IMG/VR virus record: IMGVR_UViG_3300006116_000001
Location: 193-64,192 of that record
Source of the DNA: a virus
Lineage: Duplodnaviria > Caudoviricetes
Length of the DNA: 64,000 nt
Reading direction: 5' to 3' (one strand)
The translations under genes and the position numbers were made by a program. The notes beneath the pieces are model-generated. The model did no database searches. It had not been told where the DNA came from and worked only from the letters and a program-made list of their open reading frames with translations. This document shows, in pieces, positions 1 through 64,000 of the stretch; within the stretch, counting starts at the first letter, position 1, and the number at the start of each line of letters is the position of its first letter.

Positions 1-1173
1 CTTGAAAGGAAATGTCTTTTCATAGGCCCGTTGAGAGAGCTTAATCTCTCCGCGGAAGTGGTAGCCACTTACTGAGATGGCTCGCTCATCCTTGCCAAGG
101 GCTGTTAGCCTTGACTCGATGGCCCTTGCCTTCAGGCCGCGGCGCGCGGCCTGTTGAAGCAAGATCTCGCCCGAGGCCTTGTCCTCAATAAAGGCGCCAA
201 GCGACCCATGCCTTGCTCGGCATGAGGCTGCGTAACCCTCAAGCTTCTCAAGGACCGTTGGCAGCCAAACCTCTAAAAGCGAGCCCTCGATTTGAACCAG
301 CTCATAGTCAAGGATGACCAAGGGATAACCCGTCGCCCTTGAGCGCGCCCAGTAGATGACGCCTGTGCCGTCGTTAGCCGAACCTGTCTTTGTGGCCGTG
401 TCTAGCGTACAAAATACCGCGTCACATAGGGTAGGGTCTTGGACGGGCTGACCGTTGACAAGGAGCTTGTCAAGGTCAAAGAAGGCAACCCCGCTCCAGT
501 CAATAAACTCTGCCTCGTACTCTTGCGCAAAGACGAGAGGATGGGTGTCTCGGCGAAGGCGCTCGATCTCTTCGGCAGGGAGGTAGGGGTTTTGGATTGA
601 TGGGGCGTGGTATTGGACAAAGCCATGCCGCTCTTTTGGATCAAGTTGATCCTCATTGCAGATGCGCCACATGAAGTTTTCAGGGTCAACCCCGTTGGTG
701 TTGCTTAACACCACGCAGCTGCCAAGGTAATCAAGCAGGGTAGGAAGGATTGACCTGGAGAAGGTGTCCTTCATGTCAGCCGTTGTAAAGGCGGCCTCGT
801 CGATTATGGCTAGGTGATATTTACGGGATCGTCCCGCTCGAGGGTTGTTTAGCGTCCAAAATTCAGCAGAGCCACCACCGTCTAGGCGAATCATGCCCTC
901 AGTCTTAGAGGAGGACTTTACGACAGGCTCGAGGGTGGTTAGGATCTCAGCATAGGCCTCGGATAAGATGCGATAGTCGGGAGCAAACCAAGCTACACGC
1001 TTGCCTTTAATCGTGGCGTCAGCTAGAAGCACCTTGCCAAGGTCGGTTTTACCCCAGCGTCTTCCGCAACGAATAGCTAGGAAGCGAGGACGGCGCCCGG
1101 TCGCGGGGTCCTTAACCTTGTAGGCTGCTATCTGCCCTGGGTGAAGGGTCGGTAGGTTTATCTCAATGTTCAC
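1..1173 (-). CDS. terL: Terminase large subunit, N-terminal 391 codons (runs off left edge; absent from ORF track)
   Basis: Hand translation from GTG at 1173 (overlaps terS stop): MNIEINLPTLHPGQ...AIRCGRRWGKT (Walker A), AIIDEAAF (Walker B), TLDTATKTG (nuclease Asp), LTALGKDERAISVSGY; frame open to base 1. Confidence 0.93.
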   Translation of the reverse strand, partial: MNIEINLPTLHPGQIAAYKVKDPATGRRPRFLAIRCGRRWGKTDLGKVLLADATIKGKRVAWFAPDYRILSEAYAEILTTLEPVVKSSSKTEGMIRLDGGGSAEFWTLNNPRAGRSRKYHLAIIDEAAFTTADMKDTFSRSILPTLLDYLGSCVVLSNTNGVDPENFMWRICNEDQLDPKERHGFVQYHAPSIQNPYLPAEEIERLRRDTHPLVFAQEYEAEFIDWSGVAFFDLDKLLVNGQPVQDPTLCDAVFCTLDTATKTGSANDGTGVIYWARSRATGYPLVILDYELVQIEGSLLEVWLPTVLEKLEGYAASCRARHGSLGAFIEDKASGEILLQQAARRGLKARAIESRLTALGKDERAISVSGYHFRGEIKLSQRAYEKTFPFK

Positions 1174-1610
1174 TCTGAGTCAGGAAGACCGCCAACAATG
1201 ACCACCTTTGTTGGTGAGTCGTCCTTTTCCTCTTTCTTTTCGCCCATCTTTGTGGGCATCATCTTACCAAGCGCCCACATCTTGGCGTGAAGCATAAGAC
1301 GGTCGCGAGCTACCGAAGTTCCGGAGTCCTCAAAGGCCTCTCCACGGTGTTTTCCTTCGGAAATGTCTTCCGCTTCTCGTACAGTATTCTCTACAATTCT
1401 TGCAATCGCAAGGGAATATCTGCTGAGAAGGGCTGTATCTTCCTCGTTTTCTTTGAACTTGTCGATGTAGTAAAGAACTAAAGCTCTGGGATAACCTATC
1501 TTTTGACAGGCCTTCTGTACCGAGATATTTTCGCTTTCTAAGACATCGGAAAGCATCGTGATAATCTCACGAGGCGTTCTAAGTTTATTTTCAAACTTAG
1601 CGCTTTCCAC
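1170..1610 (-). CDS. terS: Terminase small subunit
   Basis: Directly upstream of terL; C-terminal ARDRLMLHAKMWALGKMMPTKMG resembles the Sf6-type TerS motif (RL.ID.RKW...KL.P.KYG). Confidence 0.8.
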   Translation of the reverse strand: MESAKFENKLRTPREIITMLSDVLESENISVQKACQKIGYPRALVLYYIDKFKENEEDTALLSRYSLAIARIVENTVREAEDISEGKHRGEAFEDSGTSVARDRLMLHAKMWALGKMMPTKMGEKKEEKDDSPTKVVIVGGLPDSE

Positions 1611-1658
1611 TTTGGGCTCACTTGCTCTTTAGATTCACGTTACTTCTCGGGGTTGATA

Positions 1659-1753
1659 AAGGCCGCCCGCCTTCATCTGATGTTGCATAGTCCCTCGGCG
1701 GTTTAAGGCTAGGACTGCTCATGCAACCTAAGACTTCCTATGACGAAGTCTTA
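1659..1753 (-). promoter_or_regulatory. Structured leader of the late operon (three consecutive hairpins)
   Basis: TAAGACTTC/GAAGTCTTA (1729-1753); GTTGCAT-AGTCC...GGACT-ATGCAAC (1682-1727); AAGGC/GCCTT (1659-1673); lies between the NusG paralogue and terS. Confidence 0.5.
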
Positions 1754-1813
1754 TATAATCCACTTATATCTTAGTATGGCCTAGATGTAAACGACAGTAT
1801 GGCTTGGCTACTT

Positions 1814-2395
1814 TTAACCAAAAGCCCTTATAGGTTCTTCATACTCTACTGACTCATCTCGCACTAAGTCTACATTTCTGACGTTAACTTTTATGGCTCC
1901 ACCAGCCATGTCAGTCTCGATCCAATCATTGCCTAAATACAGGCCTTTAATTGAGACCTTACCACTAACGGCTAGCACCCTCTCACCAACAACTAGCCCC
2001 TTTGGCCTTTTCTTGTCCTTTTTCCTACCTCCCCACTCGCCAGCCCTTCTTTCTTCCTCAAACTTTAGTGGCTCAATCAGCTTGGCTATCTTTTCAATCT
2101 CACTTAACCCAATAAGCGCAGGAGCCCCGGCAAACGATACTATCTTTAGGACGTTCTCGACTATTTTAAGAAGGGTTATGTTTGGCGCTGACGTGACTTC
2201 AACAAACATATAGCCGTCAAGCACTGGTTTTCTAACTAAGACTAGCCGATCTCCCTTGATCCTTCTAACTCTTTTTTCAATAGAAAAGCTTGGGCAAACC
2301 GCCTCAAAGCCCTCCTCCCTTAGCCTTTCTAAGGCCTTATTTTCAGCACCACACTTTACCATAAGGATGTAGTAGGCGGATGCTTCGTCAATCAT
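1814..2395 (-). CDS. NusG/RfaH-family transcription antitermination paralogue
   Basis: NGN-domain pattern YYILMVKCGAENKALERLREEGFEAVCP...KPVLDGYMFVEV...VLKIVSFAGAPALI, followed by a KOW-like segment (GLVVGERVLAVSG). Confidence 0.82.
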   Translation of the reverse strand: MIDEASAYYILMVKCGAENKALERLREEGFEAVCPSFSIEKRVRRIKGDRLVLVRKPVLDGYMFVEVTSAPNITLLKIVENVLKIVSFAGAPALIGLSEIEKIAKLIEPLKFEEERRAGEWGGRKKDKKRPKGLVVGERVLAVSGKVSIKGLYLGNDWIETDMAGGAIKVNVRNVDLVRDESVEYEEPIRAFG

Positions 2396-2399
2396 GTAT

Positions 2400-3200
2400 A
2401 TCTCACCCGTAAAAGAGCTCTGATCTCACCAATACTACAAGAATTTGCCAACCCCGTAAAGATCAATAAGATACTAAGAATGAAGTGACCAAGCCATCTC
2501 CCTTTACTAACCCCACCCATTACCTTCCTGTGTCTGTCCCTAAACCTTCATAACTTTTACCCGTACTATCTTACCCAGTGGTCAGACTTATAAGCTCGGC
2601 AAACCCTAAGTGGTTGATTTGATTGGTCAATTAAACTCTAACTGGTTATTATATTATATTTAGAATAATATATACAGACTAGTTATGTACTTGATTACAT
2701 TATACATTTTATCGTGTAGTCTGACCACTGAGTAGAAAGACACACTTTTACCTCCCACCATCAAAAATAATAATAATTATTCTTTCCCCTATAGACTTTA
2801 ATAGGAATAATAACTATTATAATTATCTCCCAGAGTACATTTTACTCTACTCAACAGACACACACCCTGAAAAGGTTTTTTGACTAATAAAATCAATCAC
2901 TTAGGGCTTTGTCTTAATACCAAAAGTGACCCAGAAAGTGCCCCATAGGTCCGGCTATAGGGCCAATTTTGGCTCAAATATCAAGCTTGGCATTTTACCT
3001 AGCTACTTCTAACAAGCACTTTTACCAAGCCTATCCAAGCCATGCCAAGCTTATTAGGCTAGGTTAAACCAAGCTATAAAATAACTATAATAAAACCGAT
3101 GGCTTGGTTAAATTTAATCTAACATATACGGTCCACAAGACTTAGATTATTATAATTAAACGCACAAAACACTGGTAAAACCTAGTAAAAAGGACCCTCA
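2400..3200. promoter_or_regulatory. AT-rich non-coding control region with inverted repeats (divergent promoters and/or origin)
   Basis: No ORF of 60 aa or more; strongly AT-rich; several imperfect inverted repeats and phased CCAAGC hexamers. Confidence 0.55.
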
Positions 3201-3202
3201 AG

Positions 3203-3550
3203 ATGAAGCCTGACGTACTCTCACAGATCCCTTCCTTGCGTGTAGAGGAAGGCATAATAGAGGAGGCTGACATGGCCGTCTTTGTAAAAACAGCAGATGG
3301 TCAGAAAGTCTGCTCAATAGCCTTGGATGGTTATGACTCTACGTCCGCTGAACAGGTCGCAGCCTGCATCTCAAGGATACCTCTTATGCTTGCCCTTATA
3401 CAGGAGCTAAGGGACCTTGGCGGCGGCTACGACGAAAGAAACAGGCCATTTGGCCGAAGGGCGCCCGTAGCCTATGTTCTTTCTAACGCAAACGCCCTAC
3501 TAAAGGACCTAGAGCCCATCTCTAGCCTGCTCAAGCCACCATCAATGTAA
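3203..3550 (+). CDS. Hypothetical protein
   Basis: 115-aa ORF with AAGGA RBS upstream. Confidence 0.6.
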   Translation: MKPDVLSQIPSLRVEEGIIEEADMAVFVKTADGQKVCSIALDGYDSTSAEQVAACISRIPLMLALIQELRDLGGGYDERNRPFGRRAPVAYVLSNANALLKDLEPISSLLKPPSM

Positions 3551-3565
3551 GGACCCAACCCTCCC

Positions 3566-3844
3566 ATGCCCCTAGTCCAATACTCCCACCCGTCACGCTC
3601 TATCAACGTGACCAAGGTTATTCAAACCCCAAAGGCGGTTACAGCCCTCTCTTCTTGGGTCCTTGCTGCCCGCAAGGTCATCCCCATCATCCCAAGGTTT
3701 ATGGCAAACAACGACGAGTGGGCCATTAGGAACCATATCCTAACGGAGCAGTCCATCATCTTTGAGGTCTACAACAAGAAGACCTACGACAAGTTTGCGC
3801 TTGTCTTTGACCGCAAGCGGGACACCGTTGGCGTCAAGGCCTAA
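3566..3844 (+). CDS. Hypothetical protein
   Basis: 92-aa ORF with AAGGA RBS; converges on the primase gene. Confidence 0.6.
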   Translation: MPLVQYSHPSRSINVTKVIQTPKAVTALSSWVLAARKVIPIIPRFMANNDEWAIRNHILTEQSIIFEVYNKKTYDKFALVFDRKRDTVGVKA

Positions 3845-6090
3845 AACGGCACGTCATCCTCAGCCGTCCCCTTGACCGTTACCGCCGTCAGAAGGTCACT
3901 AGGGTCGTCCTTTCCCCAGTCAAGGGTGACCCCTAGCGCCTCAGCGTAGCTCTTACGGCAGTCGTCAAGTGGGGGCAGGCGGTACCCCCAGGGACGGTTT
4001 GTCGTGGTAACCCCGTACTCGTCTTGGCTTTTTACCGTGATCCTCACCCTTTTCAGCATCTGGTTTGGCATCATGGCCGCCAGCTCTTTGCCAAACCACA
4101 CGTCATTTCTTGGCCTTACGACCCGCCACTTTGTCGCGATGTTGATGTAGTACTCCCAAAGCTTCCTGGAGTCTACCTCGGTCTCCCACCGGCCTGTCCC
4201 AGGCCAAATCTCCCCGTACACCAGCCGCTCGTACCAGAACCGCTGCACTGAGTCAAGGCTGTGCTCCTTCTGCTCGTTAAGCGCCCCAGTCCTTGGGATT
4301 ACCGACGGGTCCGTCGTTGAGAGGTCAAAGCGCTGCAGGTGGTGCATGAGGCCGCCGTAGCCCCCGTCCATCATCTGACGCCGCATCTCAGCAAAGAATG
4401 ACTGGTTCTGCATCTTGTCGTCGCCGCAGTCAAGGACGGCAAACCGCCGCTCCTCGCTGGCTGTCGGCACCACCCACTCAGCGTTGCTGGTGATCATCAG
4501 CCGTATGTAGTTGTTGATCTCAAAGCTGTCCTTGCCCTTAGGCTCAATCCGGTTTGTTGGTGACGTTACCAGCCCTTTAAGGCGGCCAACGTGTCTAGGG
4601 TCTCCCGCAAAGAACCCCTCATCTGCCTGCAGCAGCAGCGCCTGGCTCATGTGGCTGTTAAACTGGCCGGTGACGTACCTAGGGTCGTCAACCAGCACGT
4701 AGTGGTCCCTTATCAAGGCGCCGAAGTGCTGGCCCACCACGGTCTTTCCTGTCCCTTGCTTTCCTCTTATGGCAAGGCTGGTGCCAACCTTAGAGGCAGG
4801 GTGCTGGATGATGCTGGCAAACCAAGCCACCACCCACCGGTATAGGCTCTCGTCACCCTTTGCCACGTTGGTCCGTAGGTGCTCCTCTAGCAGCGACCAG
4901 TCGCCTGTTGGGTCAGGCTCGTACGTAAAGCCTCTCCAAAGGTTGTACGAGCTTTTCGTGTCTTTCTCGGGCTCAAACACCACGTTCTCGTAGGACCTCC
5001 GCTGTGGGTGGCCCATCCAGTAGTCGATGATGTTGATTTCTTTACGGCCACTCACCACCGTCCGGTTGGCAAAAAACGACGTCATGTCAAAGCGGCTTGA
5101 GTAGGTAGGCACTATCTTTCTATGGAGCTCGTCGTACTTCTCCCATATGATCACGGTCTTCCCGCCAAGCATGGTCACCGCCATCTTGGCGTTTAGCTCC
5201 TCAATGATGGCGTCGGTCCCGCTTCTAAACTCGACTGCCCTTCCTAGCAAGGCCTTGACGTCCACCCCCTTAGGTGGCTCGTCCGCGAGGTCCCAGGCCT
5301 TTGGCAGGACGGGCTCACCCCTATCGTCTATTGGCAGCTGAACAACCTTGGCTACTACCCCCAGGCTGTAAAGCACCTCCCCGATCGCCATGGCCGCCTT
5401 TAGCCCAGGCTTGTCGGCGTCGGGCCATATCGTCACGTCCCGGCCCTTAAGGTCTTCCCAGCAGGCTTTTTCAGTGGCGCCTGAGCCTCCTGGCCACGTC
5501 ATCACAAGGTTGTCAGGGAAGATCAGCCTGGCGGCCTCTGCCGTCTTCTCGCCCTCAACGATAAGGACCGGCTTGCCCTTCCAGTCAGGGTCATCTAGGA
5601 GGTGGGCGCCATAAAGCGGCCTTGGCTCAGGGAACGCGCGCCACCCCCACCTTCCCTTGTTTTCCTTGGCGTTGACCTGCCAGGTGAGGGGAAGGGTTAC
5701 CTTGCCACCTCCCGGCTCATTAAAGCGGTAGACCCATCCTACGGTCTCACCAGCCCGGTTCTTGTACTCCCACCGAGCGGCCTCTTTGCCGTGCTGGGGA
5801 TGGGTTATGTTGGGCTTGCTTTTGGCCACAAGCGGTGGGACGACCTTGACCGTCTTCCAGTCCTTGCCGGCGCCATCTCCCTCCCAAAGCCCTCTTGCCT
5901 TTAAGGCAGCTAGGACGGCCTCCTTGCTGCAACCCACGTGGCAGTGGAAAAGGACCTTGCCTGAGCTGTTTAAGGATAGGGAAAGGCTTGGGGTGGTGTC
6001 GTTGTGCGCGGGGCAAAGCGCCGAGTATGAGTCGCCACGTTTTACCTCCTTTCCATTTGAAAGGGCGTAGGCTAGGTCAGCTAGGTTCAT
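3841..6090 (-). CDS. DNA primase-helicase (Zn-binding + TOPRIM + SF3-like/DUF5906-type helicase)
   Basis: CPAHND...FHCHVGC zinc motif; VLIVEGEKTAEA and WPDADKPG TOPRIM motifs; GKQGTGKT Walker A; LLQADEG Walker B. Confidence 0.88.
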   Translation of the reverse strand: MNLADLAYALSNGKEVKRGDSYSALCPAHNDTTPSLSLSLNSSGKVLFHCHVGCSKEAVLAALKARGLWEGDGAGKDWKTVKVVPPLVAKSKPNITHPQHGKEAARWEYKNRAGETVGWVYRFNEPGGGKVTLPLTWQVNAKENKGRWGWRAFPEPRPLYGAHLLDDPDWKGKPVLIVEGEKTAEAARLIFPDNLVMTWPGGSGATEKACWEDLKGRDVTIWPDADKPGLKAAMAIGEVLYSLGVVAKVVQLPIDDRGEPVLPKAWDLADEPPKGVDVKALLGRAVEFRSGTDAIIEELNAKMAVTMLGGKTVIIWEKYDELHRKIVPTYSSRFDMTSFFANRTVVSGRKEINIIDYWMGHPQRRSYENVVFEPEKDTKSSYNLWRGFTYEPDPTGDWSLLEEHLRTNVAKGDESLYRWVVAWFASIIQHPASKVGTSLAIRGKQGTGKTVVGQHFGALIRDHYVLVDDPRYVTGQFNSHMSQALLLQADEGFFAGDPRHVGRLKGLVTSPTNRIEPKGKDSFEINNYIRLMITSNAEWVVPTASEERRFAVLDCGDDKMQNQSFFAEMRRQMMDGGYGGLMHHLQRFDLSTTDPSVIPRTGALNEQKEHSLDSVQRFWYERLVYGEIWPGTGRWETEVDSRKLWEYYINIATKWRVVRPRNDVWFGKELAAMMPNQMLKRVRITVKSQDEYGVTTTNRPWGYRLPPLDDCRKSYAEALGVTLDWGKDDPSDLLTAVTVKGTAEDDVPF

Positions 6091-6177
6091 GTGTCATCTC
6101 ATTACCTCAACGTTTTCAATAATCCCCTATCGTTGGTCCCTTTAAGGCCAACTAGGGATCGTCAGGCTTGAGATGAC

Positions 6178-6885
6178 CTAGGTTTCTTCCTTTCTTTCTA
6201 CCTCTTTCTTCGTTGGGTAGGTCGCTACCCCCATGTCAGCAAAAGTTGGCATGTAGTACAGCACCACCCTCAAGGGGTCTTGCTTTGTCTTTAGCTTTCC
6301 CGTAGCGACCAGCCTTCTCGCAAAAGACCCCAGCGTCTCCTCAGTGTATGCCGTGGTCTCCTCAAGCGCTAGGTTCTCAGCGATGATCTTTGCCTGCCTT
6401 GGCAGCTGCGCCACGAGGCTCATGATCATGGGGTCCTTCAAAAGGTCCACCCTGACCCGGTACTTGTCCTTCTCTTCACCCGCCGCCTTTGAGGCTGCCT
6501 CGTTGACGACCTTGTCGCCATTGGCTTGGCACCAGGCCCAAAGCAGCCTTGATAGCTCCATGGGCGCCTTCCCCTTGGCCTCTATCCCTACCCTCTCACA
6601 AACTTGAGCAAGCTTTGGCCCGGTAAACTTGGCGGCAAACTGCTCTGGCTTGACAAACACAGCGTACATGTACGTCTGCCAGTTGTACCTTCTTCCAACC
6701 TCCTCAAGGGTCTTAAAGAGCCTGGTTGAAAGCGTCTCGTGAAAGAACACCACGACCCAGCTGCCCTCCTCACGATGCTCGTAAGGCTGATAGAGGTCCA
6801 CTTTGGCAAGGTGGGTGTAGGCGTCCTTCATGGCGTCGTATGGCGGCTTGGCGCCCTCACGAGCCCCAACTTGAGCGGTAGCCAT
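6178..6885 (-). CDS. Hypothetical protein with C-terminal putative winged-helix domain (paralogue 1 of 3)
   Basis: 235-aa ORF; C-terminal KTKQDPLRVVLYY...ADMGV aligns by eye with ORFs at 7144 and 8117. Confidence 0.6.
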   Translation of the reverse strand: MATAQVGAREGAKPPYDAMKDAYTHLAKVDLYQPYEHREEGSWVVVFFHETLSTRLFKTLEEVGRRYNWQTYMYAVFVKPEQFAAKFTGPKLAQVCERVGIEAKGKAPMELSRLLWAWCQANGDKVVNEAASKAAGEEKDKYRVRVDLLKDPMIMSLVAQLPRQAKIIAENLALEETTAYTEETLGSFARRLVATGKLKTKQDPLRVVLYYMPTFADMGVATYPTKKEVERKEET

Positions 6886-7070
6886 GGTAGTCCCCCTTTA
6901 ACCACCGGAGCCTTCACCAAAACGGGCAGTTGGGCTCATATAAACGGGTGGCTTAGATTGATGCGTTTGAATAGTGGTTATATGTCTAGCGCTTAAGGCA
7001 CTTGACGTAAACGGGTACATGTACCCGGTAGGCAAGGCCAATTTTTTTCAAGAAAAATGATCAGCAAGGG

Positions 7071-7108
7071 TGTACATGGCGATGGCTCCACCATATAAAG
7101 AATCATCA
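7071..7108 (+). promoter_or_regulatory. Sigma70-like early promoter (copy 1)
   Basis: TGTACA-N17-TATAAAGAATCATCA with upstream A/T tracts; near-identical motif at 8964-9001. Confidence 0.55.
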
Positions 7109-7143
7109 CGCGGCCATCAACCGCAGAGCATCGGAGCAAGACA

Positions 7144-7707
7144 ATGACCCAGTACAGCGAGATGACCAAGAAGGAGCTTCTGGCGGTCGCCAAGGACCTC
7201 GAGATCCAAGGCCGCCACGACATGACCAAGGAAGAGCTGCTCGAGGCCATCCTTGAGGAAGACCCCCAGGATGACGAGGACGGCGAGGAGGACGCGGTCG
7301 AGGTCGCCGACAAGGAGACCCTCGTCGAGATGAAGCGCCGCCGGCCCTCCAATGCCGAGCGAGACGAGAACGGCCGAGTGATCCGCAAGGACCGCAACCT
7401 CTCAGGAAACCTCCCCTTCGAGCCCAAGCTCTATGCCCTCTCCTCCTCCGTCGCCAACGAGCGGCGCTGGACCGAGGAGTATAAGGCGGCCCTGGCCGCC
7501 GCGCCCGGGCAGGTTAAGCTGATCCTCAAGGCCATGCGCCACGAGGGCATCGTGGGCGAGGACGGCCTGCGTGGCGGCGAGATCGTGGAGCTAGCCATTG
7601 CCAAGGGCTATATCTCCACCAAGATTGACCCGCCTGCCCTCTGGGCCTACTACCGCCGCCTCCTCGAGGCGCTGGGCGTGGTTCACATCAACGATGGGGA
7701 GGGGTGA
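7144..7707 (+). CDS. Rho-N-like domain + acidic linker + putative winged-helix domain (paralogue 2 of 3)
   Basis: N-terminus YSEMTKKELLAVAKDLEIQGRHDMTKEELLEAI matches the Rho N-terminal helical motif; C-terminus STKIDPPALWAYYRRLLEALGV. Confidence 0.7.
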   Translation: MTQYSEMTKKELLAVAKDLEIQGRHDMTKEELLEAILEEDPQDDEDGEEDAVEVADKETLVEMKRRRPSNAERDENGRVIRKDRNLSGNLPFEPKLYALSSSVANERRWTEEYKAALAAAPGQVKLILKAMRHEGIVGEDGLRGGEIVELAIAKGYISTKIDPPALWAYYRRLLEALGVVHINDGEG

Positions 7708-7973
7708 TGGCCACCCATAAAAGAAACTCCCTAGCAAATAGGGAGGACCCAAGGCTAGGCAAGCCTGAGGACGCCGAGCTTTACCTGAAAGGGCTTCCAA
7801 AAGCCCTTTCTCACTATCTTAAGTACGAGTCACCAATCTTTTGGTCGCCTAGGTCCGTCTACAATATCTATAGAAAGCACGGCGCCGAGGCCACCCTATA
7901 CCACCTAAGGACTATAAACCGTATGGACGCCATAAGGGTTTACGGGCCGGATTACCCTATACCACCTCTATGA
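7704..7973 (+). CDS. Hypothetical protein
   Basis: 89-aa ORF coupled to the upstream stop. Confidence 0.55.
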   Translation: MMATHKRNSLANREDPRLGKPEDAELYLKGLPKALSHYLKYESPIFWSPRSVYNIYRKHGAEATLYHLRTINRMDAIRVYGPDYPIPPL

Positions 7974-8116
7974 GACTTAACCCAAAAACTAGCCAAGCTT
8001 AACCTCCCATTTTATGGGTTTACGTGGCAGTGGTTCTTATCTATCTCTATATTACTAGAAACTGATAACTCCCCTTTTGATCGTAGGGGTCCCATTAAAC
8101 CAAGGAGAAGAGCAGC

Positions 8117-8506
8117 ATGAAGATCGAGCTTAAGGTCGTCCGAGAGCCGACCAAGGAAGACAAGCTGGCGCCCCAAGCCGCGGTCGTCGTCAAGACCATC
8201 GTCGGCAAGGTCGGCCTCAACGCGTTCATCGACCAGGGCGAGGTGATTGCCGAGCTTGAGGCCAACGAGGAGGCTGGCGTTGAGGGCCTTACCCTTAACA
8301 CCCGTCAACCGCCCTCGCGGATCCTTTCATTCTACAAGAAGCCGCTGATCGACGCCGGCATCATCGAGGTCCAAAAGACCATCGAGGTCAAAGAAAAGGC
8401 TGAGGGCCATGAAGATGCCGAGCCCAAGGCCAAAAAGCCTCGTAAGGCCAAGGCGGCTGAAGAGACCGCCTCTGAAGGTCACAACGTCGAGGCCGCTGCG
8501 GCTTAA
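8117..8506 (+). CDS. Putative winged-helix protein with Lys/Ala-rich tail (paralogue 3 of 3)
   Basis: AGGAG RBS; NTRQPPSRILSFYKKPLIDAGII motif; tail KAKKPRKAKAA. Confidence 0.7.
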   Translation: MKIELKVVREPTKEDKLAPQAAVVVKTIVGKVGLNAFIDQGEVIAELEANEEAGVEGLTLNTRQPPSRILSFYKKPLIDAGIIEVQKTIEVKEKAEGHEDAEPKAKKPRKAKAAEETASEGHNVEAAAA

Positions 8507-8552
8507 GACTATTGGTCACCTTGGGTTTAACCTAAGGTAACCGGTGACGAGT

Positions 8553-8582
8553 GGCCCCCTCTACGTTGGGGTGGAGGGGGCC
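8553..8582 (+). terminator. GC-rich hairpin, probable intrinsic terminator
   Basis: GGCCCCCTCTAC...GTGGAGGGGGCC stem followed by a T-rich stretch, downstream of 8117..8506. Confidence 0.5.
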
Positions 8583-8813
8583 GCTTTAGTATCTAATTTC
8601 CTCTTAAACCTTGGCCAATCTAGCCAAGCCAATAGGGGGTTATCGATGATAACCCCATGGGATACCATCTATATGGTCCCTCAAGCCACGACGTCTGGCG
8701 ATTATGGGATTTCCGGCAAGGCCTATTAGCCTTGACCCACGGCCATGGGCCCAGGCTTTAGAAAATGACGCGCTCCGTCTGCCTGGGGGTAACGAGGAGT
8801 GATGCCCTCCCCA

Positions 8814-8906
8814 TGAGCCACTCCCGTGGCCAAGTGAGCCACTCCCGTGGCCAAGTGAGCCACTCCCGTGGCCAAGTGAGCCACTCCCGTGGCCAAGTGA
8901 GCCACT
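8814..8906. repeat. Perfect 21-bp tandem repeat, 4 copies plus 9 bp (iteron-like)
   Basis: TGAGCCACTCCCGTGGCCAAG at 8814, 8835, 8856 and 8877, partial copy at 8898. Confidence 0.97.
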
Positions 8907-8963
8907 AGCCCTTTCCTACTTGGCCGCTAGCGTGGTAAAATAAGCCATTTTCAAAAATAAATA

Positions 8964-9001
8964 TGTATGAACCCGTGGTTTGGGCCTATAAAGGATCATC
9001 A
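8964..9001 (+). promoter_or_regulatory. Sigma70-like early promoter (copy 2)
   Basis: TGTATG-N17-TATAAAGGATCATCA preceded by an A tract; same architecture as 7071-7108. Confidence 0.55.
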
Positions 9002-9017
9002 ACCACGGAGAACTTAG

Positions 9018-9191
9018 ATGCGCCTTTCTTCAGAAGACCTGCTTGACGCCCTCAATGCCGCTAAGGAGGCAGAGTGGGACTGCGACGACGACATCTATTA
9101 CCAAGGCTGCAGCGTCGACGATACAAAAGACTCTCGCGGCCAGCCCTTGAGACCCTACTACAACGAGGGCGGCGAGCCTTACTGGATGTAA
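9018..9191 (+). CDS. Small acidic hypothetical protein (57 aa, below ORF-track cutoff)
   Basis: GGAG RBS; MRLSSEDLLDALNAAKEAEWDCDDDIYYQG...GGEPYWM. Confidence 0.6.
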   Translation: MRLSSEDLLDALNAAKEAEWDCDDDIYYQGCSVDDTKDSRGQPLRPYYNEGGEPYWM

Positions 9192-9274
9192 CCACCCTAC
9201 CACCGCGGACAACCCGCCCAAGCCCGGAGCCGAAAGGTGGCCGGGCTTTTGGGGTGTAACTAAGGAGATGAAAG

Positions 9275-9457
9275 ATGAGCCCGCAGCAATTAATCCTTGA
9301 AATGATCGCCGCCGAACATCGCTTGGCAAATGAGCCCGACGCGCGCCGCGTGATCCGGAATGAGCGTCAAACACTTCAGGTCGCGTTAAGCGCCCGTCAA
9401 GGCAACATTCGAGAAGTCGCCGCGGAGGCCTTACGCGTTCTAAAGATGTGGCTTTAG
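9275..9457 (+). CDS. Hypothetical protein
   Basis: 60-aa ORF, AAGGAG RBS. Confidence 0.6.
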   Translation: MSPQQLILEMIAAEHRLANEPDARRVIRNERQTLQVALSARQGNIREVAAEALRVLKMWL

Positions 9458-9488
9458 CGCCCCTTCACCATCTAACAGGAGAATAGCG

Positions 9489-9656
9489 ATGACCCCATGG
9501 CCCAAAGACGCTGAAGGCAAAAACATTTCTCTCGGCAAACTTCCTAAAAATGTTCAGCGTCAATTGATGATTGAAAGCGCAGAGCGCGTTAAGCGCACGT
9601 TCGAGCATCCGAAAATGACGCGCCTCATTGAAGCAATTTTGAAAGATTGCCCATGA
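9489..9656 (+). CDS. Hypothetical protein (55 aa)
   Basis: AGGAG RBS; MTPWPKDAEGKNISLGKLP...LKDCP; ATGA overlap with the next gene. Confidence 0.55.
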   Translation: MTPWPKDAEGKNISLGKLPKNVQRQLMIESAERVKRTFEHPKMTRLIEAILKDCP

Positions 9657-9832
9657 CCACCAGTGCAACCATCCCAATCACCGTAACCGCTAATCAATAT
9701 GCCCTCCTCGTTGCCTACGGCTTTTCACCAACAAAAGCCGCTGAGATCGTCCTAGACGCCAAACGCGGCGACCCTTACGCCATTGAATGGCTTAACATCG
9801 TTCTCAAACAAACCAAGGACCCTCGCTCATGA
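9653..9832 (+). CDS. Hypothetical protein
   Basis: ATGA-coupled on both sides. Confidence 0.55.
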   Translation: MTTSATIPITVTANQYALLVAYGFSPTKAAEIVLDAKRGDPYAIEWLNIVLKQTKDPRS

Positions 9833-10095
9833 CCGTTCACGTTAGCACTTCAATTCAGTTAAACACCGCAGACGGTTACGTTAGCACTTCAATTCAGTTA
9901 GACACCGCAGACGGCGATGTATCGTTTGTCGGTATCGCATGCATTCCGCAAAAGGTCGTTGTGAATCTGAGGGTCAATTTTTGGGATTACGCGTCAATCG
10001 TCCTAACCGCCACCCAAGCCCGCGACCTCGCCGCCGTCCTCCTCGCCGAAGCGGCGCGGGCGGATGCTTATAATGGGGAGGTAGGAGAACTATAA
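9829..10095 (+). CDS. Hypothetical protein with a 13-aa internal duplication
   Basis: VSTSIQLNTADGY / VSTSIQLDTADGD. Confidence 0.6.
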   Translation: MTVHVSTSIQLNTADGYVSTSIQLDTADGDVSFVGIACIPQKVVVNLRVNFWDYASIVLTATQARDLAAVLLAEAARADAYNGEVGEL

Positions 10096-10101
10096 TCTGA
10101 C

Positions 10102-10138
10102 GAATAGGCCAAGGCAACAGGATAGCCTTGGCCTATTC
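10102..10138. terminator. Perfect 14-bp hairpin, probable terminator
   Basis: GAATAGGCCAAGGC-9nt-GCCTTGGCCTATTC. Confidence 0.65.
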
Positions 10139-10220
10139 TTACCATTTACAACCGCCCTATAGTCGTCTAGGATGGCCACCTACCCAAAATAAACGCCAAC
10201 TAAAGAACTAAAGGACAATT

Positions 10221-10772
10221 ATGCCAAACCATATGATGGTGGACCTTGAGACCCTTGACACCTCCCCCAGGTCCCTTATCCTTCAGGTGGGGCTCGTGGT
10301 CTTTGACCCTGATGACGACCAAAGGTCCTTTATCTCTAGGTCTTGGAACGTTGACCTAGGCTCCTGCCACGTCCTTGGCGGCACCTACTCCGAGTCAACC
10401 CTCCTCTGGTGGCTTACAAACACAGAGGAGGCAAGGCGGTCCGTAGCCCAGGGCCCACGGGCCCCTATCACCACCGTCCTCCAAGAGCTTGGTCAAACAT
10501 ACCGCTCTAACGGCTGCCAGGCGGTCTGGTCCCACGGCGCCACCTTTGATATCCCAATCCTTGCCTACTACTACGACCGGCTGAAGGCGCCCTTGCCTTG
10601 GAAGTTTTGGGCGGCTAGGGACACAAGGACCCTGTTTGCCCTAGCTAAGGATCTCGCTGGTCATGATATAGAGAAGAGGACGGTTGCGCACACGGCTGAG
10701 GCTGACGCTAGGGCGCAGGCTGAGGACGTTCAGGCGGCGCTTAAGGCGTTGAGAGAAAGGACCTTGGGATAG
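10221..10772 (+). CDS. DEDDh 3'-5' exonuclease (Rv2179c/DexA-like)
   Basis: MVDLETL (ExoI), SHGATFD (ExoII), RDTRT, HTAEADA (ExoIII). Confidence 0.85.
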   Translation: MPNHMMVDLETLDTSPRSLILQVGLVVFDPDDDQRSFISRSWNVDLGSCHVLGGTYSESTLLWWLTNTEEARRSVAQGPRAPITTVLQELGQTYRSNGCQAVWSHGATFDIPILAYYYDRLKAPLPWKFWAARDTRTLFALAKDLAGHDIEKRTVAHTAEADARAQAEDVQAALKALRERTLG

Positions 10773-10775
10773 CCT

Positions 10776-11486
10776 CTAGAGGTCCGCAGCAAGGTCTTCT
10801 GCTACTTTTTTATCTCTAACCATGGCAGAGTGCTTGGTACGCCAAATTAAGCATTCCTCAGCAATCTTTCTTTTGTAGTTTAAGGCTGAATATTCACCCC
10901 TATAAAGATGTTCAATAAGCCTTACAGCTGTTGAGCCGTTTACTGATACTCTAAAAATAGACCTTGCTGTTCCAACTTTTGGTCTCTTATAGCCAAAACC
11001 TTCAATCCAGTCTGCACACCTAGTCATGTCATGTAGGCTGCCAGACCAAGCTATAACTGGATATCTATAGCCTCTGTTTTTAACCCAAGCAACTGTTCCA
11101 TCACCGTCGCAAAGACCTCGCCAAAAATGCTTAGATTCGTATATATCCTCTCGCAGTTCTTTTTTAAGATTTAAGGCTAGGAGAGGATAATATGGCTTTG
11201 ACGAGGAAGCAATATACATTTGACCCTTAGTCTCTCCAGTTAATTCATCCTTTTTAGCAAAGCTATTTTTTCCATGTTTTCTTGATGAAACTTTTCCTTC
11301 GCCTTTAACGTAATATAAAAAAGCTTGAACAGGTTCCTCGTGAACCTGTGCAAATACCACGCAACCTCCTTTTTTTCTGTATAGACCAGGTTTATATTCC
11401 TGGCCTACAATAGAGTTCATACAACCGTCTGCTTGAAGATACCCTATCCAATACAGGTCTTGGTCAGTCAAAGGATCAGTAAACAT
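10776..11486 (-). mobile_element. Free-standing double-motif LAGLIDADG homing endonuclease, antisense to its neighbours
   Basis: YWIGYLQADGCM and HFWRGLCDGDGTV motifs; AT-rich; opposite strand to the operon. Confidence 0.85.
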
Positions 11487-11511
11487 TTTTGGTGTTAATT
11501 CCTAATAATCA

Positions 11512-11528
11512 AGTGTATATTATACACT
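11512..11528. promoter_or_regulatory. Perfect palindrome between divergent genes
   Basis: AGTGTATA-T-TATACACT. Confidence 0.55.
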
Positions 11529-11562
11529 GTGATGCTAACCAAGTACACTATGGAGAAAAACC

Positions 11563-12510
11563 TTGGCAAACGCTAGAGGTAAGGAGATAGACACCACCGA
11601 CCTTGACATCGACGCCGGTGAGGAAAGAATAATTCAGCACAGAGACCTCAGCGCTCATGTTTGGCGATGGACCCATGTTGCTAAACGTCTTGGGACAGGC
11701 GGCCGTTATAAGACCTCTAACGTGCTTGACATAGGCTGCGGTTGCGATCTTCCCTTGGCCCGTATGCTATACTCAAACCGCTTTATTCCAAATGACTATT
11801 GCGGCGTGGACTATAACCCGTCAAAAAAATTTAAGACCTCCATGTTTAATAACGGTCGCTTTCCGTTATACGCCTATGGCGCCGTAGACTTTGCCTCAGA
11901 AAAGGTTCTCATTCGCCCTCCTGAGATGGGGGAGATCACTGACAGCCTATGCCTATATGTTGATGGGGATAACTTTGAGGCCGAGCACACCCTACCCAAC
12001 GTTTTAGTATCGTTTGAAAACCTAGAGCACGTCGAGGCGGGCCACATCAGGCGCCTGCTTATAAAGATGCTAGAGGTGATGCGAGCCACACTTAGGGTTA
12101 AAAATGAGGAGCCTGTGGCCTTTATCTCAACACCTTGCTATGACGCCAAGGTTGGGGCTGCTGCTAACCACTGCAGCGAGGTAACTCGAGACGCCCTAGG
12201 GGCCGTCATGGAGGACCTAGGTTTTTCTATCCTTGAAAACTATGGGACTTTTGCCTCTATCAAGGACTATAGGGATAACCTGCTCAAAGAACGCCCCGAG
12301 CTTACAAGGCTTTATCATGAGCTCCACGCCTACTATGACGTTAACGCTCTAGCTAACTTTTTTGCACCAATTGTCCCACAGTGGTCTAGAAACAACATAT
12401 GGGTTGTTGGGATAGCAAAGGAAGGCTATGAACGTAGGTTCCCCTCCCTCTCAAGCGTCCCTGGCCCCTGGACCTCTAGCGACCGCTGGCGTGAGCTGGC
12501 GGGAGAATAG
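11563..12510 (+). CDS. Class I SAM-dependent methyltransferase (small-molecule type)
   Basis: VLDIGCG motif I; YCGVDYN motif II; VSFENLEHV; AFISTP; TTG start with GGAG RBS. Confidence 0.8.
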   Translation: MANARGKEIDTTDLDIDAGEERIIQHRDLSAHVWRWTHVAKRLGTGGRYKTSNVLDIGCGCDLPLARMLYSNRFIPNDYCGVDYNPSKKFKTSMFNNGRFPLYAYGAVDFASEKVLIRPPEMGEITDSLCLYVDGDNFEAEHTLPNVLVSFENLEHVEAGHIRRLLIKMLEVMRATLRVKNEEPVAFISTPCYDAKVGAAANHCSEVTRDALGAVMEDLGFSILENYGTFASIKDYRDNLLKERPELTRLYHELHAYYDVNALANFFAPIVPQWSRNNIWVVGIAKEGYERRFPSLSSVPGPWTSSDRWRELAGE

Positions 12511-12551
12511 CCCCACAACCCTTAAATCCTACCCATCAAGGAGCACCCCAC

Positions 12552-13127
12552 GTGACAACGGACACCCCTCGAGACAAACTCTATAGAGACACCGCCCGCC
12601 GGATAGTCGAGATCATCTACCCGGAGGCTTCACCCGAAAGAAAAGGCAACGCCATGCGGACGGTCGTCCACCAGATGCGTGAAAGCCTCGCCCTGATGAC
12701 CCACGACATCAGGGAGTTTCATGAAAAGTTTGGCCTAGGCTACGACGGGCCGCCAAGGCTGCTTTCCCACGACCTTCGTGAGCTACGAGCCAAGCGGCTG
12801 ATAGAGGAGGCCGAGGAGTACCTTAACGCCGACCTGTCAGAGGAGCAGGACGAGGACGGCGTAAACTTTCAAGCCACCCCCGAGGAGCAGATGGAGGCCG
12901 AGCTAGACGCCCTCGTCGACGTCGTGTACGTGGCCCTTGGGACAGCCTACCTAAGCGGCTACCCCTTTGCCAAGGCATGGCAGCGGGTCCATGCGGCCAA
13001 CATGGCCAAGGTTCGCGCTGAGCGGGCAGAGGACAGCAAGCATGGCTCAACCTACGACATCATAAAGCCTGAGGGTTGGGTCCCCCCGTCACACAAGGAC
13101 CTTTTGTTCCCGTCAGCTGAGGGGTAG
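12552..13127 (+). CDS. All-alpha NTP pyrophosphatase (MazG-like/DR2231-type dUTPase family)
   Basis: LIEEAEEYL...ELDALVDVVYV...AWQRVHAANMAKV...IIKPEGWVPP. Confidence 0.85.
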   Translation: MTTDTPRDKLYRDTARRIVEIIYPEASPERKGNAMRTVVHQMRESLALMTHDIREFHEKFGLGYDGPPRLLSHDLRELRAKRLIEEAEEYLNADLSEEQDEDGVNFQATPEEQMEAELDALVDVVYVALGTAYLSGYPFAKAWQRVHAANMAKVRAERAEDSKHGSTYDIIKPEGWVPPSHKDLLFPSAEG

Positions 13128-13133
13128 CCTCCC

Positions 13134-14165
13134 ATGCCCCTTCAAAGTTTTCCAATAATAGCCCTTGTTGGGCCCGATGCAACAGGCAAGTCGACACTAG
13201 CTGCCAAGCTAGGGGAGCTCTACAACTACCAGTATCAGCACGCGACCTACCGGTTTAAGGACAAGATGGACCTCTACCACCTTGCCTACCTTGACCTTGC
13301 CTTAAGGAAGTCGGTCAACGGCCCCGTCGTCATGGACCGTTGGTGGCCGTGCGAGCACGCCTACGCTGAGGTCTTTCGCCAAGGCCCCAGCTCCCCCAGC
13401 TACCAATGGCCCTACTACGGGCAGATGCTTGACCGTGTCGCCCTTAAGCACGGCGTCCTTTATGTCTTTTGTTTGCCTAGGGACAAGGGCCGATACTTGG
13501 CCCACTTTGATAGGACAAGGCGGCAACGACCTGAGATGTTTGACAGCGTCTCAGCCGTCTATGACCAGTATGAGAGGCTCCTTAGCGGCCTTAAGGGCCA
13601 CCCTAACCTTATACGCTACGACATCTTTGACGACGCCAAGCCTTTTTACTCCGAGCTTAACAGCCTGGCGTGGCGCTCGTTTGTCTCGGCCACCTCCGGC
13701 GCCGACTTTGCCGCAGGTATTGACGACCGGCGCTTTGCCGGTAACCTTAACGCCAGGCTTCTTTTGATTGGGGATAGGTCTAACAAACGCACGAGAAGGA
13801 CCTCCTACCCCTTTATCGCCGGCCACTCTTGCTCGCCCTGGATCACTAGGGCCCTAAGCAACCTTGGCGTCAAGGAGGCCGACGTGGCCTGGGTTAACCT
13901 TCATGACGAGAGGGGCCGCGTCCAGTGGACCAAGGTCGAGCTTGACGCCTTCTATCACATGACGTTTGTGGCGATGGGCGCCTCTGCCCAGGCCTCCTTG
14001 ACCAAGATGGGCTATCGCTTTGAGCGGGTCCCTCACCCGCAATACTACACAAGGTTTCACCACCATGTGACCAGGCCTGAGCGGCTAGTCAAGCTGTTTG
14101 AGGACCACGGGCTTTTTTCTACGCCAGCCAAGGTTATCTATGACCCTCTTAGGGAGTATGCGTGA
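13134..14165 (+). CDS. P-loop dNMP kinase fused to a uracil-DNA-glycosylase-like domain
   Basis: GPDATGKST Walker A and MDRWWPCEHAY (TMK-like DR motif); C-terminal LLLIGDRSN...VAMG...VPHPQY resembles the UDG fold. Confidence 0.7.
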   Translation: MPLQSFPIIALVGPDATGKSTLAAKLGELYNYQYQHATYRFKDKMDLYHLAYLDLALRKSVNGPVVMDRWWPCEHAYAEVFRQGPSSPSYQWPYYGQMLDRVALKHGVLYVFCLPRDKGRYLAHFDRTRRQRPEMFDSVSAVYDQYERLLSGLKGHPNLIRYDIFDDAKPFYSELNSLAWRSFVSATSGADFAAGIDDRRFAGNLNARLLLIGDRSNKRTRRTSYPFIAGHSCSPWITRALSNLGVKEADVAWVNLHDERGRVQWTKVELDAFYHMTFVAMGASAQASLTKMGYRFERVPHPQYYTRFHHHVTRPERLVKLFEDHGLFSTPAKVIYDPLREYA

Positions 14166-15037
14166 TGGTTGCCGCTAGGATGGAAAAAGACAAGACGCCT
14201 AGCACCAAGATAGAAAAAGGCAAGACGCCCAACGTCAACCAGGTTTGGCTTTCCCTACTTGAGGAGATCATGATAAGGGGCCAGGAGTGCGCCCCAAGGG
14301 GGAAGGCGATCAAGGAGCTTTTGGGCTATCAGACAAAAATTAGCATGAGAAGCCCCGTAGTCACGGTTGCCGCAAGACGCCTTGGCTATAGGTTTGCCGC
14401 AGCCGAGGCCGCCTGGATCTTGTCAGGGGACAACCGTGTCTCCACCATCGCCCCTTACGCCTCCCACATCTCACAGTTTTCTGACGACGGCCTGAGGTTT
14501 TTTGGCGCCTATGGGGTCAAGGTCGTTGACCAGCTGCCCTACGTGTGTGAGGCCCTTGCCAAGGACCCCGACACCCGTCAGGCTGTCATAAACATCTGGC
14601 GAGAGAGCCCTAGGCCCTCTAAGGACATCCCCTGCACCTTGTCCCTTCAGTGGCTCATCAGGGATGGTAGCCTACACTGCCTTGACACCATGCGCTCTTC
14701 TGACGCCTGGCTTGGTTGGCCCTATGACGTCATTAACATGAGCCTAATCAGCGCCTACATAAGGCTTGTCCTTAAAACTAGGTATGGCGTTGAGGTTGGC
14801 CTTGGGGACCTAACGCTGACCGCGGGCTCCCAGCATCTGTACGCTGACAATTGGCCCGCTGTTCAAAAGATCCTAGCTGGCGATGACCTAGCCTTGCCTA
14901 CCCCAGACCTTCAGGTGGCTCTCGAGAATATTCCGCTTATTGCTCTTAATACTGAGAACCTTGTTAGCTGTCTTTGGCATATGGCTAACCACGGAGGCCT
15001 TTTAGACGGGATGTCTTTGGCGGAGAAAGGCCTTTGA
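14162..15037 (+). CDS. Thymidylate-synthase-family pyrimidine C5 (hydroxy)methylase, Asp-type
   Basis: DPDTRQAVI, DIPCTL (catalytic Cys), MRSSD, LGWPYDV (Asp where ThyA has Asn177), GSQHLY. Confidence 0.85.
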   Translation: MMVAARMEKDKTPSTKIEKGKTPNVNQVWLSLLEEIMIRGQECAPRGKAIKELLGYQTKISMRSPVVTVAARRLGYRFAAAEAAWILSGDNRVSTIAPYASHISQFSDDGLRFFGAYGVKVVDQLPYVCEALAKDPDTRQAVINIWRESPRPSKDIPCTLSLQWLIRDGSLHCLDTMRSSDAWLGWPYDVINMSLISAYIRLVLKTRYGVEVGLGDLTLTAGSQHLYADNWPAVQKILAGDDLALPTPDLQVALENIPLIALNTENLVSCLWHMANHGGLLDGMSLAEKGL

Positions 15038-15504
15038 ACCGCCCTGACGCCCACACCTACTTTATGTCGATGGCTATCCTTGTCTCAACAAGGGGCACGT
15101 GCCCTAGGCGAAGGGTTGGCTGTGTCCTTGTGGACAGCAACAATTTTGTCCTAGCTACTGGCTATAACGGGACCGCCTCAGGGCTTCCCCACTGCCTAGA
15201 CCAGCCCTGCCCAGGGGCAGGGCTGGCATCGGGGCAGGGGCTAGAGCTTTGCGAGGCCGTTCATGCTGAAAGTAACGCCCTAACCCAGTGCCGTGACACT
15301 CGTGCTATCCAGTCGGTCTACGCCACCACCGCCCCCTGCGTCTCATGCACCAAGATGCTCATAAACACCAGCGCTAAAGCCATCTACTATCTCAGCGACT
15401 ACCCTCAGAAGGAGGCCGAGGGCCTTTGGCGGCGGTCAAGGCCTGGGCGTGAGTGGGTTAGATGGACCGGGACCCTCTTAAGGATGGGGTTTCATGAAAG
15501 GTAG
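15034..15504 (+). CDS. dCMP deaminase (ComEB family)
   Basis: TCPRRRVGCVLV, ATGYNG, VHAESNAL, PCVSC zinc ligands. Confidence 0.92.
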   Translation: MNRPDAHTYFMSMAILVSTRGTCPRRRVGCVLVDSNNFVLATGYNGTASGLPHCLDQPCPGAGLASGQGLELCEAVHAESNALTQCRDTRAIQSVYATTAPCVSCTKMLINTSAKAIYYLSDYPQKEAEGLWRRSRPGREWVRWTGTLLRMGFHER

Positions 15505-17458
15505 AAAATTTGTCCCTAACCCAACGCAGCTCCCCCTTTTCACCCCTGAGTCAGCGTGGCGGTGCCCTGACCCGATAGACTGGCCGGATTTTAGGGGGAG
15601 CTGTAAGGTAATAGGGTTAGATATAGAGTCTTATGACCCAAATCTATTAGAAAGAGGTCCAGGCTTTATCAGGGGTGACGCTCGTGTGGTTGGTATCTCT
15701 CTTGCCTCTGGTGATGGCCAAAAGATCTACCTTCCTATAGGCCACAGTCAGGACAATGTAGCTGATGTTAGGCAAGCTATTAACTATGTAAGGTATCAGC
15801 TAGGCGACCCAAGCATACTCTACTGTGGGGCCAATCTTTTATATGACCTTGAAGGGCTCCATACCCTAGGCATAGAGGTTAAGGGAAAGCTAGGAGATAT
15901 ACAGGTTGCTGAGCCTCTACTAGATGAAGAAAAAGAAGGCGGGTATAGCCTTAACGCGTTAGCTAAAGAATACCTTAATGAAACTAAAGATGAGCTTATA
16001 TTAAACGAGGCTGCTGCGGCATACGGTGTTTCTCCAAAAGGCGGGATGAATATTATACCAGCCCGATTTGTTGCTGAATATGCCGAGACCGATGCCTACC
16101 TACCAGTAAAGATATTTGAAAAGCAGGCAGAGTCTTTAAAAAAAGAAGATTGTTGGGGCGTTTTTCTTATGGAGCAAAGGCTTCAAAAAACGCTATTAAA
16201 GATGCGCTTAAGAGGCTGTAGGCTTGATGTTTTAAAGACTGAGCAGCTAAACGAGCAATTTTTAAAGGATGAGGTTCTATACTTTTCTAATGTTCAAGAG
16301 CATAGGGGGTTAGGCCCAAGGATTAACCCTGCATCAGCCGTAGACGTAGCAAGGGTGCTTCGTGAGCAAGGCGTGTTTGATATCCCGGTCACAGCAAAAG
16401 GTGCTGACTCCATATCAAATGAGTGGTTAGAGGGTCTTGACCTACCATTTGCAAAGGCAGTATACGCTTGGCGAAGGGTAGCCAAGTACAGAGGAGATTT
16501 TATTGAAAAATTCCTAAAAGAACAGGTTAAGGGCCGCCTTCACTCAAACTGGCACTCACTACGTAATTTTAACGAGGAAAAAGGCTCAGCCTTTGGAACA
16601 AGGTCCGGTAGACTCTCTGCAACTAATGTAAACTTGACCCAAATACCGGCAAGGGATGAGGAATATGGGTCAGTTATACGTAGTCTTTTTATAGCAGATG
16701 AAGGTAAAGTTTTTTTAAAGGGGGATGAGTCACAACAGGAATTTAGATGGACTCTTGACTATGCCGTAAGACTCCGTTTAACAGGTGCTGCTGAGGCTAA
16801 CCAGCGCTATCTAGATGACCCTAGGACCGACTTTCACTCTATGACCCAAGCCCTAATACTTGAAAAAACCGGTCGTGATATAGGGCGCTTCATGGCTAAG
16901 ACTGTAAATCTTTCAAGGCTTTATGGCGCCGGGGTAAACAAAGTTTCACTGATGTTAGGAGTTACTCCTGATGAGGCCAAAACAATAATAGAGGCTTGGA
17001 ACGCAGGCCTGCCTTTTGTTAGAGAGCTTGAGGCAAGGATAACAAAGGCAGCTAATGAAAGGGGTTGGGTAAAAACAATATCAGGGTATAAAAGAAGGTT
17101 TCCTTTATGGGAGCCAGCTGATAGACAAGCCTTTGGTTATGTCAAACCAATAAAAGACCTTAATAAAGCGATTAAGCTTTGGGGTAAGGTAAAGCGAGCT
17201 TACACGCACAAGGCCATGAATAGCGTAATTCAAGGAAGTAGCTCTTCGCAGATAAAGCAAGTGCTAATTCAACTTGATGATGAAAACCTAACCTGTAATG
17301 CCTGCATCCATGATGAGGTCATAGGTTCTTATGAAACTAACGAGGAGTTTAAAAGAGTCAAATGGATCATGGAAAATGCTGTAGAGACAAAGGTACCTTT
17401 TCTTGCAGACGTTGGTGTGGGTCCTAATTGGGCAGAAACTAAAAAAATTACTGACTAA
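15494..17458 (+). CDS. DNA polymerase family A with 3'-5' exonuclease
   Basis: GLDIES, GANLLYDL, YAETD (exonuclease); SGRLS; GDESQQEFR (motif A); AKTVNLSRLYG (motif B); IHDE (motif C). Confidence 0.93.
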   Translation: MKGRKFVPNPTQLPLFTPESAWRCPDPIDWPDFRGSCKVIGLDIESYDPNLLERGPGFIRGDARVVGISLASGDGQKIYLPIGHSQDNVADVRQAINYVRYQLGDPSILYCGANLLYDLEGLHTLGIEVKGKLGDIQVAEPLLDEEKEGGYSLNALAKEYLNETKDELILNEAAAAYGVSPKGGMNIIPARFVAEYAETDAYLPVKIFEKQAESLKKEDCWGVFLMEQRLQKTLLKMRLRGCRLDVLKTEQLNEQFLKDEVLYFSNVQEHRGLGPRINPASAVDVARVLREQGVFDIPVTAKGADSISNEWLEGLDLPFAKAVYAWRRVAKYRGDFIEKFLKEQVKGRLHSNWHSLRNFNEEKGSAFGTRSGRLSATNVNLTQIPARDEEYGSVIRSLFIADEGKVFLKGDESQQEFRWTLDYAVRLRLTGAAEANQRYLDDPRTDFHSMTQALILEKTGRDIGRFMAKTVNLSRLYGAGVNKVSLMLGVTPDEAKTIIEAWNAGLPFVRELEARITKAANERGWVKTISGYKRRFPLWEPADRQAFGYVKPIKDLNKAIKLWGKVKRAYTHKAMNSVIQGSSSSQIKQVLIQLDDENLTCNACIHDEVIGSYETNEEFKRVKWIMENAVETKVPFLADVGVGPNWAETKKITD

Positions 17459-17543
17459 GCCTTTGAAGGTCCCAATTATTTAAATTTTTCTTACATTCTT
17501 CAGGAAGCCTACTTTTTCCTAAACAACGCCATGGAGATCTCCC

Positions 17544-17771
17544 GTGATTGACAAGACTACCATCATCAGCACGCCAGCCTATTGCCACCGCACCTCTCAG
17601 ACCGTTCAGCTGATCTCCCTCAATGGCGACGAAAAGACTGCCACGTGGTGCAGCAAGGGCCGGTCGGTCTTTGAGGGTGACGTGCCGGGTTGGGGCCTCC
17701 TTTGGGCCTCTTGGTGGTACTCAAGGGACAAGGGCCTGATCGACCCCCACGACCCACAATGGCACAAATGA
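17544..17771 (+). CDS. Hypothetical protein
   Basis: 75-aa ORF, GGAG RBS. Confidence 0.5.
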   Translation: MIDKTTIISTPAYCHRTSQTVQLISLNGDEKTATWCSKGRSVFEGDVPGWGLLWASWWYSRDKGLIDPHDPQWHK

Positions 17772-18208
17772 ACGAGGAGCAGTTTTATCGCAACCACGTG
17801 AGGCCAGTGCTAGAGCGCTTTGGTGAGCATACCCGCATTGAAAACAGCATCTCAGCCGGCGTCTTTGACCTCTCCTACGCTCTTCCAGTTAATGAGGTCT
17901 ATGGTGTCCACGGCTGGCTGGAGCTAAAGGTAGCCCGGGGTGGCAAGATCACCTTCCAGCGCTTTCAACTTCCTTGGGCGCGCTCGCGCGCCCGTATCAC
18001 CAAGGGCCTTGGGCTCTGGGTCCTTGTCACTGACGGTGAGCTTATCTACCTTTATAACATCTTAGACGTCCTTGACGCCCCCAAGACCATAGCCAAGGCC
18101 TCTGACGGGAAGCCGCTAACCGTCGTTGCCTTAGGCTCCATGAAACCCACGATCTACTCCCAACAGCCTTGGCCCTGGGAAAGGATAGTGAGGGTGCTGG
18201 CCTCTTAA
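17768..18208 (+). CDS. PD-(D/E)xK nuclease (VRR-NUC/resolvase-like)
   Basis: ATGA-coupled start; RIEN...GVFDLSY...WLELKV...FQLPW. Confidence 0.7.
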   Translation: MNEEQFYRNHVRPVLERFGEHTRIENSISAGVFDLSYALPVNEVYGVHGWLELKVARGGKITFQRFQLPWARSRARITKGLGLWVLVTDGELIYLYNILDVLDAPKTIAKASDGKPLTVVALGSMKPTIYSQQPWPWERIVRVLAS

Positions 18209-18270
18209 CATAACCTATACACAGGCCTTCCTAAAGGTGATAGGGTGGCCTACCATCAAAGGAGCATTGA

Positions 18271-18864
18271 ATGAATACAAACGCTATAGACCCCGAGCTA
18301 TTAAGGGAGGCCCTTGACGACGCGTCAGAGGCCCCCTCAGACGACAAGCTTAGCCTGGTCGCAAAGCTCGTTAAGCACCAGACCTACCTTGAGGACCGCA
18401 AGGAAGACCTCGAGGAGATGCTAAAGGAGTGCAACCAGGAGCTAGAGGCTGTCCGCACGAGGCAGCTTCCGGACGCCCTCCTAGAGGCCGGCTGTCAGGC
18501 GTTTGAGACAAAGGACGGCCTTAAAGTCAGGCTTGAAAAGGTCTGCTACGTCTCAATCAAAAAGAGTGATGAGCCGGCGGCCTTTGATTGGTTTGCCAGC
18601 AACGGCCATGGCGGTGTCATTGAAACGTCTGTCCTCATCCCCCTTGGAAAGGGTGGCCACGACACCGGAAAGGAGCTTGTTGAGCGCCTAGCTAAGCTAA
18701 ACGACGTCCCTGAGGTTAAGCTCTCAGAGACCATCCACTGGGCCACGCTAAGGGCCCTTGGCAAGGCGTTAATAGCCGAGAACGAGGAGGCCGGGACCCC
18801 CTTGCCCCCTGAGATCATCAAGCTTACCCCGACTAACGTCTCTAAGATCAAGAGACCTACCTGA
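18271..18864 (+). CDS. Conserved phage replication-region protein (coiled-coil N-terminus)
   Basis: 197-aa ORF, AAGGAG RBS; position between nuclease and SSB-like genes. Confidence 0.6.
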   Translation: MNTNAIDPELLREALDDASEAPSDDKLSLVAKLVKHQTYLEDRKEDLEEMLKECNQELEAVRTRQLPDALLEAGCQAFETKDGLKVRLEKVCYVSIKKSDEPAAFDWFASNGHGGVIETSVLIPLGKGGHDTGKELVERLAKLNDVPEVKLSETIHWATLRALGKALIAENEEAGTPLPPEIIKLTPTNVSKIKRPT

Positions 18865-18918
18865 ATTTAAGATCAAGAGACCTGCCTAACCAACCCCACC
18901 TAAAAGGAACCATAAAAC

Positions 18919-19734
18919 ATGTCTAAAAATGCAGTTGCAGTTAAAGAAAGCGCTGAGGTCGTTGAGGCCTCCTTGCCTGCGGGCTATGACCTTGATGAGC
19001 TTCAAAGGGACGCCGCGGCCAACCCTCAGCTAAGCGCCGCCGACATCGCCATCCCCTTCTTGGTCATCCTTCAGACCAACTCGCCTCAGGTCAACCCCGC
19101 CAAGACCCAGTATATCCCTGGCGCCACGGCGGGGATGATCTATAACAGCGTCAGCGGGGAGGTCTACGACGGCCGCACCCAAGGGGTGGTAATCGTCCCT
19201 TGCGCCTATCACAGGGCCTACGTTGAGTGGGTTCACCGCGACAACGGTGGCGGCTGGGTGGCGGAGCACAGCATTGACTCCGACATCTTGTCTAGGACCA
19301 CCCTTGACGAGAAAAAGAAGCCTCGGCTTGAGAACGGCAACGTGATCACCGAGACTGCCTACAACTACGTCTTGTTTCAAAACCCCACGACCGGCGCCTG
19401 GTCCCAGGCCCTTGTCGCCATGTCATCTACCCATCTCAAGGCCAACCGCAAGCTCAACCAGATGATCACGGCCTCAAAGATCCCTGGCACGGACATCCAG
19501 GCACCTCGGTTTTTGTACGCCTACCAGCTGACCTCTACCATCGAGACCAAGGGCGAGAACGCCTTCTTTGTGCCGGAGCTTAAGAAGATCGAGAGCCCCA
19601 TCGAGGTGACCCTCTACCGCCACGCCAAAAAATACGCTGAGGCGGTGAACAGCGGTAAGGTTCAAGTTGGGGCCGCCACCCAGGTCCCTGCCGCCGAGGA
19701 AAGTATCGACCCGGAGACCGGTGAGATCCTTTAG
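18919..19734 (+). CDS. Putative single-stranded DNA-binding/recombination protein
   Basis: 271-aa ORF with acidic C-terminal tail (EESIDPETGEIL) in the replication module; high-expression codon style. Confidence 0.5.
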   Translation: MSKNAVAVKESAEVVEASLPAGYDLDELQRDAAANPQLSAADIAIPFLVILQTNSPQVNPAKTQYIPGATAGMIYNSVSGEVYDGRTQGVVIVPCAYHRAYVEWVHRDNGGGWVAEHSIDSDILSRTTLDEKKKPRLENGNVITETAYNYVLFQNPTTGAWSQALVAMSSTHLKANRKLNQMITASKIPGTDIQAPRFLYAYQLTSTIETKGENAFFVPELKKIESPIEVTLYRHAKKYAEAVNSGKVQVGAATQVPAAEESIDPETGEIL

Positions 19735-19759
19735 CCATAACTAATAATCGATAAAAGCT

Positions 19760-19803
19760 AACGGGTGGTCTTGACACATAGCAAAGTGTAAAGGCCACCC
19801 GTT
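19760..19803. terminator. Long hairpin after the SSB-like gene
   Basis: AACGGGTGGTCTT-GACAC-8nt-GTGTA-AAGGCCACCCGTT followed by TTT. Confidence 0.55.
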
Positions 19804-19843
19804 TTAGTACCGTGGATAGCTACCCTAGCAAGGATTATTCCGA

Positions 19844-21301
19844 GTGGCTGACTTTTCAACCTATCTCTTTAACCTCACCCCCTATAGCTATCAGCTGAGG
19901 ATCCTTGAGGAAACGTCAGATAAGGCCTATTGGGCGTGGCTGCTTGAGATGGGCCTGGGAAAGTCAAGGATCTTAATAGACAACGCGGCCTACCTTTACC
20001 TAAAGGGCGAGATAGACGCCCTTGTCTTTGTGGGGCCTAAGGGGTCCTACGCCAACTTTTATTGGGACCAACTGCCAACCCATCTGCCGCCCTCTGTGCC
20101 CTCACAAGCCTTTCTTTTTTCAACCCTAGTCGTCGCTAAGAGGTCAGGCAAGGACGAGCTGGCGCGTTTTCTCAAGCCGGCCAAGGCCCTTAAGGTCTTT
20201 ATCATTAATGTCGAGGCGTTTATTACCGACTCAGGAAAGGCAGCCTTGACGGCCGTCTTTAAGAGCTTCCCTAAGGTTATATTCGCCCTTGACGAATCAA
20301 CCTGTGTTAAGAACATAGATGCCGCCAGGTCAAAGGCCGTCTATGCCTGGGCAGCCAAGGCCAAGTATAGAAGGATAATGACCGGCTCACCGGTCACCCA
20401 GTCCCCTTTAGACCTTTATGGCCAGTCGTTGGTCCTTGGCAAAGGCATCCTTGGCCATAGCTCGTTTTACTCTTTTAGGGGCGAATACGCCACCCTCGTG
20501 ACCGACTACTTTGGCCAGAGGGCCGTCAAGCGGGTCTCCGGCTATAGAAATCTTGACAAGCTGTCAGAGGTCATAAAGAGCTTCTCAACGCGGCTTACAA
20601 AGGAGGAGTGCCTTGACCTGCCGCCTAAGGTGTACTCCAAGCTTTATGTTGAGATGACGCCAGAGCAGCAGAGGCTCTACGAAAAGATGAGGGACGAAGC
20701 TCTTCTAACGCTAAATAGCGGTGAGGAGGTTGAGGTCACCACGGCCCTCGCTCAGATCGTTAAGCTGCATCAGATCTCCTGCGGGCAGCTTAAGCTAGAC
20801 GACCGCTACGTCTCTATTGAGAACAATAGGGTCCCAGCGCTGCTTACTCTTCTAGAGGGCTATGCAGGCAAGGTGATCATCTGGGCCAACTACAGACAGA
20901 CCTTAGAGGACGTCATTAAGGCCTTGAGGGAGGGCTACGGGGACGAGGCCGTCGTAGGCTACTACGGCGGGGTTAGTGAGGCGGATAGGGCTCTGGCCAT
21001 CAAGGGCTTTCAGGACCCCAAATCCCCAGTTAGGTTTTTTGTGGCAAACCCCCAGAGCGGCGGCTACGGCCTCACGTTAACGGCAGCTCAACTTGTCGTC
21101 TACTACTCTAATGGCTACTCTCTTGAGCAGCGGCTTCAAAGCGAGGACCGTGCTCACCGCATCGGGCAAACAGGCGCGGTAACCTATGTCGACCTAGTCT
21201 CGCGTGGGACCGTTGATGAAAAGATCATCGAGGTCCTAAGAGGCAAGAAAGACCTGGCAAATGAGGTGATGGGGGTTAGAAACTGGGCGGCCTGGCTTTA
21301 G
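19844..21301 (+). CDS. SNF2-family (SF2) helicase/translocase
   Basis: EMGLGKS, ALDES, MTGSP, GGYGLTL, QSEDRAHRIGQ. Confidence 0.92.
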   Translation: MADFSTYLFNLTPYSYQLRILEETSDKAYWAWLLEMGLGKSRILIDNAAYLYLKGEIDALVFVGPKGSYANFYWDQLPTHLPPSVPSQAFLFSTLVVAKRSGKDELARFLKPAKALKVFIINVEAFITDSGKAALTAVFKSFPKVIFALDESTCVKNIDAARSKAVYAWAAKAKYRRIMTGSPVTQSPLDLYGQSLVLGKGILGHSSFYSFRGEYATLVTDYFGQRAVKRVSGYRNLDKLSEVIKSFSTRLTKEECLDLPPKVYSKLYVEMTPEQQRLYEKMRDEALLTLNSGEEVEVTTALAQIVKLHQISCGQLKLDDRYVSIENNRVPALLTLLEGYAGKVIIWANYRQTLEDVIKALREGYGDEAVVGYYGGVSEADRALAIKGFQDPKSPVRFFVANPQSGGYGLTLTAAQLVVYYSNGYSLEQRLQSEDRAHRIGQTGAVTYVDLVSRGTVDEKIIEVLRGKKDLANEVMGVRNWAAWL

Positions 21302-21394
21302 GCTTTTGTCTTAACGCTTTGTCTAACAGTTGCCAAGGCCTTTTGTACGTTAACCTGTGTTAAGGTAATAGTTGTAAAAACTCATTGGAGCATC

Positions 21395-21715
21395 TTGAGC
21401 ATGACATACGCCCCGGGCACCCTCGTCCTGGTCCTAGGCCAGGTCTCAAAAACCCCCGACCCATCAACCGAAAACAGCCCTTACATCATTACTTTCCACC
21501 CCTCCCCGACCGACGTCGCCATCCACCCTGGCGCAATCATCGGCCCCGCAACCCTAATCGAAAAACCCCTGACCCCAGGCGATCGCGTCATCACCCCGAC
21601 ACATCACCCCGCAACCATAATCGCCCTGGCCGGCTCTGACGCCTGGATTCGCACCGACGCCAACTCCCAAACCATTCTCCCAATCGCCAACCTCATCAGG
21701 CAGCCCTCTCAATGA
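21395..21715 (+). CDS. Hypothetical early protein
   Basis: First of an ATGA-coupled chain. Confidence 0.6.
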   Translation: MSMTYAPGTLVLVLGQVSKTPDPSTENSPYIITFHPSPTDVAIHPGAIIGPATLIEKPLTPGDRVITPTHHPATIIALAGSDAWIRTDANSQTILPIANLIRQPSQ

Positions 21716-22032
21716 CCCGCCCCGAAACCCTTACCGCCATCCTCAACAACCTCGCCCATCAACCACGGTCCGAGGCCCTCGTCTCAGTGCTCAACCACTT
21801 CGACGACCCCTCCCTGCAAATTATCCTCGCCAACACAACCCCGTCCCCAACCACCGCCGACCTTCCACCGCCCGACGACCCCGCCCTCAATTTCCTTTAC
21901 CGCTTTCACCTAATTCGCCAAAAATTCGGCGTGAGCTATGAGATCATTCGCGTCGAAACCACCTCACCCTTTGCCCGCGAAGGCTCCTTGATGGAACGCT
22001 TCATTTTCGCTGTTCGCGAGTCCCTCCCATGA
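21712..22032 (+). CDS. Hypothetical early protein
   Basis: ATGA-coupled ORF. Confidence 0.6.
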   Translation: MTRPETLTAILNNLAHQPRSEALVSVLNHFDDPSLQIILANTTPSPTTADLPPPDDPALNFLYRFHLIRQKFGVSYEIIRVETTSPFAREGSLMERFIFAVRESLP

Positions 22033-22295
22033 GCATCTCACCCACCGACCCATCAACCCTCCGCCGCGCCGTCCACGCCGCTTTGACCGACTATTCAGAA
22101 GCTACAACGGACCAAGAGCGCTTAGTTGCCCTTCAGCGCGCCGCCGACCACCAACAACAACTTGCAACCCTGACTGGACCGTCACCTCGCCCTGTTTTCA
22201 TTTGCTATTTTTGCCGTCGCATGGTCCAAGATCCTTGCTTGCTGTCTAGCGACGCCGCCATCTGCCACGAACACGTTGCGCATCGCGCACCATGA
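22029..22295 (+). CDS. Hypothetical early protein with C-terminal Cys motif
   Basis: CYFC...C...C.H; ATGA-coupled. Confidence 0.55.
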   Translation: MSISPTDPSTLRRAVHAALTDYSEATTDQERLVALQRAADHQQQLATLTGPSPRPVFICYFCRRMVQDPCLLSSDAAICHEHVAHRAP

Positions 22296-22489
22296 CCTAC
22301 CGCCGCCTTTTCCTGCGCCCCGACCCATCAACCCCGGACCACGTTCACATTGGCCTAGAGACGCCAACAGGGGCCATCTTCTTCCTCTCCGCACCTTCCC
22401 TACCCCGACCCCGCGCGGAGGCCCTCCTGGCCAAAATTTCGGCCCACAGCACAGTCAACCCCACCCACTGGTCTCAAACTTATGGCTGA
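22292..22489 (+). CDS. Hypothetical early protein
   Basis: ATGA-coupled ORF. Confidence 0.55.
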   Translation: MTYRRLFLRPDPSTPDHVHIGLETPTGAIFFLSAPSLPRPRAEALLAKISAHSTVNPTHWSQTYG

Positions 22490-22922
22490 TCCTTCACCAC
22501 CCTCGACCCTTCACCCGCCTTACCGCCGCCAGCCTTCAGTCATTCAACGCCTAGAGGCGCAAATCGACGCCCTCAAGCGCGAGAACGCTCGCCTCAGAGC
22601 CAGCAACGAGATCCTTCAACAGCGCTCGATCGTCACACACTTCACAGCCCCGCCGCCATTAAAAATGCCGCCGCAGGAAACAATCCTCCTGGCCGCCCTC
22701 CTTAAAGGCGGTCTTAAAAGCAAGAGCCATCTGCTAGACATTCTCGCCGACCACAACCCCACGCCGCCTGGCGTAAAGATCGTCGACGTCTTGGTTTGTC
22801 GCCTGCGCAAACACCTGCGCCCTCACGGCGTCACCATCACAACCGTCTGGTCAAGAGGCTACATGATGACCCCTCAACAACTCGATCAGTTCTACAAAGC
22901 CTTTCCGGACGCAAAACGATGA
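22482..22922 (+). CDS. CtrA-like OmpR/PhoB winged-helix protein lacking a receiver domain
   Basis: KIVDVLVCRLRKHL...ITTVWSRGYMM versus CtrA KIIDVFICKLRKKL...IETVWGRGYVL; N-terminal coiled coil. Confidence 0.8.
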   Translation: MADPSPPSTLHPPYRRQPSVIQRLEAQIDALKRENARLRASNEILQQRSIVTHFTAPPPLKMPPQETILLAALLKGGLKSKSHLLDILADHNPTPPGVKIVDVLVCRLRKHLRPHGVTITTVWSRGYMMTPQQLDQFYKAFPDAKR

Positions 22923-23383
22923 CACCTTGGTCCCCTGAAGAAATTGCCACGCTGCAACGGCTCATCACCAAAGAAGGCAAGTCCTTTGGCGAGTGCGCCA
23001 AGATCCTAAATCGATCACGAAATGCGGTGGCCGGCAAGGCTTACAATTTGCAACTCAAGGCCCCTGACGCTAAACCTATGTTAACAAGGGTTGCAGCTAA
23101 ACCCCGCCTACCATCTAACGCCCGCCACGCCAAGCCCGACGCGCCGCTTTACGTCGCTTCAAGCCTGCCCACGCTCCTCCACAATCCCGACCCGCAGCTC
23201 GCCATCCCAATCATCAACAACGGCCAATGCAAATGGCCGATCGGCGACCCTCAACACCCCACATTCCGCTTCTGCACAAACCAACGCGCCAACGACCACC
23301 AGCCCTACTGCGCAACCCACAACGCTAAAGCCTTCATCAAGCCCAACGTCCCAGCAACCAAACTCAAAACAGGATTTCCCTAA
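22919..23383 (+). CDS. gcrA: GcrA cell-cycle regulator homologue
   Basis: WSPEEIATLQRL...SRNAVAGKAYNL (HTH) and CKWPIGDP...FRFC...PYCATH (Cys-rich domain); ATGA-coupled start at 22919. Confidence 0.9.
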   Translation: MTPWSPEEIATLQRLITKEGKSFGECAKILNRSRNAVAGKAYNLQLKAPDAKPMLTRVAAKPRLPSNARHAKPDAPLYVASSLPTLLHNPDPQLAIPIINNGQCKWPIGDPQHPTFRFCTNQRANDHQPYCATHNAKAFIKPNVPATKLKTGFP

Positions 23384-23607
23384 TGGCTGAACACGCTCTC
23401 CTTGCCACCTGCGGCTTTCTACTCCTGATCGAAGCAGCCTTTATCCTCATCTTTATCAGGATCATCGATCAAAAACACGCCCGCATTCAAAGCCTTAAAG
23501 AGCAGATCGCTTACCTTGAAAACCGCCTGCTCTCCGAACCCTCAACCCTCCCTCACAACATCACCTTCAACCGCCCCAAACCATCAGCCAAGGTCCAAGC
23601 ATCATGA
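23383..23607 (+). CDS. Small membrane protein with coiled coil
   Basis: Hydrophobic N-terminal helix LLATCGFLLLIEAAFILIFI. Confidence 0.6.
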   Translation: MAEHALLATCGFLLLIEAAFILIFIRIIDQKHARIQSLKEQIAYLENRLLSEPSTLPHNITFNRPKPSAKVQAS

Positions 23608-23735
23608 TCCTCAACAAAGGCGACACCATCACCTTCACCGGCACCACCAAACATCCCTGGTGGCTTCGCCTGCTCATCAAATTCAAGATCGTCAAATTCA
23701 AACCAAAACCAGCCAGAACAACCATATGGGAAGTG
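23604..23735 (+). CDS. Small hypothetical protein (43 aa)
   Basis: ATGA-coupled; MILNKGDTITFTG... Confidence 0.4.
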
Positions 23736-23829
23736 ACCCACGTCACCCGTTCCCAATTCGACGAAGGAGAGCTGTAACAACGTTTTATTTTTCTTTTGTG
23801 CGCATAATCTCTCTATCACAGGAGCAACC

Positions 23830-24477
23830 ATGCGCACCGCCCCCGCCTACTCTCCGCCAGTCGCTACGGCCCTTGCCGCGACGTTCATCTCTGTCATAGC
23901 CCTCACCATAGGAGCCGCAACACACATGCCTGCCGTCTCATCCTACGACCCCACGATTGTTGCCGTAGAAGATTGGCAACAGGCCCATCCTCCACGGCCT
24001 CTCACCCAACCCTCTTCCATCCCAAAAATCCCCACCTACGCCCAATACAAGGCCCGCCGCGCCGCGGACCACTTTTTCCTGGCTGCAACTATGTGGGGCG
24101 AGGCCCGCGGTGAGCCAAACCAAACGCAAGCCATGCTGGCCGTGGGCAACACCATCCTCAACCGCCTCAATGCTCCCAATACAGCCCAACGCTCTATCGC
24201 CGGCGTCGTTCTCCGCTCTAAGCAATACAGCTGCTGGAACCCCAAGGACCCTAACCGCCTCCTCTTAACCCGCAGACATCTGGGCTATCTTTCGCCACAA
24301 AGCGCTGACGGTCAGGCCTGGGCCTTGGCCAATGAGTTAGCTGACGGCTTAATTTCAGGAAGGCTTGGCGACACCACCCATGGCGCCACTCACTACCACG
24401 CCACCGCGGTCCACCCCTATTGGGCCACAGCCACTACCCGCCTCTTCCGCCTCGCCCATCAGGTCTTCTATAGGTAG
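23830..24477 (+). CDS. SleB/Hydrolase_2 cell-wall hydrolase with N-terminal membrane/signal segment
   Basis: LAATMWGEARGE, AVGNTILNR, VVLRSKQYSCWN, GATHYHA...PYWA. Confidence 0.88.
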   Translation: MRTAPAYSPPVATALAATFISVIALTIGAATHMPAVSSYDPTIVAVEDWQQAHPPRPLTQPSSIPKIPTYAQYKARRAADHFFLAATMWGEARGEPNQTQAMLAVGNTILNRLNAPNTAQRSIAGVVLRSKQYSCWNPKDPNRLLLTRRHLGYLSPQSADGQAWALANELADGLISGRLGDTTHGATHYHATAVHPYWATATTRLFRLAHQVFYR

Positions 24478-24548
24478 GTCATTTAAGCTCTTAGGGTTTA
24501 CCTTTTTATGCTATAGTATACGATCACTACATCGCATCGAGAGCCATT

Positions 24549-24722
24549 ATGACCGAAAAAGAAAAATATGCTCACCGCTTAAGCCTCGCTCAAGGGCTGG
24601 CTGAGGAGATCATCCGCAACTTAGAGGCGCGGCGCGAGAAGGAAGAGCCACGCGAGGTTGACCTTCGAGCTGTCAACCTCGCCATTGAAAATCTGCGCTT
24701 GGCCTATGGCTGGCTGCGCTGA
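24549..24722 (+). CDS. Hypothetical protein (57 aa)
   Basis: MTEKEKYAHRLSLAQGLAEEII...YGWLR; follows an AT-rich promoter-like gap. Confidence 0.5.
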   Translation: MTEKEKYAHRLSLAQGLAEEIIRNLEARREKEEPREVDLRAVNLAIENLRLAYGWLR

Positions 24723-24735
24723 GGAGGAAGAGCAC

Positions 24736-24984
24736 ATGGCCCATCAACCCTATCCCTTGACGCCCATCCCAATAAGGCGACGCGTCATCAACGCCGATCA
24801 ACAGCTCACAGCCTCCAGCGAGGCCAAGCAGCTGGTCGCGTCGATCTCAGCCAACGCCCGCCGGCTGGAGACCATCCACAATGGCTCTTTCACCACGGAG
24901 GCAAAGCTGGCCGAGGCTGAACGCTTGGCAGCGTTTATGATGGCTGACCTTTCAGCCTTCAGGAGGCTTCAACGCTATGCCTAG
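24736..24984 (+). CDS. Hypothetical protein
   Basis: GAGGAGG RBS before the ATG at 24736. Confidence 0.6.
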   Translation: MAHQPYPLTPIPIRRRVINADQQLTASSEAKQLVASISANARRLETIHNGSFTTEAKLAEAERLAAFMMADLSAFRRLQRYA

Positions 24985-25279
24985 CGAGAGGGAGATTGAG
25001 GAGGCGGTAGAAGCGTATTGGGATTATTACCATAACGGTGCGTATAACCCCGTAGCCCTTATAAAGGTCGCCCTCCAAGCCGCCGAGCGTGTGCGTGAGG
25101 ACGAAAAGCGCGAAATTAATGCTCCAAAGCCACTCAATTCACCCCCACCCATCAAAACCGTCGACGACTTAAAGTCCGTCATCCGCGCATGGCTTGACGC
25201 TGACGACCCGACGCACTGGGGCGCGTTTGAGCGGGGGCTGAATGGTCTAATTAATCCGACTGAGGAGCAAGACACATGA
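24977..25279 (+). CDS. Hypothetical protein (member of modular array)
   Basis: EREIEEAVEAYW...ALQAA module shared with 27268. Confidence 0.6.
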   Translation: MPSEREIEEAVEAYWDYYHNGAYNPVALIKVALQAAERVREDEKREINAPKPLNSPPPIKTVDDLKSVIRAWLDADDPTHWGAFERGLNGLINPTEEQDT

Positions 25280-25953
25280 CCAAAGAAACATACAACATTC
25301 TGAACTGTTTTACTGGAGGCGTTCAGTTCACCGCTGAGATTGATTGCGATCCAGCATCGCCGCCGCCGATCAAACTCGGTTTGGCGGTCCGTTTTGCGGT
25401 AGCAAAACGCGCGGACCTCATTGACGCGGACCTCATTGGCGCGGACCTCATTGGCGCGGACCTCAGGGGCGCGTCCCTCAGTTGCGCGTGCCTCAAGGGT
25501 GCGCGCCTCAGTTGCGCGTGCCTCAGGGGCGCGTGCCTCAGGGGCGCGTGCCTCAGGGGCGCGGACCTCATTGGCGCGGACCTCAGGGGCGCGGACCTTA
25601 TTGGCGCGGACCTCAGGGGCGCGTCCCTCATTGGCGACAAAATCACACGCATTGTCGCCCGCGCAACACGTTCAGACGACTATGAATTTATAGCGTTTGA
25701 ACTTGAAGCCGGCGGCGTCAAAATATTGGCGGGTTGCCGTTGGTTCACGCTTCCTGAGTTTCGCGATCACGTCGGCACTTACGACGAGTTAAACGACGAC
25801 TACGAGGGCAAAACCGACGAGACGACCGCCATCCTTGATTTTATTGAGGTTCGGGCTCGGCAATTAGGCGTTGCGCTTGAGGCTCCCGTTTTGGAGGCCG
25901 TTTTAACCCACGCCCCATCCGCGTCTGTAGTGAGGGAGGGAGAAGATGAGTGA
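25276..25953 (+). CDS. Pentapeptide-repeat protein
   Basis: About 14 A(D/C/S/R)L(I/R/S/K)(G/C/D) units encoded by near-identical 15-bp repeats (about 25410-25635); C-terminal AGCRWFT domain. Confidence 0.9.
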   Translation: MTKETYNILNCFTGGVQFTAEIDCDPASPPPIKLGLAVRFAVAKRADLIDADLIGADLIGADLRGASLSCACLKGARLSCACLRGACLRGACLRGADLIGADLRGADLIGADLRGASLIGDKITRIVARATRSDDYEFIAFELEAGGVKILAGCRWFTLPEFRDHVGTYDELNDDYEGKTDETTAILDFIEVRARQLGVALEAPVLEAVLTHAPSASVVREGEDE

Positions 25954-26215
25954 ATCCGGCGGCGTATTGATCAAAAATACCCAAGAAGAGGCCGCTTTCA
26001 ACGCAGGCAAGGAAGCTGGGAGGAAAGAGGAAAAAGCTGGAACTGAGTCGCTGCGAACCGACGCATACATCATGGCAAACTATTTGGCCGATTATCAAAC
26101 GGACGAGGCCGAAGATCGGCGGTGTTGCGTGAGCGATCTTCATCATCAACACGCCAAGCGCGCGCTCGAAACTGCTTACCGCCATTTGAAAGAAAGTGCC
26201 AATGACCAACCCTAA
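25946..26215 (+). CDS. Hypothetical protein (modular array)
   Basis: FNAGKEAGRK module shared with 26891. Confidence 0.6.
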   Translation: MSESGGVLIKNTQEEAAFNAGKEAGRKEEKAGTESLRTDAYIMANYLADYQTDEAEDRRCCVSDLHHQHAKRALETAYRHLKESANDQP

Positions 26216-26405
26216 CTGGCCCACGGATGAACTCGTCCACGACGTCGGATCGTTTCTTGAGCTTCACAATTGGTCTCCGACGTCAAGCGATAGCGTTAGG
26301 GTTCTGCGCGCTGCCCTAGAAGCCGCTTTACAAACACCGCCCAAATCTACACCCACGGTTGATTTTGAGCGCGGAAGTCAAATTGAGGAGGCCGAAGATG
26401 ACTGA
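26202..26405 (+). CDS. Hypothetical protein (modular array)
   Basis: WPTDE N-module; ALEAALQTP. Confidence 0.6.
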   Translation: MTNPNWPTDELVHDVGSFLELHNWSPTSSDSVRVLRAALEAALQTPPKSTPTVDFERGSQIEEAEDD

Positions 26406-26715
26406 GACCGCATGGCCCACGGATGAGGATGTGGAGAGGGTTTGCGAAGCCCTTAACGATGGCGTTCAGGTAAGAATTCCTCGCCGCAGAGTTGCGCGCG
26501 CCCTCCTCGCCGCCCAAACCCCCAATACGCAAAACCGCATATCCGAAGAACATGCGGAAAAGCGTATGGGCGGGGCGCCTGACGGCTCGGTTTCTGAAGG
26601 TCAACGCCTGCCTACAACGCTTGCTGAGCTTGATGATTGGCTCGCCGAGGCGCACAGCGACGGATACCTTGAAGGCCAGAACGACGCGTCTGTAGTGAGG
26701 GAGGGAGGGGAGTGA
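26398..26715 (+). CDS. Hypothetical protein (modular array)
   Basis: GAGGAGG RBS; WPTDE, ALLAAQ and ASVVREG modules. Confidence 0.6.
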   Translation: MTETAWPTDEDVERVCEALNDGVQVRIPRRRVARALLAAQTPNTQNRISEEHAEKRMGGAPDGSVSEGQRLPTTLAELDDWLAEAHSDGYLEGQNDASVVREGGE

Positions 26716-26894
26716 ATCGCTATCCCGGAACTTGCCGAGATTGCGGCGCGCACGTGCCGCCAAATGGCGGAAACTTTCACGTTATTAAAGGCCGGTCGTT
26801 TGTCCGGTGTCGCGCGTGTATTGACGCCTGCAAAGCGGCCCGTGCGACTGGAAAGGCGGCTAACTATGAAGAGTGGAGGATGAAAAGAGCATGA
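26712..26894 (+). CDS. Small zinc-finger-like protein
   Basis: CRDC...CRAC. Confidence 0.55.
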   Translation: MNRYPGTCRDCGAHVPPNGGNFHVIKGRSFVRCRACIDACKAARATGKAANYEEWRMKRA

Positions 26895-27271
26895 GTGAGC
26901 CGACCGACAAAGAATTAGAAATGATCGATGCTCGCGCTTATTTTCAAAAAGAGGGGCCGGAATTTGCTTTCATTCGCATTCGCCGCGCCCTTTACAACGC
27001 AGGCAAAGAAGCTGGTCGGAGGGAGGCAGAGGCTGAAATCCTGAAGTTGCGCGCTCTGACTTGGATGGCTTGGAAAGAATTTAACGCTATCCGCGCAAGA
27101 TCGGGAGCGCCATTGACGCTAGATGGGATGACAACCGTCGATTACGGTTATTGGTCGGCCATGACTGACGTTTTAGCTAAAGCGGCGGGCTCTACTCTTC
27201 CTTGGCCTACGGAAGAAATGAAACCCGTTATTGACGCCATTCACGCCCCGCCATCTGAAGGAGAGAAGTGA
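26891..27271 (+). CDS. Hypothetical protein (modular array)
   Basis: ATGA-coupled; YNAGKEAGRR module. Confidence 0.6.
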   Translation: MSEPTDKELEMIDARAYFQKEGPEFAFIRIRRALYNAGKEAGRREAEAEILKLRALTWMAWKEFNAIRARSGAPLTLDGMTTVDYGYWSAMTDVLAKAAGSTLPWPTEEMKPVIDAIHAPPSEGEK

Positions 27272-27654
27272 TGTCTGAAAACACATGGCCCGCAGATGAG
27301 GCTTTAAAAAGAGCGTGGGCTGCCTATTGGGAAAGCAAGGATTGGAAGACCACCTACCGTTCAATTCCTGCTTGTATTTTCAAACGCGATATGTGCGCCG
27401 CCCTCCTCGCCGCCCAGTCGCCACCCCCTCAACCGCAGGAGAGCGCGGAGATTGAGGCGGCGAAGTTGAGAGCGATTTTGGGAAGATTAGTCAAAACCGC
27501 GCACTTGCTTCTTGAAAGCAGTATGGGATGCGCCGTCAATCACTATGCAGAGGATTTCGATCTCCATGGCACTCCGGGTTGGTTAAGCGACGCTGAAGTT
27601 GACATCATTCGAGCCCGCGCCGCCCTCGCAGCTTATGAGGTTAGGAAGGGATGA
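27268..27654 (+). CDS. Hypothetical protein (modular array)
   Basis: WPADE and ALLAAQ modules. Confidence 0.6.
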   Translation: MMSENTWPADEALKRAWAAYWESKDWKTTYRSIPACIFKRDMCAALLAAQSPPPQPQESAEIEAAKLRAILGRLVKTAHLLLESSMGCAVNHYAEDFDLHGTPGWLSDAEVDIIRARAALAAYEVRKG

Positions 27655-27986
27655 GTGAAGAATCAACGCAAGAGCCGGTGGCGTGGTGTGTTAGAGATTA
27701 CGGCGACGGGTGGATCATCTACCGCAGCGAAGAGGAGGCGCGTCGCTACGCTAGCGAGACGGGCGCGCTAATGAAGCCCCTCTACACCCACCCCGCCCCA
27801 AGGCGCGAGGTGACGGTGGAGGAGGTGGCGCGGTTGAGGGAAGCGTTGCGCGATGCGGAGAAAGCGATGACTTGCGGAGCGGACGACGACGATAGTTGTC
27901 ACTATTGCCCAAATTGCGACACTACTTCACGCGCCGCTCGAAACAAGGTTCGCAAAGCCCTCGCTGAGACTGGGGGTGAGGTATGA
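27651..27986 (+). CDS. Hypothetical protein with EPVAW...PLYTHP module and CxxC
   Basis: QEPVAW...KPLYTHP (P22 Eaa/Ead-like module), CHYCPNC. Confidence 0.6.
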   Translation: MSEESTQEPVAWCVRDYGDGWIIYRSEEEARRYASETGALMKPLYTHPAPRREVTVEEVARLREALRDAEKAMTCGADDDDSCHYCPNCDTTSRAARNKVRKALAETGGEV

Positions 27987-28210
27987 CCAACGCCGATTTA
28001 ATCAAAGAGGCTCGCGTGAGAATAGCAGCGCCCGCACACAGCACCACCGACACCAACCTAATCACCCGCCTCGCCGACGCCCTAGAGCGCGCTGAGAGCC
28101 GCCTATATTGGCGCGACGGAAACCAAGGAGTGACGCACTACGAAGGGTGCTGGCGTGATCACTACGGATGCGCGATGGCTAAGATTGAGGCGATGGGGTC
28201 CTCAACATGA
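27983..28210 (+). CDS. Hypothetical protein
   Basis: ATGA-coupled ORF. Confidence 0.55.
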   Translation: MTNADLIKEARVRIAAPAHSTTDTNLITRLADALERAESRLYWRDGNQGVTHYEGCWRDHYGCAMAKIEAMGSST

Positions 28211-28545
28211 AAGTCCTCGTCTGCGGCGGTCGCGCCTATTACAACCAAGCCCGCGTGAATGAAGTGTTGGGCGCGCTGCCCGAGGGAACGGTAATCATTC
28301 AGGGCGGCGCTAAAGGCGCTGATGAGTGCGCGCGACGCTGGGCAAATGAACATTCCGTCGGATGCGAAACCTATCACGCGGACTGGAAAAAATACGGAAA
28401 AGCCGCCGGACCAATTCGCAATCGAAAAATGTTGGATTTGGGTAATCCCGACCTAGTCATTGCATTCCCCGGAGGGAATGGAACGCAAAACATGGTTGCC
28501 TTAGCAAGGCAAAATTACATTGAAGTAAAGGAAATTGAACCATGA
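28207..28545 (+). CDS. DUF2493/YspA-like SLOG-family protein
   Basis: VLVCGGR, IIQGGAKGAD, ADWKKYGKAAGPIRNRKML, VIAFPGGNGT. Confidence 0.85.
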   Translation: MKVLVCGGRAYYNQARVNEVLGALPEGTVIIQGGAKGADECARRWANEHSVGCETYHADWKKYGKAAGPIRNRKMLDLGNPDLVIAFPGGNGTQNMVALARQNYIEVKEIEP

Positions 28546-28907
28546 CCCCCATCCTCCTAGCCCTACTCCTGACCTCGCAGGACTATCACGCGACGTTGCC
28601 GGCTGAATTGCTGCACTTGGGGCCAAAAGATGCAGACACGCGCGTTCACGAAACGCATTTTATTGGCGAATGTTGCGAAACCCGGTCAATTAATGACTGG
28701 AAAGGCGCTTATGTTCTTTATAGCGACAAGCCGTTGCCCGACAAATTCGGCGGCGATGGCCCGCTTCGATCTCTTTTCAAGTCGCAATGGTATTGGTGCC
28801 ATCAAGCCGAAATCCTAGTCGGCTCTATGACCTATGAGCTTCACGCCACGGACGGCGTGTTGACGTGCAAGGATGGGGAAGTGGTGAAGGTGGAGCGGAA
28901 GCCGTGA
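28542..28907 (+). CDS. Hypothetical, possibly exported protein
   Basis: Short hydrophobic N-terminus MTPILLALLLTS; several Cys. Confidence 0.5.
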   Translation: MTPILLALLLTSQDYHATLPAELLHLGPKDADTRVHETHFIGECCETRSINDWKGAYVLYSDKPLPDKFGGDGPLRSLFKSQWYWCHQAEILVGSMTYELHATDGVLTCKDGEVVKVERKP

Positions 28908-29044
28908 AAATCCTCCTAACCGGCTCAAAACCCGCGCCCCAAGGCCCCTGCGTCATGAACGGCGAACGCCGCCGGCAGGCCTGCGTTGGCGGGGCGTGGG
29001 AGGCGTGCCGCTGGTGTCATGCAACACAAAAGGTTGAGCGATGA
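28904..29044 (+). CDS. Small Cys-rich protein (46 aa)
   Basis: GTGA-coupled; C...C...CRWC. Confidence 0.4.
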   Translation: MKILLTGSKPAPQGPCVMNGERRRQACVGGAWEACRWCHATQKVER

Positions 29045-29196
29045 TCCTCTTTCTGCCGTTGATCCTATTCGCAGCGCTGTTCATCGGGCTGTTGATCTTG
29101 TTCAAACTGGTCTACTGGACCTGCCGGCTTGTTTGCGCCTTTTTTGAGCTTGGGCAGCTGTTAACTGAAAAACTATTTTATGGGAGCGACGCGTGA
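29041..29196 (+). CDS. Small membrane protein (51 aa)
   Basis: MILFLPLILFAALFIGLLILFKLVYW. Confidence 0.5.
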   Translation: MILFLPLILFAALFIGLLILFKLVYWTCRLVCAFFELGQLLTEKLFYGSDA

Positions 29197-29293
29197 CTCG
29201 CAAAGAGGCTTCATTATTTATGATAGGTCTTGCCTTGGGCTTTGGGGCAGGGTTCTTTTTATACGCAGTCTTCTATTCATGGGAGATCGTCGG

Positions 29294-29488
29294 GTGAGCT
29301 ACGTCGTGGTGAGCACGCACGCAGGCTCATGGTCCGTGCGCAACCTGCAATCGGGCCGTGACGTGATCGTCACGCCCGACCGCGCCAAGGCCGAGAGCGA
29401 CGCCAAGAGGCTCAACGCCTATGTACGCAACCGGGCGATTGAAAACAAAAAAGGCCCGGAAGCGCGAGCCTCCGGGCCTCATGGCTGA
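29294..29488 (+). CDS. Hypothetical protein (last early gene)
   Basis: GGAG RBS before GTG at 29294, in frame with track ORF 29180. Confidence 0.45.
   Translation: MSYVVVSTHAGSWSVRNLQSGRDVIVTPDRAKAESDAKRLNAYVRNRAIENKKGPEARASGPHG
29452..29479 (-). terminator. Intrinsic terminator at the convergence of early and late transcription
   Basis: AGGCCCGGA/TCCGGGCCT stem; A tract on + gives a U tract on the - strand. Confidence 0.75.
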
Positions 29489-29509
29489 TCTTGATGCAGG
29501 TGGAGAGGG

Positions 29510-29785
29510 CTAGCCTCGACAAGCGTCGATGAGCTTTTCCAGCAGTGAAAGCCGCACGTCGCGCAAGCCCCACCCCTCTTCCAACAATCGCGCACGTTCG
29601 ACGGCGTTGGGCGCGGCTAAAAGGACCGCGGGCGTGTCAGGGTAAGCTGCGGGCGGCGGAAGGTCTTTTGGCACGCACGAGACCGGCAACGGGACGTTGA
29701 CGGTCTGGATCCTGATCGGCGGATCTTGGACCGTGGCGCATGCGCCGAGCGCCAAGCACCCCAAAATGGGGATGATCAACCTCAT
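29510..29785 (-). CDS. Rz1: Outer-membrane spanin (lipoprotein)
   Basis: Lipobox LALGA-C, Pro-rich, last gene of the lysis cassette. Confidence 0.85.
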   Translation of the reverse strand: MRLIIPILGCLALGACATVQDPPIRIQTVNVPLPVSCVPKDLPPPAAYPDTPAVLLAAPNAVERARLLEEGWGLRDVRLSLLEKLIDACRG

Positions 29786-30243
29786 GGCCGCGCTCCTTTC
29801 AGGTAGGCAACAAGGGCCGCGTCAGAGGCTTGAAGCGCCTGACAGTCGTCGCCCGGCGGGACATCGGGCAGGGCCTTGATGGCTTGCCTTAGATCCATGG
29901 CCCGTTGTTGGGCCTGCACATGGCCAGCGACGGCCTTTTCAGCCTTAGCTTGAGCGTCGGCCCCGGCGGAAGAAAGAGCCGCCAGGCGAGCGTTCTGCTG
30001 GGCCAAAGCGTCCATCAGCGTGCGTTGAGCCGCCTCTGCCTTAAGCTGCTTGGCGAGCACGATGTCGCGTTGAGCGGCGAGCGAGGGCGGCAGGTCGTAG
30101 CGCCAGAAAAGAAAATGAACATGGCCCCAGGACGGTTCGCCCTGGGGCCGATGGTCATACCAATAAACGCCCCAACCGCCAAGGATGGCGAGCCAGAACA
30201 CGCCAATGAAGCCTACGACGAATGAGAGCGACTTGACAAACAT
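29782..30243 (-). CDS. Rz: Inner-membrane spanin
   Basis: N-terminal TM helix then Ala/Gln coiled coil; ATG at 30243; precedes the lipoprotein. Confidence 0.75.
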   Translation of the reverse strand: MFVKSLSFVVGFIGVFWLAILGGWGVYWYDHRPQGEPSWGHVHFLFWRYDLPPSLAAQRDIVLAKQLKAEAAQRTLMDALAQQNARLAALSSAGADAQAKAEKAVAGHVQAQQRAMDLRQAIKALPDVPPGDDCQALQASDAALVAYLKGARP

Positions 30244-30247
30244 GATT

Positions 30248-30514
30248 TTACGCCGCCGGGGCTGGTTCTTCAGCCGGAGGCGCGGGGTAGGCGGCGGTGA
30301 GGGCATTGGTCACAACCTCAATACGCGAGGTCAACGACTCAACGGCCGAAGTGTCGCTGGCGGCGACCGCGCGAGCGTGAACCGCCTCAAGGGCGGTGAC
30401 TGCCGCCGTGAGGTCATCAATAGCCTTAGACATAATTTTATTCTCCTCAGTTAACCGAGCCACGTGATTGTGGAGGGCGGCGAGTTCTGCGTTGACGCGT
30501 TCGAGTTCTGTCAT
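30248..30514 (-). CDS. Coiled-coil hypothetical protein in the lysis cassette
   Basis: MTELERVNAEL...; second in-frame start with GAGGAG RBS at 30433. Confidence 0.55.
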   Translation of the reverse strand: MTELERVNAELAALHNHVARLTEENKIMSKAIDDLTAAVTALEAVHARAVAASDTSAVESLTSRIEVVTNALTAAYPAPPAEEPAPAA

Positions 30515-30607
30515 GGCGTTAAAGTCCCCGTCGCCCAAACCGGGGGACGTTGGTGAGGCGACGGGGACCCTGTCCTAGCGGCCCGAGCAGCCAGGACGCC
30601 GGACTCC

Positions 30608-30865
30608 TTAGGCCGCCTTCGGGACCAGCGCCTTGAGCGCCACGGCAAGAATGCCTTGGAGCGTCGAGCTGAGGCTGGTCTTGGTCAGGTCAGCGATGAT
30701 GGCCGTCACGGCCCAGGACCAAAACGCCTCCACGCCCGGAATGAGCGAAAAGTTGTGGGCGTCCTTGGCCAGGTCAGCCGCGATGGTGTTGAGGAACTGC
30801 TCGGGCGAGATCTTGCCCGACTCAAGGTCCTTGACGGTGTCGATGATTTGTGAAACGTCGCTCAT
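30608..30865 (-). CDS. Hypothetical protein in the lysis cassette
   Basis: ATG at 30865 with GAGAG RBS; only this 3' part of track ORF 30608..31456 looks coding. Confidence 0.6.
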   Translation of the reverse strand: MSDVSQIIDTVKDLESGKISPEQFLNTIAADLAKDAHNFSLIPGVEAFWSWAVTAIIADLTKTSLSSTLQGILAVALKALVPKAA

Positions 30866-30942
30866 GGTTGCTGCTCTCGTGTTCAATTGATCGCTGGAGG
30901 GCGCGATCGACCCTACCGGCGGTGCCGGATCTTTGAATAGGT

Positions 30943-31395
30943 CTAGCTGGCCCAAACCCTGATCGAGGTCAGCATTTGTTGCGCTTCGCGCGCCGCTCGC
31001 TTGGGCGTCTGTTTGCGGAACCAATCGCTGTCCAACATCTGGTCGTGGGCCGCCTGCCAATCCTTGGCCTGCATCGCTGCTAGCGCCTTCGGAAAGTCTG
31101 CTAGGCCGTGAATGCCCATCTGGAAAACCATCTGAACCAGAACGTCCTGCCGTTCGTCCGACAACTCCGTCCACCAGGGGTAGTGGACGTTCAGCGCTTG
31201 CGTCGCGTGGTTGATGTCCGAGGCTAAGGCGGCGTTGATCTGGTCGTCCGACCAGACGAGCCCAGGACCAACCTCCGGGCCAGTGTGCCCGACGCCAATG
31301 GTCCAGGGCTCGCCACCAGTCAAGGGGTCGGGGTAGGAACGGCACTCGCGGTTCTCCTCGCACTCGATGTCGTGGGCCAGAAAAGGCGTCGTCAT
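30943..31395 (-). CDS. Endolysin, T4-lysozyme-like (GH24)
   Basis: IECEE...YPDPLTGGEPWTIGVGH (E-x8-D-x-T); VQMVFQMG; MLDSDW...QTPKRA. Confidence 0.9.
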   Translation of the reverse strand: MTTPFLAHDIECEENRECRSYPDPLTGGEPWTIGVGHTGPEVGPGLVWSDDQINAALASDINHATQALNVHYPWWTELSDERQDVLVQMVFQMGIHGLADFPKALAAMQAKDWQAAHDQMLDSDWFRKQTPKRAAREAQQMLTSIRVWAS

Positions 31396-31703
31396 GGCTT
31401 AGCGTTCGCGTTGAGAGGGGTCGAGGGCGAAGGGAGGGCTGCGGCGATAACAGCATCCTTATTCGCGGACGAACGGTTGGAGTTCAGCGAGTTGGCAAGC
31501 CAAAAGCCCGTGACCGCGGCCAGGGCAGCGGTTTCAGCGGAGATGATGGCGCCCAAGATGCCGACCATGACGCTCTCGACCGTGACCTTCATGATCAGCA
31601 GGCCAAAGATGCCGCCGACGGTGAGGTTCCACGTGCCCATCAGCGCGTAGGAGATCAGGGCGACCGCGGACGTCGGCGCGGCGTCGGAAACGTTTTCAGC
31701 CAT
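31392..31703 (-). CDS. Holin
   Basis: Two or three TM segments, charged tail, directly before the endolysin. Confidence 0.7.
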   Translation of the reverse strand: MAENVSDAAPTSAVALISYALMGTWNLTVGGIFGLLIMKVTVESVMVGILGAIISAETAALAAVTGFWLANSLNSNRSSANKDAVIAAALPSPSTPLNANAKP

Positions 31704-32175
31704 CGGCCTTTTTCCTTGGTTGAGAGGGCTTGGTTGTTATGCCGTGGGCGGCAAGAAGCTGCTCCAGGGCGTCGATTCGTTTGTTGAGGCGCGCGTTCTC
31801 TTCCGCCAGGACCTTTTCGCTCTGCCGACACTCGGCGTGCTCTTTTTTGAGCGCAGCGACCTCAGAGTTTAGAGTTCGGACCTGTTGGAAGTAATTCTCG
31901 GCTCGCTCGTTGGCTGTTTCGGCCTTGTCTCGCGCCTCCTTGATCTCCGCGCGCAACTCGTGAAGAAGCTCCTTGCTGGCCTCGGAGATCGAGCTTTGAA
32001 GGTCCGCAAGCGAGGCATTCATTTTTGAAGGCGCGTTGAGGCGGTCGGAGTCGTTCTTGGCTTTGTTTTTCGAGGCTGTCACGTAGATGGTCGTTACGGC
32101 AGCAATCACCCCTCCCACCGCGCTAGCGCCGCTGAGCCTGCCTAATTCTTGCAGGAGTTCTTGACTAGGTAGCAT
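31696..32175 (-). CDS. Membrane-anchored coiled-coil protein (lysis cassette, first gene)
   Basis: Hydrophobic helix SAVGGVIAAVTTIYVTA then a long coiled coil. Confidence 0.6.
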   Translation of the reverse strand: MLPSQELLQELGRLSGASAVGGVIAAVTTIYVTASKNKAKNDSDRLNAPSKMNASLADLQSSISEASKELLHELRAEIKEARDKAETANERAENYFQQVRTLNSEVAALKKEHAECRQSEKVLAEENARLNKRIDALEQLLAAHGITTKPSQPRKKADG

Positions 32176-32321
32176 GGTCGATGGTCCTTGGGGCAGGGTT
32201 GGTTGTCAAATGGCCGTTGTGCGCTGATTTTGAGACGGGGGAGGCGGCCATTAATATTTAATCCATTTAAGCGTTAAACCGCCGCGCATTCAAACTGAAG
32301 CACGTCACTGTTGGCGGGGCG

Positions 32322-34154
32322 TTAATACGCATCGCACATATGAAGGATGACATCCGACGCTGTAGGCGTTCCACTCCACGTCAAGGTGACGCTTGTTGCT
32401 GTAGAGCCCGTTACTTTCGCGGTATTGGTTGACGTCGTTATATCATCAGCTTTGCAATACCATCCATTAGCCGCTGCGGAGAACGTCAGCGTCTCTGTGG
32501 TCCCGGTGGGAGACACGCCGACCACGGCTTTAAACACGTGAGAGCCGCCTCCTGTGATTGTCGGAAACGTACCTATAGCTTGCCCCGAAGTTATGGCGGG
32601 GGTGCTTGAGTAGTTTCTGTAGACGTTTTCGACGTTTATTTCGCCGACAGATGAAGAGGATACCGGCTCTACGGTCTTAGCGCCGGATCCGATAAAAACG
32701 GCTCCAGATCCTGTAAAAGTTGTTTGAAGTATGCCATGTCCAAAAACTGAATTGTTAGCTGCTGTGGTGGCCACATAAAGCGACCGGGCGCCGACGACGG
32801 TATTGTTTCCCGATCCGGTTGACAGTCCGTTTCCGGCCCAGAAGCCGACGACTACGTCATCGGATTGCGTCGTCATGTTTGGAGCGGCAATTCCTCCGAC
32901 AATGGTATTTGTAGACCCCGTTGTAACTGCCGTCCCTGCGTTAATTCCCATATAAACATCATACTGCCCAGTAGTTGTTGCATATCCCGCTCCGGTTCCA
33001 GTTGCTGTGTCTCCAAAACCATTTTGAACGGAATTTAATGCATTGAAACCTATGGCAGTTATAGAGTTCCCGCCGATAGTGCTGCATGCGCTATCGCCAA
33101 TACACGTTGCATTTTGAATTAATGAAGCAGTCGGATAAGCAGCAGCAAACGCTCCCACAATCGTGCCGCCTTGAAATTGAGTTCCGTTTATCAAAGCCGC
33201 AGAAAGTGTATTAGAGCCGCCCGTTCCTTGCGCGGTGCTTGCCGAAGGTGTCAATTGCCAGCCGACAGATTGCGTCCCTGGCCAAGCCAATTGCAAAAGA
33301 TAACCTGACGATTGAAGGTTAATCGCGCCGCACGAAACTTGATAAGACGGGCCTTGAATTTGTTTGCTATTCAAATTTGAGCAGAGAGTGTTTGCTATTG
33401 AAGCAAGGGTATCGCCACCTTGCACTGTGTAGGTGTAAGAATAGGGAAGGTTCGTGACAATTGTAGATCCGCCATTAGTCAAACCTAAAGTTACCGTGTT
33501 ACCGGCCGTAATTGTTCCAGTCAAAAGAACGGCGCTGGAATAACCTTGTCCGGCCGTTTGACCAATAAAAATCCCGCGACTGTTATTGCCGTGCGCTCCA
33601 GCGCCTTGGCCAACGGCTGTTACAGACCCCCCATTTGTGATCGCATCTCGAAGTGCGTCATTCCCGATAGCCACGTTGTTGTTTGCTACGGTTTCCGATC
33701 CAAGAGCGTGCATACCAAACGCAGTGTCCAGGGATCCTGTCGTCAAAAATTGACAACTTAAAGCGCCTGTACAAGTTGTTTCCGCTCCGAGAGCCGTATA
33801 GTTTGCAAGCGAATAAGATCCAATGCCGATACTTGGAAATTGATCCGTTCCCGAAGTTGGAAATTTTGAGCCTGATCCGATACCCCAAAACTGAGACGAA
33901 ACGTTGATCGCGGGCGAACCATAAGTTTGAGACGTCAGCGGTCCTGAAAAAATTGGCGCCGATCCAGCAACAACAGTCGGCCCGGTCAAAGTGCCGGTGA
34001 ACGTGGGATTGTTGGCCATAATGCCGCCGCCGGCTTTGACGATGGCCTGGGCGTTTTGAGTATAGGTCTGGCCCAGGGCCGCGGCTCCCAGGTTCAGGAA
34101 CACCGCCAACAGCATGAGAGATCTTCTAAGCACTGGCGGTGTCCTTTTTATCAT
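32322..34154 (-). CDS. Fibre/adhesin-like protein with signal peptide (SP-fibre 3); likely true start GTG at 34133
   Basis: MLRRSLMLLAVFLNLGAAALG|Q; YadA-head-like 14-aa repeats; 8 Cys in the mature part. Confidence 0.7.
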   Translation of the reverse strand: MIKRTPPVLRRSLMLLAVFLNLGAAALGQTYTQNAQAIVKAGGGIMANNPTFTGTLTGPTVVAGSAPIFSGPLTSQTYGSPAINVSSQFWGIGSGSKFPTSGTDQFPSIGIGSYSLANYTALGAETTCTGALSCQFLTTGSLDTAFGMHALGSETVANNNVAIGNDALRDAITNGGSVTAVGQGAGAHGNNSRGIFIGQTAGQGYSSAVLLTGTITAGNTVTLGLTNGGSTIVTNLPYSYTYTVQGGDTLASIANTLCSNLNSKQIQGPSYQVSCGAINLQSSGYLLQLAWPGTQSVGWQLTPSASTAQGTGGSNTLSAALINGTQFQGGTIVGAFAAAYPTASLIQNATCIGDSACSTIGGNSITAIGFNALNSVQNGFGDTATGTGAGYATTTGQYDVYMGINAGTAVTTGSTNTIVGGIAAPNMTTQSDDVVVGFWAGNGLSTGSGNNTVVGARSLYVATTAANNSVFGHGILQTTFTGSGAVFIGSGAKTVEPVSSSSVGEINVENVYRNYSSTPAITSGQAIGTFPTITGGGSHVFKAVVGVSPTGTTETLTFSAAANGWYCKADDITTSTNTAKVTGSTATSVTLTWSGTPTASDVILHMCDAY

Positions 34155-34386
34155 CCGAGATCATACGCAACCAGGCTTGGTGGCAGTGGTCGGGTTGCTT
34201 GAAGAACGTCAGCGCGCCCCAGTTGACGAGCGCCATGGCGAGAGGCCAAACGCCACCCTTGGGCTGGTTGGCCCAGATGCGCGCGCTAATTGTCCAATGA
34301 GGGTCGCCGCCTATTAAGGCGTTGGCAAACTCGTCTAGCGCGACCAACACTTGCTTAGCCTCGCCGTCTGCGTTGCCGGCGGTCAC
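34126..34386 (-). CDS. Conserved small phage protein
   Basis: ALDEFANALIGGDPHWTISAR...DHC motif, typical of small genes near tail fibres. Confidence 0.6.
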   Translation of the reverse strand: MTAGNADGEAKQVLVALDEFANALIGGDPHWTISARIWANQPKGGVWPLAMALVNWGALTFFKQPDHCHQAWLRMISDDKKDTASA

Positions 34387-34387
34387 G

Positions 34388-34729
34388 TTAGGAGCCCGAC
34401 GACTGTGAGCTAGAGGACGTCGAGGATGCGCTAGAGGCCGACACGATAGTCGCCGGGTCCACCCAAGGCGTCGCTTGCTTCGCGTTGACTTGGCTTTGCA
34501 GTGTCTTCACCGACCCAATGTACGCATACCAGGCGCTCGCAAGGCTTTGCAGGCCGGCGATCGTGTCGGGGTCCTGAGCCTGAGCAACCGCCGTCTGTAG
34601 CAGGCCAACGGCTTGCGCGATGGTGGTTGTGGGGCTTGAGAAGCTGTCGGCGAAGGCTTTAACGAGCGGAAAGTCGTTGGCGGCGGCTCCCTGGATCAGG
34701 GCGAACTCTTGTTGGGCGATGGTGGTCAT
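34388..34729 (-). CDS. Hypothetical protein
   Basis: 113-aa ORF, AGGAG RBS, Ser-rich tail. Confidence 0.65.
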   Translation of the reverse strand: MTTIAQQEFALIQGAAANDFPLVKAFADSFSSPTTTIAQAVGLLQTAVAQAQDPDTIAGLQSLASAWYAYIGSVKTLQSQVNAKQATPWVDPATIVSASSASSTSSSSQSSGS

Positions 34730-34738
34730 GCTGCGCTC

Positions 34739-35947
34739 CTAGTAGGCAAAGGCCGTGTAGACGATCACGTCTGACGCCGCCGTGGTTCCAGTTAAGGTGC
34801 AAGACGTGGTTGAGTTGGCTGATTGCTTTAGCGTGTCGGCAATCGTGGTCTGGTCTTGCGCTTGACAAACCCAGCCGTTTGGAGCCGTGGTTTTGAAGGT
34901 CATGATGACGGTCTGAGCCGTACAGGTCGCAGTGAAAGACCCCGCCGATGCGCCGCCAAGCTGCGAGCCCGTCGTACAGGTTCCGCTAAGCGTTGGTTTC
35001 GTGCCGGCAAGCGTCAGAGATCCATCCGCGCCGCTCATCGTCACGCCGTTGGCTAGCGCGTTCTGTGACGTGCCGGTGGTGCCAGCGGGCGCGTATTGCA
35101 GGACAATAGACCCCCCCGCCCCAGTCCCAGTGCCCTGCGATCCTGCGATAACGAAGTTAGCCCCCGCCGTGTTTGACGTCCCAGCGACAACGCCTTGAAC
35201 GCCAAGGGTTTGGGAGACGGGGGAGGCGGCGTCGGCTGCTCCGAGGTGAAGGGTGGCGGAAGCCGCTGACGTCAGCTTGCCGCCCGTGCCGATGTTGGCG
35301 ACCGCCGCCTGTACCGTCCCACTTTTATCCGCCTGCGTCCCATTGCCGACGTCTACGACCCCTGCGGAGTCGCGGGAGAGGCCGGTGTCGGTAGACCCGG
35401 TTAAATTTGCTGTCGATTGCCAGTTAACAGTCTGACCAGAACTTAAAAGTAAACCAGCGCCATTACCAATAAGTTCAGAGACGCTTTGTCCCGAAGAATT
35501 TAGTAACACTAAAGACCCTGGCGCTCCGTTGCTGCCTATTGTGAGGCCGCTCCCCCCAGGTTTCGACAGCGACATAAACGAAACGCCGCCAACCTGTATA
35601 TCCATTAATTCAGAAGCCGCCCCGCTCGCCGTATTTGTCACATTCATAAACAGCGGCGCATCAAACGTGATTCCGCTATTATTCCACGTCTGCGTAATAT
35701 TCAGAGACTTGTAGTTCGCGGTTTGGCTTCCGCTCGCCACCGTCAACGACGTCCCATCCGTCGTCACCCCGGATGCGCTGGAACACCCCGAAGACCCGTT
35801 GTTATAGACGAGCTGGCCGCTGCTGCCGGAGACGGTGCAGCCGGAGCCGCCGCCAGAGGGCGGGGTCGGGATTTGAGCCTGAACAGCTTGAGGCGCAGGC
35901 AGAAGAAAAGCGAGGGCCGCGACCGCGGCTAGAAGACGTTTGATCAT
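34739..35947 (-). CDS. Fibre-like protein with signal peptide (SP-fibre 2)
   Basis: MIKRLLAAVAALAFLLPAPQAVQA|Q; Gly/Ser/Thr-rich; C-terminal domain paralogous to 32322; 6 Cys. Confidence 0.75.
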   Translation of the reverse strand: MIKRLLAAVAALAFLLPAPQAVQAQIPTPPSGGGSGCTVSGSSGQLVYNNGSSGCSSASGVTTDGTSLTVASGSQTANYKSLNITQTWNNSGITFDAPLFMNVTNTASGAASELMDIQVGGVSFMSLSKPGGSGLTIGSNGAPGSLVLLNSSGQSVSELIGNGAGLLLSSGQTVNWQSTANLTGSTDTGLSRDSAGVVDVGNGTQADKSGTVQAAVANIGTGGKLTSAASATLHLGAADAASPVSQTLGVQGVVAGTSNTAGANFVIAGSQGTGTGAGGSIVLQYAPAGTTGTSQNALANGVTMSGADGSLTLAGTKPTLSGTCTTGSQLGGASAGSFTATCTAQTVIMTFKTTAPNGWVCQAQDQTTIADTLKQSANSTTSCTLTGTTAASDVIVYTAFAY

Positions 35948-36324
35948 GAATAGAAGCTCACGTTGACGATGGCGCCAGCGGTGACGGCGATGAACTTGAT
36001 CGCCGCCATTTCAGCCGCGCCTCCTAAAGGCAAAACGGTGCCGGCGGCCAATAGCATGCCGACCGTGGTCGTTGGGTTGGTCCCGTCATCTCGATAACGT
36101 ACCGATTGCGCTTCAATGATAATCACGCAATAGGTCGCGCCAGTCGGAATGGTCCCCAAGCCAACCGCCGAGCTGGTCGCGGTGATCTGACTATAGCCCA
36201 AGGGTGTGGCGCTGTAAGGCGCGCCGCCGCTGCCGTTAGTGAAGGCCGTTCCGGCGGCGTTGACCAGGCGAACCGGGATCGCCCCGCTGGGGACCGTTTG
36301 GTCGTTAGAAACGGGTTGGGTCAT
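35944..36324 (-). CDS. Small beta-rich virion-type protein
   Basis: 126-aa ORF coupled to the next gene. Confidence 0.6.
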   Translation of the reverse strand: MTQPVSNDQTVPSGAIPVRLVNAAGTAFTNGSGGAPYSATPLGYSQITATSSAVGLGTIPTGATYCVIIIEAQSVRYRDDGTNPTTTVGMLLAAGTVLPLGGAAEMAAIKFIAVTAGAIVNVSFYS

Positions 36325-36387
36325 CTATGGCGAGCTTTCTAGCTTTTGACTAGGATTAAACTAATTTGGAGACGGGAGAGGCGGCCA

Positions 36388-37596
36388 TTAGTGAGCCGCC
36401 CACGCGTATGTGCCGCCGCTCGATCGACACAAGGCAAGCGTTCCAACGTTAGAGCCCCCGGTTAACGCTCCGTTATAGCTTGGCGCGGTGGCGTCGGTGA
36501 CGAAGGCGATCTTGCCCGCATAGGTCGAGTTGCACGTTGGAAGCGTGGCGACGGTGTAGGAGGCAAGCTGGACGCTTTGAGCCTTTTCGTTGCCTGAGCC
36601 GTCGACACTAAAGCTGGGCGAGGCAAACGCGTAATTAGAGAACGCGTAGCCTCTAAGATCAACGCCGTTAGCAATAGTGTCGCCTAAAGACCCGCCAAGC
36701 ACGCCAGCATGCGACCAAGTGCTGATCAGAGAGCCTGTCGCGCGAATTGAATTATAACCCGCGTAAGAACCAAAGCAGAAACCGCAATCCCAGCCTTTGT
36801 CGTATGTCGCCGCATCATTGCCGTTGACCGTGATGGCCGCATTCTCTGTGTAGCCGTTGACGTTGTTAGAAGCGCCAGCGGTTCCAACTTGAAGCCCGAT
36901 CAACTGAGAGACGCTAGAGCCTGTATAAGCTCCCACGTCGATCTCTTCGCCGACACACTGCGCCCAATAGGTCGCGCCCGACAAGACAATGCACTGAGGG
37001 TTAGAGCCAAAGAGGCCGCCCTGAGGCGTGGTCGCCGTGCCGCCTTCGCTGGCCTGCGTGAGGGCTTGAAACCAGCCGGCGGTGTAAGACGCGTTAACTC
37101 CGTTTCCAGTGGTGGAGTTGAGCGCAATAATGCCTTGGACCGCAATTCGCGAACCTGTGACGTTAGAGCCACCGACGTTCAACGCCTCGCGTATTCCCGA
37201 CATATTGGCTCCTTTAGTGGAGCCGTTGTCGTAGTGGGTTAAATCAAGGCCAAAGGCGTTTTGAGTAGATCCGGGCGTTCCAGAAAATCCTGAGTATTGA
37301 AAAAACGGGGAATATGTTGAAAGCGCACCGCTGCCCCATGTACCGCTTGGGGCAAGAATTATGTTTGAAAATTCACCTGTTGCAGCCCCGCCAAGAGCTG
37401 TTCCTATAGCGGTCCCATTAATCGTCCCCCCAGTGATAGCCACCGAAGAGGCGTTCTGTTGGGCCATAGTTCCGCCGCCGGCCGCGACGATCTTCTGCGC
37501 CTGGCACTGGAAGTTGCAGGTCTGGGATATGGCGGATGAGGCAAGGCCCATTAGGCAGAGGCTCAGGGCAAAAAAGCAAAAAGAGCGAAACATCAT
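36388..37596 (-). CDS. Fibre-like protein with signal peptide (SP-fibre 1)
   Basis: MMFRSFCFFALSLCLMGLASSAIS|Q; fibre-type C-terminus YTVATLPTC...FVTDATAP...C...W; 8 Cys in the mature part. Confidence 0.7.
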   Translation of the reverse strand: MMFRSFCFFALSLCLMGLASSAISQTCNFQCQAQKIVAAGGGTMAQQNASSVAITGGTINGTAIGTALGGAATGEFSNIILAPSGTWGSGALSTYSPFFQYSGFSGTPGSTQNAFGLDLTHYDNGSTKGANMSGIREALNVGGSNVTGSRIAVQGIIALNSTTGNGVNASYTAGWFQALTQASEGGTATTPQGGLFGSNPQCIVLSGATYWAQCVGEEIDVGAYTGSSVSQLIGLQVGTAGASNNVNGYTENAAITVNGNDAATYDKGWDCGFCFGSYAGYNSIRATGSLISTWSHAGVLGGSLGDTIANGVDLRGYAFSNYAFASPSFSVDGSGNEKAQSVQLASYTVATLPTCNSTYAGKIAFVTDATAPSYNGALTGGSNVGTLALCRSSGGTYAWAAH

Positions 37597-40229
37597 GACA
37601 GTCCTGTGTAGCCCGGACGCTTTGTGATCATGGCCTGAAGATTGCCTGCCGTCAGCGATTGGCTAGAGCCCGTCCCATTATAGAACGTATATTGGATTGT
37701 GTTCGTCGCGGACACATAGGCGGTGAGAAGGCAACCCTTGAGGTCTTGCGAGTAGGACGGCGACACGATGTCCCCGAGGGCCGCGCCCCGCACGAAAATA
37801 GAACCAAGTTGGTAGGACGAGCCAGACGTAATAGTCCCCGGCGTTGCGGCGGTGACGGGAGATGAAAGGACGGGGCCGATAAAGCCGTCAGAATTGGCCC
37901 CTAACAAATTTGTTGTGCCGGTTTTGTTTCCGTCGAGAACATTTCCGCTAAAGACGTTGTCAAGCACGCCAGAACCAGAAACATTGTATTCAGCAATGCC
38001 ATATTGCTGCGTGGGCGAACCCTGACTGTCGGTGCAAACGTTGCCCGTCACGGCGCAGTGCTGCGCCGCGTAGCTGGGAATGGAGTAAAGGGTGATTCCG
38101 CTGCCGTTGAGCTGGCCGTTGTTGAGACAGAAATTATTTCCGCAAGAGATGTACGGCGCGCCCAGCGAGATACCGTGCCCCGAGTTTGAATAGCAGACGT
38201 TGCCGGTGATCGAGGTGTAAGCCGCCCAACATTCAATGCCGGACGGAAAGGTTGTGTTGATGTCGAGGCCAGTGCCGGCGGCGCAATAATTGTCGGAGAT
38301 GATAGTGAGCAAGGCGCCCACATTGGGACCGATGGCAATGCCACCGCCGAAGTAGGTGCCCGAGATATAATTGTTGGTGATAATGCCGCCTGAACCGTTG
38401 CTAAAGATGCCGGTTCCAATGCAAGTGCAACCCGAGATCTCGTAACCGGTGTCCGGCCCCAGCGCATTCGAGACGTTGATCGCCTGGTTGTAGCGGTTGG
38501 AGGGCGAGGGCATGTTGAAGTAGCAGCGCCGGATCGCCCAGTTGTTGCCCTCGTCCACCGCGAGCCCGATGGTCTGTTGCTGGATCCCGGTGAAGCGGCA
38601 ATTTTCCACGGTCCAGTTGGAGCAGTTTACAAACTGCAGCGCGGCGTAGACGTTGCCGGGCGTGCCGGTGGCGGTGATGGTCTCCGAGCTGATCGGCGAG
38701 CCCTGCGCGATGCCCAGGTTGTAGGTGCCGGTGCCGCCGGCGCCGGTGCCAAGGGACAGGATAAATTGCCCTGTCGCGACGCCCGCGCCCGAAATCGGCT
38801 GACCGACGGCCAGGGAGCCGCTAGTCACCGCAGTGACCGTCATCACCGGCGCGGTGGCGCCCGAAATGTAGCCGGCGCCCGTCTGACCGGCGGTGATCGA
38901 CGCCGTCACGACTGCGACGCTGGGCGTTGAGAAGATGCCGGCGCTGATGTCGAAGGTGAGCCCGATCGTGCGCGAATTGTTGGAATTCGCCATCGCCACG
39001 ACCGACCCGTAATTTGTGCCTGTCGAGAACGATTGCGCCAGCGCCTTGATGATCGTGCTTTGCGGATCCTCGCCGATCCAGTCGCAGCCGTTCCGAGTGA
39101 CCGTCGTGTTGCTGATGCCGTAGGTGTAGGCGGGGAAATAGAGGGCCTTGCCGGCGGCTGTAGCAGCGGTATCGGCGGTGTTGATGATCGACGTCCAGTC
39201 AGCGCCAGACGCGGGCGGGGACGTGCCGGCGAAGTCCCACACGGACATGACGTCAGCTAGCTTTGAAGGAGCGGTGCGCGCTGCGGCCCCTGTAGCGCCT
39301 GACAAGTATTGCAGGGCGGTTAGGGCGGCGGTCGCTGTGGTTGCGCCTGTGCCCCCGTTTGCAAGGCCAAGCGTGCCTGTAACGTTGCTAAAATTAGCAT
39401 TTGCTACGTTAGCTATGTTTAACGTACCAAATGCGATGATGTCTATCAGGTCGTTAGCTGTGGCGCCGGTTTTCAAGACAACCGTCGCGCCGTCAGTTGC
39501 GGTATAGCTAGTCGTCTCTTGCAAAACGCCGTTTTGAAAGACCTCGACAAAGCCAACATTGTAAGCGGCGCTGAAGATCGTCTGACCGCTCGTCGCCGTA
39601 TAGGTCGTCCGCGTAAAGGTCGGGCTGGGCGTGACGACGCTGGTCGAGGTGTTGTAGGCGATGATTTCCAAATAATCACCAGCGGTCAGCCCGCCGCTAA
39701 AAACGACGTTATAACCGTTAGTGGCCGTGTAGGCCGGCGCGGGGACGAGCGTGCCGTTGTTGTAGACCTCTAGCTGGCCTGGCGTATAGGTGGCCCCAAA
39801 GGTCGTTTGGCCTGACGTCGCCGTATAAGCCGTCCGAGTGAAAAACGCCGTTCCCCCGCCGCCTCCGCCGCCCGTGCCAATGGCCGAGGTCGGCACCTTA
39901 ACCGCCGCGCCAGCTTGAATGATGGTCACAAGCTCTGTGCCTGCCAAGGGCGTGACGCCCGAGGGCAGGTCTGAGACAAGGTTGGCAAACGCGCCCGTCG
40001 ACGTGTTGCTGAGGTCCGTCATCGCCGCGCCGTTTTGCACGGCGATCAGGCCGACGGCCGCAGCCGGCGTGCTGCCTGCGGCATAGTAGGTTAAATTGGT
40101 CAGCAGCGGCGCGCAGTTGGCGAAGTTTTGATCAAGCAAAGCAAGGCTAAGCGTCGGCCCTGCAGGAGGGACGATGCTTGGGTTGCCGCCTGAGCTGAAG
40201 GTGTTTGAGTTAGGGAGGCCTGTGGTCAT
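37593..40229 (-). CDS. Tailspike/receptor-binding protein with right-handed beta-helix (pectate-lyase-like)
   Basis: Two RTxYTATSGQTxF repeats, then SVWDF...D.T..IN.A...GKALYFP entry motif and ISDNYC/ITGNVC/VTGNVC beta-helix rungs. Confidence 0.8.
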   Translation of the reverse strand: MTTGLPNSNTFSSGGNPSIVPPAGPTLSLALLDQNFANCAPLLTNLTYYAAGSTPAAAVGLIAVQNGAAMTDLSNTSTGAFANLVSDLPSGVTPLAGTELVTIIQAGAAVKVPTSAIGTGGGGGGGTAFFTRTAYTATSGQTTFGATYTPGQLEVYNNGTLVPAPAYTATNGYNVVFSGGLTAGDYLEIIAYNTSTSVVTPSPTFTRTTYTATSGQTIFSAAYNVGFVEVFQNGVLQETTSYTATDGATVVLKTGATANDLIDIIAFGTLNIANVANANFSNVTGTLGLANGGTGATTATAALTALQYLSGATGAAARTAPSKLADVMSVWDFAGTSPPASGADWTSIINTADTAATAAGKALYFPAYTYGISNTTVTRNGCDWIGEDPQSTIIKALAQSFSTGTNYGSVVAMANSNNSRTIGLTFDISAGIFSTPSVAVVTASITAGQTGAGYISGATAPVMTVTAVTSGSLAVGQPISGAGVATGQFILSLGTGAGGTGTYNLGIAQGSPISSETITATGTPGNVYAALQFVNCSNWTVENCRFTGIQQQTIGLAVDEGNNWAIRRCYFNMPSPSNRYNQAINVSNALGPDTGYEISGCTCIGTGIFSNGSGGIITNNYISGTYFGGGIAIGPNVGALLTIISDNYCAAGTGLDINTTFPSGIECWAAYTSITGNVCYSNSGHGISLGAPYISCGNNFCLNNGQLNGSGITLYSIPSYAAQHCAVTGNVCTDSQGSPTQQYGIAEYNVSGSGVLDNVFSGNVLDGNKTGTTNLLGANSDGFIGPVLSSPVTAATPGTITSGSSYQLGSIFVRGAALGDIVSPSYSQDLKGCLLTAYVSATNTIQYTFYNGTGSSQSLTAGNLQAMITKRPGYTGLS

Positions 40230-40230
40230 G

Positions 40231-41079
40231 CTAGGTCTTGATCAAGAACATGACAGCAAGGTTGATCGGGCGCGTTTCATTTCCGTAGGGCACAGCGCCA
40301 TTGGTGCCGTCGTTCACCGGCTCGCCGGTCGCAACGACTGGGGCAGAAACGTTGGTGCCGGTAGACCCGGTGAAGCCGTTGCCGGTCGTGCTAGCCGGCA
40401 GCACGCCCGCTGAACCGTTGAGCGGGTGAATGTGGCCCTGCATCTGTTGACCCTGCGTCGAACCAAGCGAACGACCGCTGTCGACCGTAGAGCCATGGGA
40501 CCAGCCGCGGGGGAAATAGCCGCGGAAGTCAGGGACATTAAACGTGGCGCCTGAACCGCCGTAGGTGTAGCCAATCACCGCAAACAAGGCGGCATAGGTC
40601 GTCGTCGAGACGCCCGCGCCGTTACATTCAAGATAACCGGTCGGAGGGGAACTGGCCGCATACATGATGATGCTGGCCGTAGGAACGAGGTTCGCGGAGC
40701 TGGCGGGCGTATAGCCCAGCGCCGTCGTGACCATCGAGCCCGTCAGCGTGCTGCCGAGGTCTTGGACCTGCAGAGCTTGAGCCGCCTGACCCGCGCTCCA
40801 CTGGTTGGCAAAATAGTCGCCGCTTAGCCAAGAGACGGCCGTCGTGCCTTCTTGACCTCGAACGACGGTTAGGCTGTCGCCGCTGATCGCTGTTACCTTG
40901 ACGATTTCGCGCACTAGGCCTGTGGCCGCGTCGTTCAGCGTGCCAATGAAATACTGGCTTCCGGTCAAAGACGGGAAGAGAGCGCCTGAGCCGGTGGTGA
41001 GCGCGATCGTCGTCGCTGTGTTCGTGATGGACGAAGCGAGCGTCGTGCTGGCGTTATTTGCAAATTGACACGTGGTAAT
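40231..41079 (-). CDS. Tail fibre with collar domain; probable non-canonical ATT start at 41079
   Basis: Frame open upstream of the track start (FANNASTTLASSI...); collar motif PTASIIMYAASSPPTGYLECNG...YAALFAVIG...FNVPDFRGYFPRG. Confidence 0.8.
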   Translation of the reverse strand: MTTCQFANNASTTLASSITNTATTIALTTGSGALFPSLTGSQYFIGTLNDAATGLVREIVKVTAISGDSLTVVRGQEGTTAVSWLSGDYFANQWSAGQAAQALQVQDLGSTLTGSMVTTALGYTPASSANLVPTASIIMYAASSPPTGYLECNGAGVSTTTYAALFAVIGYTYGGSGATFNVPDFRGYFPRGWSHGSTVDSGRSLGSTQGQQMQGHIHPLNGSAGVLPASTTGNGFTGSTGTNVSAPVVATGEPVNDGTNGAVPYGNETRPINLAVMFLIKT

Positions 41080-41093
41080 TTGACTATTCCTTC

Positions 41094-41921
41094 CTAGGCG
41101 TTGACCGTGAAGGTGATCTGAAATGGAAGCTCAAGGGCTCCCGCGGCGATAGCCGCCTTTAAGATCGGCGCTTCAGTAATCGAAGGGTAATAGATAGTTT
41201 TGGTCTTCACTTTGTCGAACGGCGTGGTGTTGAAGGCCGAGGTGTTGAAGATAGAGCCGCCTTGGCGCGTCGTGTACGAATGAGAGATGTTGATTGTGCA
41301 GTTGTAGCCTGAGACGGACACCGAAACACGGTAGGTTTGATCAACGCCATAGTCGACGCCATTGCCGCCGAACAAAAAGCGCATGATCCTACGCTTTAGC
41401 CAACGAATGTTGAAGACCTTGCCGTCGCCTTTGTAAAAGGCCCAAGTGATGATGCGCTTAAAGGTGTCGTCGTTGGTGACGTAGTAGTTGGCGTAGGTCG
41501 AGTTTTTTGAGCCGTTGATCGGAAAGGTGTTGAAAGCGAAGGTGTCGAGCGCGGCGCGGCGCGTCGTGGCGTTAGAAGGCAGGCTCGGTCGGCTGATGCC
41601 GTAGAGCCCTTGAGCGACCCAATCAAGCAGCGGCCCTGAAAGGTTAGTGTAGACGCCAAGCGGGTTTTGCGCAAACCAGGTGACGTAGTTTTGTGCTATC
41701 TGATTATAGGCCGTTACGAACGCTTGAACGTTCGGGTCGTCATTGTATTCATTGTAGAGATAGGCCGGAAGAACGTTTTGAAGCGTTGAAGGACCAGCTG
41801 GCGGAAAGACCGTTGGGCCATAATTGACCGGCTGAACGTCGTTCCAAAAGCCTTGATGGCTATGGTTGTCAACCCAAATGCCTTCATGCCCGTTGACATC
41901 AACCCAAAAAGCCTCGGCCAT
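41094..41921 (-). CDS. Baseplate wedge protein (gpI/DUF2612-like)
   Basis: Follows baseplate J; LLDWVAQGLYGISRP; DDTFKRIITW. Confidence 0.7.
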   Translation of the reverse strand: MAEAFWVDVNGHEGIWVDNHSHQGFWNDVQPVNYGPTVFPPAGPSTLQNVLPAYLYNEYNDDPNVQAFVTAYNQIAQNYVTWFAQNPLGVYTNLSGPLLDWVAQGLYGISRPSLPSNATTRRAALDTFAFNTFPINGSKNSTYANYYVTNDDTFKRIITWAFYKGDGKVFNIRWLKRRIMRFLFGGNGVDYGVDQTYRVSVSVSGYNCTINISHSYTTRQGGSIFNTSAFNTTPFDKVKTKTIYYPSITEAPILKAAIAAGALELPFQITFTVNA

Positions 41922-41922
41922 T

Positions 41923-43347
41923 TTAGCCCTGGTTCACGGTGATGAGGCCAACGTTGGTTTGAAAATAGCTCTGCGGGTCGCCAGCGATGATGCCTGTGCC
42001 GCTGGTCGGCGAGACGCCCACGCCGTTGATGCTGACGGAGAACACGAGGCGCGTGAGCAGCGCATTGGGAATAATGTTCGCGGTCGCAGCCTGAAAAGTT
42101 GCCTGAAGCTCAAAAACGTTGATTGGCTGACCAACCGTGATTGAGTTGATGTAGGCGACGATGGCCGGTTGAGCCGCCTGAGCGATCGAGGCTGGAGCTA
42201 CAGTGTTGGGAGAGATGGTGTTCCACGTCACCGTCATGGAGACGGTTTGCTGCGGCGGGTTGACAAACTGAATGGTGTAGGTGTCGGGATAATCGATCAG
42301 GTTGACTGAGATATTGCGCGTGTTGGGCGTGACAACGCCCCCGGAGACGTAAGAGCCAAAACCAGTCGTGTTGACGCCAAAGCTGAAGGTCGTCGGCGTG
42401 AGGACCGTTACGGTGTAACCTGTCCCGTTGGCCCCGGTCATGCCGGTGACGCCCGAGATCGCCACGCCGGTTTGGCCGGTCGTGAAGCCGTGGTTGATGG
42501 CCGTCGTCACGACGCCGGGGTTGGCGTTAGTGATGCCGGTAATGGTCGTGACCGAGGGTTGCAGGTTCGAGATGTCAAACAGCGCGCAAAAGATGGCGTA
42601 AGCCACGGCGTAAGGGTCACCACCGCCGCAGATGACGAGCCAACCGGGCGATTGCTGAATGACGTTGATGAGGCGCGTTTGAACGCCCGGCACCTGCCCG
42701 AGCAAAGTCGTCAAAAATGAAGGGAAGCCCGTTGCGGCCGCCAGGCCCGCTTTCAGCGTCCGCGCCCTATAGCTCGCCTCGGTCTCGCCTCCAGTGGAAG
42801 GGACGCCCGTCACCGGGTTGGTGACGCTAAGCGAGATGGTCGTCGGAACGCTCGTGACGAGCTGTGTTACAGAGCCGACCGGAACGCCGAATGAGCCAGA
42901 GGTCGTCGAGACAGCGTAGAGCTGCGCCGACGAACCGCTGGCCGCGATCGCGCCGCCGTCTTGAATAACATATTGATTGGTGCCGTCAGAGACGATGAAG
43001 CCGGCTGGAATGACGAAGCCGATAGTGCCAGTGAAAACGACGTAGACTGAGGTGTTGACCGTCTGGCCTAGTGCGGTGCCGTAGATTTGGCCAAGCTGAT
43101 AGAGCGTAAAAGCGTTGGCCGCGTAGGGCGTCAACGAGTTAATAGCCTCAGTGACAGCCTGGTCGGATTGAACGACAGCGCCCGTCGCCGTGGAAGCCAG
43201 GTCTTCGATCAAAAGGCCAGGAAGGCTGGCCGTGAGACCAGGAGACAAGGTCTGTGCAAGGGCGATCACCTGCGCCAACAGCGTTGACGGCGGCGTGTTG
43301 GTGCGCCCTGCGCTCGTCAGCGAGATGGGGATTGAGGTGTCAGCCAT
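41923..43347 (-). CDS. Baseplate J-like protein with inserted beta-domain
   Basis: V.FTGTIGFVIPAG, VTNP...GGETEASYRAR. Confidence 0.85.
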   Translation of the reverse strand: MADTSIPISLTSAGRTNTPPSTLLAQVIALAQTLSPGLTASLPGLLIEDLASTATGAVVQSDQAVTEAINSLTPYAANAFTLYQLGQIYGTALGQTVNTSVYVVFTGTIGFVIPAGFIVSDGTNQYVIQDGGAIAASGSSAQLYAVSTTSGSFGVPVGSVTQLVTSVPTTISLSVTNPVTGVPSTGGETEASYRARTLKAGLAAATGFPSFLTTLLGQVPGVQTRLINVIQQSPGWLVICGGGDPYAVAYAIFCALFDISNLQPSVTTITGITNANPGVVTTAINHGFTTGQTGVAISGVTGMTGANGTGYTVTVLTPTTFSFGVNTTGFGSYVSGGVVTPNTRNISVNLIDYPDTYTIQFVNPPQQTVSMTVTWNTISPNTVAPASIAQAAQPAIVAYINSITVGQPINVFELQATFQAATANIIPNALLTRLVFSVSINGVGVSPTSGTGIIAGDPQSYFQTNVGLITVNQG

Positions 43348-43348
43348 C

Positions 43349-43696
43349 TTAGTTTGGAACGCTCAGGCTCAAGCTAACCCCCTGGTTTGTGATGCAAGCA
43401 ATCTTATAGGTAGGGGGAATGGTTGCTGTTTGAGTGATAATCAAAGAAGCGAAATAGGGCGCGAAGCGCTGCTGCGTAAGAGCGACGTAGTAGTTTGGCG
43501 CGATCTGTTGAATAACCGAGCGTTGGGCCGGGATGCCCCAATCAGCGTAAAAAGGACTCTCGTTGATCGACATCTTCAACACTTGGACAAGCTGGGTGAG
43601 ATAGACCTCAGTGTTGTCGCCAGTGTTCAGGTCAGTATTGACCGCGACCCAGTTGTAACTGCCGTCAGCGTTGTAGACCCTTCCCCAGGCGCGCAT
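43349..43696 (-). CDS. Baseplate protein (gp25/W/Mu gp46-like)
   Basis: Position between spike and J; ESPFYADWGIP. Confidence 0.65.
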   Translation of the reverse strand: MRAWGRVYNADGSYNWVAVNTDLNTGDNTEVYLTQLVQVLKMSINESPFYADWGIPAQRSVIQQIAPNYYVALTQQRFAPYFASLIITQTATIPPTYKIACITNQGVSLSLSVPN

Positions 43697-44499
43697 CAGG
43701 TTGTTCCGTTGGTCGCAAGGCCGTAGTTGACGAGCGCGCTGATGATCGAGGTTAAAACAGCCTTGGCCCTTGTGTCAGTTACGGCGCTTAGCTGACCAGT
43801 GACGGTCTGCTTAGAAACCGGAGACGTGGCAAAAAAGCCAACGTTGCCCCCAAACTGTAAGCCACCGCTGGTCGCTGACATGGTTCCGGAGGGCGAGGTT
43901 ATAGCGACGCCGCCGCTCGTCACCGTGACGTTGTTTGAGCCGTAAGCGAGCTGCGCTTGAGAGCCGGAGAGCGTCCAAAAGGCAGAAACGTTGTAGGTCG
44001 CGACGATGTTCGTGGCGTTAAGGGTCAGGTTGGCAGCATTGCCGACCGTGTTGCGCAGGATCGCCCCGTTTGGCCCATTGATGTCAACGGCATTTAAATC
44101 AAGCGGTGCGGTCCAATTGGTCGATCCCAACCACAAGAAAGCAAGCCCTTGAAGGTTCCCGAGCGGTTCGCCGAGGTTCGGCGTGCCTTTGCCCAGGCCT
44201 GAAACGCCGCCTAGGCGCGCGTCAGCCGGGATGACCATGCCGAGGTCCCCGACCTGCACCGGCAGCCGAACGTAGGTCGAACCAACAACCGGAACTGTGA
44301 CCTGTGGCAGCGTGAAGGGGTTGCCGTTGACCTCAAAGTTGATGGTGACCGTCGCGCCATTGGCCCCGACCTTAGAAACTGCCGCAGGCAGCGCCTTGCC
44401 CTGAGACCAAAGAGCAGCTTGGACCTTTTGCTCAGCAAAGCGGTGTAGGCTTTGGTTGAGCGGGGTCTTGAGGCTGTTGTCGCCGCGTGCGTTGATCAT
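43696..44499 (-). CDS. Baseplate central spike (gpV/gp138-like)
   Basis: OB-fold-like N-terminus (LPQVTVPV...PVQVGDLG) and beta-repeat C-terminus. Confidence 0.7.
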   Translation of the reverse strand: MINARGDNSLKTPLNQSLHRFAEQKVQAALWSQGKALPAAVSKVGANGATVTINFEVNGNPFTLPQVTVPVVGSTYVRLPVQVGDLGMVIPADARLGGVSGLGKGTPNLGEPLGNLQGLAFLWLGSTNWTAPLDLNAVDINGPNGAILRNTVGNAANLTLNATNIVATYNVSAFWTLSGSQAQLAYGSNNVTVTSGGVAITSPSGTMSATSGGLQFGGNVGFFATSPVSKQTVTGQLSAVTDTRAKAVLTSIISALVNYGLATNGTT

Positions 44500-45446
44500 G
44501 TTGGCGAGGCCGGGTAGGCGTTAAAGGTCGTCACCCAAGCGTCGGCGCTGGGTTGACGGTAGGAGCCAACGTGCCGAACAAGGCTGATCTGAAAAACGCC
44601 TTGAAAGGCACTCTGGTCTCTGAACTGCGACTGACTGGCCGCGGTCGTCGTCACAAGCCCGATTGGGAATTTGACGAACGAGCCAACGCTAAGGTCTGCC
44701 CGCATGACGGTGTTAAACTGAATGCTTGGGCTGTCGATCCAGGTCGGCTGGCCAATCAAGTCCGTAAAGGCGAGCTGAATGGGGTCGGTGGCGGTTGACG
44801 AGGTCTGGTTGTCAAAGACGTTGAAGTTGGTGCCGTTCAAGACGATGCTGACGCCAGGGTAACCAGCGGTCGTGATGACTGACTTGCTGATCTGGTTGAT
44901 ATAGTTGGCAAAATCCTCAACGGTTTTGTAAACACCCGTCGCGTGCTCAGACAGCACTAGGCCAGGGTTGATGTTGACCGTCGAGGTGTAGGTCGGGTAA
45001 GCGACCTTCAGCGTTTGAGTAATAACCCGGTCAAGCGGGACGCCCTGCGCCCAGTCCAACACGATGTTTTTAGGTTCTGCCAGCGTTGCGCCGCCGTCGG
45101 CTTGAATGATTAGGTCAAGGGTCTGGTTGGTTCCGACCCAGTTGCCAAACGACTGAAGGATAGTCCCTTGAACCAGCAGACCGCCTTGCTTGGCGTTTGC
45201 GAACGGCAGGCCTTTTTGCATGCCGCCATAGACCGAGATGCTTGCCCCGTTGAAGTCCCGCGCTTGGCTGATGGTCTTAAGGCTCACGCCCCAGATGCGG
45301 ATCGAGGCAAAGCCCATCGGCGTCGCCAAGCCAATGACCGGAATGTCGAGTTCAATTTGAAGCGCTGAGGTGTCCGTGGCGCCATTCAAATATGAGGTAT
45401 AGGTCGCTGAGGTCGAGCCGCTGATGACGATCTGATAATAGCGCAT
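44496..45446 (-). CDS. Baseplate hub protein
   Basis: Position; DLIGQPTWI motif; HVGSYRQP. Confidence 0.65.
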   Translation of the reverse strand: MRYYQIVISGSTSATYTSYLNGATDTSALQIELDIPVIGLATPMGFASIRIWGVSLKTISQARDFNGASISVYGGMQKGLPFANAKQGGLLVQGTILQSFGNWVGTNQTLDLIIQADGGATLAEPKNIVLDWAQGVPLDRVITQTLKVAYPTYTSTVNINPGLVLSEHATGVYKTVEDFANYINQISKSVITTAGYPGVSIVLNGTNFNVFDNQTSSTATDPIQLAFTDLIGQPTWIDSPSIQFNTVMRADLSVGSFVKFPIGLVTTTAASQSQFRDQSAFQGVFQISLVRHVGSYRQPSADAWVTTFNAYPASPT

Positions 45447-45452
45447 CAGGGA

Positions 45453-45725
45453 TCAGGGGTTGACCTCGAATGAGTTTGTTGAGGCGCGAAAAACCAGCGT
45501 CGAGGTTTGAAAGATGCCGGGCACCAGGTTGATGTCGTAGTCGTCAGGCGAGGCAGCGACGGCGATCGTGATCAATGGCGCATTCTGAAGCGTCGAGACG
45601 GTCAGATACCAACGCTGGCCAAACATGTTCCATGTGACCGTAGCCGTATAGATGTTGCCATCAAGGGTCGGCTGAAACTGAAACGGCGGGCTGTTGTTCG
45701 TCGGTTGAAACGCGAAGGTGGTCAT
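45453..45725 (-). CDS. Small baseplate protein
   Basis: FQPTLDG..Y...VTWNMFGQRWYL. Confidence 0.65.
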   Translation of the reverse strand: MTTFAFQPTNNSPPFQFQPTLDGNIYTATVTWNMFGQRWYLTVSTLQNAPLITIAVAASPDDYDINLVPGIFQTSTLVFRASTNSFEVNP

Positions 45726-46435
45726 TTGGTTAAGTTGGAGGCGCTAGCAGCGACCGTCGATTGAGCCGCGGCGTTAGAGCTGGGAGCTGCACCGGTCAAG
45801 GGCTCGCCGACCGTGGCTGCCGGGCTGCTCCACTGCGGCGGATCGCCTGTGGTTTTTGAACCATTGGTAAAGCGTTGCATTAACGAATTTTGAGCCTGTT
45901 GCGCCGCCTGCGTCGTTACGAGCGGTTGAACGAAGTCCCATTGCCAATGGGTCTGAGGTTGTTTGCTGTCGCCGCCGGGAGTGACGTCACGCAACGTTTG
46001 AAGAAGGCAATCGGTATAAAGGTAGGCCGGCGTCGCGACGTTGTATGTGCCACTGAGCTGCGTGTGCAACGCCAACGAAGACTGAAGGGCTGAAAAGATC
46101 GAGGTCTTGTTGTCGTAGCCGCTGTCCGTCTGAGCTGGGGCGATCATCAAAAGACTGACGCTCAAAGGCGAGGTGATAATGCCGTTGGCCGCCGTCGCGA
46201 TGTTAACAAACGGGTAGGTTGAAAACTGATTGCTGAGGAGAAGAGAGCCGGGCAGCGTGACAAAGTGTGCAAAATAGCCGTCAAGGTTTTCAGGGTCCGC
46301 GCCGCCTGCGTTGGCAGCAATCGACTGCAGTAACGAAGAGATCGGCAGCAGGCCGCCCGAAGACTGCGAGGCTATCCCGTTGACCAGCGTGATCGGGCTG
46401 ATCTCGTAGGAGAACTGCCAAGACGTGCGGCTCAT
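45722..46435 (-). CDS. Tail tube initiator/baseplate-proximal protein
   Basis: Immediately after the tape measure gene; ATGA-coupled. Confidence 0.6.
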   Translation of the reverse strand: MSRTSWQFSYEISPITLVNGIASQSSGGLLPISSLLQSIAANAGGADPENLDGYFAHFVTLPGSLLLSNQFSTYPFVNIATAANGIITSPLSVSLLMIAPAQTDSGYDNKTSIFSALQSSLALHTQLSGTYNVATPAYLYTDCLLQTLRDVTPGGDSKQPQTHWQWDFVQPLVTTQAAQQAQNSLMQRFTNGSKTTGDPPQWSSPAATVGEPLTGAAPSSNAAAQSTVAASASNLTK

Positions 46436-48246
46436 TGCGGCAGCTGCGAGGCCTGAACAGCGACCTGCGCGCCCGCCGGGTTGTGGATGGTGACCGTAAT
46501 GCCCGTCGTCTTACGGACATAGTCCTGCGTCTCTTTGGGAGCATAGCGCAGCCAGTCAGCGCCGTGGGCCTTGATGTCCTTTTGCAGGTTGCCCTGACCC
46601 CAGTTGTACGCTGCCGCAACCTTGGCCATGTCGTTATGAAACATGCGCATTAAGTCAGCGATGTAGTGCGCTGCGCCTTGGGCCGAGGAGTTCGGGTCAA
46701 AGGGGTTGACACCGTATTGGCGGGCTGTCGGCCCCATAAACTGAAACGCCCCCATGGCGCCAGACTTGGGGTTTACGGCGTTTGGGTTGCCACCTGACTC
46801 TGTATGGAGGATGTTTTTAAGAAAGTTGGCTGAAACACCCCAAGCCTTCGCTGCCGCGTCGACGAGCGGTTGCAACGCACCATAGTTGGGGCCGCCGGGT
46901 CCCCAAGGGTGCTTAAGGGCTCCAGTCGTGTTGGTTAGAATGCCATTAGGGCCTAACGGGTCGTGGACGTTGAGATTGGTCACGTCCACCTGCCTGGCCT
47001 TCAGCTGAGAGGCGATCGTTTTAACAAAGTCAGAGTTGGCAAACGTCACGATGGCGTCGGTGATTTCACCAAACTTTGCGATGCAACGGTCAAGGTCTTG
47101 TTGAAATTTAGGCGTGCCAAGATACTTGGCGAAGGCCTCTAGGCCACTCGTCGCGATCTTAAGAAAATTGGCGAAGGGTTTTGAGCTGATGAGGGCGACC
47201 AGAACGTCGCCGAGGCTCTTGGCGAGGCCAGAGAGCGGGCCGGTGAGGCTGACGAGCTTGTTGACGAGGGTGTTTTGCACCTGAAGTCCCGCCATGGACA
47301 TGGTTTGGGCAAAGGATTGCCATTTCATGTTAACTTCGTCTTGGACCTTGAGCGTCTTCTTGCCCTGATCATACTGCTTGATGTGCTGGCGTAGCTCGTC
47401 GCTGCTCATCTCGCCCAAGGCGCGCAGAGTATTGTCGTCAATGTTGTTGCCGAACCGCGCATGGGCCATGGCCAGCGCGTTCTGGCTGTTCTTAATCGGC
47501 TTGTAAAAGGCTTGAACCGCTTGCAACGTCGGGCCGAGCAAGTCGGCCGCATCTCTGCCGTTCGGGTTGATACCGAGCGAGTGCCAAAGGTAGCCCTGAG
47601 ACGGATCGCCCTTGGCGTTGGCAAGGCTTTGCAATAAGCCGCCAACGTCAAAGTTTTGACCGAGCGTCAGCTGAGCGCTTTGCAGCTGGCCGGTCGAGAC
47701 GCCCAAGCCGAGCGCCTGCCGGCGGCTGGCTGAAACATTCTCCGCTAGGCGGTCGATGCCGAAAAGGCCGCCGGCCCCTAGGAGGCCGGAAACTATCCCA
47801 CCTATGCCCACTATCTTGGCCAGGCTGCCGACCGCGGAGGCCGTGCCGAGGGCCATGGACTTGGCCGCCGCGGCCATAGCCTTGACCTCGTTCTTTTTGG
47901 CCTGCAGGCGGCGGATCTCTTGTTGGTCGCGTTCTTTTTGAGCCTTGGCCGCCTCGCGTTCGGCCTTGTCCTGCTCTTCAAACATCTTCTTTTGGTCGCG
48001 GAGGATCTCGCGCTGCGCTAAAAGCGCCTGCGTCATCTCCGCAAAGCTCTCGACCGTGCCGCCGACGTTTTTGTCAAATTGCGACCACTCGCCGGGGAGG
48101 GCCTTCACCCCAGCTTGATACTTGTTGAACTTTTCCATGAAGCGCTGAAACGACGCATCTTGGACATCAACTTCAATGATTGACCGCGTAGCGATGTGAC
48201 TGCCCTCACAAGCGGTTGGCGCCAAAGGCTGCCTTGAACAACTCAA
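46432..48246 (-). CDS. Tape measure protein with C-terminal SLT lytic transglycosylase (start uncertain: TTG 48246/48225 or ATC 48195)
   Basis: Helical Ala/Gln-rich body; HTESGGNPNAV...GAMGAFQFMG...AAAYNWG. Confidence 0.88.
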   Translation of the reverse strand: MSCSRQPLAPTACEGSHIATRSIIEVDVQDASFQRFMEKFNKYQAGVKALPGEWSQFDKNVGGTVESFAEMTQALLAQREILRDQKKMFEEQDKAEREAAKAQKERDQQEIRRLQAKKNEVKAMAAAAKSMALGTASAVGSLAKIVGIGGIVSGLLGAGGLFGIDRLAENVSASRRQALGLGVSTGQLQSAQLTLGQNFDVGGLLQSLANAKGDPSQGYLWHSLGINPNGRDAADLLGPTLQAVQAFYKPIKNSQNALAMAHARFGNNIDDNTLRALGEMSSDELRQHIKQYDQGKKTLKVQDEVNMKWQSFAQTMSMAGLQVQNTLVNKLVSLTGPLSGLAKSLGDVLVALISSKPFANFLKIATSGLEAFAKYLGTPKFQQDLDRCIAKFGEITDAIVTFANSDFVKTIASQLKARQVDVTNLNVHDPLGPNGILTNTTGALKHPWGPGGPNYGALQPLVDAAAKAWGVSANFLKNILHTESGGNPNAVNPKSGAMGAFQFMGPTARQYGVNPFDPNSSAQGAAHYIADLMRMFHNDMAKVAAAYNWGQGNLQKDIKAHGADWLRYAPKETQDYVRKTTGITVTIHNPAGAQVAVQASQLPQ

Positions 48247-48336
48247 TCAAGTGACGCTGGCGATAGTGCTGAGCGTCGGTGTAGTCTAGCCCCGCCTCGC
48301 GGCAAAGGGCTCCGAAGCCAGGCCCCGAGGCCCAGC

Positions 48337-48900
48337 TCAAGATGGAATGGACGACCGTTGAGCCCTCATTGGAATAGGCTCGGCAGGCGTCGACGTCGGC
48401 AAGGAATTCCTGTATTCCAACAAGGTTAAGGACGTGACTTGCGCACCCCAGAGCTTCGACACCCCGCTGAGCACCTCCTCCAGGTCCGTTTTCTTGTGCA
48501 TATGCGAGGCCAGCGTAAAAAAAGCCAAGGAGTTAAGGACCTCGCTCTCGTCGTCCTCGTTGATGAGGCTTTCACGCACCACGTCGTCCCAGGGCTTTGT
48601 CGCCCACCCTGACGGGGTCGGCATTAGAACGTTGGTCAGGCGACGGATTTCGTTGAATATCGCCTCGACCTGGTTTGGCAGGCCCATGTCCTCGCCCACG
48701 ACCCGCATATACATGGCCGCCAGCCTTGGACCAGTAATCGCGCCGCCTTCGGAATAGAGCAAAGCGAAGGTCTTAGAGAAAATGCGGAAGTTGGCCTCAA
48801 AAACCGCCCGTGGGATCGGCATAGAAAAAACGTAAAGCGTGCCATGATCCTGATCGATCGGCACCACGAGGTTCAGCTGGCGGTTGATGTGAAGGGTCAT
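48337..48900 (-). CDS. Tail assembly chaperone (possible -1 frameshift extension to 48206)
   Basis: Between tube and tape measure genes; -1 frame open 48532-48206. Confidence 0.7.
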   Translation of the reverse strand: MTLHINRQLNLVVPIDQDHGTLYVFSMPIPRAVFEANFRIFSKTFALLYSEGGAITGPRLAAMYMRVVGEDMGLPNQVEAIFNEIRRLTNVLMPTPSGWATKPWDDVVRESLINEDDESEVLNSLAFFTLASHMHKKTDLEEVLSGVSKLWGAQVTSLTLLEYRNSLPTSTPAEPIPMRAQRSSIPS

Positions 48901-49334
48901 GACCAGAGGTTGTTGTTAATGAGGAAGTAGCCGCCGATGGTCACCACATAGCCCGGATCTTCGCCAGCGAAGTTTAACTCGCCGACGTTCTCGATCGAGG
49001 TGTTGTAGAGGTCATAGGGGGCCAGGGTCGAGACGTCCGGGTTGACGGTGCAGGGGCCGAGGACCGCGTTGGTTTGACGCTGCGTTTCCCAAAGCTGGGC
49101 AAACGATTGCGTTTTGAGCAGGTGGATCGTTAGCGTGCAGTCTTGATATGGCTCAGGGCTTGTCACAGCCCCCGTCATGGTGCCGAAGCGCGCCGTGGCC
49201 GCCCCACCAAAGCTCAACCGAATGCCCTCGCGCCCTAGGTAGGAAGGTGTGACGTTGAGCTGTGGGTAGTTGACGAAGGCGACTGTGCCACGGAGCCGAT
49301 TTAACACGCCTTGCTGAATGAGCGGATTTGCCAT
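48897..49334 (-). CDS. Tail tube protein (DUF3277-like)
   Basis: 145 aa, directly after the sheath; QGVLNRLRG...SPEPYQ. Confidence 0.75.
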   Translation of the reverse strand: MANPLIQQGVLNRLRGTVAFVNYPQLNVTPSYLGREGIRLSFGGAATARFGTMTGAVTSPEPYQDCTLTIHLLKTQSFAQLWETQRQTNAVLGPCTVNPDVSTLAPYDLYNTSIENVGELNFAGEDPGYVVTIGGYFLINNNLWS

Positions 49335-49347
49335 TTAATTCAAACCC

Positions 49348-50733
49348 TTACACAAATTCAGTAACGTTGAGGTTGAAGATGATATACAAGAAGCCATTTT
49401 GCGTGGCTACTGAGGCCGCAAAACCGCCGTATTTGCCGATGGCGTAGTTGCTGGGGTTCTCAGCGGTATAGACCAGGAATGGCTCAGCGTTGATCACCGC
49501 TTGACCAATGTAGGTTCCCTGCTCGATCGCCACGGCAAACTGCGCCGCAGGCAACGCGGTCTTAACAACCGGCCCGAGCAACAAGCCATAGCTGACGCCG
49601 TTGGTCAGAGTGTTGGCCGCCACGTTTTGTAGCGTGTTGATGCCGTTCTGGTTGTAATAGAGCGGGGCCTGAGGGTTGTTGCTGCCGTTGATGACAGCGT
49701 TGCTGATCGCGAGATCGAGGTTGATCTGCGCCCAGTCCACAGCATACCAGAAGTTGAAGCTATTGCCGTCAGGCATGAGCCCGTTGCGCAAAATCGTGTT
49801 GGTGAGGCCGCCTTCTGAGCCGGTTCCGACGTAGTTGCCGTAGGCTGCGAGGATCGCCGTCAGCGTCGCTGCATTGTTTGCCGGGTTCCATGCCGTCACG
49901 CCATAGAGGTAGGAGAAGGCAAGCGGCGTCACTTGGTTCGTGGACGACGGCGCGTAGGTCAGCGTGACGTAAAACACCGCCGCCATAGAAAACTCGGTGG
50001 CCCCGATACCCGCCGCCTCAACCAACCAGGGCGCAGACTTGATGCCAGCATAGTTGGCATAGTTTGCTGTCGTGGTGGTCGTAAAGAAATAGGTCTTGGC
50101 CGAAACCGCCGTGTAGTTGTTGATGGTCGTCAGGTAGGCGGCATTGGCGTCAAACTCACGCGGCACGAGGTAGCTGTAGATGGTCGAGGGGTTGGCCGAG
50201 ATCCAGGTATTGAGGTTGCCGACCGCTGCCGTGGTCGTGCTTTCACCCAGCTCAAGAAGCCAGACCGAGGTCTGTGAGCCTTGGGCAAAAAAGGTTGTGC
50301 CCATCTGCTTAAGTTCGGTCGCGGCCCACAGCTGAAAGTTGCCGAGGATTGTCGCCGCGCCAGGGTTGCTGGCCAGGGGGTAGGTAAACTGCGTAGATGA
50401 GGTGATGGTCGCCGTGACGGGGATGCCCGCCGAGGTGTTGTAGCCCGCCGGGGTGCAGCCGGCGATGACCATCAAGACGGTGTCGCCGATGTTGTAGCCG
50501 TGGGCCGAGGCTGTTGTCGCCGTAACGGTGCTGCCGGACCAAGTCAAGGCGGACAGATTGCGTGCCGGGGCGATGATAGCAGTCAAAGCGGCAAGTGAGG
50601 TGAGCAACGTCAGGCTTTGAGGGGCCTTGGTTGAACCGCCCACCGAAACGAACGCGCCAGACTGTTGCAGCGTGCTGGGAGCCGGCGGCAGCGTGACGGT
50701 TGTATTGACGACTGTAATGGGGTTTACGGCCAT
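49348..50733 (-). CDS. Tail sheath protein (DUF3383-like)
   Basis: 461 aa; FNFWYAVDWAQIN...NPQAPLYYNQNGINTLQ. Confidence 0.82.
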   Translation of the reverse strand: MAVNPITVVNTTVTLPPAPSTLQQSGAFVSVGGSTKAPQSLTLLTSLAALTAIIAPARNLSALTWSGSTVTATTASAHGYNIGDTVLMVIAGCTPAGYNTSAGIPVTATITSSTQFTYPLASNPGAATILGNFQLWAATELKQMGTTFFAQGSQTSVWLLELGESTTTAAVGNLNTWISANPSTIYSYLVPREFDANAAYLTTINNYTAVSAKTYFFTTTTTANYANYAGIKSAPWLVEAAGIGATEFSMAAVFYVTLTYAPSSTNQVTPLAFSYLYGVTAWNPANNAATLTAILAAYGNYVGTGSEGGLTNTILRNGLMPDGNSFNFWYAVDWAQINLDLAISNAVINGSNNPQAPLYYNQNGINTLQNVAANTLTNGVSYGLLLGPVVKTALPAAQFAVAIEQGTYIGQAVINAEPFLVYTAENPSNYAIGKYGGFAASVATQNGFLYIIFNLNVTEFV

Positions 50734-50771
50734 TGTCCTCTTCTTTCAGAAGCTATGGTTGAAGAGGGAAA

Positions 50772-51386
50772 TTAAAGCGGGTTCTCTTCCCACATCATCG
50801 AACCGACGAAGCCCGAAGCGGGGCCGGCGATGTTGGTCGCGATGCAGACGTAGCCGCCAGGCGGAATGATGATGGAGCCGTCGATATTGACGTTGACGGC
50901 GAATGATGTCGTGGCCGTAGGAGCCTGTCCAAGGACGCGGAGGTAGGCAGGGGTGCCGACGAGCGTACAAGCGCTGTCCGCCAACCCCTGAAGCGTAGAG
51001 GTGACGCCGAGAACGCTGGCCAACGGCGTGAGCGCCGTTGTGTGGGCGGTCACGCCGCCCGCGGCATAGCCGCCGGCCAAGAACATGGTCGTGATGGTCG
51101 AGGGCGCAACAAGCAGCGACGCGGAAACGTTCAGCACAGCAAGGTTGACCGTCGACGTCGCCGGGTTGCTCAAGCACAGGCCAACATAGGTCGTGGCGAG
51201 CGCCGCAGAGGTTGTGACGGCCGAAGGGTTGGCGACCACGCCAATGTTGCCGGCGTAAGAGGGTTCGTAAAGCAAACCGTGGCGCTGGCTGACGAAGAGG
51301 CTCTGTTGAGCGCCTGCGCGGAGCGGCTTAGAAACCAGCGCCTTGTTGAGCGCAAAGCCAAGCGTTTGAATTGGAGACTGGGGCAT
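50772..51386 (-). CDS. Beta-rich structural/decoration protein
   Basis: 204 aa, Ala/Thr/Val-rich, inside the structural operon. Confidence 0.55.
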   Translation of the reverse strand: MPQSPIQTLGFALNKALVSKPLRAGAQQSLFVSQRHGLLYEPSYAGNIGVVANPSAVTTSAALATTYVGLCLSNPATSTVNLAVLNVSASLLVAPSTITTMFLAGGYAAGGVTAHTTALTPLASVLGVTSTLQGLADSACTLVGTPAYLRVLGQAPTATTSFAVNVNIDGSIIIPPGGYVCIATNIAGPASGFVGSMMWEENPL

Positions 51387-51454
51387 GGGTTAAGCTTTCT
51401 CGCTGATTGAGCTGCGGAGCAGTCGGCCTTGGGCTGCGTCGGACCGGACGACGG

Positions 51455-51904
51455 TTAGAAGCGGTAGGCTACAAAGGCGTGGTTGTTGGTTGCGGCGACC
51501 GCCTTGACGGCGTTGGTTAAGCCTGCCGGCAGGTTAAGCGTAACGCCAGCCTTGACCTCGATCGTCGTGCCGTTGGCGCCAGGCGTCGCTGTTGCGGGCG
51601 TGTTGATGTAGTCGACGAAAAGACTTTCGGTGGCCGTTGCGGGGTTGGTGATGACCGCGCCGCCGATAATTGAATTGGCCGGAAAGACCGTGACAGGCGA
51701 ATTGCCGATCAAAACAGCAAAGGCCGAGGCAGCGACCGCCGTCACGTTCGCCTGCGAGATGAAGAGCGGGTTGGCGTTGCTGATCGCCGCACCCAAAACC
51801 TCCGGGACCGAGTGCAGGGTCAACGTTGTGCCGTTAAGGTCCGCCTCAACGTTGTATTGAGCGCCAGTGCCGTCAAGAACAATAAAGGTCGTCGTGGTCG
51901 TCAT
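51455..51904 (-). CDS. Beta-rich structural/decoration protein
   Basis: 149 aa, inside the structural operon. Confidence 0.55.
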   Translation of the reverse strand: MTTTTTFIVLDGTGAQYNVEADLNGTTLTLHSVPEVLGAAISNANPLFISQANVTAVAASAFAVLIGNSPVTVFPANSIIGGAVITNPATATESLFVDYINTPATATPGANGTTIEVKAGVTLNLPAGLTNAVKAVAATNNHAFVAYRF

Positions 51905-51908
51905 GCGG

Positions 51909-52904
51909 CTAGCTGACCTCTAGGGGCGTGTAATAGGTGCTGACGAGCGCGTTTTTAATCAGCTGACGGCTTTGGTTGAGGATGCTCTGCTGATAATAGC
52001 TGACGACAAACTCAATGGTCTTTTTCTGAGCAAGCGTGCCAAACTCGACCTGAGTTTGCTTTTCATCGCGAATGATTGGGTCGTTCATCAGCCCAAGCAG
52101 GTCGCTGTTGGTCATGTAGCCAATTACGTAGTCGTAAAAGGCCATGATCTTGGCGTTGTTCAAGCCATAAAGAGTCAGGCGAACGTGGTCTCTTACAAGC
52201 TGATAATGGCTGTTAACGCTGTCATTATAGGCGATCGCTTGCAGGGCTGCGGTTGAGCTCGGCTCGATATGCACCGCGCACCAGGGTGGCGTGATGTTGT
52301 CCGGCACAGCGAACGAAGGGTAGATCGGGACCAGGCTGTTCAGCGTCAACCAAACGGGCAGCGAGTTCGAGACGATTAGCGAACCATCAGACAGCTGCGA
52401 CAGGCTGTCGACCAACTGCGTCGCCATCGAACCATAGATGGCGTTGCCTTGGTAATGAAAGAGGCCCGCCTGACGGTAAAGCATTCGCCGAACGGAAAAG
52501 GCGAACCTTATGCCGTCAACTTCGCCAACGTACATTGTGTTGGGGTTGGTGGCCGTTAACGCTTCAATCTCGACCTTGCTGGTGAAAACGACCGAATTAC
52601 GGCTGTAGCTGCTGTCTTCAGTTTGTTGTTGCTCGGTGGAGTAGTGCAGGGAGCCTTGGATCGAGAACTGTGAGCCTTGGTTGTTTTTCGTCGCTGCTGT
52701 GTTCGAGAGCGAGTTGACGATGGGCGTTGGTTCGCTGAACAGACTGGCGTTCACCCAAAAGATGTAGCCATCAAGCGGCAGAGCCACCCTTTTATAAAGG
52801 GTGAAGGTGACCGTTTGGTCTTGTGAGATCGTGTCAATGCCGGACGCCAGGGCGGCGGCCATCTGGCCGCCTGCGGCCGCGGCGGTTGATTCTTGGATCG
52901 TCAT
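51909..52904 (-). CDS. Head-tail joining/tail terminator-type protein
   Basis: ATGA-coupled start at 52904; position before the sheath. Confidence 0.6.
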   Translation of the reverse strand: MTIQESTAAAAGGQMAAALASGIDTISQDQTVTFTLYKRVALPLDGYIFWVNASLFSEPTPIVNSLSNTAATKNNQGSQFSIQGSLHYSTEQQQTEDSSYSRNSVVFTSKVEIEALTATNPNTMYVGEVDGIRFAFSVRRMLYRQAGLFHYQGNAIYGSMATQLVDSLSQLSDGSLIVSNSLPVWLTLNSLVPIYPSFAVPDNITPPWCAVHIEPSSTAALQAIAYNDSVNSHYQLVRDHVRLTLYGLNNAKIMAFYDYVIGYMTNSDLLGLMNDPIIRDEKQTQVEFGTLAQKKTIEFVVSYYQQSILNQSRQLIKNALVSTYYTPLEVS

Positions 52905-53356
52905 ATCTTGTCGACCCAAGCCTTCATGGATTGCTCATAAAGGGATGTGTCGATGAAGCTAGGCCGGCGCGCCCCGCGTCCCTTTTTGAAGCGCTTGGAT
53001 CGGCCTTCCAACGCCGCCTTTGTCGGGATGGGGCTGATGCCCCGCGTTCCGCCCGCCAGGCCTGAAAGATACTCGATCTCGCGATCTTCAAGAAAGCTGT
53101 GAAAGCGCTTTTCGATCTTATCGGCGCCGCCGTTGAAGATGTCCGCTGGGTCAACCGATTGGCCCATCAGCATGGTCTCAAGCGAACCCTTGAGGCTTTC
53201 CGTCAGATCGTCAGCGATCTCTTGGCTGTGGGCCTCGTAAAAGATGCCCATGACGCTGTATTTCTCTTCGAGGATCTCTGCGACCTCGCCTGTGGTCGTG
53301 CCTTCCTTACTGTCGGCGTAAGGGATTTCCAACACGCCAAGGTGCAAGGTCGTCAA
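52901..53356 (-). CDS. Neck/tail completion protein
   Basis: TTG start overlapping the DUF4054 stop; RPSFIDTSLY motif. Confidence 0.65.
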   Translation of the reverse strand: MTTLHLGVLEIPYADSKEGTTTGEVAEILEEKYSVMGIFYEAHSQEIADDLTESLKGSLETMLMGQSVDPADIFNGGADKIEKRFHSFLEDREIEYLSGLAGGTRGISPIPTKAALEGRSKRFKKGRGARRPSFIDTSLYEQSMKAWVDKI

Positions 53357-53853
53357 GTGAGGCCCCAAAGAGTGCCGATGCTAGAAGCGATGCCGAGGTA
53401 GGTCTGACCCCAAGGAGTTTTAAGGTTCTGAAGCTGCGCCAGCGTCAGGCCCTTCATCTGGTCCACAACGTCAAGGCTTACGCTTGATCCTTCATCAGAG
53501 GATGAAGCAACAACGCCGCCAGTGAACTTGCCAATGCCAAACTGAATGCGCAGAGCTTGGAAATATCCAACCTGCGCCGGCAGGCCATCAGCAACCGGAT
53601 TTGGGACCAAAGGAGCGCCATAGATGTCCTGCGCAAAATTGATGACGCGGTCGGCAGCAAGGTTGTAAACCGCCAGGGTGTACATCAAAGGGGCGTTTGG
53701 ATAGGGGGCAGTCTGCAGCTGCAAATTGACCGTCGCGATAGCGACGTTGTAGGCGTCAGATAGAAAGGTGGAGTTGGTCGGCAGGTTGGCGGTTGGGATT
53801 GAGGTCGCGGTGTAAAACCACGTTGTGAAATCGGCTAGCGTTGGGCCACCCAT
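53353..53853 (-). CDS. Head-tail adaptor (DUF4054-like)
   Basis: YTLAVYNLAAD...GVVASSSDEGSSV...LKTPWGQTYL. Confidence 0.8.
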   Translation of the reverse strand: MGGPTLADFTTWFYTATSIPTANLPTNSTFLSDAYNVAIATVNLQLQTAPYPNAPLMYTLAVYNLAADRVINFAQDIYGAPLVPNPVADGLPAQVGYFQALRIQFGIGKFTGGVVASSSDEGSSVSLDVVDQMKGLTLAQLQNLKTPWGQTYLGIASSIGTLWGLT

Positions 53854-53968
53854 CGTCCATCGCCTCGCGCACTACCATTACAACCAAGCAAATAAAAACC
53901 CAAAGAAAAAGCGAGATGAGGCCGCCAATCAGAAGCCCCTCACTGAAGCCTCTATCTCGCTTTTCCAT
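53756..53968 (-). CDS. Small membrane protein inserted in the neck module
   Basis: TM helix GLLIGGLISLFLWVFICLVVMVV; 3' end overlaps the DUF4054 gene. Confidence 0.45.
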   Translation of the reverse strand: MEKRDRGFSEGLLIGGLISLFLWVFICLVVMVVREAMDDGWPNASRFHNVVLHRDLNPNRQPADQLHLSI

Positions 53969-53973
53969 CGCCC

Positions 53974-54546
53974 CTAGGCCGCCTTACGCGGCCTGCCCCT
54001 CACGCGTTGAGCTGGCTGGTTGGCCGGCGGCGGCCCGTTAATGCCGTCCGTGCGAACATGATAGCCCTCGGCAATGGCCTTTTCGTCAGCCTCCGAGACC
54101 TCTTCCTGCTCATACTCAACTGTGAATGACTTCGGTTGCTCTTGCGCAACGTTTTCGACCATGTTGTTGAGCGCGATCGCCGCCTTTTCACGCCGTTCAC
54201 GGCCCTCTTGGACCTTGATGCCGGAGTTGTAGTTGTGCACGCGCAAAATCTGGTCCGCGGTCACAGGCTTGTCGATCGAGTATAAGAAGGTGACGAGCGT
54301 TTTTTGACGGCCGATGTCTTGCACCGGAAGCGCGCCATAGGGCTCAATCTGTTGAATGATCTCGGAAATCGAGCCGGGGTCAAGGTTCAACCCACCGACA
54401 GGCCGCTGTTGTCCCCGAGGAATGTCGGTGAAGTTGTAGGCAGCGCGGAGCGCGCGAGTGTCACCTTGGCCATCAGGATTGAAGGTCAAGCGGTAACAGA
54501 CGCGCTGCTCCTGCCTAGTCACATTAGCTACGAATAGCTTACCCAT
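53974..54546 (-). CDS. Hypothetical virion-module protein
   Basis: 190 aa directly after the major capsid gene; basic tail RGRPRK. Confidence 0.65.
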   Translation of the reverse strand: MGKLFVANVTRQEQRVCYRLTFNPDGQGDTRALRAAYNFTDIPRGQQRPVGGLNLDPGSISEIIQQIEPYGALPVQDIGRQKTLVTFLYSIDKPVTADQILRVHNYNSGIKVQEGRERREKAAIALNNMVENVAQEQPKSFTVEYEQEEVSEADEKAIAEGYHVRTDGINGPPPANQPAQRVRGRPRKAA

Positions 54547-54581
54547 TGTTGAAGATCCTTGCTGCTAAGGACAGTTGAAAA

Positions 54582-55604
54582 TCAGGGATACGGAATGCTG
54601 ATCAACGTGATCGCGGTCGGGCGCACCGGCCAGCCCGAGGTCACGCGCCACTCGGTCAGGAAGTCAGTGGCGCCACCAGCCATCGGGCTCATGATCTCGC
54701 GCGGGGCTGCCATGTCAGCGTACTGCGTGAAGTTGACCGGCGAGCCTGGGGTAAGGTCGGCAAACACGTTGGTGTTGGTCGGGCCGCGGCCCTCTGGCTT
54801 TGCCAGCTCCGGCATGATCAAGATGACCATGTCAGTGCCGCCTGAGCCCGCGCCGATGAGGGTGTCGTCATAGGCCCAGGTGAGCTTGTCCTTGTTCTTC
54901 ATAAGGACTTGCTCAAGGGTCTGCGCCGTGGACGCAGTACCAGCGCCCTCACGTTGGAACTGCGTGAGCTGAACGACGTTGTACTCAAACAGGCCGAGCG
55001 TGCGCTGCGGGCCGAGGATCGTGAACTCCCGCCCAATACCCATTTGAAGGGTGCGGGTCTTGAGCTGCTGGATTTGCTGCATCAAGAAGAACGCCATGGC
55101 GCCGTTGTCGTAGCTGGTTGCCGTAGTGTTGCCGTTGGGGTCCGGAGGAAGGATGACTGCCGTTGCACCTTGGGCGTTGATGAGGCCTTCGCCGTTTTGA
55201 GGGTTCATGCCCTTCAGCGCAGCGTCACGAGCCAGCTGGTTGTGGCCCTGACGCAAGCCAAGGCGATAGGCCTCAACCGCCGAAAAGCCCCAACGATTGG
55301 CCGCCGCGACGTCGTGGTGGTCGAACGCCGCCCGCGCCTTAAAGAGATAGGTCGGCGTGTTCAGCATTTGGGTGCTGATGTCGACGGTCGGCAGCTCATT
55401 GGGGCTGGCCGCGCCGGCAAGCATCCGCGTGCGGAGGTTGATCTGCTTCATGTAAACGAAGAGATCATCCTCAGCGATCTTGACGCGGAGCGCCTTGCCC
55501 GCAAGCGTGTCAGTGAAGCCCGAGGCTTGCGAGTACTGAACAAGAAATTCAGGCTCGATAAAGGCCGGGTTGGTGATGACGTAGGCCGAGAGCTGAAGTG
55601 CCAT
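54582..55604 (-). CDS. Major capsid protein (HK97-fold, DUF2184-like)
   Basis: ATG at 55604 with AGGAG RBS (track start is too early); 340 aa; follows the decoration gene; WRVTSGW.VRP.AI terminus. Confidence 0.8.
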   Translation of the reverse strand: MALQLSAYVITNPAFIEPEFLVQYSQASGFTDTLAGKALRVKIAEDDLFVYMKQINLRTRMLAGAASPNELPTVDISTQMLNTPTYLFKARAAFDHHDVAAANRWGFSAVEAYRLGLRQGHNQLARDAALKGMNPQNGEGLINAQGATAVILPPDPNGNTTATSYDNGAMAFFLMQQIQQLKTRTLQMGIGREFTILGPQRTLGLFEYNVVQLTQFQREGAGTASTAQTLEQVLMKNKDKLTWAYDDTLIGAGSGGTDMVILIMPELAKPEGRGPTNTNVFADLTPGSPVNFTQYADMAAPREIMSPMAGGATDFLTEWRVTSGWPVRPTAITLISIPYP

Positions 55605-55665
55605 TTTTATGAGTCTCCTAAGAGGACAAGGTTGAGTTGCCCTCTCGGGCGGGGTTGATGGGGCG

Positions 55666-56784
55666 TTAGATCTGAACCAGAGCGGCTGAACCCGCAAAGT
55701 TCCAGGTGGCAAAACCAGTCGAGGACGAATAGTTGACCGTCTTGCTGTTGCCGATGGCGAAGCGAAGAATGCTTACGTTTGGCAGCGCCGTACCGGTGGT
55801 GAAGGTGCCGGTAGACGACGTGATGGTCAGCGAAAGGCCCGTCGTGGTCTGGTAAGCGAGCGTGGTGCCGGTGGTGCCCGCGACAGCAGTGAAGGTGCCG
55901 TTGATGGCCGCCGTGCCGCCCGTACCGGTGACGGTCACCGAGGCGATGGTGAACGAGTCACCGACGCTGATGCCCGGCGCGGAGGCGAGGGTCAGGACGA
56001 CGAGGCCCGAGTTGAGCGTACCACCCGTGATCGTCATCGTCAGGCCGGTCGAGACGTAGAAGCTGACCGTGGCGCCCGAGGTCGTCGCCACCGCCGTTTT
56101 GGTGCCGTTGATCTGAGCGAAAGAGCCCGTGCCCGTGGCGCCAGAGATGGTGAAGGTGTTGCCGGGGACAAGGTGGCTGGCGGCCGACAGCGTCAGGACG
56201 ACGAGGCCGGTCGTGGAATTGTAGGTGCCGGACGAGATGGTCAGCGCGCCGTCATAGGTGCCGGAGCTGACGTTAATTGAGCCGGTGCTGGGGATGAGCT
56301 GCTGATTGACGAGGTCCCAGCCGACAGGCGAAGAGATCGCCGTGCCTTCAAGCGAGGCAAGGAGCGGGTCGCACTGCAGCCAGATCCGCGCGCCAGAGCC
56401 GAGGCGGTAGCTCATCACCTGACCATAGGAGCCGATGGTCGGTACAGGGCTCTGCGGGCTGGTGATCATGCCATAGGCTTGGTCAAACACCGAAAAGCCA
56501 GCGATGGGGTAAGAACCACCGGTAACGGTCGTCGCACGACCCATGATGGGGCCAAGCGAATCGTTGGGGTTCGACGCCAGACCAGGGATGGCCTCATAGA
56601 GCGCCACGCCGCCCCACATTGGCAAGGTCTCGTTGATCGAGAGAATGCCAGACCGAAGCGCGAAACGGGTTGCCGGGTCCGACTCAGCCGTCCCCTGCGT
56701 GCCGCCGTAAGAGGTTGCGCCGTCAAAGAGCCCTTGGCCGACGGTCGTGATGTAGGGGTTGGAATATGCCGGGTTGGTAGCCAC
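55666..56784 (-). CDS. Head decoration/cement protein with two inserted beta-domains
   Basis: Between scaffold and capsid genes; duplicated ISSGTYNS..LVVLTL / ITGGTLNSGLVVLTL insert. Confidence 0.7.
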   Translation of the reverse strand: MATNPAYSNPYITTVGQGLFDGATSYGGTQGTAESDPATRFALRSGILSINETLPMWGGVALYEAIPGLASNPNDSLGPIMGRATTVTGGSYPIAGFSVFDQAYGMITSPQSPVPTIGSYGQVMSYRLGSGARIWLQCDPLLASLEGTAISSPVGWDLVNQQLIPSTGSINVSSGTYDGALTISSGTYNSTTGLVVLTLSAASHLVPGNTFTISGATGTGSFAQINGTKTAVATTSGATVSFYVSTGLTMTITGGTLNSGLVVLTLASAPGISVGDSFTIASVTVTGTGGTAAINGTFTAVAGTTGTTLAYQTTTGLSLTITSSTGTFTTGTALPNVSILRFAIGNSKTVNYSSSTGFATWNFAGSAALVQI

Positions 56785-56876
56785 TGTTGATCTCCAGAGT
56801 AAAGGTGAGGGCGGGTTTCAGCGCCTAGAGGGTTAAGGTTGCAAGACGGAAACCCGCTCTTGCCTTTTGTGCGCAG

Positions 56877-57728
56877 TTAGACGCCGAGGAACTCGGTCAC
56901 AAACTGACGTTGCGGGCCGGCGAAGCCGTCCATCCAAGCGGAAGGCGTGCCGTCAAAGGTGTTGATGACGTGGCCGTGCTCGTTGCGCGTACGCATGCGC
57001 AACTGACCAGGCGGTAGAACCGCCGGGCTGTTGGCCGCAGTGAGGGCGTCCGCATAGATCTGCTTTTCGATGACTGAGAAAGCGACCTCGTCATGGATGG
57101 CCATCAGATTGGCGTCTTTGGCGCCGGGGCTGTGAGCCTTGAGCTTGTTGGCCACGCGCCGACGATAGGCCGGGACGGTTTCGTTGCGCATCGGGATTGG
57201 CGCAGAATCACCAAACGCCTGGAAGATGCTGTCGGCCTTGGCTTGCGCGTCGGCCATCTCTTCGGCGTCGGCTTCCTTCATGGACTTGGGCAGCTCCTTT
57301 TCGAGGGCGTCAATCTTGGCCTTCAGCTCCTTACGCTCTTCCTTTTCAGCGTCGCGACGAGCCTTGTCAGCCTTGCGCTCTTCCTCTTCAGCGTCGCGCT
57401 TGGCCTTGTCCATCATCTCTTCTTCGTCCTCGTCTTTCCGCTTCTTGTCGGCGGCGACGCGCTTGGGCTTGCCTTCTTCAAGGCTGTCAGGACCTTGGTC
57501 CTCTTCCTTGCCTTCGTCCTTTTTGGCGCGCTCTTCCTCTTCTGTCTCAGCGTCGCGCTTGGCCTTGTCGGCCTTTTTCTTTTCTTCCTCTTCAGCGTCG
57601 CGCTTTGACTTTTCGGCAGCCTCAAGCGCGTCGAGACGCGCGTTGAACTTGCCGAGGGCGTCGAGGATGGTGTTCTTCAGCTCAGCGTCGGCCTTGGCGG
57701 CGTCTTCGCGTTCGTCTTTCTCGGCCAT
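56877..57728 (-). CDS. Capsid scaffolding protein
   Basis: Highly charged AKRDAEEE repeats; follows the DUF2213 gene. Confidence 0.75.
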   Translation of the reverse strand: MAEKDEREDAAKADAELKNTILDALGKFNARLDALEAAEKSKRDAEEEEKKKADKAKRDAETEEEERAKKDEGKEEDQGPDSLEEGKPKRVAADKKRKDEDEEEMMDKAKRDAEEEERKADKARRDAEKEERKELKAKIDALEKELPKSMKEADAEEMADAQAKADSIFQAFGDSAPIPMRNETVPAYRRRVANKLKAHSPGAKDANLMAIHDEVAFSVIEKQIYADALTAANSPAVLPPGQLRMRTRNEHGHVINTFDGTPSAWMDGFAGPQRQFVTEFLGV

Positions 57729-57734
57729 GACTGA

Positions 57735-58826
57735 TTAGGCTCCTATAAGGGTTTTGCGGATTGCAAGGGTTGTTAGGCGGGTGTTGGTGGCATCAAGCCG
57801 GGCGGCAAGATCTTGAAGAAAAGGTTTTTGGCTGTCGGCTCGGGTTTCGTCGTCCACGCCCGAACGATCCACGCCCACCGGGTCACCGAGCTTGTCCCAA
57901 ACGCCCGCACCCTTATTGGGGAGGATGGCGATGTGGTCCAGCAGCGCCGGCACGCCCTCAATGAGCAGGGTCTTGCCGTCCTCCAGCGTCATCTTGGTGT
58001 TGGCGGCAGGGTCACGAAAGACGACGGTAGGCGAGGTTGAGGCCTCTTCCTCAAACAAGACCTTGTTCATCGCGGCGTCATAGACCTTGGCAATGCCCCA
58101 CACGTCCTGGCCCTTGATGTAGGCCAGCATGATCGAGCCTACTACGCGGTTGCCGAACTCCTCTGAGCTCATGGTCGCGCCGGGCGGGTGCTCCCAAATG
58201 ACGCTGAGGCCATTGCACCGCTGACAAAACTCCTCGGTGAGGTAGTTCTCAGGCTTACGGAAAACGAACTCTTGGAGCGCCTGCCGGTAGGCGACGCCTG
58301 TTGAGGTGATGCGAATGTTCCACAGGTGAACGTTTTCATAGACTTGCGGGCTGGTCAGCTCGCCTGCGGCCATCATGCGGGCAATGTCTAGCTCGTTGGC
58401 CGTCAAGCGCGCCAGCGCGATCCTTGCGCCGGGGTGAAGCGGCTCAGGCGGATAGGCTAGCTTTGCCCAACTCCAGCCGACGTGCTCGTCGCACTGGTGC
58501 GGGGTGAAGGGCTCCTTGACCTTGACAAGGTAGGTGGAGAAGTCGACGTCTTCAGACTGGATCGGTTGTTGTGAGACAGGGTCTGTGGGCGGGGGTTCTT
58601 CGGCCTTGACGATCGTTCGGGCCAGCAGGGTCGCTTGACCAGGCTTAACGGTCACGCCCGTCTCTTCCTCGCACTCGCGAATGGCGCACTCCTCAAGCGT
58701 CTCGCCGTCTTCCTGTTGACCCCCGCATGGCGCCCATTGCAAAGCGTGATCAGAGCCAGGGCCACGGCGCAGGAACAGCGCCTCCTTGTCAGGCGTGATG
58801 AAGAGGATGCCGGCGGCGCGGATCAT
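57735..58826 (-). CDS. NUDIX hydrolase fused to DUF2213 (putative prohead protease)
   Basis: Nudix box GGQQEDGETLEECAIRECEEETG; RITSTGVAYR, WEHP, DHIAI, GVWDK. Confidence 0.85.
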   Translation of the reverse strand: MIRAAGILFITPDKEALFLRRGPGSDHALQWAPCGGQQEDGETLEECAIRECEEETGVTVKPGQATLLARTIVKAEEPPPTDPVSQQPIQSEDVDFSTYLVKVKEPFTPHQCDEHVGWSWAKLAYPPEPLHPGARIALARLTANELDIARMMAAGELTSPQVYENVHLWNIRITSTGVAYRQALQEFVFRKPENYLTEEFCQRCNGLSVIWEHPPGATMSSEEFGNRVVGSIMLAYIKGQDVWGIAKVYDAAMNKVLFEEEASTSPTVVFRDPAANTKMTLEDGKTLLIEGVPALLDHIAILPNKGAGVWDKLGDPVGVDRSGVDDETRADSQKPFLQDLAARLDATNTRLTTLAIRKTLIGA

Positions 58827-58828
58827 TG

Positions 58829-59368
58829 TTATTTTGGAAACTTCTTTGCTGCAACTTCTTTTAGAGCTTCAACTGCCTCTTTTGGAATGGTTGCGCCTTT
58901 TGCCTCTTTAATAGCCCGGGCGCATTGATCTCCAAACCATTTTGCAGCCTCAGGAGAAAGAGCTTCAGCATCCTTCTTCGCCCAAGCCGCATCAGCCTTG
59001 CGGTTCTCGATGGCGTCCATGCGCTCGTTGAGCGCGTCACACATCTTGGCAATGTCGGCCATGGTGCAGTCTTTGGCGGAATCTTTCTTTGAACGCCGGC
59101 TTGACAGACGTTGGTGGCGCTCAAAGCCGCGCATTACAGCGTCATATTCTTTAGGGGACACGCCTGCGCGCTCTAACTCACGCACGACTTCCTTTTCAGA
59201 ATAGCCCTCTTCGCCCATGTCGAAGCCGTCGGATTCGCTCCAACCAGCATCCGCCCGATCTTTCCCCACGAACTCCCTCCCGACTTTCTGGCTGACGCCG
59301 CCATAGCCGCCAGGCGTGTGGGCCGCGGCTTCCATCAATCTGTGCTGAGCCGGCGAAGTTGTCGGCAT
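58829..59368 (-). CDS. Head-module hypothetical protein
   Basis: MPTTSPAQHRLMEAAAH...KVGREFV N-terminal motif; AD-delimited segments. Confidence 0.65.
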   Translation of the reverse strand: MPTTSPAQHRLMEAAAHTPGGYGGVSQKVGREFVGKDRADAGWSESDGFDMGEEGYSEKEVVRELERAGVSPKEYDAVMRGFERHQRLSSRRSKKDSAKDCTMADIAKMCDALNERMDAIENRKADAAWAKKDAEALSPEAAKWFGDQCARAIKEAKGATIPKEAVEALKEVAAKKFPK

Positions 59369-59556
59369 TAAGCCTTAGCCTTCTTGGCGCGCTTGGAGGG
59401 CGGGGTGAGCGTGGTCACCTTGGCGTCGGTTTCGGCCTTACGCGGCGGGACGGGCGGGCGAACGGCCTCTGGTGCAGGTTGAGGCGCGACCTTGATCTCG
59501 ACCGGCTTGGGCAGGCCAAGGCCAACGTAGTCGCGGATCTTATCAAAGAGCTTCAT
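59368..59556 (-). CDS. Small basic hypothetical protein
   Basis: TAATG-coupled on both sides. Confidence 0.5.
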   Translation of the reverse strand: MKLFDKIRDYVGLGLPKPVEIKVAPQPAPEAVRPPVPPRKAETDAKVTTLTPPSKRAKKAKA

Positions 59557-61424
59557 TAGGACATGGCCTCCTGAGCGATGATCGACGCGCCGACCGTATT
59601 AGAGCCAAAGGTAGAAGGCGTTGTGATGGCGACCGTCAACAGGTCAGGCGCGGTGCCTTGAACGTTGTTGTAGAGCGGAAAGAAGTTGCTCAAGTCAAAG
59701 TTCTGCAACCCGCCAGACGGCAACGGCGTATTGTAGACCACCTCGCCGCCGGCCAAGGCTGTGGCTGACACGTCGCGCTCCACGAAGCTGTTCAACGAGC
59801 CAAGTGAGTACATGGTCGCAAACGACGCGCCAGTCAGCGAGATCGGCGATTGGTAGGTCGAGGCGATTAGCTCAAGCGTGCAGTTAGCGCTGGAGTAAAT
59901 GTTTAGCGACTTAGGCAAAATTTGCCCACGGTCAATAACGCCAAGGATGTAGTTGCCGCCCGCCGCCGGGGGAACGGCCATGGGGCCGGAAACCAAGACG
60001 TTGTCGACGACCGTCAGCGCGCTGGTCGTGTTGGCGGTGATGCGGCCGATTGAGCCTTGGCCCGTTTGATAGGTCGCAGAGGTCAGCGTGACCGTACCGG
60101 AGGCCGAGGTGGCAAAGGTGAACTGGTTAGCCGCCGGGATCGAGGTGATCAAAACCTGCGTGGGAAATGGACCGCCAGTCGCGGGCGAGGCTCCGTTGAG
60201 CGTGACCCACCGGCCAGGTTGAAGGTAGTGGTTGGCCGCGGTTGTAGTGACCGTCGCCACGCTGGAGGTGATAGAGCAGGCCGAGATGCCCGCCGTCGCG
60301 CCACGGCTGAAAAGGTACTTGCCCACCCAAGCGCCGGCCACGAGCGGCGTGCCGGTCAGGTTGACCGTGGTCGCGGACGCCGACTGTGTGACCGATGAGA
60401 TCGCCGCCCCGCCGGCAGGCAGCACGCCGTTTGCGCCCGAATAAGCGGAGTCCACGCCATACTCCAGCGTGCCCATGTTGCGGTAGCGAATGCTCAGCAA
60501 AGGGTAACGCGTGGCCGAGGCGCCAGGGGCGCGGGTCGGCGTGCCCGCCGCCATGCCATAGCCGTAAGTAAAGCCGCGCTGATCGTCGATCTTGCCCTTG
60601 GCCAGGACCGAGACGCCGTAGTGGGTCATGGAGCCAGCGGTCGAAGGGCCGATGTTGCGCAGCTCGTAGCGGACAGGCAGGTTGCCAGTGCGCGCCCAAG
60701 CAACCTGTTGGTTGGTCAGGTTGCCAATGCCGACGCTGTGCAGCACGTAAGGCTCGCCGCCGATCATCACGCCCCAACGGAGCATGCCAGCCCCGTACCA
60801 GGCGAACTCGATCCACCACATCTGAATTTGGTTGACCGAGAAAGTGCCGACCGCCGGGTTGGTGCCCTTCCAGACGTTTTGAGGGTCAGACCAAGTGCAA
60901 GAGCTGTTTTGCGGCCCTGCATAGATGCGGTTTTCAAACACCCCGCCGCCGCCAGCGTCGGAACGGTAAACGACCGCCATGCCCGTTGGGTTTTGGGGCG
61001 TGGGGTCGCCTTGTTCAAAAAAGATGCCGTTGCCGTCGTCAAAGAAGCCAAGACGTTGACGCTGGTTGAAGTAGGCTTGACCAAACAAAAGGCCCGAGGC
61101 GAGGTAGAGCGTCTTGCCGGGCTGGTAACGAATGTAGGGGCGGGTTTGGCGGATGGCGAGGTCGCCGCTGGCCGACGAGACCGAAAGCAACACGCCACCG
61201 AGCGAGGAAGAGGCGGCCACAGCACCAGCGCCCGAGGTGTAGGCTTCCCAACGCATGGGCTGGGGGCCGTACTCAAAGTCCGCCTCAAAAAGGTTCTGGA
61301 CCTCAGAGACCTCCAGCTTGCCTACGTTGTCACGCAGCCGTTGAGGCATCGCCACTTGCGACGAGTTGTCGGCCAGGAGGCGATACTTGGCGGTGTCAAG
61401 CGTGTTGATCGGGTTCTGAGGCAT
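59556..61424 (-). CDS. Large beta-rich virion-type protein inside the head module
   Basis: About 622 aa; IRQTRPYIRYQPGK, WWIEFAWYGAG, GNLPVRYE; inserted NH.LQPG.WV domain. Confidence 0.65.
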   Translation of the reverse strand: MPQNPINTLDTAKYRLLADNSSQVAMPQRLRDNVGKLEVSEVQNLFEADFEYGPQPMRWEAYTSGAGAVAASSSLGGVLLSVSSASGDLAIRQTRPYIRYQPGKTLYLASGLLFGQAYFNQRQRLGFFDDGNGIFFEQGDPTPQNPTGMAVVYRSDAGGGGVFENRIYAGPQNSSCTWSDPQNVWKGTNPAVGTFSVNQIQMWWIEFAWYGAGMLRWGVMIGGEPYVLHSVGIGNLTNQQVAWARTGNLPVRYELRNIGPSTAGSMTHYGVSVLAKGKIDDQRGFTYGYGMAAGTPTRAPGASATRYPLLSIRYRNMGTLEYGVDSAYSGANGVLPAGGAAISSVTQSASATTVNLTGTPLVAGAWVGKYLFSRGATAGISACSITSSVATVTTTAANHYLQPGRWVTLNGASPATGGPFPTQVLITSIPAANQFTFATSASGTVTLTSATYQTGQGSIGRITANTTSALTVVDNVLVSGPMAVPPAAGGNYILGVIDRGQILPKSLNIYSSANCTLELIASTYQSPISLTGASFATMYSLGSLNSFVERDVSATALAGGEVVYNTPLPSGGLQNFDLSNFFPLYNNVQGTAPDLLTVAITTPSTFGSNTVGASIIAQEAMS

Positions 61425-62260
61425 CAAAGCTCCTCTAATTTTCTACGGGCCTCGGCCAGCTCGGCGCGGCCCTTTTCAGTCATGCATTCGTCAGGGACGT
61501 CACGCAGGTTATAGACATAGGTTGCCTTGCAACGGCAAAAGATCTCTTCGCCCACGTGCGTGATGTCGTCGTAGTAGTCGTTCGGGCCTTTTTTCATCAA
61601 GCCGCGCTTGATGGCCCAGTTGTCCTTGTAGGCGAAAAAGTGCTGGTCGCGCGCCTTGTGGTCCGGGCGATAGTTGTAGCCTGCCTGGCGCCAGGCTGAA
61701 TGCCAGATCACGCCCAGAGCGTTGCCGCCCTCCGCGATGGTCTCGTTGATGTTGGCTGTGAGCTTTGAGGCTTGGTCGATGTGCAGCCGGCGCTCCTCAT
61801 AGGGGAGCTGCGCCAGGCTTTTGCGGATCTGCTGCTTGGTCTCTACCTTGTCAATGTCCGTTGCGCCACCAGCCGGGATGCTGGTCGCCCAGCCCGAAAA
61901 GCGCTGAAGCGTCTTTTCAATCGCCTGTTGGCGGTTAAGCTTGATCAGGTCAGCGCTGGCCATGATCCGTCGGTCGAGCGCCGCCTTTAAAGACGGCCGC
62001 AAGCGATCAAGCGTAAACCGACCAACGCCCTTATGAAACTTAAGCGCGCCGCCTTGCTCAACCATGCGCTTGTAGGTACCAGCGAGCGCGTCGCGTAAGT
62101 CTTGCTCCATCTGAGCCGCAGACCTGAACGAGCGCTCAGCCGCCTCGCGCAACTTGCGCTGCCAGTAAAGCACCTGTTCTGCCGAAACGAAGCCGCTCTC
62201 TGACATGGCCTTGACGGCGTCAGTCAGGACCGAGAAATAGTCGTCCCTATTTTCGGCCAT
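61424..62260 (-). CDS. Head morphogenesis protein (MuF/SPP1 gp7-like)
   Basis: RRLHIDQASKL, IWHS..RQAGYNYRPDHK.RD, VGEEIFCRC. Confidence 0.85.
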   Translation of the reverse strand: MAENRDDYFSVLTDAVKAMSESGFVSAEQVLYWQRKLREAAERSFRSAAQMEQDLRDALAGTYKRMVEQGGALKFHKGVGRFTLDRLRPSLKAALDRRIMASADLIKLNRQQAIEKTLQRFSGWATSIPAGGATDIDKVETKQQIRKSLAQLPYEERRLHIDQASKLTANINETIAEGGNALGVIWHSAWRQAGYNYRPDHKARDQHFFAYKDNWAIKRGLMKKGPNDYYDDITHVGEEIFCRCKATYVYNLRDVPDECMTEKGRAELAEARRKLEEL

Positions 62261-62471
62261 CGTACCCTGCTTTGGCCGCCAACCTGTAGCCCTTCGCCAA
62301 GAGGTCTAGGCTCACTTCCACGCGCCCGACAATCTCGGTTTGAATGGCGGCAGCCAAGGTCCACTCTTGGCAGTTCAGAGCCTTGTGGTAGTCAACATGG
62401 GCGAGCGTTGCAGCTCGCATAGCAGCCTCAGCCAGCTGAAATTGCTGGTCGATTTCCGCGCTGACCGTCAA
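62247..62471 (-). CDS. Hypothetical protein
   Basis: 74 aa between portal and MuF, overlapping both. Confidence 0.5.
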   Translation of the reverse strand: MTVSAEIDQQFQLAEAAMRAATLAHVDYHKALNCQEWTLAAAIQTEIVGRVEVSLDLLAKGYRLAAKAGYDGRK

Positions 62472-63934
62472 GCCAGGACCCTCAACGCCTCGCGAAGGCG
62501 CTGTGAATCTTGGGCCGCGAACGGCTTGCCAGGTTTGGGCTCTTCTAGGCCTTCGCCCATGGTTTGAGTTGGCGGTTCGTAGCTTACCAAGGCCTCGACG
62601 TCGATCAGCAAGGATGACGGGAAAAGCAGCTTGTCGCTGTTAATGTTATCTGCAATCCACTGAACGATGTTGGCCTTGTTTTCCGGGTCGGCGATCGGCA
62701 ACAGAACTTCAGCAACCGCAATCATGGCCTTAAGCTTGACATCGCTAACAGCGATCTTGTCGCTGTCGGGCTCCTCGATCAGGCTCGGCCATTCAGCCGC
62801 AAAGGAATTTTGCGCGTCGTAGAAGAACTGCCGATAAGAGGCTGGTAGCTTGTCTTTGTAGTCCGCCTTCAGCGTTTCATAAAACTGCTTGTTCCAGGCC
62901 CGATACTGACAGACCTTGGTCATGAAGTCATAGAGCGGCGTCATCCAAATGCGGAGCCGCTGAATGTATTGCGCAATGCGCTTGGCGTCCTCAGTCCCCT
63001 CGCCGAAGCCCTCGGCCATGGTTTCTGAGTTGATAATCTGCGCGGGCGTGCCGGCGGCGCTGGCGATGTTCTCAAGGATGTTCTTGCGAGCTTCTTTGAA
63101 AGCGCCGTCGATGTTTTGAAGGTTCAGCGATTCAATCGCGTCTTCATGACCGATCTGAAGAACGTTGCCCGTCGCACCTTGCTGAAGCAAAATGCGCTTG
63201 ACCGCCCCGACCGCGGCCATCAGGCCATCGACGATGGACGAGGTTTGCTTGATCTTGGTCACCAGCAGGCCTGCCTTGTAGGCGACCATGTCGTCAGTGA
63301 CCAAAGTGTTGATGTAGCTTTTCAACGGAAACAGAGCGCGCAGGTAAACGCTGCGGCCAACGTAGCCGAATGACGTTGAGGTAAACGACAGGTAGACCGG
63401 GTCCTCGTGCATCAGGGTAACCGCCCTGGAACGATGAACCGGCTTGCCGGCGATGGTGATGCCTTGCACCTTAAGGAAGTCGATGGACGCTGGGTTTTGG
63501 TCTAAGACCAGCGAGCCGGCAGTGTTCAGCGGGTCGAGAACGTTAAAGCCAATTTTGGCGCCGGCCAGCGCCTCAAAGTTGACGGGCCGGTCGTTAGGCG
63601 TGCCCTCGACCAACAACGCCAGCGAAGCGACGCCGTAGATACGCGCGAGGCGCGCGGTGTTGAAGATCACGCGGTCAGCGCCCAGCGCTTTCCATTCATC
63701 CTCAAAGGCCTCGCGCAGCCGGTCCTCGGGGCCTTTTTGAATGCTGATCTTGCGGTCTTGCGACTGAGCGACCGCGAGGGGAGAGTCAACGATCTTGGCG
63801 CCAAGCGGGTGATAGAGGTAAATGGTCTTGGCGGTCTGGTAGCTGACATCATCGCCAGGCTGCAGGTCTGGCGCCATCAAGATGTCTTGAAGCGCGTTGC
63901 CTAGCGCCGTGCCTGTGACGGAGGTTTCAGCCAT
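62468..63934 (-). CDS. Portal protein (DUF1073-like)
   Basis: 488 aa immediately after the terL C-terminus; YLYHPLGAKIVD.P; GFGEGTEDAK; WPSL. Confidence 0.88.
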   Translation of the reverse strand: MAETSVTGTALGNALQDILMAPDLQPGDDVSYQTAKTIYLYHPLGAKIVDSPLAVAQSQDRKISIQKGPEDRLREAFEDEWKALGADRVIFNTARLARIYGVASLALLVEGTPNDRPVNFEALAGAKIGFNVLDPLNTAGSLVLDQNPASIDFLKVQGITIAGKPVHRSRAVTLMHEDPVYLSFTSTSFGYVGRSVYLRALFPLKSYINTLVTDDMVAYKAGLLVTKIKQTSSIVDGLMAAVGAVKRILLQQGATGNVLQIGHEDAIESLNLQNIDGAFKEARKNILENIASAAGTPAQIINSETMAEGFGEGTEDAKRIAQYIQRLRIWMTPLYDFMTKVCQYRAWNKQFYETLKADYKDKLPASYRQFFYDAQNSFAAEWPSLIEEPDSDKIAVSDVKLKAMIAVAEVLLPIADPENKANIVQWIADNINSDKLLFPSSLLIDVEALVSYEPPTQTMGEGLEEPKPGKPFAAQDSQRLREALRVLA

Positions 63935-63941
63935 GGGTTAA

Positions 63942-64000
63942 CTAGAAACCTCCGTTGTTACCCAAGGCTAAGGCGGGGCCGTACGTGTAGCAGTCCAAGA
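63942..64000 (-). CDS. terL: Terminase large subunit, C-terminal 18 codons (enters from right edge)
   Basis: LDCYTYGPALALGNNGGF-stop, resembling the (D)DLLDxxxYG...ALGN terminus of this TerL type; directly upstream of the portal. Confidence 0.75.
   Translation of the reverse strand, partial: LDCYTYGPALALGNNGGF

Follow-up and report, generated by a model that had tools for sequence, protein, structure and literature searches.

The route of phage T4 to 5-hydroxymethylcytosine (5hmC) employs the 5-hydroxymethyl-dCMP (5hm-dCMP) synthase gp42, the dCTPase gp56, the dNMP kinase gp1, the dCMP deaminase Cd and the alpha- and beta-glucosyltransferases. MetaGPA cassettes combine a thymidylate synthase (TS) homologue bearing Asp177 (E. 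coli ThyA numbering) with a PRA-PH enzyme, a dCMP deaminase and, in some cases, a family A DNA polymerase (Pol A), and a carbamoyltransferase encoded in the same context decorates the 5hmC hydroxyl (Yang et al. 2021, PMC8670742; preprint 10.1101/2024.12.05.627091). In the 5-methylcytosine (5mC) pathway of Xanthomonas phage Xp12 and Pseudomonas phage PaMx74, an Asp177 TS homologue adjoins a dCMP-family deaminase. The 5-hydroxy-dCMP synthases of RB69 and DLP3, TS homologues that combine Asp177 with an acidic residue at 143, hydroxylate dCMP, which is then decorated to give arabinosylated 5-hydroxycytosine (Lee et al. 2026, PMC13326640).

The cassette studied here is carried by a freshwater phage whose genome is 100% complete, with terminal repeats; the window analysed spans 64,000 nucleotides of it (Table 1). 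All seven plus-strand genes named in the original prediction are present, as judged by Pfam, PHROG and PDB matches. They do not form one uninterrupted operon, since a homing endonuclease gene on the opposite strand, absent from the original prediction, separates the exonuclease from the methyltransferase. From the methyltransferase to Pol A the stretch is tightly packed, neighbouring genes being 41 and 6 nt apart or overlapping by 4, 4 and 11 nt. Homologues of this endonuclease (36-55% identity) lie at different spots of the same cassette in two relatives (L051 and L052). The exonuclease, matched in MW202621 only when 112 related loci were screened, is a neighbour outside the conserved cassette. 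The claim of a novel pathway stands in part: the core (MazG/PRA-PH-like enzyme, TS homologue with Asp177, deaminase and Pol A) has already been described in cytosine-modified metaviromes, and only the methyltransferase step is new, its family going unmentioned in the main text of PMC8670742 and of preprint 10.1101/2024.12.05.627091.

Table 1. Genes of the cassette and its upstream neighbours, in window coordinates.
Gene product	Position	Strand	Supporting matches
Rv2179c-like DEDD 3'-5' exonuclease	10221..10772	+	Pfam PF16473 1.8e-36; PHROG 255
Free-standing LAGLIDADG homing endonuclease, 236 aa	10776..11486	-	LAGLIDADG_3 3.6e-5; PHROG 4645 endonuclease 4.2e-11
Class I SAM methyltransferase, Hen1-related, TTG start	11563..12510	+	Methyltransf_23 1.6e-7
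MazG/PRA-PH-like all-alpha NTP pyrophosphatase	12552..13127	+	PF01503 8.8e-8; PHROG 671 3.9e-23
Thymidylate-kinase-like dNMP kinase fused to family-4-UDG-like domain	13134..14165	+	P-loop kinase with extra C-terminal domain; AF2 model, Foldseek
TS-family enzyme, predicted dCMP 5-hydroxymethylase (5hm-dCMP synthase)	14162..15037	+	Thymidylat_synt 1.6e-22
dCMP deaminase	15034..15504	+	PF00383 2.2e-20
Family A DNA polymerase with 3'-5' exonuclease domain	15494..17458	+	PF00476 6e-46; PF01612 6.7e-9

We tentatively read the cassette as a T4-type pre-replicative cytosine-replacement pathway with a new last step, a reading to which, taken as a whole, we give slightly less than an even chance. The TS homologue would convert dCMP, methylene-tetrahydrofolate and water to 5hm-dCMP. 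Family membership and gene neighbourhood suggest the other steps: the MazG-like enzyme would turn dCTP into dCMP, the thymidylate-kinase-like domain is predicted to phosphorylate the modified dCMP, host NDP kinase would complete the triphosphate, and Pol A, as the phage's replicative polymerase, would have to accept and incorporate it; the deaminase is predicted to supply host ThyA with dUMP made from some of the dCMP. A Hen1-like, probably metal-dependent O-methyltransferase would methylate the new hydroxyl, most likely at the nucleotide level, a step suggested by strict gene linkage and family resemblance. Cytosine in the phage DNA is most likely replaced by 5hmC; we infer that the base in virion DNA is possibly 5-methoxymethylcytosine, and a further-methylated 5hmC would, if true, be a previously undescribed DNA base. 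The logic and the set of activities are those of T4, but in place of the T4 glucosyltransferases there is a methyltransferase; neither a glycosyltransferase, in agreement with the original prediction, nor a carbamoyltransferase was found.

The P-C-T and G-W-P-Y-D-V motifs noted earlier in the TS homologue align with C146/H147 and N177 of ThyA, giving Thr147 and Asp177. Its signature, D143/C146/T147/D169/D177, is identical to that of gp42; the residues aligned at 143/147/169/177 are L/H/D/N in ThyA, D/N/D/N in the dUMP hydroxymethylases of SPO1, ViI, phiW-14 and M6, N/P/D/D in the Xp12 and PaMx74 dCMP methylases and E/T/N/D in the 5-hydroxy-dCMP synthase RB69 gp48. MetaGPA singled out 177 (Asp) and 147 (a residue other than His) as the pair of positions that distinguishes phage contigs with modified cytosine from unmodified ones (PMC8670742), which bears out the earlier link of Asp177 to dCMP. 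Three residues ahead of its catalytic Cys, the enzyme also has the Asp of hydroxymethylases (PMC6400193). D169N, in contrast, which is diagnostic of 5-hydroxy-dCMP synthases and found in the published ones (PMC13326640), is absent from the window enzyme and from 64/64 methyltransferase-linked TS homologues of a first sample of loci; because the window enzyme keeps Asp169, the 'methoxy' base once suggested, a methylated 5-hydroxycytosine, is disfavoured. On these signatures, which published experiments back at each of positions 143, 169 and 177, and on the phylogeny given below, the substrate is very probably dCMP, and 5hm-dCMP is the likely product.

In 79/80 loci with enough flank (64/64 in the first sample, which was methyltransferase-centred, and 15/16 in the second), the methyltransferase has a D-C-T/S-D-D TS homologue no more than about 3 kb away. 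The loci examined were 103 out of a total of at least 338 that encode the methyltransferase, and the counts overstate the independent events, since many linked loci belong to related phages. In the single exception, a D177 homologue is encoded elsewhere in the same 71-kb genome. The linked TS genes derive from three lineages, among which gene order differs; one contains T4 gp42 itself (100/97), whereas the window TS falls in a separate clade. Related loci with the TS homologue and the kinase but without the methyltransferase also exist, which fits a methyltransferase acting downstream of the TS homologue. As suggested from sequence, the methyltransferase is probably the decorating enzyme for the modified cytosine; like the MetaGPA decorator it is encoded beside the TS homologue and would act on the 5hmC hydroxyl, but the enzyme is a carbamoyltransferase there and a SAM methyltransferase here. 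We lean slightly towards its acting on the 5hm base; that its product is specifically the methyl ether is a more doubtful proposition, with a chance of somewhat over one in three.

A less likely alternative is that the DNA contains plain 5hmC, or 5hmC altered at another atom, with the methyltransferase targeting another position (e.g., N4) or doing an unrelated job. The hydroxymethylase evidence fits this equally, and relatives lacking the methyltransferase indicate that the pathway can end at 5hmC. The job could be Hen1-like 2'-O-methylation of RNA 3' ends, an anti-defence role inherited along with the cassette, given that the nearest characterised relatives are RNA 3'-end 2'-O-methyltransferases: the best PDB matches of the family profile are HEN1 (8.3e-5, a weak similarity), human HENMT1 (6e-4) and bacterial Hen1 (4e-3), and the AF2 model (pLDDT 94) matches the small-RNA 3'-terminal Hen1/HENMT1 enzymes at Z 15.2 and 18% identity. 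SAM motif I, the S-T-P-x-Y motif and the E-x-x-E-H metal site align between the profile and Hen1 enzymes, the last with the invariant E152/E155/H156. However, the N-terminal, inserted and C-terminal elements differ, an NCBIfam scan with a cut-off of E 0.1 assigned the methyltransferase to no family, and the context is deoxynucleotide metabolism rather than the RNA repair of Hen1, with no Pnkp or RNA-ligase partner among the ORFs scanned. Against the proposed methylation of the base, known Hen1 enzymes act on the ribose 2'-OH and not on a base substituent, the fourth Hen1 metal ligand could not be aligned, and we know of no SAM-dependent O-methylation of 5hmC. As for N4, N4-methyl-5hm-dC and the methyl ether are equal in mass, but the methyltransferase sequence lacks the (D/N/S)PP(Y/F) motif that is normal in exocyclic-amine methyltransferases. 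Its structural neighbours are small-molecule and RNA methyltransferases, with no DNA methyltransferase among them, and, in support of the original prediction, it is not of the DNA-methyltransferase type. The family is virus-specific and acidic (median pI 6.0). Against an unrelated function, a D177 TS homologue occurs beside the methyltransferase or in the same genome in 80/80 adequate cases, across three lineages and varied gene orders, a co-occurrence such a function would hardly explain.

More improbable is a pathway of the Xp12/PaMx74 type, in which the TS homologue makes 5-methyl-dCMP, the deaminase converts 5-methyl-dCTP in part to dTTP, the DNA carries 5mC and the methyltransferase is incidental. 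Asp177 alone is common to the dCMP methylases and the window enzyme; 5/7 Asp177 TS homologues tested in an NEB screen of TS/PRA-PH/deaminase/Pol A modules made 5-methyl-dCMP, and the adjoining deaminases acted on 5-methyl-dCTP (preprint 10.1101/2024.12.05.627091). The phage has no other dTMP route of its own, no second TS, ThyX or DHFR being found in the complete genome; two relatives (L050 and L051) additionally carry a canonical ThyA. The enzyme itself points the other way, with Asp rather than Asn at 143 and Thr rather than Pro at 147; in T4dCH, Asp145 activates water and the dead D145N mutant loses hydroxymethylation (PMC6400193). The window enzyme also lacks the ThyA-type C-terminal tail kept by the Xp12 enzyme, and the DHFR that adjoins the latter is missing. 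An S-D-D-G...G-A-Y-G-P block is common to it and the dUMP hydroxymethylases. Where the published hydroxymethylase signature has Ser/Thr-x-Tyr, the window clade reads Gly-Ala-Tyr, and so do the ViI and phiW-14 hydroxymethylases. In a maximum-likelihood tree of the kind the original prediction called for (with gp42, Xp12 and SPO1/M6-type enzymes), the window clade is united with the clades of gp42 and of the dUMP hydroxymethylases (99/97), while ThyA and Xp12/PaMx74 branch elsewhere. A topology constrained to join it to the Xp12/PaMx74 methylases is worse by 24.6 lnL and is rejected by the AU test, at a p-value of only 0.036 and in a tree with long branches. The sole local match to gp42 covers 64 residues at 31% identity. 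Finally, the deaminase resembles ordinary dCMP deaminases most, its best PDB match being the S. mutans enzyme (2hvv, 2.7e-18; HAE and PCxxC zinc motifs aligned), and is much less similar to the PBCV-1 type (7e-6), which the mSCD-B5 deaminase resembles (preprint 10.1101/2024.12.05.627091).

The remaining genes fit the proposed replacement of cytosine. The pyrophosphatase gene is conserved beside the methyltransferase in most loci, and its product (PDB matches 3nl9 and the DR2231 MazG-like enzyme) is predicted, its substrate included, to be a dCTP (perhaps also dUTP) pyrophosphatase, a functional counterpart of T4 gp56, which is of the dUTPase fold. In most related loci the Pol A gene immediately follows that of the deaminase, a co-location also described before (preprint 10.1101/2024.12.05.627091); nothing marks Pol A as the 'dedicated' enzyme first proposed rather than just the Pol A of this phage. 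The cultured phage AXL3 carries a homologous five-gene cassette, and its DNA resisted 35/37 restriction enzymes, the only two that cut having A/T-only sites. The bacimethrin pathway comprises a TS-like hydroxymethylase, an N-glycosidase, a methyltransferase and a kinase, and these four activities are formally paralleled here, and among solved structures the TS homologue is closest to MilA, a CMP hydroxymethylase from antibiotic biosynthesis (3.7e-22); a bacimethrin-like small-molecule antimetabolite, its base released by the UDG-like domain, is nevertheless a very remote prospect, as many cassettes lack that domain or the methyltransferase, the kinase is of the dNMP-kinase type, the MazG-like enzyme, deaminase and Pol A suit DNA-precursor metabolism, and AXL3 DNA is demonstrably modified.

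The kinase-UDG fusion proposed earlier was upheld by a confident AlphaFold (AF2) model (pLDDT 92), in which Foldseek matches the N-terminal half to dNMP/dN kinases and the C-terminal half to family-4 uracil-DNA glycosylases (1l9g, 1ui1). It has 1507 representative homologues, most of the same two-domain length, and aligns over its full length with AXL3 gp29 (26% identity); the T4 pathway differs in this kinase. In the UDG-like half, F227, N255, H301 and P302 are nearly invariant, G-D-R-S-N stands in place of the family-4 motif G-E-x-P-G, and there are no Fe-S cysteines. A UDG fold joined to a replication or precursor enzyme is also seen in the PolA-UDG fusions of phages with T-modified genomes (PMC13697223), whereas the partner in the window is a dNMP kinase.

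The viral record is 64,192 bp long, carries direct terminal repeats and is estimated to be 100% complete, and the window spans nearly all of it. The stretch was found in public 2017 freshwater metagenome runs, with no RNA run listed among them. The seven plus-strand protein families originally listed for positions 10221-17458 agree with our annotation, but that list had overlooked a minus-strand LAGLIDADG gene, which splits the exonuclease gene from the remaining cassette genes. From the methyltransferase gene through that of Pol A, neighboring genes are almost contiguous or overlap by 4-11 nt. Homologues of the LAGLIDADG protein (36-55% identity) occupy other slots of the same cassette in two related viral loci, L051 and L052, so that the endonuclease looks mobile inside the module. 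The region had no megablast match among 50,697 phage records, and promoter and terminator scans of positions 9500-18300 gave no enrichment over shuffled sequence.

Features of the window and of related viral loci (L handles), with their coordinates
Feature	Position	Strand	Remark
Rv2179c-like exonuclease	within 10221-17458	+	family assignment
Class I SAM methyltransferase	11563-12510, within 10221-17458	+	family assignment
PRA-PH/MazG-like pyrophosphatase	within 10221-17458	+	family assignment
P-loop kinase + additional domain (kinase fusion)	13134-14165, within 10221-17458	+	family assignment
Thymidylate synthase (TS) homologue	14162-15037, within 10221-17458	+	family assignment
dCMP deaminase	within 10221-17458	+	family assignment
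Pol A	within 10221-17458	+	family assignment
LAGLIDADG homing endonuclease, 236 aa, free-standing	10776-11486	-	just upstream of methyltransferase
Block 3' of Pol A	17690-21301		small helicase-like ORF, Pam3 gp33-like (DUF7307), Pam3 gp34-like, SNF2 helicase
GcrA cell-cycle-regulator homologue	22796-23383		2e-20
LAGLIDADG homologues	L051:10085-10648; L052:7281-7931 and 2629-3252		other cassette slots
Canonical ThyA	L050:1759-2592; L051:1383-2291		L/H/D/N
gp42-like TS with methyltransferase	L061:7292-9277		uncultured phage
Other methyltransferase genes	L027:3285-3932; L027:3978-5027; L040:2925-5537		just upstream of MazG gene
Short kinase + TS homologue	L002 (HTVC200P) 7541-8819		T7-like pelagiphage; D/T/D/D

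We aligned the TS homologue with E. coli ThyA, RB69 td, T4 gp42, RB69 gp48, Xp12, PaMx74 and the dUMP hydroxymethylases of SPO1, ViI, phiW-14 and M6. Four positions (143, 147, 169 and 177, numbered as in E. coli ThyA) tell apart every experimentally characterized TS-family class in this alignment, a signature that can be used to re-annotate many phage "thymidylate synthase" genes; positions 177 and 147 were previously reported as the best separators of cytosine-modified and unmodified metavirome contigs (PMC8670742).

Residues at the four discriminating positions of TS-family enzymes
Enzyme	143/147/169/177
ThyA	L/H/D/N
dUMP hydroxymethylases	D/N/D/N
Xp12/PaMx74 5-methyl-dCMP synthases	N/P/D/D
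T4 gp42 5hm-dCMP synthase	D/T/D/D
RB69 gp48 5-hydroxy-dCMP synthase	E/T/N/D
Window TS homologue	D/T/D/D

The catalytic cysteine (C146) and D177 are both present in the aligned window enzyme, and its D-I-P-C motif places an Asp three residues ahead of that cysteine. In the T4 dCMP hydroxymethylase, the residue at this place (Asp145, corresponding to ThyA L143) activates the substrate water, and changing it to Asn (D145N) abolishes activity; the hydroxymethylase signature allows Asp or Glu here (PMC6400193). The T4 enzyme also bears a Ser94-x-Tyr96 signature, with a Ser/Thr two residues before the catalytic-base Tyr (PMC6400193), which is absent from the window clade and replaced there by G-A-Y or G-S-Y. 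The G-A-Y form is common to the window clade and the dUMP hydroxymethylases of ViI and phiW-14, and an S-D-D-G...G-A-Y-G-P block is shared by the window enzyme and the dUMP hydroxymethylases. Among solved structures, the closest to the window TS homologue is MilA, a CMP hydroxymethylase. A canonical ThyA was rejected on the D/T/D found in place of L143/H147/N177, and all NCBIfam ThyA models scored far under their cut-offs. Also rejected was a 5-hydroxy-dCMP synthase akin to RB69 gp48 or DLP3 gp80, and with it the "methoxy" base once offered as an alternative: D169N is the mark of these flavin-dependent enzymes (PMC13326640), whereas the window enzyme keeps Asp169 and RB69 gp48 shows Asn in the same alignment.

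In a maximum-likelihood tree of 37 TS-family sequences, the window clade, the gp42 clade and the dUMP-hydroxymethylase clade were united (ultrafast bootstrap 99, SH-aLRT 97), and Xp12/PaMx74 and the canonical TS enzymes lay outside this superclade. Within the superclade, the window enzyme formed a clade of its own and did not fall inside the gp42 clade. Given this placement, the missing Ser/Thr-x-Tyr element and the G-A-Y shared with ViI and phiW-14, we consider that the enzyme probably behaves like a hydroxymethylase without counting it as a member of the gp42 family proper. The main rival explanation is an Xp12-type pathway leading to 5-methylcytosine (5mC); some cassette TS homologues do make 5-methyl-dCMP, and their neighboring deaminases are 5-methyl-dCTP deaminases (10.1101/2024.12.05.627091). 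Opposed to it, and setting the enzyme apart from the dCMP methyltransferases of the Xp12/PaMx74 type, are D143 and T147, the loss of the ThyA C-terminal tail that the Xp12 enzyme keeps, the separate clade, and the rejection of a tree in which the window clade was constrained with the methylases (p-AU 0.036). The absence of DHFR also speaks against this pathway: a search of the complete window genome found no second TS, ThyX or DHFR. On these sequence comparisons, dCMP is the substrate that we assign to the window TS homologue, and hydroxymethylation is its most likely chemistry. L050 and L051, the two nearest relatives for which long flanks are available, differ from the window genome in having, besides the Asp177 enzyme, a canonical ThyA that shares 49-56% identity with the E. 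coli protein and is encoded ~6 kb upstream of the cassette.

The structural model of the methyltransferase was confident (pLDDT 94), and all matches in structure searches with it were class I methyltransferases that act on small molecules or RNA, with many O-methyltransferases among them. A DNA methyltransferase was rejected, there being no such structural neighbor and no (D/N/S)PP(Y/F) or P-C motif. For this protein and the kinase fusion, single-sequence PDB searches gave nothing useful, and only profile and structure searches were informative. A family profile of 49 members, searched against PDB sequences, matched in order HEN1 (8.3e-5), human HENMT1 (6e-4) and bacterial Hen1 (4e-3), with UbiG far weaker (0.06). 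The profile alignment to 3htx, 5wy0 and 3jwi covered the Hen1 SAM motif I, the E-x-x-E-H metal ligands and the S-T-P motif, with the invariant E152-x-x-E155-H156 facing E-V-I-E-H of HEN1, and S-T-P-C-Y-D facing S-T-P-N-Y-E. In HEN1, the E-x-x-E-H triad and a later His bind Mg2+, positioning the hydroxyl for methylation; this fourth ligand is His860, with an H-x-x-E-W-T-R block after it. The viral family has invariant H203 and E206 in the sequence H-C-S-E-V-T-R, which lies outside the alignments to Hen1, and a PDB search with residues 180-256 gave no relevant match; H203 may be the fourth metal ligand. Since an NCBIfam scan with E values up to 0.1 placed the methyltransferase in no family, we describe it as a distant relative of Hen1 and not as a member of that family. 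Its own family is almost wholly viral, and acidic.

We examined the gene neighborhoods of 103 of at least 338 methyltransferase loci, the counts being inflated by shared ancestry: a D-C-T/S-D-D TS homologue (ThyA positions 143/146/147/169/177) occurred within ~3 kb of the methyltransferase in 64/64 loci with adequate flank, from a first sample of 80 viral loci centered on the methyltransferase (16 had too little flank), and in 15/16 loci of a further sample for which a distant member of the family served as the seed. In the lone exception, the complete 71-kb genome L156 (record of L148), a distant D177 homologue lies ~30 kb from the methyltransferase; its position 143 is Arg, and the resulting R/T/D/D signature matches no characterized class. 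The methyltransferase-linked TS genes belong to three lineages with differing gene orders, namely the window clade, a clade with T4 gp42 (100/97) and a third lineage. Other phages, such as T7-like pelagiphages, have TS and kinase genes but no methyltransferase, and this one-way dependence, of the methyltransferase on the TS homologue and not the converse, is expected if the TS product is the substrate of the methyltransferase. What sequence and phylogeny show is the signatures of dCMP use and hydroxymethylation, the protein folds and the gene linkage.

Several uncultured phages (L061, L063, L115-L117, L122 and L124) have a T4 gp42-like dCMP hydroxymethylase, 44-49% identical to gp42, adjoining a methyltransferase of the same family in the order TS, methyltransferase, deaminase; no homologue of the window's kinase was detectable near these cassettes. 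In L027 and L040, two relatives that lack the 300-aa methyltransferase, different methyltransferase genes lie just upstream of the MazG gene, one relative having a C5 cytosine DNA methylase and a short 215-aa Methyltransf_23 protein, and the other an 870-aa protein containing a C5 DNA methylase domain; such genes are unexpected where cytosine is predicted to be replaced. The T7-like pelagiphages (L002, L019, L021-L024 and L029-L035) have only a short kinase, devoid of the UDG-like domain discussed below, and a TS homologue annotated "thymidylate synthase"; its D/T/D/D signature suggests that these abundant marine phages may carry 5hmC-type (5-hydroxymethylcytosine) DNA.

The proposed pathway would begin with the MazG-like enzyme converting dCTP to dCMP, which the TS homologue would hydroxymethylate to 5hm-dCMP. 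This nucleotide would be phosphorylated by the kinase and then by host NDK, Pol A would incorporate the modified triphosphate, and the deaminase would supply dUMP to host ThyA. The Hen1-like enzyme would methylate the hydroxymethyl oxygen, yielding 5-methoxymethylcytosine. All substrates in this scheme are inferred, and so are the stage of methylation (nucleotide or DNA) and the atom that receives the methyl group. That a large virus-specific Hen1-like family O-methylates 5hm-dCMP, or 5hmC in DNA, so that widespread freshwater, marine and soil phages replace cytosine by 5-methoxymethylcytosine, is a tentative proposal to which we give somewhat less than an even chance. It would extend to two cultured phages, Stenotrophomonas phage AXL3 and its relative PW916, which have a five-gene cassette of methyltransferase, pyrophosphatase, kinase fusion, TS and deaminase. 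AXL3 DNA is resistant to 35/37 restriction enzymes and is cut only by two with A/T-only sites, a modification that its authors left unidentified; decoration of 5hmC by the methyltransferase would explain such a G/C modification. With a ThyX of its own, AXL3 does not need the Asp177 enzyme for dTMP, and the existence of two cassette phages in culture makes the question testable now.

A further rival is that the DNA contains plain 5hmC and that the methyltransferase targets some other atom, or RNA. RNA methyltransferases are among its structural neighbors; against this rival, the one-way linkage argues for action on the TS product. Searches of the window genome for a carbamoyltransferase, GT1, GT2 or T4 glucosyltransferase found none. 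The remaining rival, a very unlikely one, is a bacimethrin-like antimetabolite.

The whole pathway was initially taken to be probably novel, but its core is not, having been described in two earlier studies by one group, in which cytosine-modified metavirome contigs carry TS(Asp177), PRA-PH, dCMP-family deaminase and Pol A genes close together, and in other cassettes a carbamoyltransferase converts 5hmC to 5-carbamoyloxymethylcytosine (PMC8670742; 10.1101/2024.12.05.627091). Only the methyltransferase step, if real, would be new and would give an undescribed base; a full-text literature search, thin on subscription journals, found neither methoxymethylcytosine nor a 5hmC-modifying methyltransferase described for phages. 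Such a step would mean a new natural DNA base and a hypermodification finished by transfer of a methyl group and not of a sugar or carbamoyl group, and would bear on restriction and CRISPR escape by abundant aquatic phages. The methyltransferase would then be a new kind of 5hmC-specific alkyltransferase, and an enzyme moving an alkyl group from SAM specifically onto 5hmC is of interest for 5hmC mapping.

Among the accessory proteins, the kinase fusion (pLDDT 92, a confident model) resembles thymidylate and deoxynucleoside kinases in its N-terminal half and family-4 UDGs in its C-terminal half (Foldseek; 1l9g, 1ui1 and 4zby). It is common, with 1507 representative homologues, mostly of the same length, in an exhaustive search, as against two proteins only in a word-index search. 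H301 and P302 of the UDG-like half are nearly invariant, along with a Phe and an Asn; by analogy with family-4 UDGs, we take these to be the motif-B His-Pro, the base-stacking Phe and an Asn. Family-4 UDGs have a motif A, G-E-(A/G)-P-G, four Fe-S cysteines and the motif-B His-Pro. The motif A and the Fe-S cysteines are absent from the UDG-like domain, which reads G-D-R-S-N, has a single Cys and is basic. By analogy with the PolA-UDG fusions of T-modified phages (PMC13697223), the domain may be active and remove uracil, or it may sense bases. It is not coupled to the methyltransferase, as either is found without the other in related loci. No trimeric dUTPase was found in the window genome. The pyrophosphatase matched Pfam PF01503 with 32.9 bits (gathering cut-off 21.3) and has MazG-like DR2231 and 3nl9 as PDB relatives. 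The deaminase (PF00383, 72.9 bits, above cut-off) resembles ordinary dCMP deaminases, with intact H-A-E and P-C-x-x-C zinc motifs in an alignment to 2hvv.

Beyond the cassette, the block 3' of Pol A is conserved in most relatives, and the GcrA homologue encoded further downstream suggests an alphaproteobacterial host.

Follow-up and report, generated by a model that had tools for sequence, protein, structure and literature searches.

Phage DNA hypermodifications decide survival in the face of restriction, type IV nucleases and some CRISPR systems, and the enzymes that produce them serve as epigenomics tools, the T4 glucosyltransferases being an example. To our knowledge, the decorations placed on hydroxymethyl-pyrimidines are sugars, amino acids or polyamines, and carbamoyl groups. 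In the T4 scheme, gp56 is the dCTPase, gp42 the dCMP hydroxymethylase, gp1 the dNMP kinase and cd the dCMP deaminase. The T4 alpha- and beta-glucosyltransferases, the arabinosyl- and hexosyl-transferases, the 5hmC carbamoyltransferase and the 5-hmdU DNA kinase pathway all proceed by way of a hydroxyl handle and a subsequent transfer, with a TS homolog installing the handle and a second phage enzyme adding the group (PMC13326640; PMC12783734), and in each the decorating gene is found only together with a hydroxymethyl-synthase.

The locus described here, in a 64,000-nucleotide stretch of DNA from a virus of the Caudoviricetes (the window, meaning the whole stretch analysed), resembles these systems in that a methyltransferase gene likewise occurs together with a hydroxymethyl-synthase gene, and differs from them in that a SAM-derived methyl group would replace the sugar, carbamoyl or phosphate group and in that the fold of the enzyme is unrelated. 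Four neighbours of the methyltransferase match the T4 hm-dCTP set function for function, whereas T4 has no such methyltransferase and the cassette uses a MazG-like pyrophosphatase and a TMK-like kinase joined to a UDG-like domain.

The methyltransferase gene and its cassette

The features of the locus are as follows.

11563..12510, plus strand: SAM methyltransferase ORF, 315 aa, TTG start; HEN1-like class I; Methyltransf_23
11722..11742, plus strand: SAM motif I VLDIGCG, residues 54-60; D56, G58, C59 and G60 invariant
12016..12030, plus strand: E152-N-L-E155-H156, a short helix right after beta-4; aligns with HEN1 E796, E799 and H800
12127..12180, plus strand: STPCY...NH(203)xxE block, after strand beta-5; STP aligned to HEN1 STPN
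12552..13127, plus strand: MazG-like all-alpha NTP pyrophosphatase (PRA-PH), with a predicted dCTPase-type step
13134..14165, plus strand: dNMP kinase (TMK/dNK fold, residues 1-190) with a family-4/5 UDG-like fold (residues ~190-330), from fold search
14162..15037, plus strand: TS homolog with a 5-hydroxymethyl-dCMP synthase signature, from diagnostic residues
15034..15504, plus strand: dCMP deaminase, from Pfam/PHROGs
15494..17458, plus strand: family A DNA polymerase with a 3'-5' exonuclease domain; steric-gate Glu kept

The methyltransferase opens a series of genes transcribed in one direction, which are at most 41 nt apart or overlap slightly, ordered methyltransferase, MazG-like pyrophosphatase, dNMP kinase-UDG-like protein, TS homolog, dCMP deaminase and PolA. 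A previous sequence-only reading of this DNA had placed the pyrophosphatase, kinase and TS after the methyltransferase, which was borne out by the Pfam and PHROGs domain assignments; its description of the methyltransferase as heading an operon holds as to position, but the lone promoter-like site upstream is weak and within chance expectation. The kinase/UDG-like protein matched the folds of 2axp (Z 14.6), vaccinia TMK (Z 13.7) and the UDG 2d3y (Z 11.3), with Pnkp1 reaching only Z 9.6 at rank 48, and a Pnkp-Hen1-like RNA repair pair formed with the neighbouring kinase was rejected on these TMK/dNK and UDG-like folds. A Pfam scan of 20 other non-structural ORFs of the complete 64-kb genome revealed neither a glycosyltransferase nor any other DNA-modification domain. 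The scanned ORFs likewise had no domains of RNA ligases or RNA repair, and the window contains no tRNA genes. A nucleotide search with the cassette gave no match among isolated phages; the cultured phages found to carry the cassette are Stenotrophomonas phage AXL3, where the methyltransferase is gp31, and Pseudoxanthomonas phage PW916.

The ORF at 11563-12510 and the motifs VLDIGCG, SFENLEHV (residues 150-157) and ISTP (residues 188-191), all named in the sequence-only reading, were found in the 315-aa translation. This is a real gene and not a chance ORF, as judged by its PF13489 Methyltransf_23 match in Pfam (residues 50-225; 31.7 bits, cut-off 27), its 328 metagenomic homologs (best E=3e-197), which are themselves precomputed as PF13489, a family of 315 clusters at 50% identity recovered at E<=1e-30 by exhaustive profile search, and an AlphaFold model with a pLDDT of 93.9. 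The choice of the TTG start is supported by a GGAG lying 9 nt 5' of it and by an N-terminus, MANxRGK, that is kept family-wide in the family alignment. Pfam and the model both give a single domain. The family is acidic (median pI 6.0), with a conserved Arg/His cluster in the N-terminal helix (R22, H26, R27, H32, R35, H38, K41), and is nearly phage-only, as 185,579 species genomes yielded 13 matches, each of them on a MAG contig, and its ESM Atlas neighbours are viral. No PHROGs family was assigned to the methyltransferase, and no NCBIfam model matched it at E<=1.

The motifs of DNA methyltransferases had been said to be lacking, which was upheld for (D/N/S)PP(Y/F) and for a C5 motif, although a PC dipeptide does occur, as P191-C192 in STPCY. 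Motif IV in the form (D/N/S)PP(Y/F/W) was absent from both the methyltransferase sequence and the family consensus, with no Pfam N6_N4_Mtase or MethyltransfD12 match, and Pfam gave no PF00145 C5-cytosine methylase domain in the window methyltransferase. STPCY as a C5-methyltransferase motif was rejected on this lack of a Pfam C5-methylase domain and on the variability of C192, where several relatives have Asn. The motif content thus supports the prediction that the enzyme is not an N6A/N4C or C5 DNA methyltransferase. Genuine PF00145 domains occur in the family only as a separate fused or adjacent module (P0256, L057): inside the cassette, the methyltransferase is fused to a C5-cytosine DNA methylase domain in P0256 and to MazG in P0259. 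These fused forms were recovered by the exhaustive profile search, and none by a word-indexed search.

Linkage to a predicted hydroxymethyl-dCMP synthase

Residues diagnostic of the chemistry of TS homologs (PMC13326640) and positions specifying a deoxy substrate (PMC5175136) have been described. In ThyA numbering, the window TS homolog has L143D, C146, S167, a retained D169 and N177D, together with an Arg at the MilA K133 position, which is a deoxy-type mark; MilA is closest to this partner TS. Within the first 80 loci, Asp at ThyA positions 143, 169 and 177 (D/D/D) was found in 67 of 69 TS-family ORFs, with every TS-positive locus having one D/D/D copy, and the signature was likewise found in 24 of 26 TS sequences of the AXL3-like branch and 5 of 7 from MAG loci, the TS sequences without it being canonical ThyA copies or cases where the pattern was not matched. 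By the published diagnostics (PMC13326640), D/D/D points to dCMP as the substrate and to a non-methyl product that is not 5-hydroxy-dCMP. The suggestion of the sequence-only reading that the methyltransferase acts on a nucleotide or modified base is thereby sharpened to a cytosine-modification pathway through the TS linkage, and two of the acceptors it had listed are unlikely, ho-dCMP because D169 is kept and hm-dUMP because Asp177 marks a cytosine substrate. A 5-hydroxycytosine pathway was rejected on the same retained D169, and a genome of 2'-O-methyl-ribonucleotides was rejected on the steric-gate Glu kept in PolA (DESQQEFR, against DYSQIELR in Klenow) and the deoxy-specifying Ser and Arg of the TS homolog.

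Genes of phage replication modules stay together in part through inheritance, a caveat on linkage as evidence. Wherever the flanking sequence sufficed (about 120 loci), a TS homolog was found within 5 kb of the methyltransferase gene, with one exception in which the TS lies elsewhere in the genome. Among IMG/VR loci flanked by 3 kb or more on each side, the TS homolog was within 5 kb in 50 of 50, and the 13 IMG/VR loci without TS were all truncated. In the AXL3-like branch (~31% identity), TS was present in 26 of 27 loci, the exception being cut 367 nt after the methyltransferase. On MAG contigs, TS adjoined the methyltransferase where the flank sufficed, except in L120, with TS elsewhere in the same genome, and in L126, a remote relative at 26% identity with no cassette gene nearby; the MAG genome of L127 also encodes a TS homolog. 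The pair is kept through at least 8 gene orders, and the MazG-like gene lies directly 3' of the methyltransferase in most loci. Close TS homologs without the methyltransferase exist, for example in pelagiphage HTVC200P, and the methyltransferase without TS was never found, as one would expect of an enzyme that decorates the TS product further down the pathway. Co-occurrence with an Asp-type TS, proposed earlier as a check on the assignment, was therefore very strong, and so a role in a modified-cytosine pathway is the best-supported reading of the methyltransferase, as the one step of that pathway without a known counterpart.

Relationship to HEN1 and a putative metal centre

The sequence-only reading had likened the enzyme to small-molecule O/N-methyltransferases; this can be refined, as its nearest solved relatives are the HEN1 RNA ribose 2'-O-methyltransferases. 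By structure search (Foldseek, VIA), the model matched generic class I methyltransferases with no clear winner, CmoM, ChlM, LCMT1 and HEN1 being roughly tied at Z 15.7-17.8, and many of the neighbours being small-molecule O-, N- or carboxyl-methyltransferases, with the phosphonate O-methyltransferase DhpI among them. The top match was CmoM 4htf (Z 17.8, rmsd 4.0, 209 residues aligned, identity 13%), and 3htx_D was matched at Z 15.7 (rmsd 3.0, 188 residues aligned, 19% identity), the HEN1 entries having the highest sequence identity among the structural matches at 19-20%. A viral structure library returned one uncharacterised phage homolog and generic cap-/Hen1-like giant-virus enzymes.

The family profile, searched against all PDB sequences, matched 3htx at E 3.9e-5, 5wy0 and 4xcx at 4e-4, and bacterial Hen1 (3jwi, 3jwg, 3jwj, 3jwh) at 2e-3 to 1e-2; the sole non-HEN1 match at E<=0.01 was 5doo, a Rickettsia protein lysine methyltransferase (E 0.004). 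The alignment to HEN1 spans ExxEH and STP(N/C), and HMMER pairs E152, E155 and H156, which are invariant in 52 family sequences, with the EVIEH and ELIEH motifs of HEN1 and HENMT1 (3htx, 5wy0 and 3jwi alignments). In the model these residues fall in a short helix at 152-157 following beta-4 at 147-151 (DSSP). In HEN1, the metal ligands E796, E799, H800 and H860 hold and activate the target hydroxyl (PMC10781085). H203 of the phage family is invariant, with N202/H203/E206 present in 81 of 81 aligned rows, and in the model it is next to a short helix (200-202) that follows beta-5 (185-192). The alignments stop at STPxY, and by position and invariance H203 is likely to be the counterpart of HEN1 H860 and the fourth metal ligand. 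Searches of PDB sequences with the STPCY...NHxxE segment alone gave no match, and with the methyltransferase as a single sequence gave nothing useful. The Glu/Glu/His(/His) centre matches that of hydroxyl-activating enzymes, and its use of a metal is predicted as likely from the sequence. As the nearest solved relatives are HEN1 enzymes, O-methylation of a hydroxyl is indicated specifically.

HEN1, HENMT1 and bacterial Hen1 (3htx, 5wy0, 3jwi, 4xrp) share with the phage methyltransferase the class I SAM fold with a D-x-GCG motif I (DFGCG in HEN1, DIGCG in the phage enzyme), the ExxEH short helix after beta-4, STP(N/C) at beta-5 and a later conserved His, and by analogy metal-assisted O-methylation of a hydroxyl is likely to be shared also. 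The phage enzyme differs from them in being only ~15-20% identical, in having neither the dsRNA-binding domains seen in plants nor the Pnkp seen in bacteria, and in having N-terminal (1-50) and C-terminal (230-315) regions that are conserved but different; it is phage-restricted and always sits with an hm-dCMP synthase, in a pathway whose nucleotides are 2'-deoxy with no ribose diol.

Two other groups of O-methyltransferases bear comparison. CmoM (E. coli SmtA, the tRNA cmo5U34 methyltransferase) O-methylates an oxygen on a pyrimidine C5 side chain, but this is a carboxylate and not an alcohol, its structural score is within ~2 Z units of many unrelated methyltransferases, and it gave no match in the family-profile search of PDB sequences. 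UbiG/Coq3 enzymes are divalent-cation-dependent O-methyltransferases, and ExxEH also occurs in enzymes of this type, so the motif is not unique to HEN1; some sources auto-annotate members of the phage family as UbiG-like. The profile match to UbiG 4kdr over beta-4/ExxEH was weak and not significant (E about 0.08), and the UbiG/Coq3 substrates are membrane quinone intermediates, whereas the phage has no such pathway.

An FxPP motif at the N-terminus is a feature of Hen1, and was found in 0 of 52 members of the methyltransferase family. The bacterial Hen1 model TIGR04074 (NCBIfam), which covers all 462 positions of the bacterial protein, N-terminal domain included, had no match anywhere in the phage genome. 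With no NCBIfam match, no Pnkp partner and an essentially phage-only distribution, the methyltransferase is therefore not a true Hen1. We accordingly regard as unlikely an alternative in which it acts as a HEN1-type RNA 3'-terminal ribose 2'-O-methyltransferase, which may guard RNAs of the phage or its host, such as tRNA, small RNAs or primers, against exonucleases, tailing or re-cleavage and would neighbour nucleotide genes through a shared early/replication module. Such an activity would fit the RNA 3'-end 2'-O-methyltransferases that make up all the significant PDB sequence relatives but 5doo, the leading identity of HEN1 among the structural matches and the conservation of the ligands that bind the ribose diol, but is at odds with the hm-dCMP-type TS that co-occurs in every locus with enough flank, across rearrangements and with no other context seen, and with a Hen1 model that fails to match even at E<=1. 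The kinase of TMK/dNK type in place of a Pnkp-type partner, the window free of tRNA genes, the scanned ORFs free of RNA ligase and repair domains, the missing FxPP and the acidic pI argue in the same direction. If RNA were nevertheless the substrate, it would be surprising in its own right to find a phage-encoded Hen1-like RNA end-methylase so firmly tied to a DNA-modification module.

Candidate product and competing substrates

Returning to the modified-cytosine pathway, our tentative proposal, to which we give slightly less than an even chance, is that the methyltransferase adds a methyl to the hydroxymethyl oxygen of hm-dC, either in the nucleotide or in DNA, to give 5-methoxymethylcytosine. 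The O-methylation chemistry and the 5-CH2OH acceptor are inferences, as are the functions given to the other enzymes of the cassette. The MazG-like enzyme would convert dCTP to dCMP, from which the TS homolog would form 5-hm-dCMP; the kinase and a host NDP kinase would raise this to the triphosphate for incorporation by PolA. The methyltransferase would transfer the SAM methyl to the 5-CH2OH oxygen, with the hydroxyl activated by a divalent metal in a HEN1-type Glu/Glu/His/His centre, and 5-methoxymethylcytosine would be the product found in virion DNA. Such a methyl ether may do cheaply, and without a sugar, what glucosylation does in T4, concealing hmC from hmC-reading nucleases. HEN1 enzymes act on RNA and chelate the vicinal 2',3'-diol, and deoxynucleotides are without that diol. 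With only one hydroxyl on the hydroxymethyl group, a metal geometry unlike that of HEN1 would be needed. A literature search gave nothing relevant, either on 5-methoxymethylcytosine as a base or on Hen1-like enzymes that take part in cytosine modification by phages. The broader proposition, that phages replace cytosine with 5-methoxymethylcytosine and that a HEN1-lineage methyltransferase has here first been recruited from RNA ribose to a DNA base side chain, would cover hundreds of environmental phages as well as AXL3 and PW916; we consider it possible and somewhat doubtful.

The TS linkage applies equally to an enzyme that methylates a cytosine nucleotide of the cassette, or the phage DNA, at another atom (N4/N3, the 3'-OH or a phosphate oxygen), the outcome being a doubly modified cytosine or a methylated precursor and no methyl ether. 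Fusions to MazG and to a C5-methyltransferase are compatible with this, as are the acidity of the family, an N-terminal Arg/His cluster that could bind phosphate and the presence of DhpI among the structural neighbours. We nonetheless consider methylation at another atom improbable, as the (D/N/S)PP(Y/F) typical of exocyclic-amine methyltransferases is absent, a 3'-O-methyl nucleotide would terminate DNA chains, and the Glu/Glu/His(/His) centre fits activation of a hydroxyl, of which the one made by the cassette is 5-CH2OH.

The bacimethrin pathway consists of a CMP hydroxymethylase, an N-glycosidase, a methyltransferase and a kinase. A substrate other than a DNA precursor, whether a bacimethrin-like antimetabolite or a host or phage protein methylated for regulation, would suit the Methyltransf_23 membership, the many small-molecule enzymes among the structural neighbours and a cassette that loosely recalls the bacimethrin set (a TS closest to MilA, and a kinase with a glycosylase-like UDG fold), but is very improbable given that the TS has the deoxy-specifying Ser and Arg and not the Ala and Lys of MilA/BcmA, that dCMP deaminase, MazG-like and replicative PolA domains, markers of viral contigs with modified cytosine in MetaGPA, accompany it, and that AXL3 DNA is itself modified at G/C-containing sites.

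Were 5-methoxymethylcytosine the product, a SAM-made methyl ether would be a new chemical class among these decorations and the cheapest known mask of hmC, the HEN1 lineage would gain a new kind of substrate, and the methyltransferase could possibly be used for the selective tagging of 5hmC. At the top of the MetaGPA table of significantly enriched domains for cytosine-modified contigs, no Methyltransf family appears, a point against the proposal. In AXL3, a phage put forward for use in phage therapy, none of the 35 restriction enzymes tested that have G/C in their sites cut the DNA, and digestion was seen only with enzymes that recognise AATT or TTAA. This resistance favours the proposal, although plain hmC without methylation could explain it.

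The methyltransferase gene and its neighbours

The whole phage genome (64,192 bp, complete, with direct terminal repeats) is covered nearly entirely by the window. The methyltransferase (MTase) gene has a TTG start with GGAG 9 nt upstream, and this start is fixed by the N-terminal opening MANxRGK, which all homologs share at the same point. The motifs quoted in the sequence-only reading were recovered in the translation (VLDIGCG, 54-60; SFENLEHV, 150-157; ISTP, 188-191), confirming its observation of the gene. Methyltransf_23 was the sole Pfam match (31.7 bits; cut-off 27), and searches of PHROGs and NCBIfam gave no match. An AlphaFold model with 52 homologs as input was confident (pLDDT 93.9, pTM 0.92) and predicted a class I fold of seven strands, into which a small beta-subdomain is inserted at about 100-145; the N- and C-terminal extensions are conserved. 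The gene begins a tightly packed run of six genes in one direction:

10776-11486, minus strand, LAGLIDADG-type homing endonuclease (PF14528, phrog_4645), outside the run
11563-12510, plus strand, MTase, 315 aa, TTG start
12552-13127, plus strand, MazG-like pyrophosphatase (Pfam, PHROGs), second gene
13134-14165, plus strand, kinase, third gene
14162-15037, plus strand, thymidylate synthase (TS) homolog, fourth gene
15034-15504, plus strand, dCMP deaminase, fifth gene
15494-17458, plus strand, PolA, sixth gene

The opposite-strand homing endonuclease gene, which has probably entered the replication module as a mobile element, stands between an upstream exonuclease gene and this run. The MTase had been described as heading an operon, which holds by position; as the one promoter-like site upstream is weak and no more than expected by chance, the description is a positional statement only. 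The kinase combines a TMK/dNK fold with a family-4/5 UDG-like fold (2d3y, Z 11.3; 1l9g, Z 11.1), an arrangement shared by about two thirds of the kinases in related cassettes, the remainder being kinase-only proteins of about 200 aa. Elsewhere (22482-23383 and 18271-19734, both plus strand) the window encodes CtrA-type (Trans_reg_C) and GcrA-like genes, besides Pam3 gp33/gp34-like proteins, the CtrA/GcrA pair suggesting an alphaproteobacterial host.

The TS homolog and its linkage to the MTase

The nearest solved structure to the window TS homolog is MilA. Diagnostic, experimentally anchored TS positions (E. coli ThyA numbering) are N177D for a dCMP substrate, L143D/E for a non-methyl product and D169N for 5-hydroxy-dCMP synthases (Lee et al. 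2026, PMC13326640). In the window protein the corresponding segments are SKD(143)-IPC(146)-T and MRS(167)SD(169)-AWLGWPY-D(177), and with Asp at all three positions (D/D/D) its sequence therefore has the pattern of a T4-type 5-hydroxymethyl-dCMP synthase. Ribo-preferring MilA/BcmA carry Ala176 and Lys133 where deoxy enzymes carry Ser and Arg (Zhao et al. 2016, PMC5175136); alignment with MilA placed Ser and Arg at these positions, and the predicted product is therefore 5-hm-dCMP. The TS homolog, dCTPase-like MazG, dNMP kinase and dCMP deaminase match each function of the T4 hm-dCTP enzyme scheme, to which the MTase is the cassette's additional component.

A family-profile search of IMG/VR returned 328 MTase relatives, the best 80 loci of which were surveyed with iterated HMMs. 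Fifty of these loci extend 3 kb or more to each side, and every one of the fifty has a TS homolog within 5 kb of the MTase; the 13 loci without one were all truncated on the relevant side. D/D/D was present in 67 of the 69 TS-family ORFs in these best 80 loci, the other two being ordinary ThyA in loci that also hold a D/D/D copy. Among 27 further loci sampled from the branch of Stenotrophomonas phage AXL3 (~31% identity), 26 had TS no more than about 2 kb away; the one remaining locus ends 367 nt past the MTase. Co-occurrence with Asp-type TS, raised in the sequence-only reading, was thus borne out in both samples. The MTase is present in only five phage records of GenBank (two for AXL3, one for Pseudoxanthomonas phage PW916 and two Manatee Spring genomes), and the cassette was present in the three inspected.

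Only 13 matches were found among 185,579 cellular species genomes, every one on a MAG contig, and TS adjoined the MTase wherever the flank permitted in all but two. One exception (L126) is a remote relative (26% identity) with no cassette gene near, and is taken to be outside the family. The other is L120 (NHDW01000006.1), a 305-kb phage-like contig placed in a Methylococcaceae MAG; it could belong to a jumbo phage or a large prophage, and its genome has a D/D/D TS at another site (L127). Around the L120 MTase lie many small ORFs, an HNH endonuclease, an AAA_33/zeta-like P-loop kinase, an HD-domain protein and a thioredoxin-like protein. The family is sizeable and essentially viral: clustering at 50% identity gave ~315 clusters for matches at E<=1e-30, rising to 488 when the limit was E<=1e-10.

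The MTase-TS pair was kept together across at least eight distinct gene orders, so simple inherited synteny is insufficient as an explanation. The nearest isolate TS homologs (~51% identity, D/D/D), from pelagiphages HTVC200P and HTVC119P, occur without the MTase. The dependency is one-way, the MTase (L126 set aside) never turning up without an hm-dCMP synthase where enough flank was available and the synthase occurring also without the MTase, which is the pattern expected of an enzyme using the synthase's product.

Relation to HEN1 and the proposed reaction

Fold searches with the MTase model returned generic class I matches only (among them CmoM 4htf, Z 17.8; ChlM, 17.2; LCMT1, 15.8; HEN1 3htx, 15.7; cap N7 enzymes, ~15), HEN1 having the highest identity (19%). 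The sequence profile discriminates better. In a search of all PDB sequences, its matches at E<=0.01 were all of the HEN1 family (plant HEN1, 3.9e-5; human HENMT1, 4e-4; bacterial Hen1, 2e-3 to 1e-2) except 5doo (E 0.004), a protein lysine methyltransferase from Rickettsia. The ExxEH motif is also carried by UbiG/Coq3-type O-methyltransferases, and UbiG scored E ~0.08 in this search. The profile alignment pairs TCfEvlEHv with TCLEVIEHM and fiSTPcy with VSTPNY of HEN1. The Mg/Mn ligands of HEN1 are E796, E799, H800 and H860, the first three in a short helix past beta-4 and the fourth in another past beta-5, and both ligand helices are described as HEN1-specific (PMC10781085). By alignment and AlphaFold model, E152, E155 and H156 are invariant in a short helix like the HEN1 ligand helix, and H203 lies in an invariant NHxxE block beside the short helix after beta-5; H203 is paired with the fourth ligand by position and invariance, not by computed alignment.

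An orthologue of Hen1 was ruled out: TIGR04074, the bacterial Hen1 model, matched neither the MTase nor the phage genome, and the adjoining kinase is TMK/dNK plus UDG-like, unlike Pnkp, the bacterial Hen1 partner. FxPP, a Hen1 feature, was present in none of 52 family members. A fair conclusion from these sequence comparisons is that the family represents a new phage-restricted branch of metal-assisted O-methyltransferases, with HEN1 the nearest solved relative.

HEN1-type chemistry methylates a metal-activated hydroxyl, and the hydroxyl created by the cassette would be the 5-CH2OH of hm-dC. As a Pfam scan of 20 other window ORFs gave no glycosyltransferase or other modification enzyme, we tentatively propose, at somewhat short of even odds and from sequence relationship and linkage together, that the MTase O-methylates this hydroxymethyl to give 5-methoxymethylcytosine. 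The MTase had been put forward as the candidate novel step of the pathway, acting on a nucleotide or modified base; the TS linkage and HEN1-like relationship partly support this and make it more specific, with the hydroxymethyl group of hm-dC as the putative acceptor. Literature searches for an hmC methyl ether in phage DNA and for this MTase family found no report; transformations of the hydroxymethyl handle listed as known in a 2025 paper are glycosylation, amination and carbamoylation (PMC12783734).

Whether nucleotide or DNA would be methylated is balanced, and fusions fall on both sides, along with one abutting gene:

L128:8001-10097, P0256, PF00145 C5-methylase N-terminal to MTase (FAGGF, NPPC, FESV, QVRKR motifs)
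L057:8852-9898, separate homolog of the P0256 C5-methylase domain, start overlapping the MTase stop
L129:6001-7491, P0259, MTase and MazG-like PRA-PH in one polypeptide (5 contigs)

A nucleotide is favoured by P0259, by the acidity of the family (median pI 6.0) and by a local conserved Arg/His cluster. DNA is favoured by P0256, which joins the MTase to a C5-cytosine DNA methylase with catalytic motifs in the same cassette, by the abutting C5-methylase-type gene in L057, and by the mostly post-replicative nature of known hm-pyrimidine decorations, as described in PMC13326640. The P0256 cassette, in a phage predicted to substitute hmC for C, also holds a D/D/D TS and ThyX. PolA at the P0259 locus has an N-terminal UDG domain (PF03167), resembling PolA-UDG fusions recently described in phages with modified thymidine (PMC13697223).

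Of the main rivals, methylation at a different atom, on this nucleotide or on DNA, is unlikely, and a true RNA 3'-end methylase, as HEN1 is, is similarly doubtful. It is implausible that genome precursors are 2'-O-methylated on the ribose, because the cassette nucleotides are 2'-deoxy and PolA retains its steric-gate Glu. An unrelated small-molecule or protein target is highly improbable.

Cultured phages and metagenomic data

The AXL3 cassette spans gp27-gp31. AXL3 DNA was cut by 2 of 37 restriction enzymes, both with A/T-only sites; the conclusion drawn in that study was that G or C carries a modification, and it did not name the base (PMC7504290). Among modified-cytosine viral contigs, Thymidylat_synt, dCMP deaminase, PRA-PH and DNA_pol_A were the most enriched Pfam domains in the MetaGPA data (PMC8670742, supplement 2), which supports the cassette's role in cytosine modification and is silent on the MTase.

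AXL3 gp28 (L002:9304-10113), published as a thymidylate synthase, carries dCMP hydroxymethylase residues in its active site; dTMP would come from the ThyX that AXL3 encodes as well. PW916, reported to share ~90% nucleotide identity with AXL3, has an ORF60 annotated as deoxyuridylate hydroxymethyltransferase. The two nearest relatives of the window phage encode, ~6 kb upstream of the MTase and in addition to the D/D/D enzyme, a second, canonical ThyA (L004:1741-2589, L005:1314-2288) with Ala/Asp/Asn at 143/169/177 and a PCH motif. HTVC200P gp014 (L084:5001-5819), annotated as thymidylate synthase, bears the D/D/D hydroxymethylase signature with Asp at ThyA 177, as does its HTVC119P counterpart; no MTase, MazG or dCMP deaminase genes were found near either, and by sequence these pelagiphages may have hmC genomes.

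What the first reader, a model, noticed from the sequence alone, without database searches (positions are those of the whole stretch)
32322..37596. Three tail-fibre-like proteins with Sec signal peptides and paired cysteines
Inside the tail-fibre module, ORFs 36388, 34739 and 32322 each begin with a classical signal peptide (basic n-region, hydrophobic core, A-x-S/A/G cleavage site) followed by Gln at +1. Their mature parts have 8, 6 and 8 Cys, mostly in close pairs, consistent with periplasmic disulphide formation. 36388 and 32322 share the mature N-terminus QT...AQxIVxAGGGxMA. 34739 and 32322 share a C-terminal domain (NGWxCxAxDxTT...SDV...AY). Virions assemble in the cytoplasm, so exported fibres imply something unusual: fibres folded in the periplasm and attached at or after lysis, receptor-blocking decoys, or surface adhesins. 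The neighbouring ordinary fibre and tailspike have no signal peptide.
Basis: partly seen in the sequence, partly recalled or inferred. Interest (0 to 1): 0.85.

Follow-up and report, generated by a model that had tools for sequence, protein, structure and literature searches.

The report
Phage fibre-like proteins carrying export signals
A complete 64-kb freshwater phage encodes, between its ordinary tail fibres and its lysis genes, three fibre-like proteins that start with a secretion signal and carry paired cysteines, so they almost certainly fold outside the cytoplasm, which is not described for tail-fibre proteins of tailed phages.

Summary
ORFs 36388-37596 (A), 34739-35947 (B) and 32322-34154 (C), all on the minus strand, begin with Sec-type signal peptides ending in a small-x-small|Gln site. 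Their mature parts hold 8, 6 and 8 cysteines in neighbouring pairs.

Export is supported by tests on homologues:
- In B's family, signal-bearing members have six times more cysteine than the others (p=2e-9).
- B's and C's shared C-terminal domain occurs only in signal-bearing proteins (12 of 12).
- In A's family, cysteines covary only as neighbouring pairs, and 60 of 69 signal-bearing members have an even number.
- 89 of 117 signal-bearing homologues keep Gln at +1.

A is modelled as an intertwined homotrimer.

The three genes lack the N-terminal docking domain that the fibres of this phage lineage share. They have no counterpart in 38 related loci, and their GC3 is lower than their neighbours'.

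Best reading (0.5): they are acquired, exported, disulphide-bonded fibre-like trimers that act on the host envelope and are not docked on the baseplate. Attachment to virions after lysis remains possible (about 0.2).

This scan has noted signal peptides on phage fibres before, on other DNA. I found no paper describing them.

The parts
36388..37596 (-). Gene A, 402 aa: signal peptide (residues 1-24, nt 37525-37596), then a fibre/tailspike-like body with 4 cysteine pairs.
   Evidence: ORF and sequence. ATGA overlap with the upstream spike. Homologues: 22 by word search and 959 by HMMER, about half of them signal-bearing. Homotrimer model of residues 90-402: ipSAE 0.90 against a best control of 0.00.
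34739..35947 (-). Gene B, 402 aa: signal peptide (residues 1-24, nt 35876-35947), a conserved central fibre domain, and a C-terminal four-cysteine tip domain.
   Evidence: ATGA overlap with the 126-aa ORF.
32322..34154 (-). Gene C, 610 aa: signal peptide (residues 1-28, nt 34071-34154; or from GTG at residue 8), a repetitive fibre body, and the same tip domain as B. GC3 is 0.46.
   Evidence: PHROG 'virion structural protein' hits at 5e-10.
37459..37524 (-). Mature N-terminal motif of A (QTCNFQCQAQKIVAAGGGTMAQ), shared with C.
   Evidence: Direct repeat D3, 77% over 39 nt. Aligns with the LGTMAxQNA..ITGG motif of ordinary fibres.
34011..34070 (-). Mature N-terminal motif of C (QTYTQNAQAIVKAGGGIMAN), shared with A.
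34739..35026 (-). C-terminal tip domain of B (motif NGW-C).
   Evidence: Found in 13 proteins; 12 of the 12 complete ones carry a signal peptide. AF2 pLDDT 80-89. Its four cysteines occur in none of about 60 non-signal rows.
32322..32609 (-). C-terminal tip domain of C, homologous to that of B.
   Evidence: phmmer E=3.5e-8.
35944..36324 (-). 126-aa ORF between A and B, no signal peptide, native GC3 (0.72). A possible partner or chaperone of B.
   Evidence: Weak N-terminal likeness to the 134-aa ORF that precedes the signal-bearing fibre in L005.
34388..34729 (-). 113-aa helical ORF between B and C, no signal peptide.
34126..34386 (-). 86-aa ORF (phrog_3342) that overlaps the start of C.
37593..40229 (-). 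878-aa tailspike-like protein without a signal peptide; translationally coupled to A.
40231..40968 (-). Collar-domain tail fibre without a signal peptide. Its N-terminal ~70 aa is the docking domain repeated on every fibre of related phages.
   Evidence: PF07484 at 1.5e-20. tblastn against relatives.
29510..32175 (-). Lysis cassette directly downstream: membrane proteins, lysozyme (30943-31395), i-spanin and o-spanin lipoprotein.
36361..36390 (-). 30-nt element beginning at A's stop codon. A second copy lies at 32224-32253, between C and the lysis genes.
   Evidence: Direct repeat D2, 90% identical. Sequences read.

Best explanation
A, B and C are horizontally acquired, tail-fibre-like homotrimeric proteins in which a Sec signal peptide takes the place of the N-terminal module that ordinary family members use to dock on a virion.

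Proposed course of events:
1. They are made late, from the same operon as the tail genes. The starts of A and B are translationally coupled to the upstream genes.
2. They are exported unfolded through SecYEG and cut by signal peptidase I in front of a conserved Gln.
3. They fold and trimerise in the periplasm, with disulphide bonds between neighbouring cysteines.
4. They then act outside the cytoplasm as free proteins, not docked on the baseplate, and bind or cut envelope glycans of the alphaproteobacterial host. The most likely use is to mask or destroy the phage's own receptor, so that superinfecting phages and newly released progeny are not lost on infected cells and debris. They are set free at lysis as stable extracellular proteins.

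Shown by computation here: the signal-peptide features, their conservation, the cysteine statistics, the modelled trimer, the lack of the lineage's anchor domain, and the foreign composition.

Inferred: actual export and cleavage, absence from the virion, and the glycan or receptor target.
For: Export:
1. In B's family, 15 of 119 homologues carry a signal peptide. They hold 1.33 Cys per 100 aa against 0.21 in the others (Mann-Whitney p=2e-9). None of the 15 lacks cysteine, whereas 44 of the 104 others do.
2. The tip domain of B and C occurs only in signal-bearing proteins, 12 of 12. Its cysteines are absent from all of about 60 non-signal rows.
3. In A's family there are 959 HMMER hits. Of the best 149, 70 are signal-bearing by a strict rule, and 60 of the 69 that have cysteines have an even number (binomial p=2e-10).
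4. Cysteines covary only as neighbours: 202-214 (p=2e-6), 271-274 (p=4e-12), 355-390 (p=5e-9). Non-neighbour pairs give p>0.18.
5. 89 of 117 signal-bearing homologues have a small-x-small|Gln site, against a Gln background of 3.5%. Selection on that position makes sense only if the peptide is cut there.

Trimeric fibre: three copies of A(90-402) score ipSAE 0.90 against a best control of 0.00. The three runs agree in at least 82% of contacts and the partner's pLDDT is at least 85. That mark was reached by 20 of 30 proteins solved as pairs and 1 of 23 solved as single chains. Weak fold hits go to tailspikes, pyocin fibres and HylP. For C, the ESM Atlas's own model has structural neighbours that are viral S74 fibres, TM about 0.55.

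Not part of the lineage's virion plan:
- 38 related loci found through baseplate J hold no homologue of A, B or C, and about 20 with enough downstream DNA hold no large signal-bearing fibre.
- Their 2-3 fibres each begin with the ~70-aa N-domain of the window's collar fibre, which A, B and C lack.
- GC3 is 0.61, 0.65 and 0.46 for A, B and C, against 0.72-0.75 for the neighbouring and interspersed genes.

Recurrent module: runs of signal-bearing fibre-like and small proteins lie at the end of the late operon, or after the MuF gene, in unrelated myo- and podophage contigs L001, L002, L004-L006 and L046.

Lifestyle and host: the genome is complete with direct terminal repeats and has no PF00589 or PF00239 match. 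It carries GcrA (2e-20).

Precedents for exported tailspike- or fibre-like trimers that act on envelope glycans: WceF (PMC7949094) and Bdellovibrio MAT fibres (PMC10769870).
Against: - The genes sit where virion fibre genes sit, and A and B are translationally coupled to structural genes. They have no promoter or terminator of their own of the kind typical of accessory 'moron' genes (one search found nothing above the shuffled expectation).
- A and C share a mature N-terminal motif that could be a docking peptide.
- A periplasmic soluble protein has no evident route to surface glycans before lysis. No outer-membrane translocator or anchor was found.
- No catalytic site or glycan-binding site was identified. 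The nearly invariant E218 of A is only a lead.
- No experiment, virion proteome or cultured relative exists.
- The signal-peptide calls rest on my own rule, not on a trained predictor.
Confidence: 0.5

Rival explanations
1. They are true virion receptor-binding proteins. They are exported so that they can fold oxidatively in the periplasm. They attach to finished particles only once holin lesions join cytoplasm and periplasm, or after lysis. This would give the phage extra, disulphide-stabilised fibres, branching from the spike, the collar fibre or an adaptor.
For: - Position in the tail-fibre module and translational coupling to the spike.
- A and C share a mature N-terminal motif, also visible at DNA level, as co-docking fibres often do.
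- Small non-exported ORFs lie between the genes, like fibre adaptors or chaperones.
- Family members without a signal peptide are ordinary fibres.
- The endolysin has no SAR segment. By established lysis biology that implies a large-hole holin, which would let particles meet periplasmic proteins.
- As a lead only: earlier notes of this scan report whole distal tails with signal peptides in other uncultured phages.
Against: - A, B and C lack the N-terminal anchor shared by all fibres of this lineage, and have no counterpart in 38 related loci.
- Their composition is foreign.
- The phage already has a complete fibre and spike set without signal peptides.
- The shared motif of A and C is a general fibre motif that lies internally in ordinary fibres.
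- No tailed phage is known to assemble this way (my knowledge; searches).
Confidence: 0.22
2. They are exported periplasmic helpers of lysis or egress. They bind or cut capsule, exopolysaccharide, S-layer anchor or peptidoglycan-linked polymers from within, so that the envelope falls apart and progeny escape the matrix. They do not serve in receptor masking.
For: - They lie directly upstream of the lysis cassette, in this phage and in L001 and L002.
- C has a weak LysM-like stretch (E=0.018).
- A has weak likeness to HylP-type and depolymerase folds and a nearly invariant Glu.
Against: - In L004-L006 the module lies in the head region, far from lysis genes.
- No enzyme family match passes any threshold.
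- The modular, swapped tips look like specificity determinants rather than conserved enzymes.
Confidence: 0.13
3. The hydrophobic N-termini do not work as export signals. Either translation starts further downstream, for example at the Met of GGGxMA in A and C, or the helix stays uncleaved as part of a cytoplasmic fibre.
For: - Public gene callers started A at M132.
- A and C have an in-frame Met about 20 residues after the predicted cleavage site, preceded by GGCGG.
- No trained predictor or experiment was available.
Against: - The signal-cysteine coupling, the even cysteine counts, the neighbour-pair covariation, the conserved Gln at +1 and the tip domain restricted to signal-bearing proteins are all unexplained if the peptide is not used.
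- B has no nearby internal start.
- The Met of GGGxMA is a conserved internal residue of ordinary fibres.
- The starts of A and B overlap upstream stops.
Confidence: 0.07
4. They are adhesins displayed on the surface of the infected or lysogenic cell, like Bdellovibrio MAT fibres or trimeric autotransporters. They would change the host's adhesion or aggregation.
For: Signal peptide plus fibre plus variable tip is the MAT design. Some distant homologues of C are bacterial surface proteins with T9SS sorting domains.
Against: - The genome is complete and holds no integrase or resolvase, so the phage is probably virulent.
- No beta-barrel anchor, T9SS domain, lipobox or MAT-type N-domain was found.
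- The genes lie in the late operon.
Confidence: 0.05

Closest known systems
Ordinary phage tail fibres and tailspikes with swapped modules (the signal-free members of B's and A's families; P22-, CBA120- and HylP-type trimers)
   Same: Homologous central domains: 640 and 959 hits. Modelled intertwined homotrimer. Mosaic exchange of N- and C-terminal modules. Position in the late operon.
   Different: A cleavable signal peptide stands where the virion-docking module should be. The bodies carry paired cysteines. The tip domain occurs only in signal-bearing members. The anchor domain of the lineage is absent.
Bdellovibrio bacteriovorus MAT (mosaic adhesive trimer) fibres, Caulton et al. 2024, PMC10769870
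   Same: Signal peptide, phage-fibre-like trimer, variable C-terminal tips with disulphides, and folding outside the cytoplasm.
   Different: MATs are chromosomal genes of a predator. They share a conserved ~130-aa N-domain after the signal peptide, and many have an S74 chaperone. A, B and C are phage late genes, share at most about 20 residues after the signal peptide, and have no S74 domain.
Pantoea stewartii WceF, an exported tailspike-like exopolysaccharide hydrolase, PMC7949094
   Same: A tailspike-like trimer sent out of the cytoplasm to act on the cell's own envelope glycan.
   Different: WceF uses a Tat signal, is a bacterial gene within an exopolysaccharide cluster, and keeps a P22-like head domain. 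A, B and C have Sec-type signals with no conserved twin arginine, and show no sequence likeness to WceF.
Phage receptor-blocking lipoproteins beside receptor-binding-protein genes (T5 Llp, phi80/T1 Cor); from my knowledge, not tested here
   Same: Exported phage proteins encoded next to host-recognition genes. They protect against superinfection and against loss of progeny on debris.
   Different: Those are lipoproteins of about 60-80 aa that block an outer-membrane protein. These are 400-600-aa fibre-like trimers with type I signal peptides.
Signal peptides on phage genes of unknown function in Porphyromonas phages (Matrishin et al. 2023, PMC10367356)
   Same: Phage genes with SPase I signals that expose an N-terminal Gln, read by the authors as envelope modifiers.
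   Different: No tail fibres are named there. The host is a Bacteroidota, where Gln at +1 is the rule. Here the host is inferred to be an alphaproteobacterium (GcrA).

Membership tests
Sec / signal peptidase I substrates | Basic n-region, uncharged hydrophobic core of 7-15 residues, small residues at -3 and -1. | tested here: met
   All three N-termini fit. Only 5 of 96 ORFs of the phage pass the same rule. No trained predictor was available.
Sec / signal peptidase I substrates | The feature is conserved in homologues although its sequence is not. | tested here: met
   By the rule, 15 of 22 A-type hits carry a signal; inspection adds P0128 and P0147. The four nearest C-type hits all carry one. 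70 of 149 HMMER representatives carry one. 89 of 117 signal-bearing homologues have AxA|Q.
Sec / signal peptidase I substrates | Actual translocation and cleavage. | not testable with these tools
   Needs reporter fusions or N-terminal mass spectrometry.
Lipoprotein (SPase II) or Tat substrates | Lipobox with Cys at +1, or a conserved twin-arginine motif. | tested here: not met
   No lipobox in A, B or C. C has RR, but its homologues P0145, P0146 and P0148 do not.
Periplasmic disulphide-bonded proteins | Even number of cysteines that appear and disappear in pairs, enriched in exported members. | tested here: met
   (figures given in the For line).
Virion tail fibre or tailspike of this phage lineage | N-terminal docking domain shared by the lineage's fibres. 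| tested here: not met
   The ~70-aa N-domain of the collar fibre recurs 2-3 times per related locus and is absent from A, B and C.
Virion tail fibre or tailspike of this phage lineage | Trimeric fibrous or beta-helical body homologous to known fibres. | tested here: met
   Trimer model of A scores 0.90 against a control of 0.00. Signal-free homologues have ordinary fibre N-termini. PHROG 'virion structural protein' hits for C.
Virion tail fibre or tailspike of this phage lineage | Presence in purified particles. | not testable with these tools
   The phage is uncultured and no cultured phage holds a homologue.
Bdellovibrio MAT fibres | Conserved ~130-aa beta-rich N-domain directly after the signal peptide. 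| tested here: not met
   A and C share only about 20 residues after the signal, and B shares none. No direct comparison with MAT sequences was made.
Trimeric autotransporter adhesins | C-terminal YadA-type beta-barrel anchor. | tested here: not met
   No such Pfam hit. The C-termini are small beta-sandwich tips.
Polysaccharide depolymerase (tailspike or HylP type) | Recognisable catalytic domain or catalytic residues. | tested here: inconclusive
   Only weak fold and feature hits. There is a nearly invariant Glu218 in A's family. No hit in the PDB by sequence profile.

The most novel reading that the evidence does not exclude
The three proteins are real parts of the infectious particle. This myovirus would build head, tail and baseplate in the cytoplasm, while part of its host-recognition apparatus is exported, oxidatively folded in the periplasm, and added only when the holin joins the two compartments or after lysis. 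That would be a two-compartment assembly route not described for any tailed phage.
Probability: 0.2. Interest if true: 0.9.

Novelty: new variant of a known kind. Interest (0 to 1): 0.62.

Why it matters
Textbook assembly of tailed phages is entirely cytoplasmic. Tail-fibre homologues are routinely annotated as virion parts and used to predict host range.

Here a large, recurrent class of fibre homologues carries a working-looking export signal in place of the docking module. About half of 149 representatives of A's family do so, and so do many unrelated phage contigs.

- If they are free exported proteins, phages have a widespread and unstudied way of acting on the host envelope late in infection: receptor masking or destruction, matrix cutting, or exclusion. 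Host-range predictions that count every fibre gene would then be inflated.
- If they join the virion, assembly spans two compartments.

Either way, they are a source of naturally disulphide-stabilised glycan-binding trimers.

Tried and rejected
- Pfam gave nothing above threshold for A, B or C. PHROGs gave nothing for A and B, and only 'virion structural protein' hits (down to 5e-10) for C.
- Foldseek against the PDB gave only weak hits for the B and A monomer models, E >= 0.05. The monomer models are poor (pLDDT 68) because the chains intertwine.
- The PDB sequence-profile search for A's family gave no real hit.
- ESM Atlas gave only viral 'hypothetical' neighbours below the reliable score.
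- Cultured phages: blastn and tblastn with A, B and C gave only marginal partial hits, to MW202444 and Burkholderia phage Bm1. No virion proteome can therefore be borrowed.
- The search for related loci with the alignments failed because no conserved stretch was available. With B alone on genome contigs it gave one irrelevant partial hit. On viral contigs it gave six partial hits that I did not use.
- Sequencing runs: nine freshwater metagenome runs hold the stretch and no RNA holder is listed. Laying contigs of three runs showed the same sequence with low, fragmented cover in two of them and no variants. This gives no evidence on expression or on cassette variability.
- The promoter and terminator scan found nothing above the shuffled expectation.
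- I considered the Bacteroidetes Q-rule as a host clue and rejected it. GcrA points to an alphaproteobacterial host.
- I considered that the 126-aa ORF is homologous to the small signal-bearing proteins beside such fibres in other phages. BLAST support is too weak.

Full report
WHAT IS THERE

The window is nearly the whole of a complete 64,192-bp virus record with direct terminal repeats. It comes from freshwater metagenomes.

The record is a contractile-tailed phage. It has a sheath, a baseplate J protein, a collar-domain fibre, a portal and a major capsid protein. It has its own family A polymerase and primase-helicase. It has a GcrA homologue at 2e-20, which by established knowledge points to an alphaproteobacterial host. 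It has no tyrosine or serine recombinase, so it is probably virulent.

The late operon runs on the minus strand in this order:
- baseplate J (41923-43347);
- a 275-aa protein;
- the collar fibre (40231-40968);
- an 878-aa spike (37593-40229);
- A (36388-37596);
- a 126-aa ORF;
- B (34739-35947);
- ORFs of 113 and 86 aa;
- C (32322-34154);
- the lysis cassette, with lysozyme at 30943-31395 and spanins at 29510-30306.

A, B and C begin with a basic n-region, an uncharged hydrophobic core and a small-x-small site followed by Gln.

The mature parts hold 8, 6 and 8 cysteines, nearly all in close pairs.

A and C share the mature N-terminus, which is also visible as a 39-nt DNA repeat. B and C share a C-terminal domain (phmmer 3.5e-8).

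Only five of 96 ORFs of the phage pass the same signal-peptide rule. The other two are the o-spanin lipoprotein and a cell-wall hydrolase.

The starts are sound. The ATGs of A and B overlap the stop codons of the upstream genes. The shorter public call for A (271 aa) is wrong, because residues 41-65 align with a conserved fibre motif in homologues.

IS THE SIGNAL USED?

No predictor or experiment was at hand, so I tested consequences of export on homologues.

1. B has 640 homologues. Of the best 119, 15 carry a signal peptide. The rest start with ordinary fibre N-termini.
   - The signal-bearing ones have 1.33 Cys per 100 residues against 0.21 (p=2e-9).
   - None of them lacks cysteine, while 44 of the 104 others do.
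2. The tip domain of B and C is found in 13 proteins. All 12 complete ones carry a signal peptide. Its four cysteines never occur in rows without a signal.
3. An exhaustive HMMER search with A found 959 relatives.
   - Of the best 149 representatives, 70 pass the strict rule, and a dozen more look like signal peptides by eye.
   - 60 of the 69 signal-bearing ones that have cysteines have an even number (p=2e-10).
4. In that alignment, cysteines covary only as neighbours: 202-214, 271-274 and 355-390, with p from 2e-6 to 4e-12. All other combinations give p>0.18. This is the pattern expected of disulphides.
5. 89 of 117 signal-bearing homologues keep Gln right after a -3/-1 site, against a Gln background of 3.5%. 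A conserved residue at the junction of two otherwise unconserved segments is hard to explain unless the chain is cut there.

Together these make export and oxidative folding very likely (about 0.85-0.9), although none of them is a measurement.

WHAT KIND OF PROTEIN?

The monomer models are poor. B has pLDDT 68 with a confident C-terminal sandwich. A has pLDDT 68 with a confident C-terminal domain.

Three copies of A(90-402) give a confident intertwined trimer. The score is ipSAE 0.90 against a best control of 0.00. The runs agree in at least 82% of contacts, and the partner's pLDDT is at least 85. That mark was reached by 20 of 30 proteins solved as pairs and by 1 of 23 solved as single chains. 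The model supports a homotrimer but does not show it.

Weak fold neighbours are tailspikes, R-pyocin fibres and the triple-stranded HylP. The structural neighbours of the ESM Atlas's own model of C are viral S74-type fibres.

So these are fibre- or tailspike-like trimers with exchangeable ends. The central domain of A occurs elsewhere with the B/C-type tip, as in P0122 and P0142.

ARE THEY PART OF THIS VIRION?

I fetched 38 related loci through baseplate J, at 43-60% identity.
- None encodes a homologue of A, B or C.
- None of about 20 loci with enough downstream DNA encodes a large signal-bearing fibre.
- Each relative has two or three fibre genes that all begin with the ~70-residue N-domain of the window's collar fibre. 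This is evidently the docking module of the lineage. A, B and C lack it and carry the signal peptide in its place.

Their GC3 values (0.61, 0.65 and 0.46) also set them apart from the neighbouring and even the interspersed genes (0.72-0.75). They therefore look like three acquired modules.

THE SAME MODULE ELSEWHERE

Signal-bearing homologues sit in unrelated phage contigs:
- L001, an SU10-like podophage, has five consecutive signal-bearing genes between a signal-free fibre and the lysozyme.
- L002 has four in a row before its lysis genes.
- L046 has one at the end of the structural block.
- L004-L006, three E217/Pa193-like myophages, have a small protein plus a signal-bearing fibre right after the MuF gene.

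Earlier notes of this scan describe signal peptides on phage fibres in many other genomes. I treat these as leads, not as support. They pointed me to two papers that I read.
- Bdellovibrio MAT fibres are exported phage-like trimers with disulphide-bearing tips (PMC10769870).
- Matrishin et al. report signal peptides with Gln at +1 on unknown Porphyromonas phage genes (PMC10367356).

I also found WceF, a Tat-exported tailspike-like exopolysaccharide hydrolase (PMC7949094). Four literature searches found no description of exported tail-fibre proteins in tailed phages.

HOW IT MOST LIKELY WORKS

Best reading (0.5): late synthesis, Sec export, cleavage before Gln, and periplasmic folding into disulphide-bonded trimers. 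The trimers then act as free proteins on envelope glycans of the host. The most plausible use is masking or destroying the receptor, to the benefit of progeny and against superinfection. The proteins are released at lysis.

The steps up to folding are supported by the statistics above. The non-virion status rests on the missing anchor, the absence from relatives and the foreign composition. The target is inferred from what fibre tips do.

Rivals:
- Late attachment to virions (0.22). This is physically possible once holin lesions join the compartments.
- A role in lysis or egress (0.13).
- The signal is not used (0.07).
- Surface adhesin (0.05).

VERDICT

The feature is real and well supported. 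The exported state is likely and the use is open. It is a new variant of known kinds, namely phage fibres and exported fibre-like trimers. This scan has seen it repeatedly on other DNA, and I did not find it in print.

Noticed in passing
window 36361-36390 and 32224-32253 (weak third copy at 35206-35235): A 30-nt element (minus strand: TAATGGCCGCCTC-CCCGTCTC-AAAT-AG), 90% identical between two copies. One copy starts at A's stop codon, 37 nt before the 126-aa ORF. The other lies 69 nt after C and 49 nt before the first lysis-cassette gene. It could be a late regulatory site or a recombination scar at module borders.
   Followed up: partly
window 32322-37596: GC3 of A, B and C is 0.61, 0.65 and 0.46. 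The small ORFs between them and the flanking fibre and spike have 0.72-0.75. The three signal-bearing genes therefore look like separate insertions into a native backbone.
   Followed up: yes
L008-L045 (relatives found through baseplate J), e.g. L043 at 12232, 14004 and 14655: Each related phage carries two or three fibre genes that all start with the same ~70-aa N-domain as the window's collar fibre. This is a clear multi-fibre docking design. In the window, only the collar fibre has that domain.
   Followed up: partly
window 23830-24477 (+): A second cell-wall hydrolase (PF07486, 1e-14) has a hydrophobic, signal- or SAR-like N-terminus. It lies in the early/middle region, far from the lysis cassette, which has its own lysozyme.
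   Followed up: no
window 36388-37596: Public gene calls start gene A at Met132 (271 aa). That would leave about 390 nt uncalled and hide the signal peptide. Surveys based on such calls will undercount signal-bearing fibres.
   Followed up: yes
L002 7524-9362: A 612-aa protein with 11 cysteines starts MLRRVALGLLLLAAACSG. This is a possible lipobox, so some members of these clusters may be lipoproteins.
   Followed up: no
window 33357-33431 (C residues 242-266): A LysM-like start, YTVQGGDTLASIAN (E=0.018, below the Pfam cut-off). The cysteine pair 258/275 starts inside it and ends nine residues beyond.
   Followed up: no
window 22482-23383 (+): A receiver-less OmpR/CtrA-type DNA-binding domain (PF00486, 2e-8) overlaps the start of a GcrA homologue (PF07750, 2e-20).
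   Followed up: partly
window 34126-34386: The 86-aa ORF matches phrog_3342 (2e-13), of unknown function. Its end overlaps the start of C by 8 or 29 nt, depending on which start C uses.
   Followed up: no
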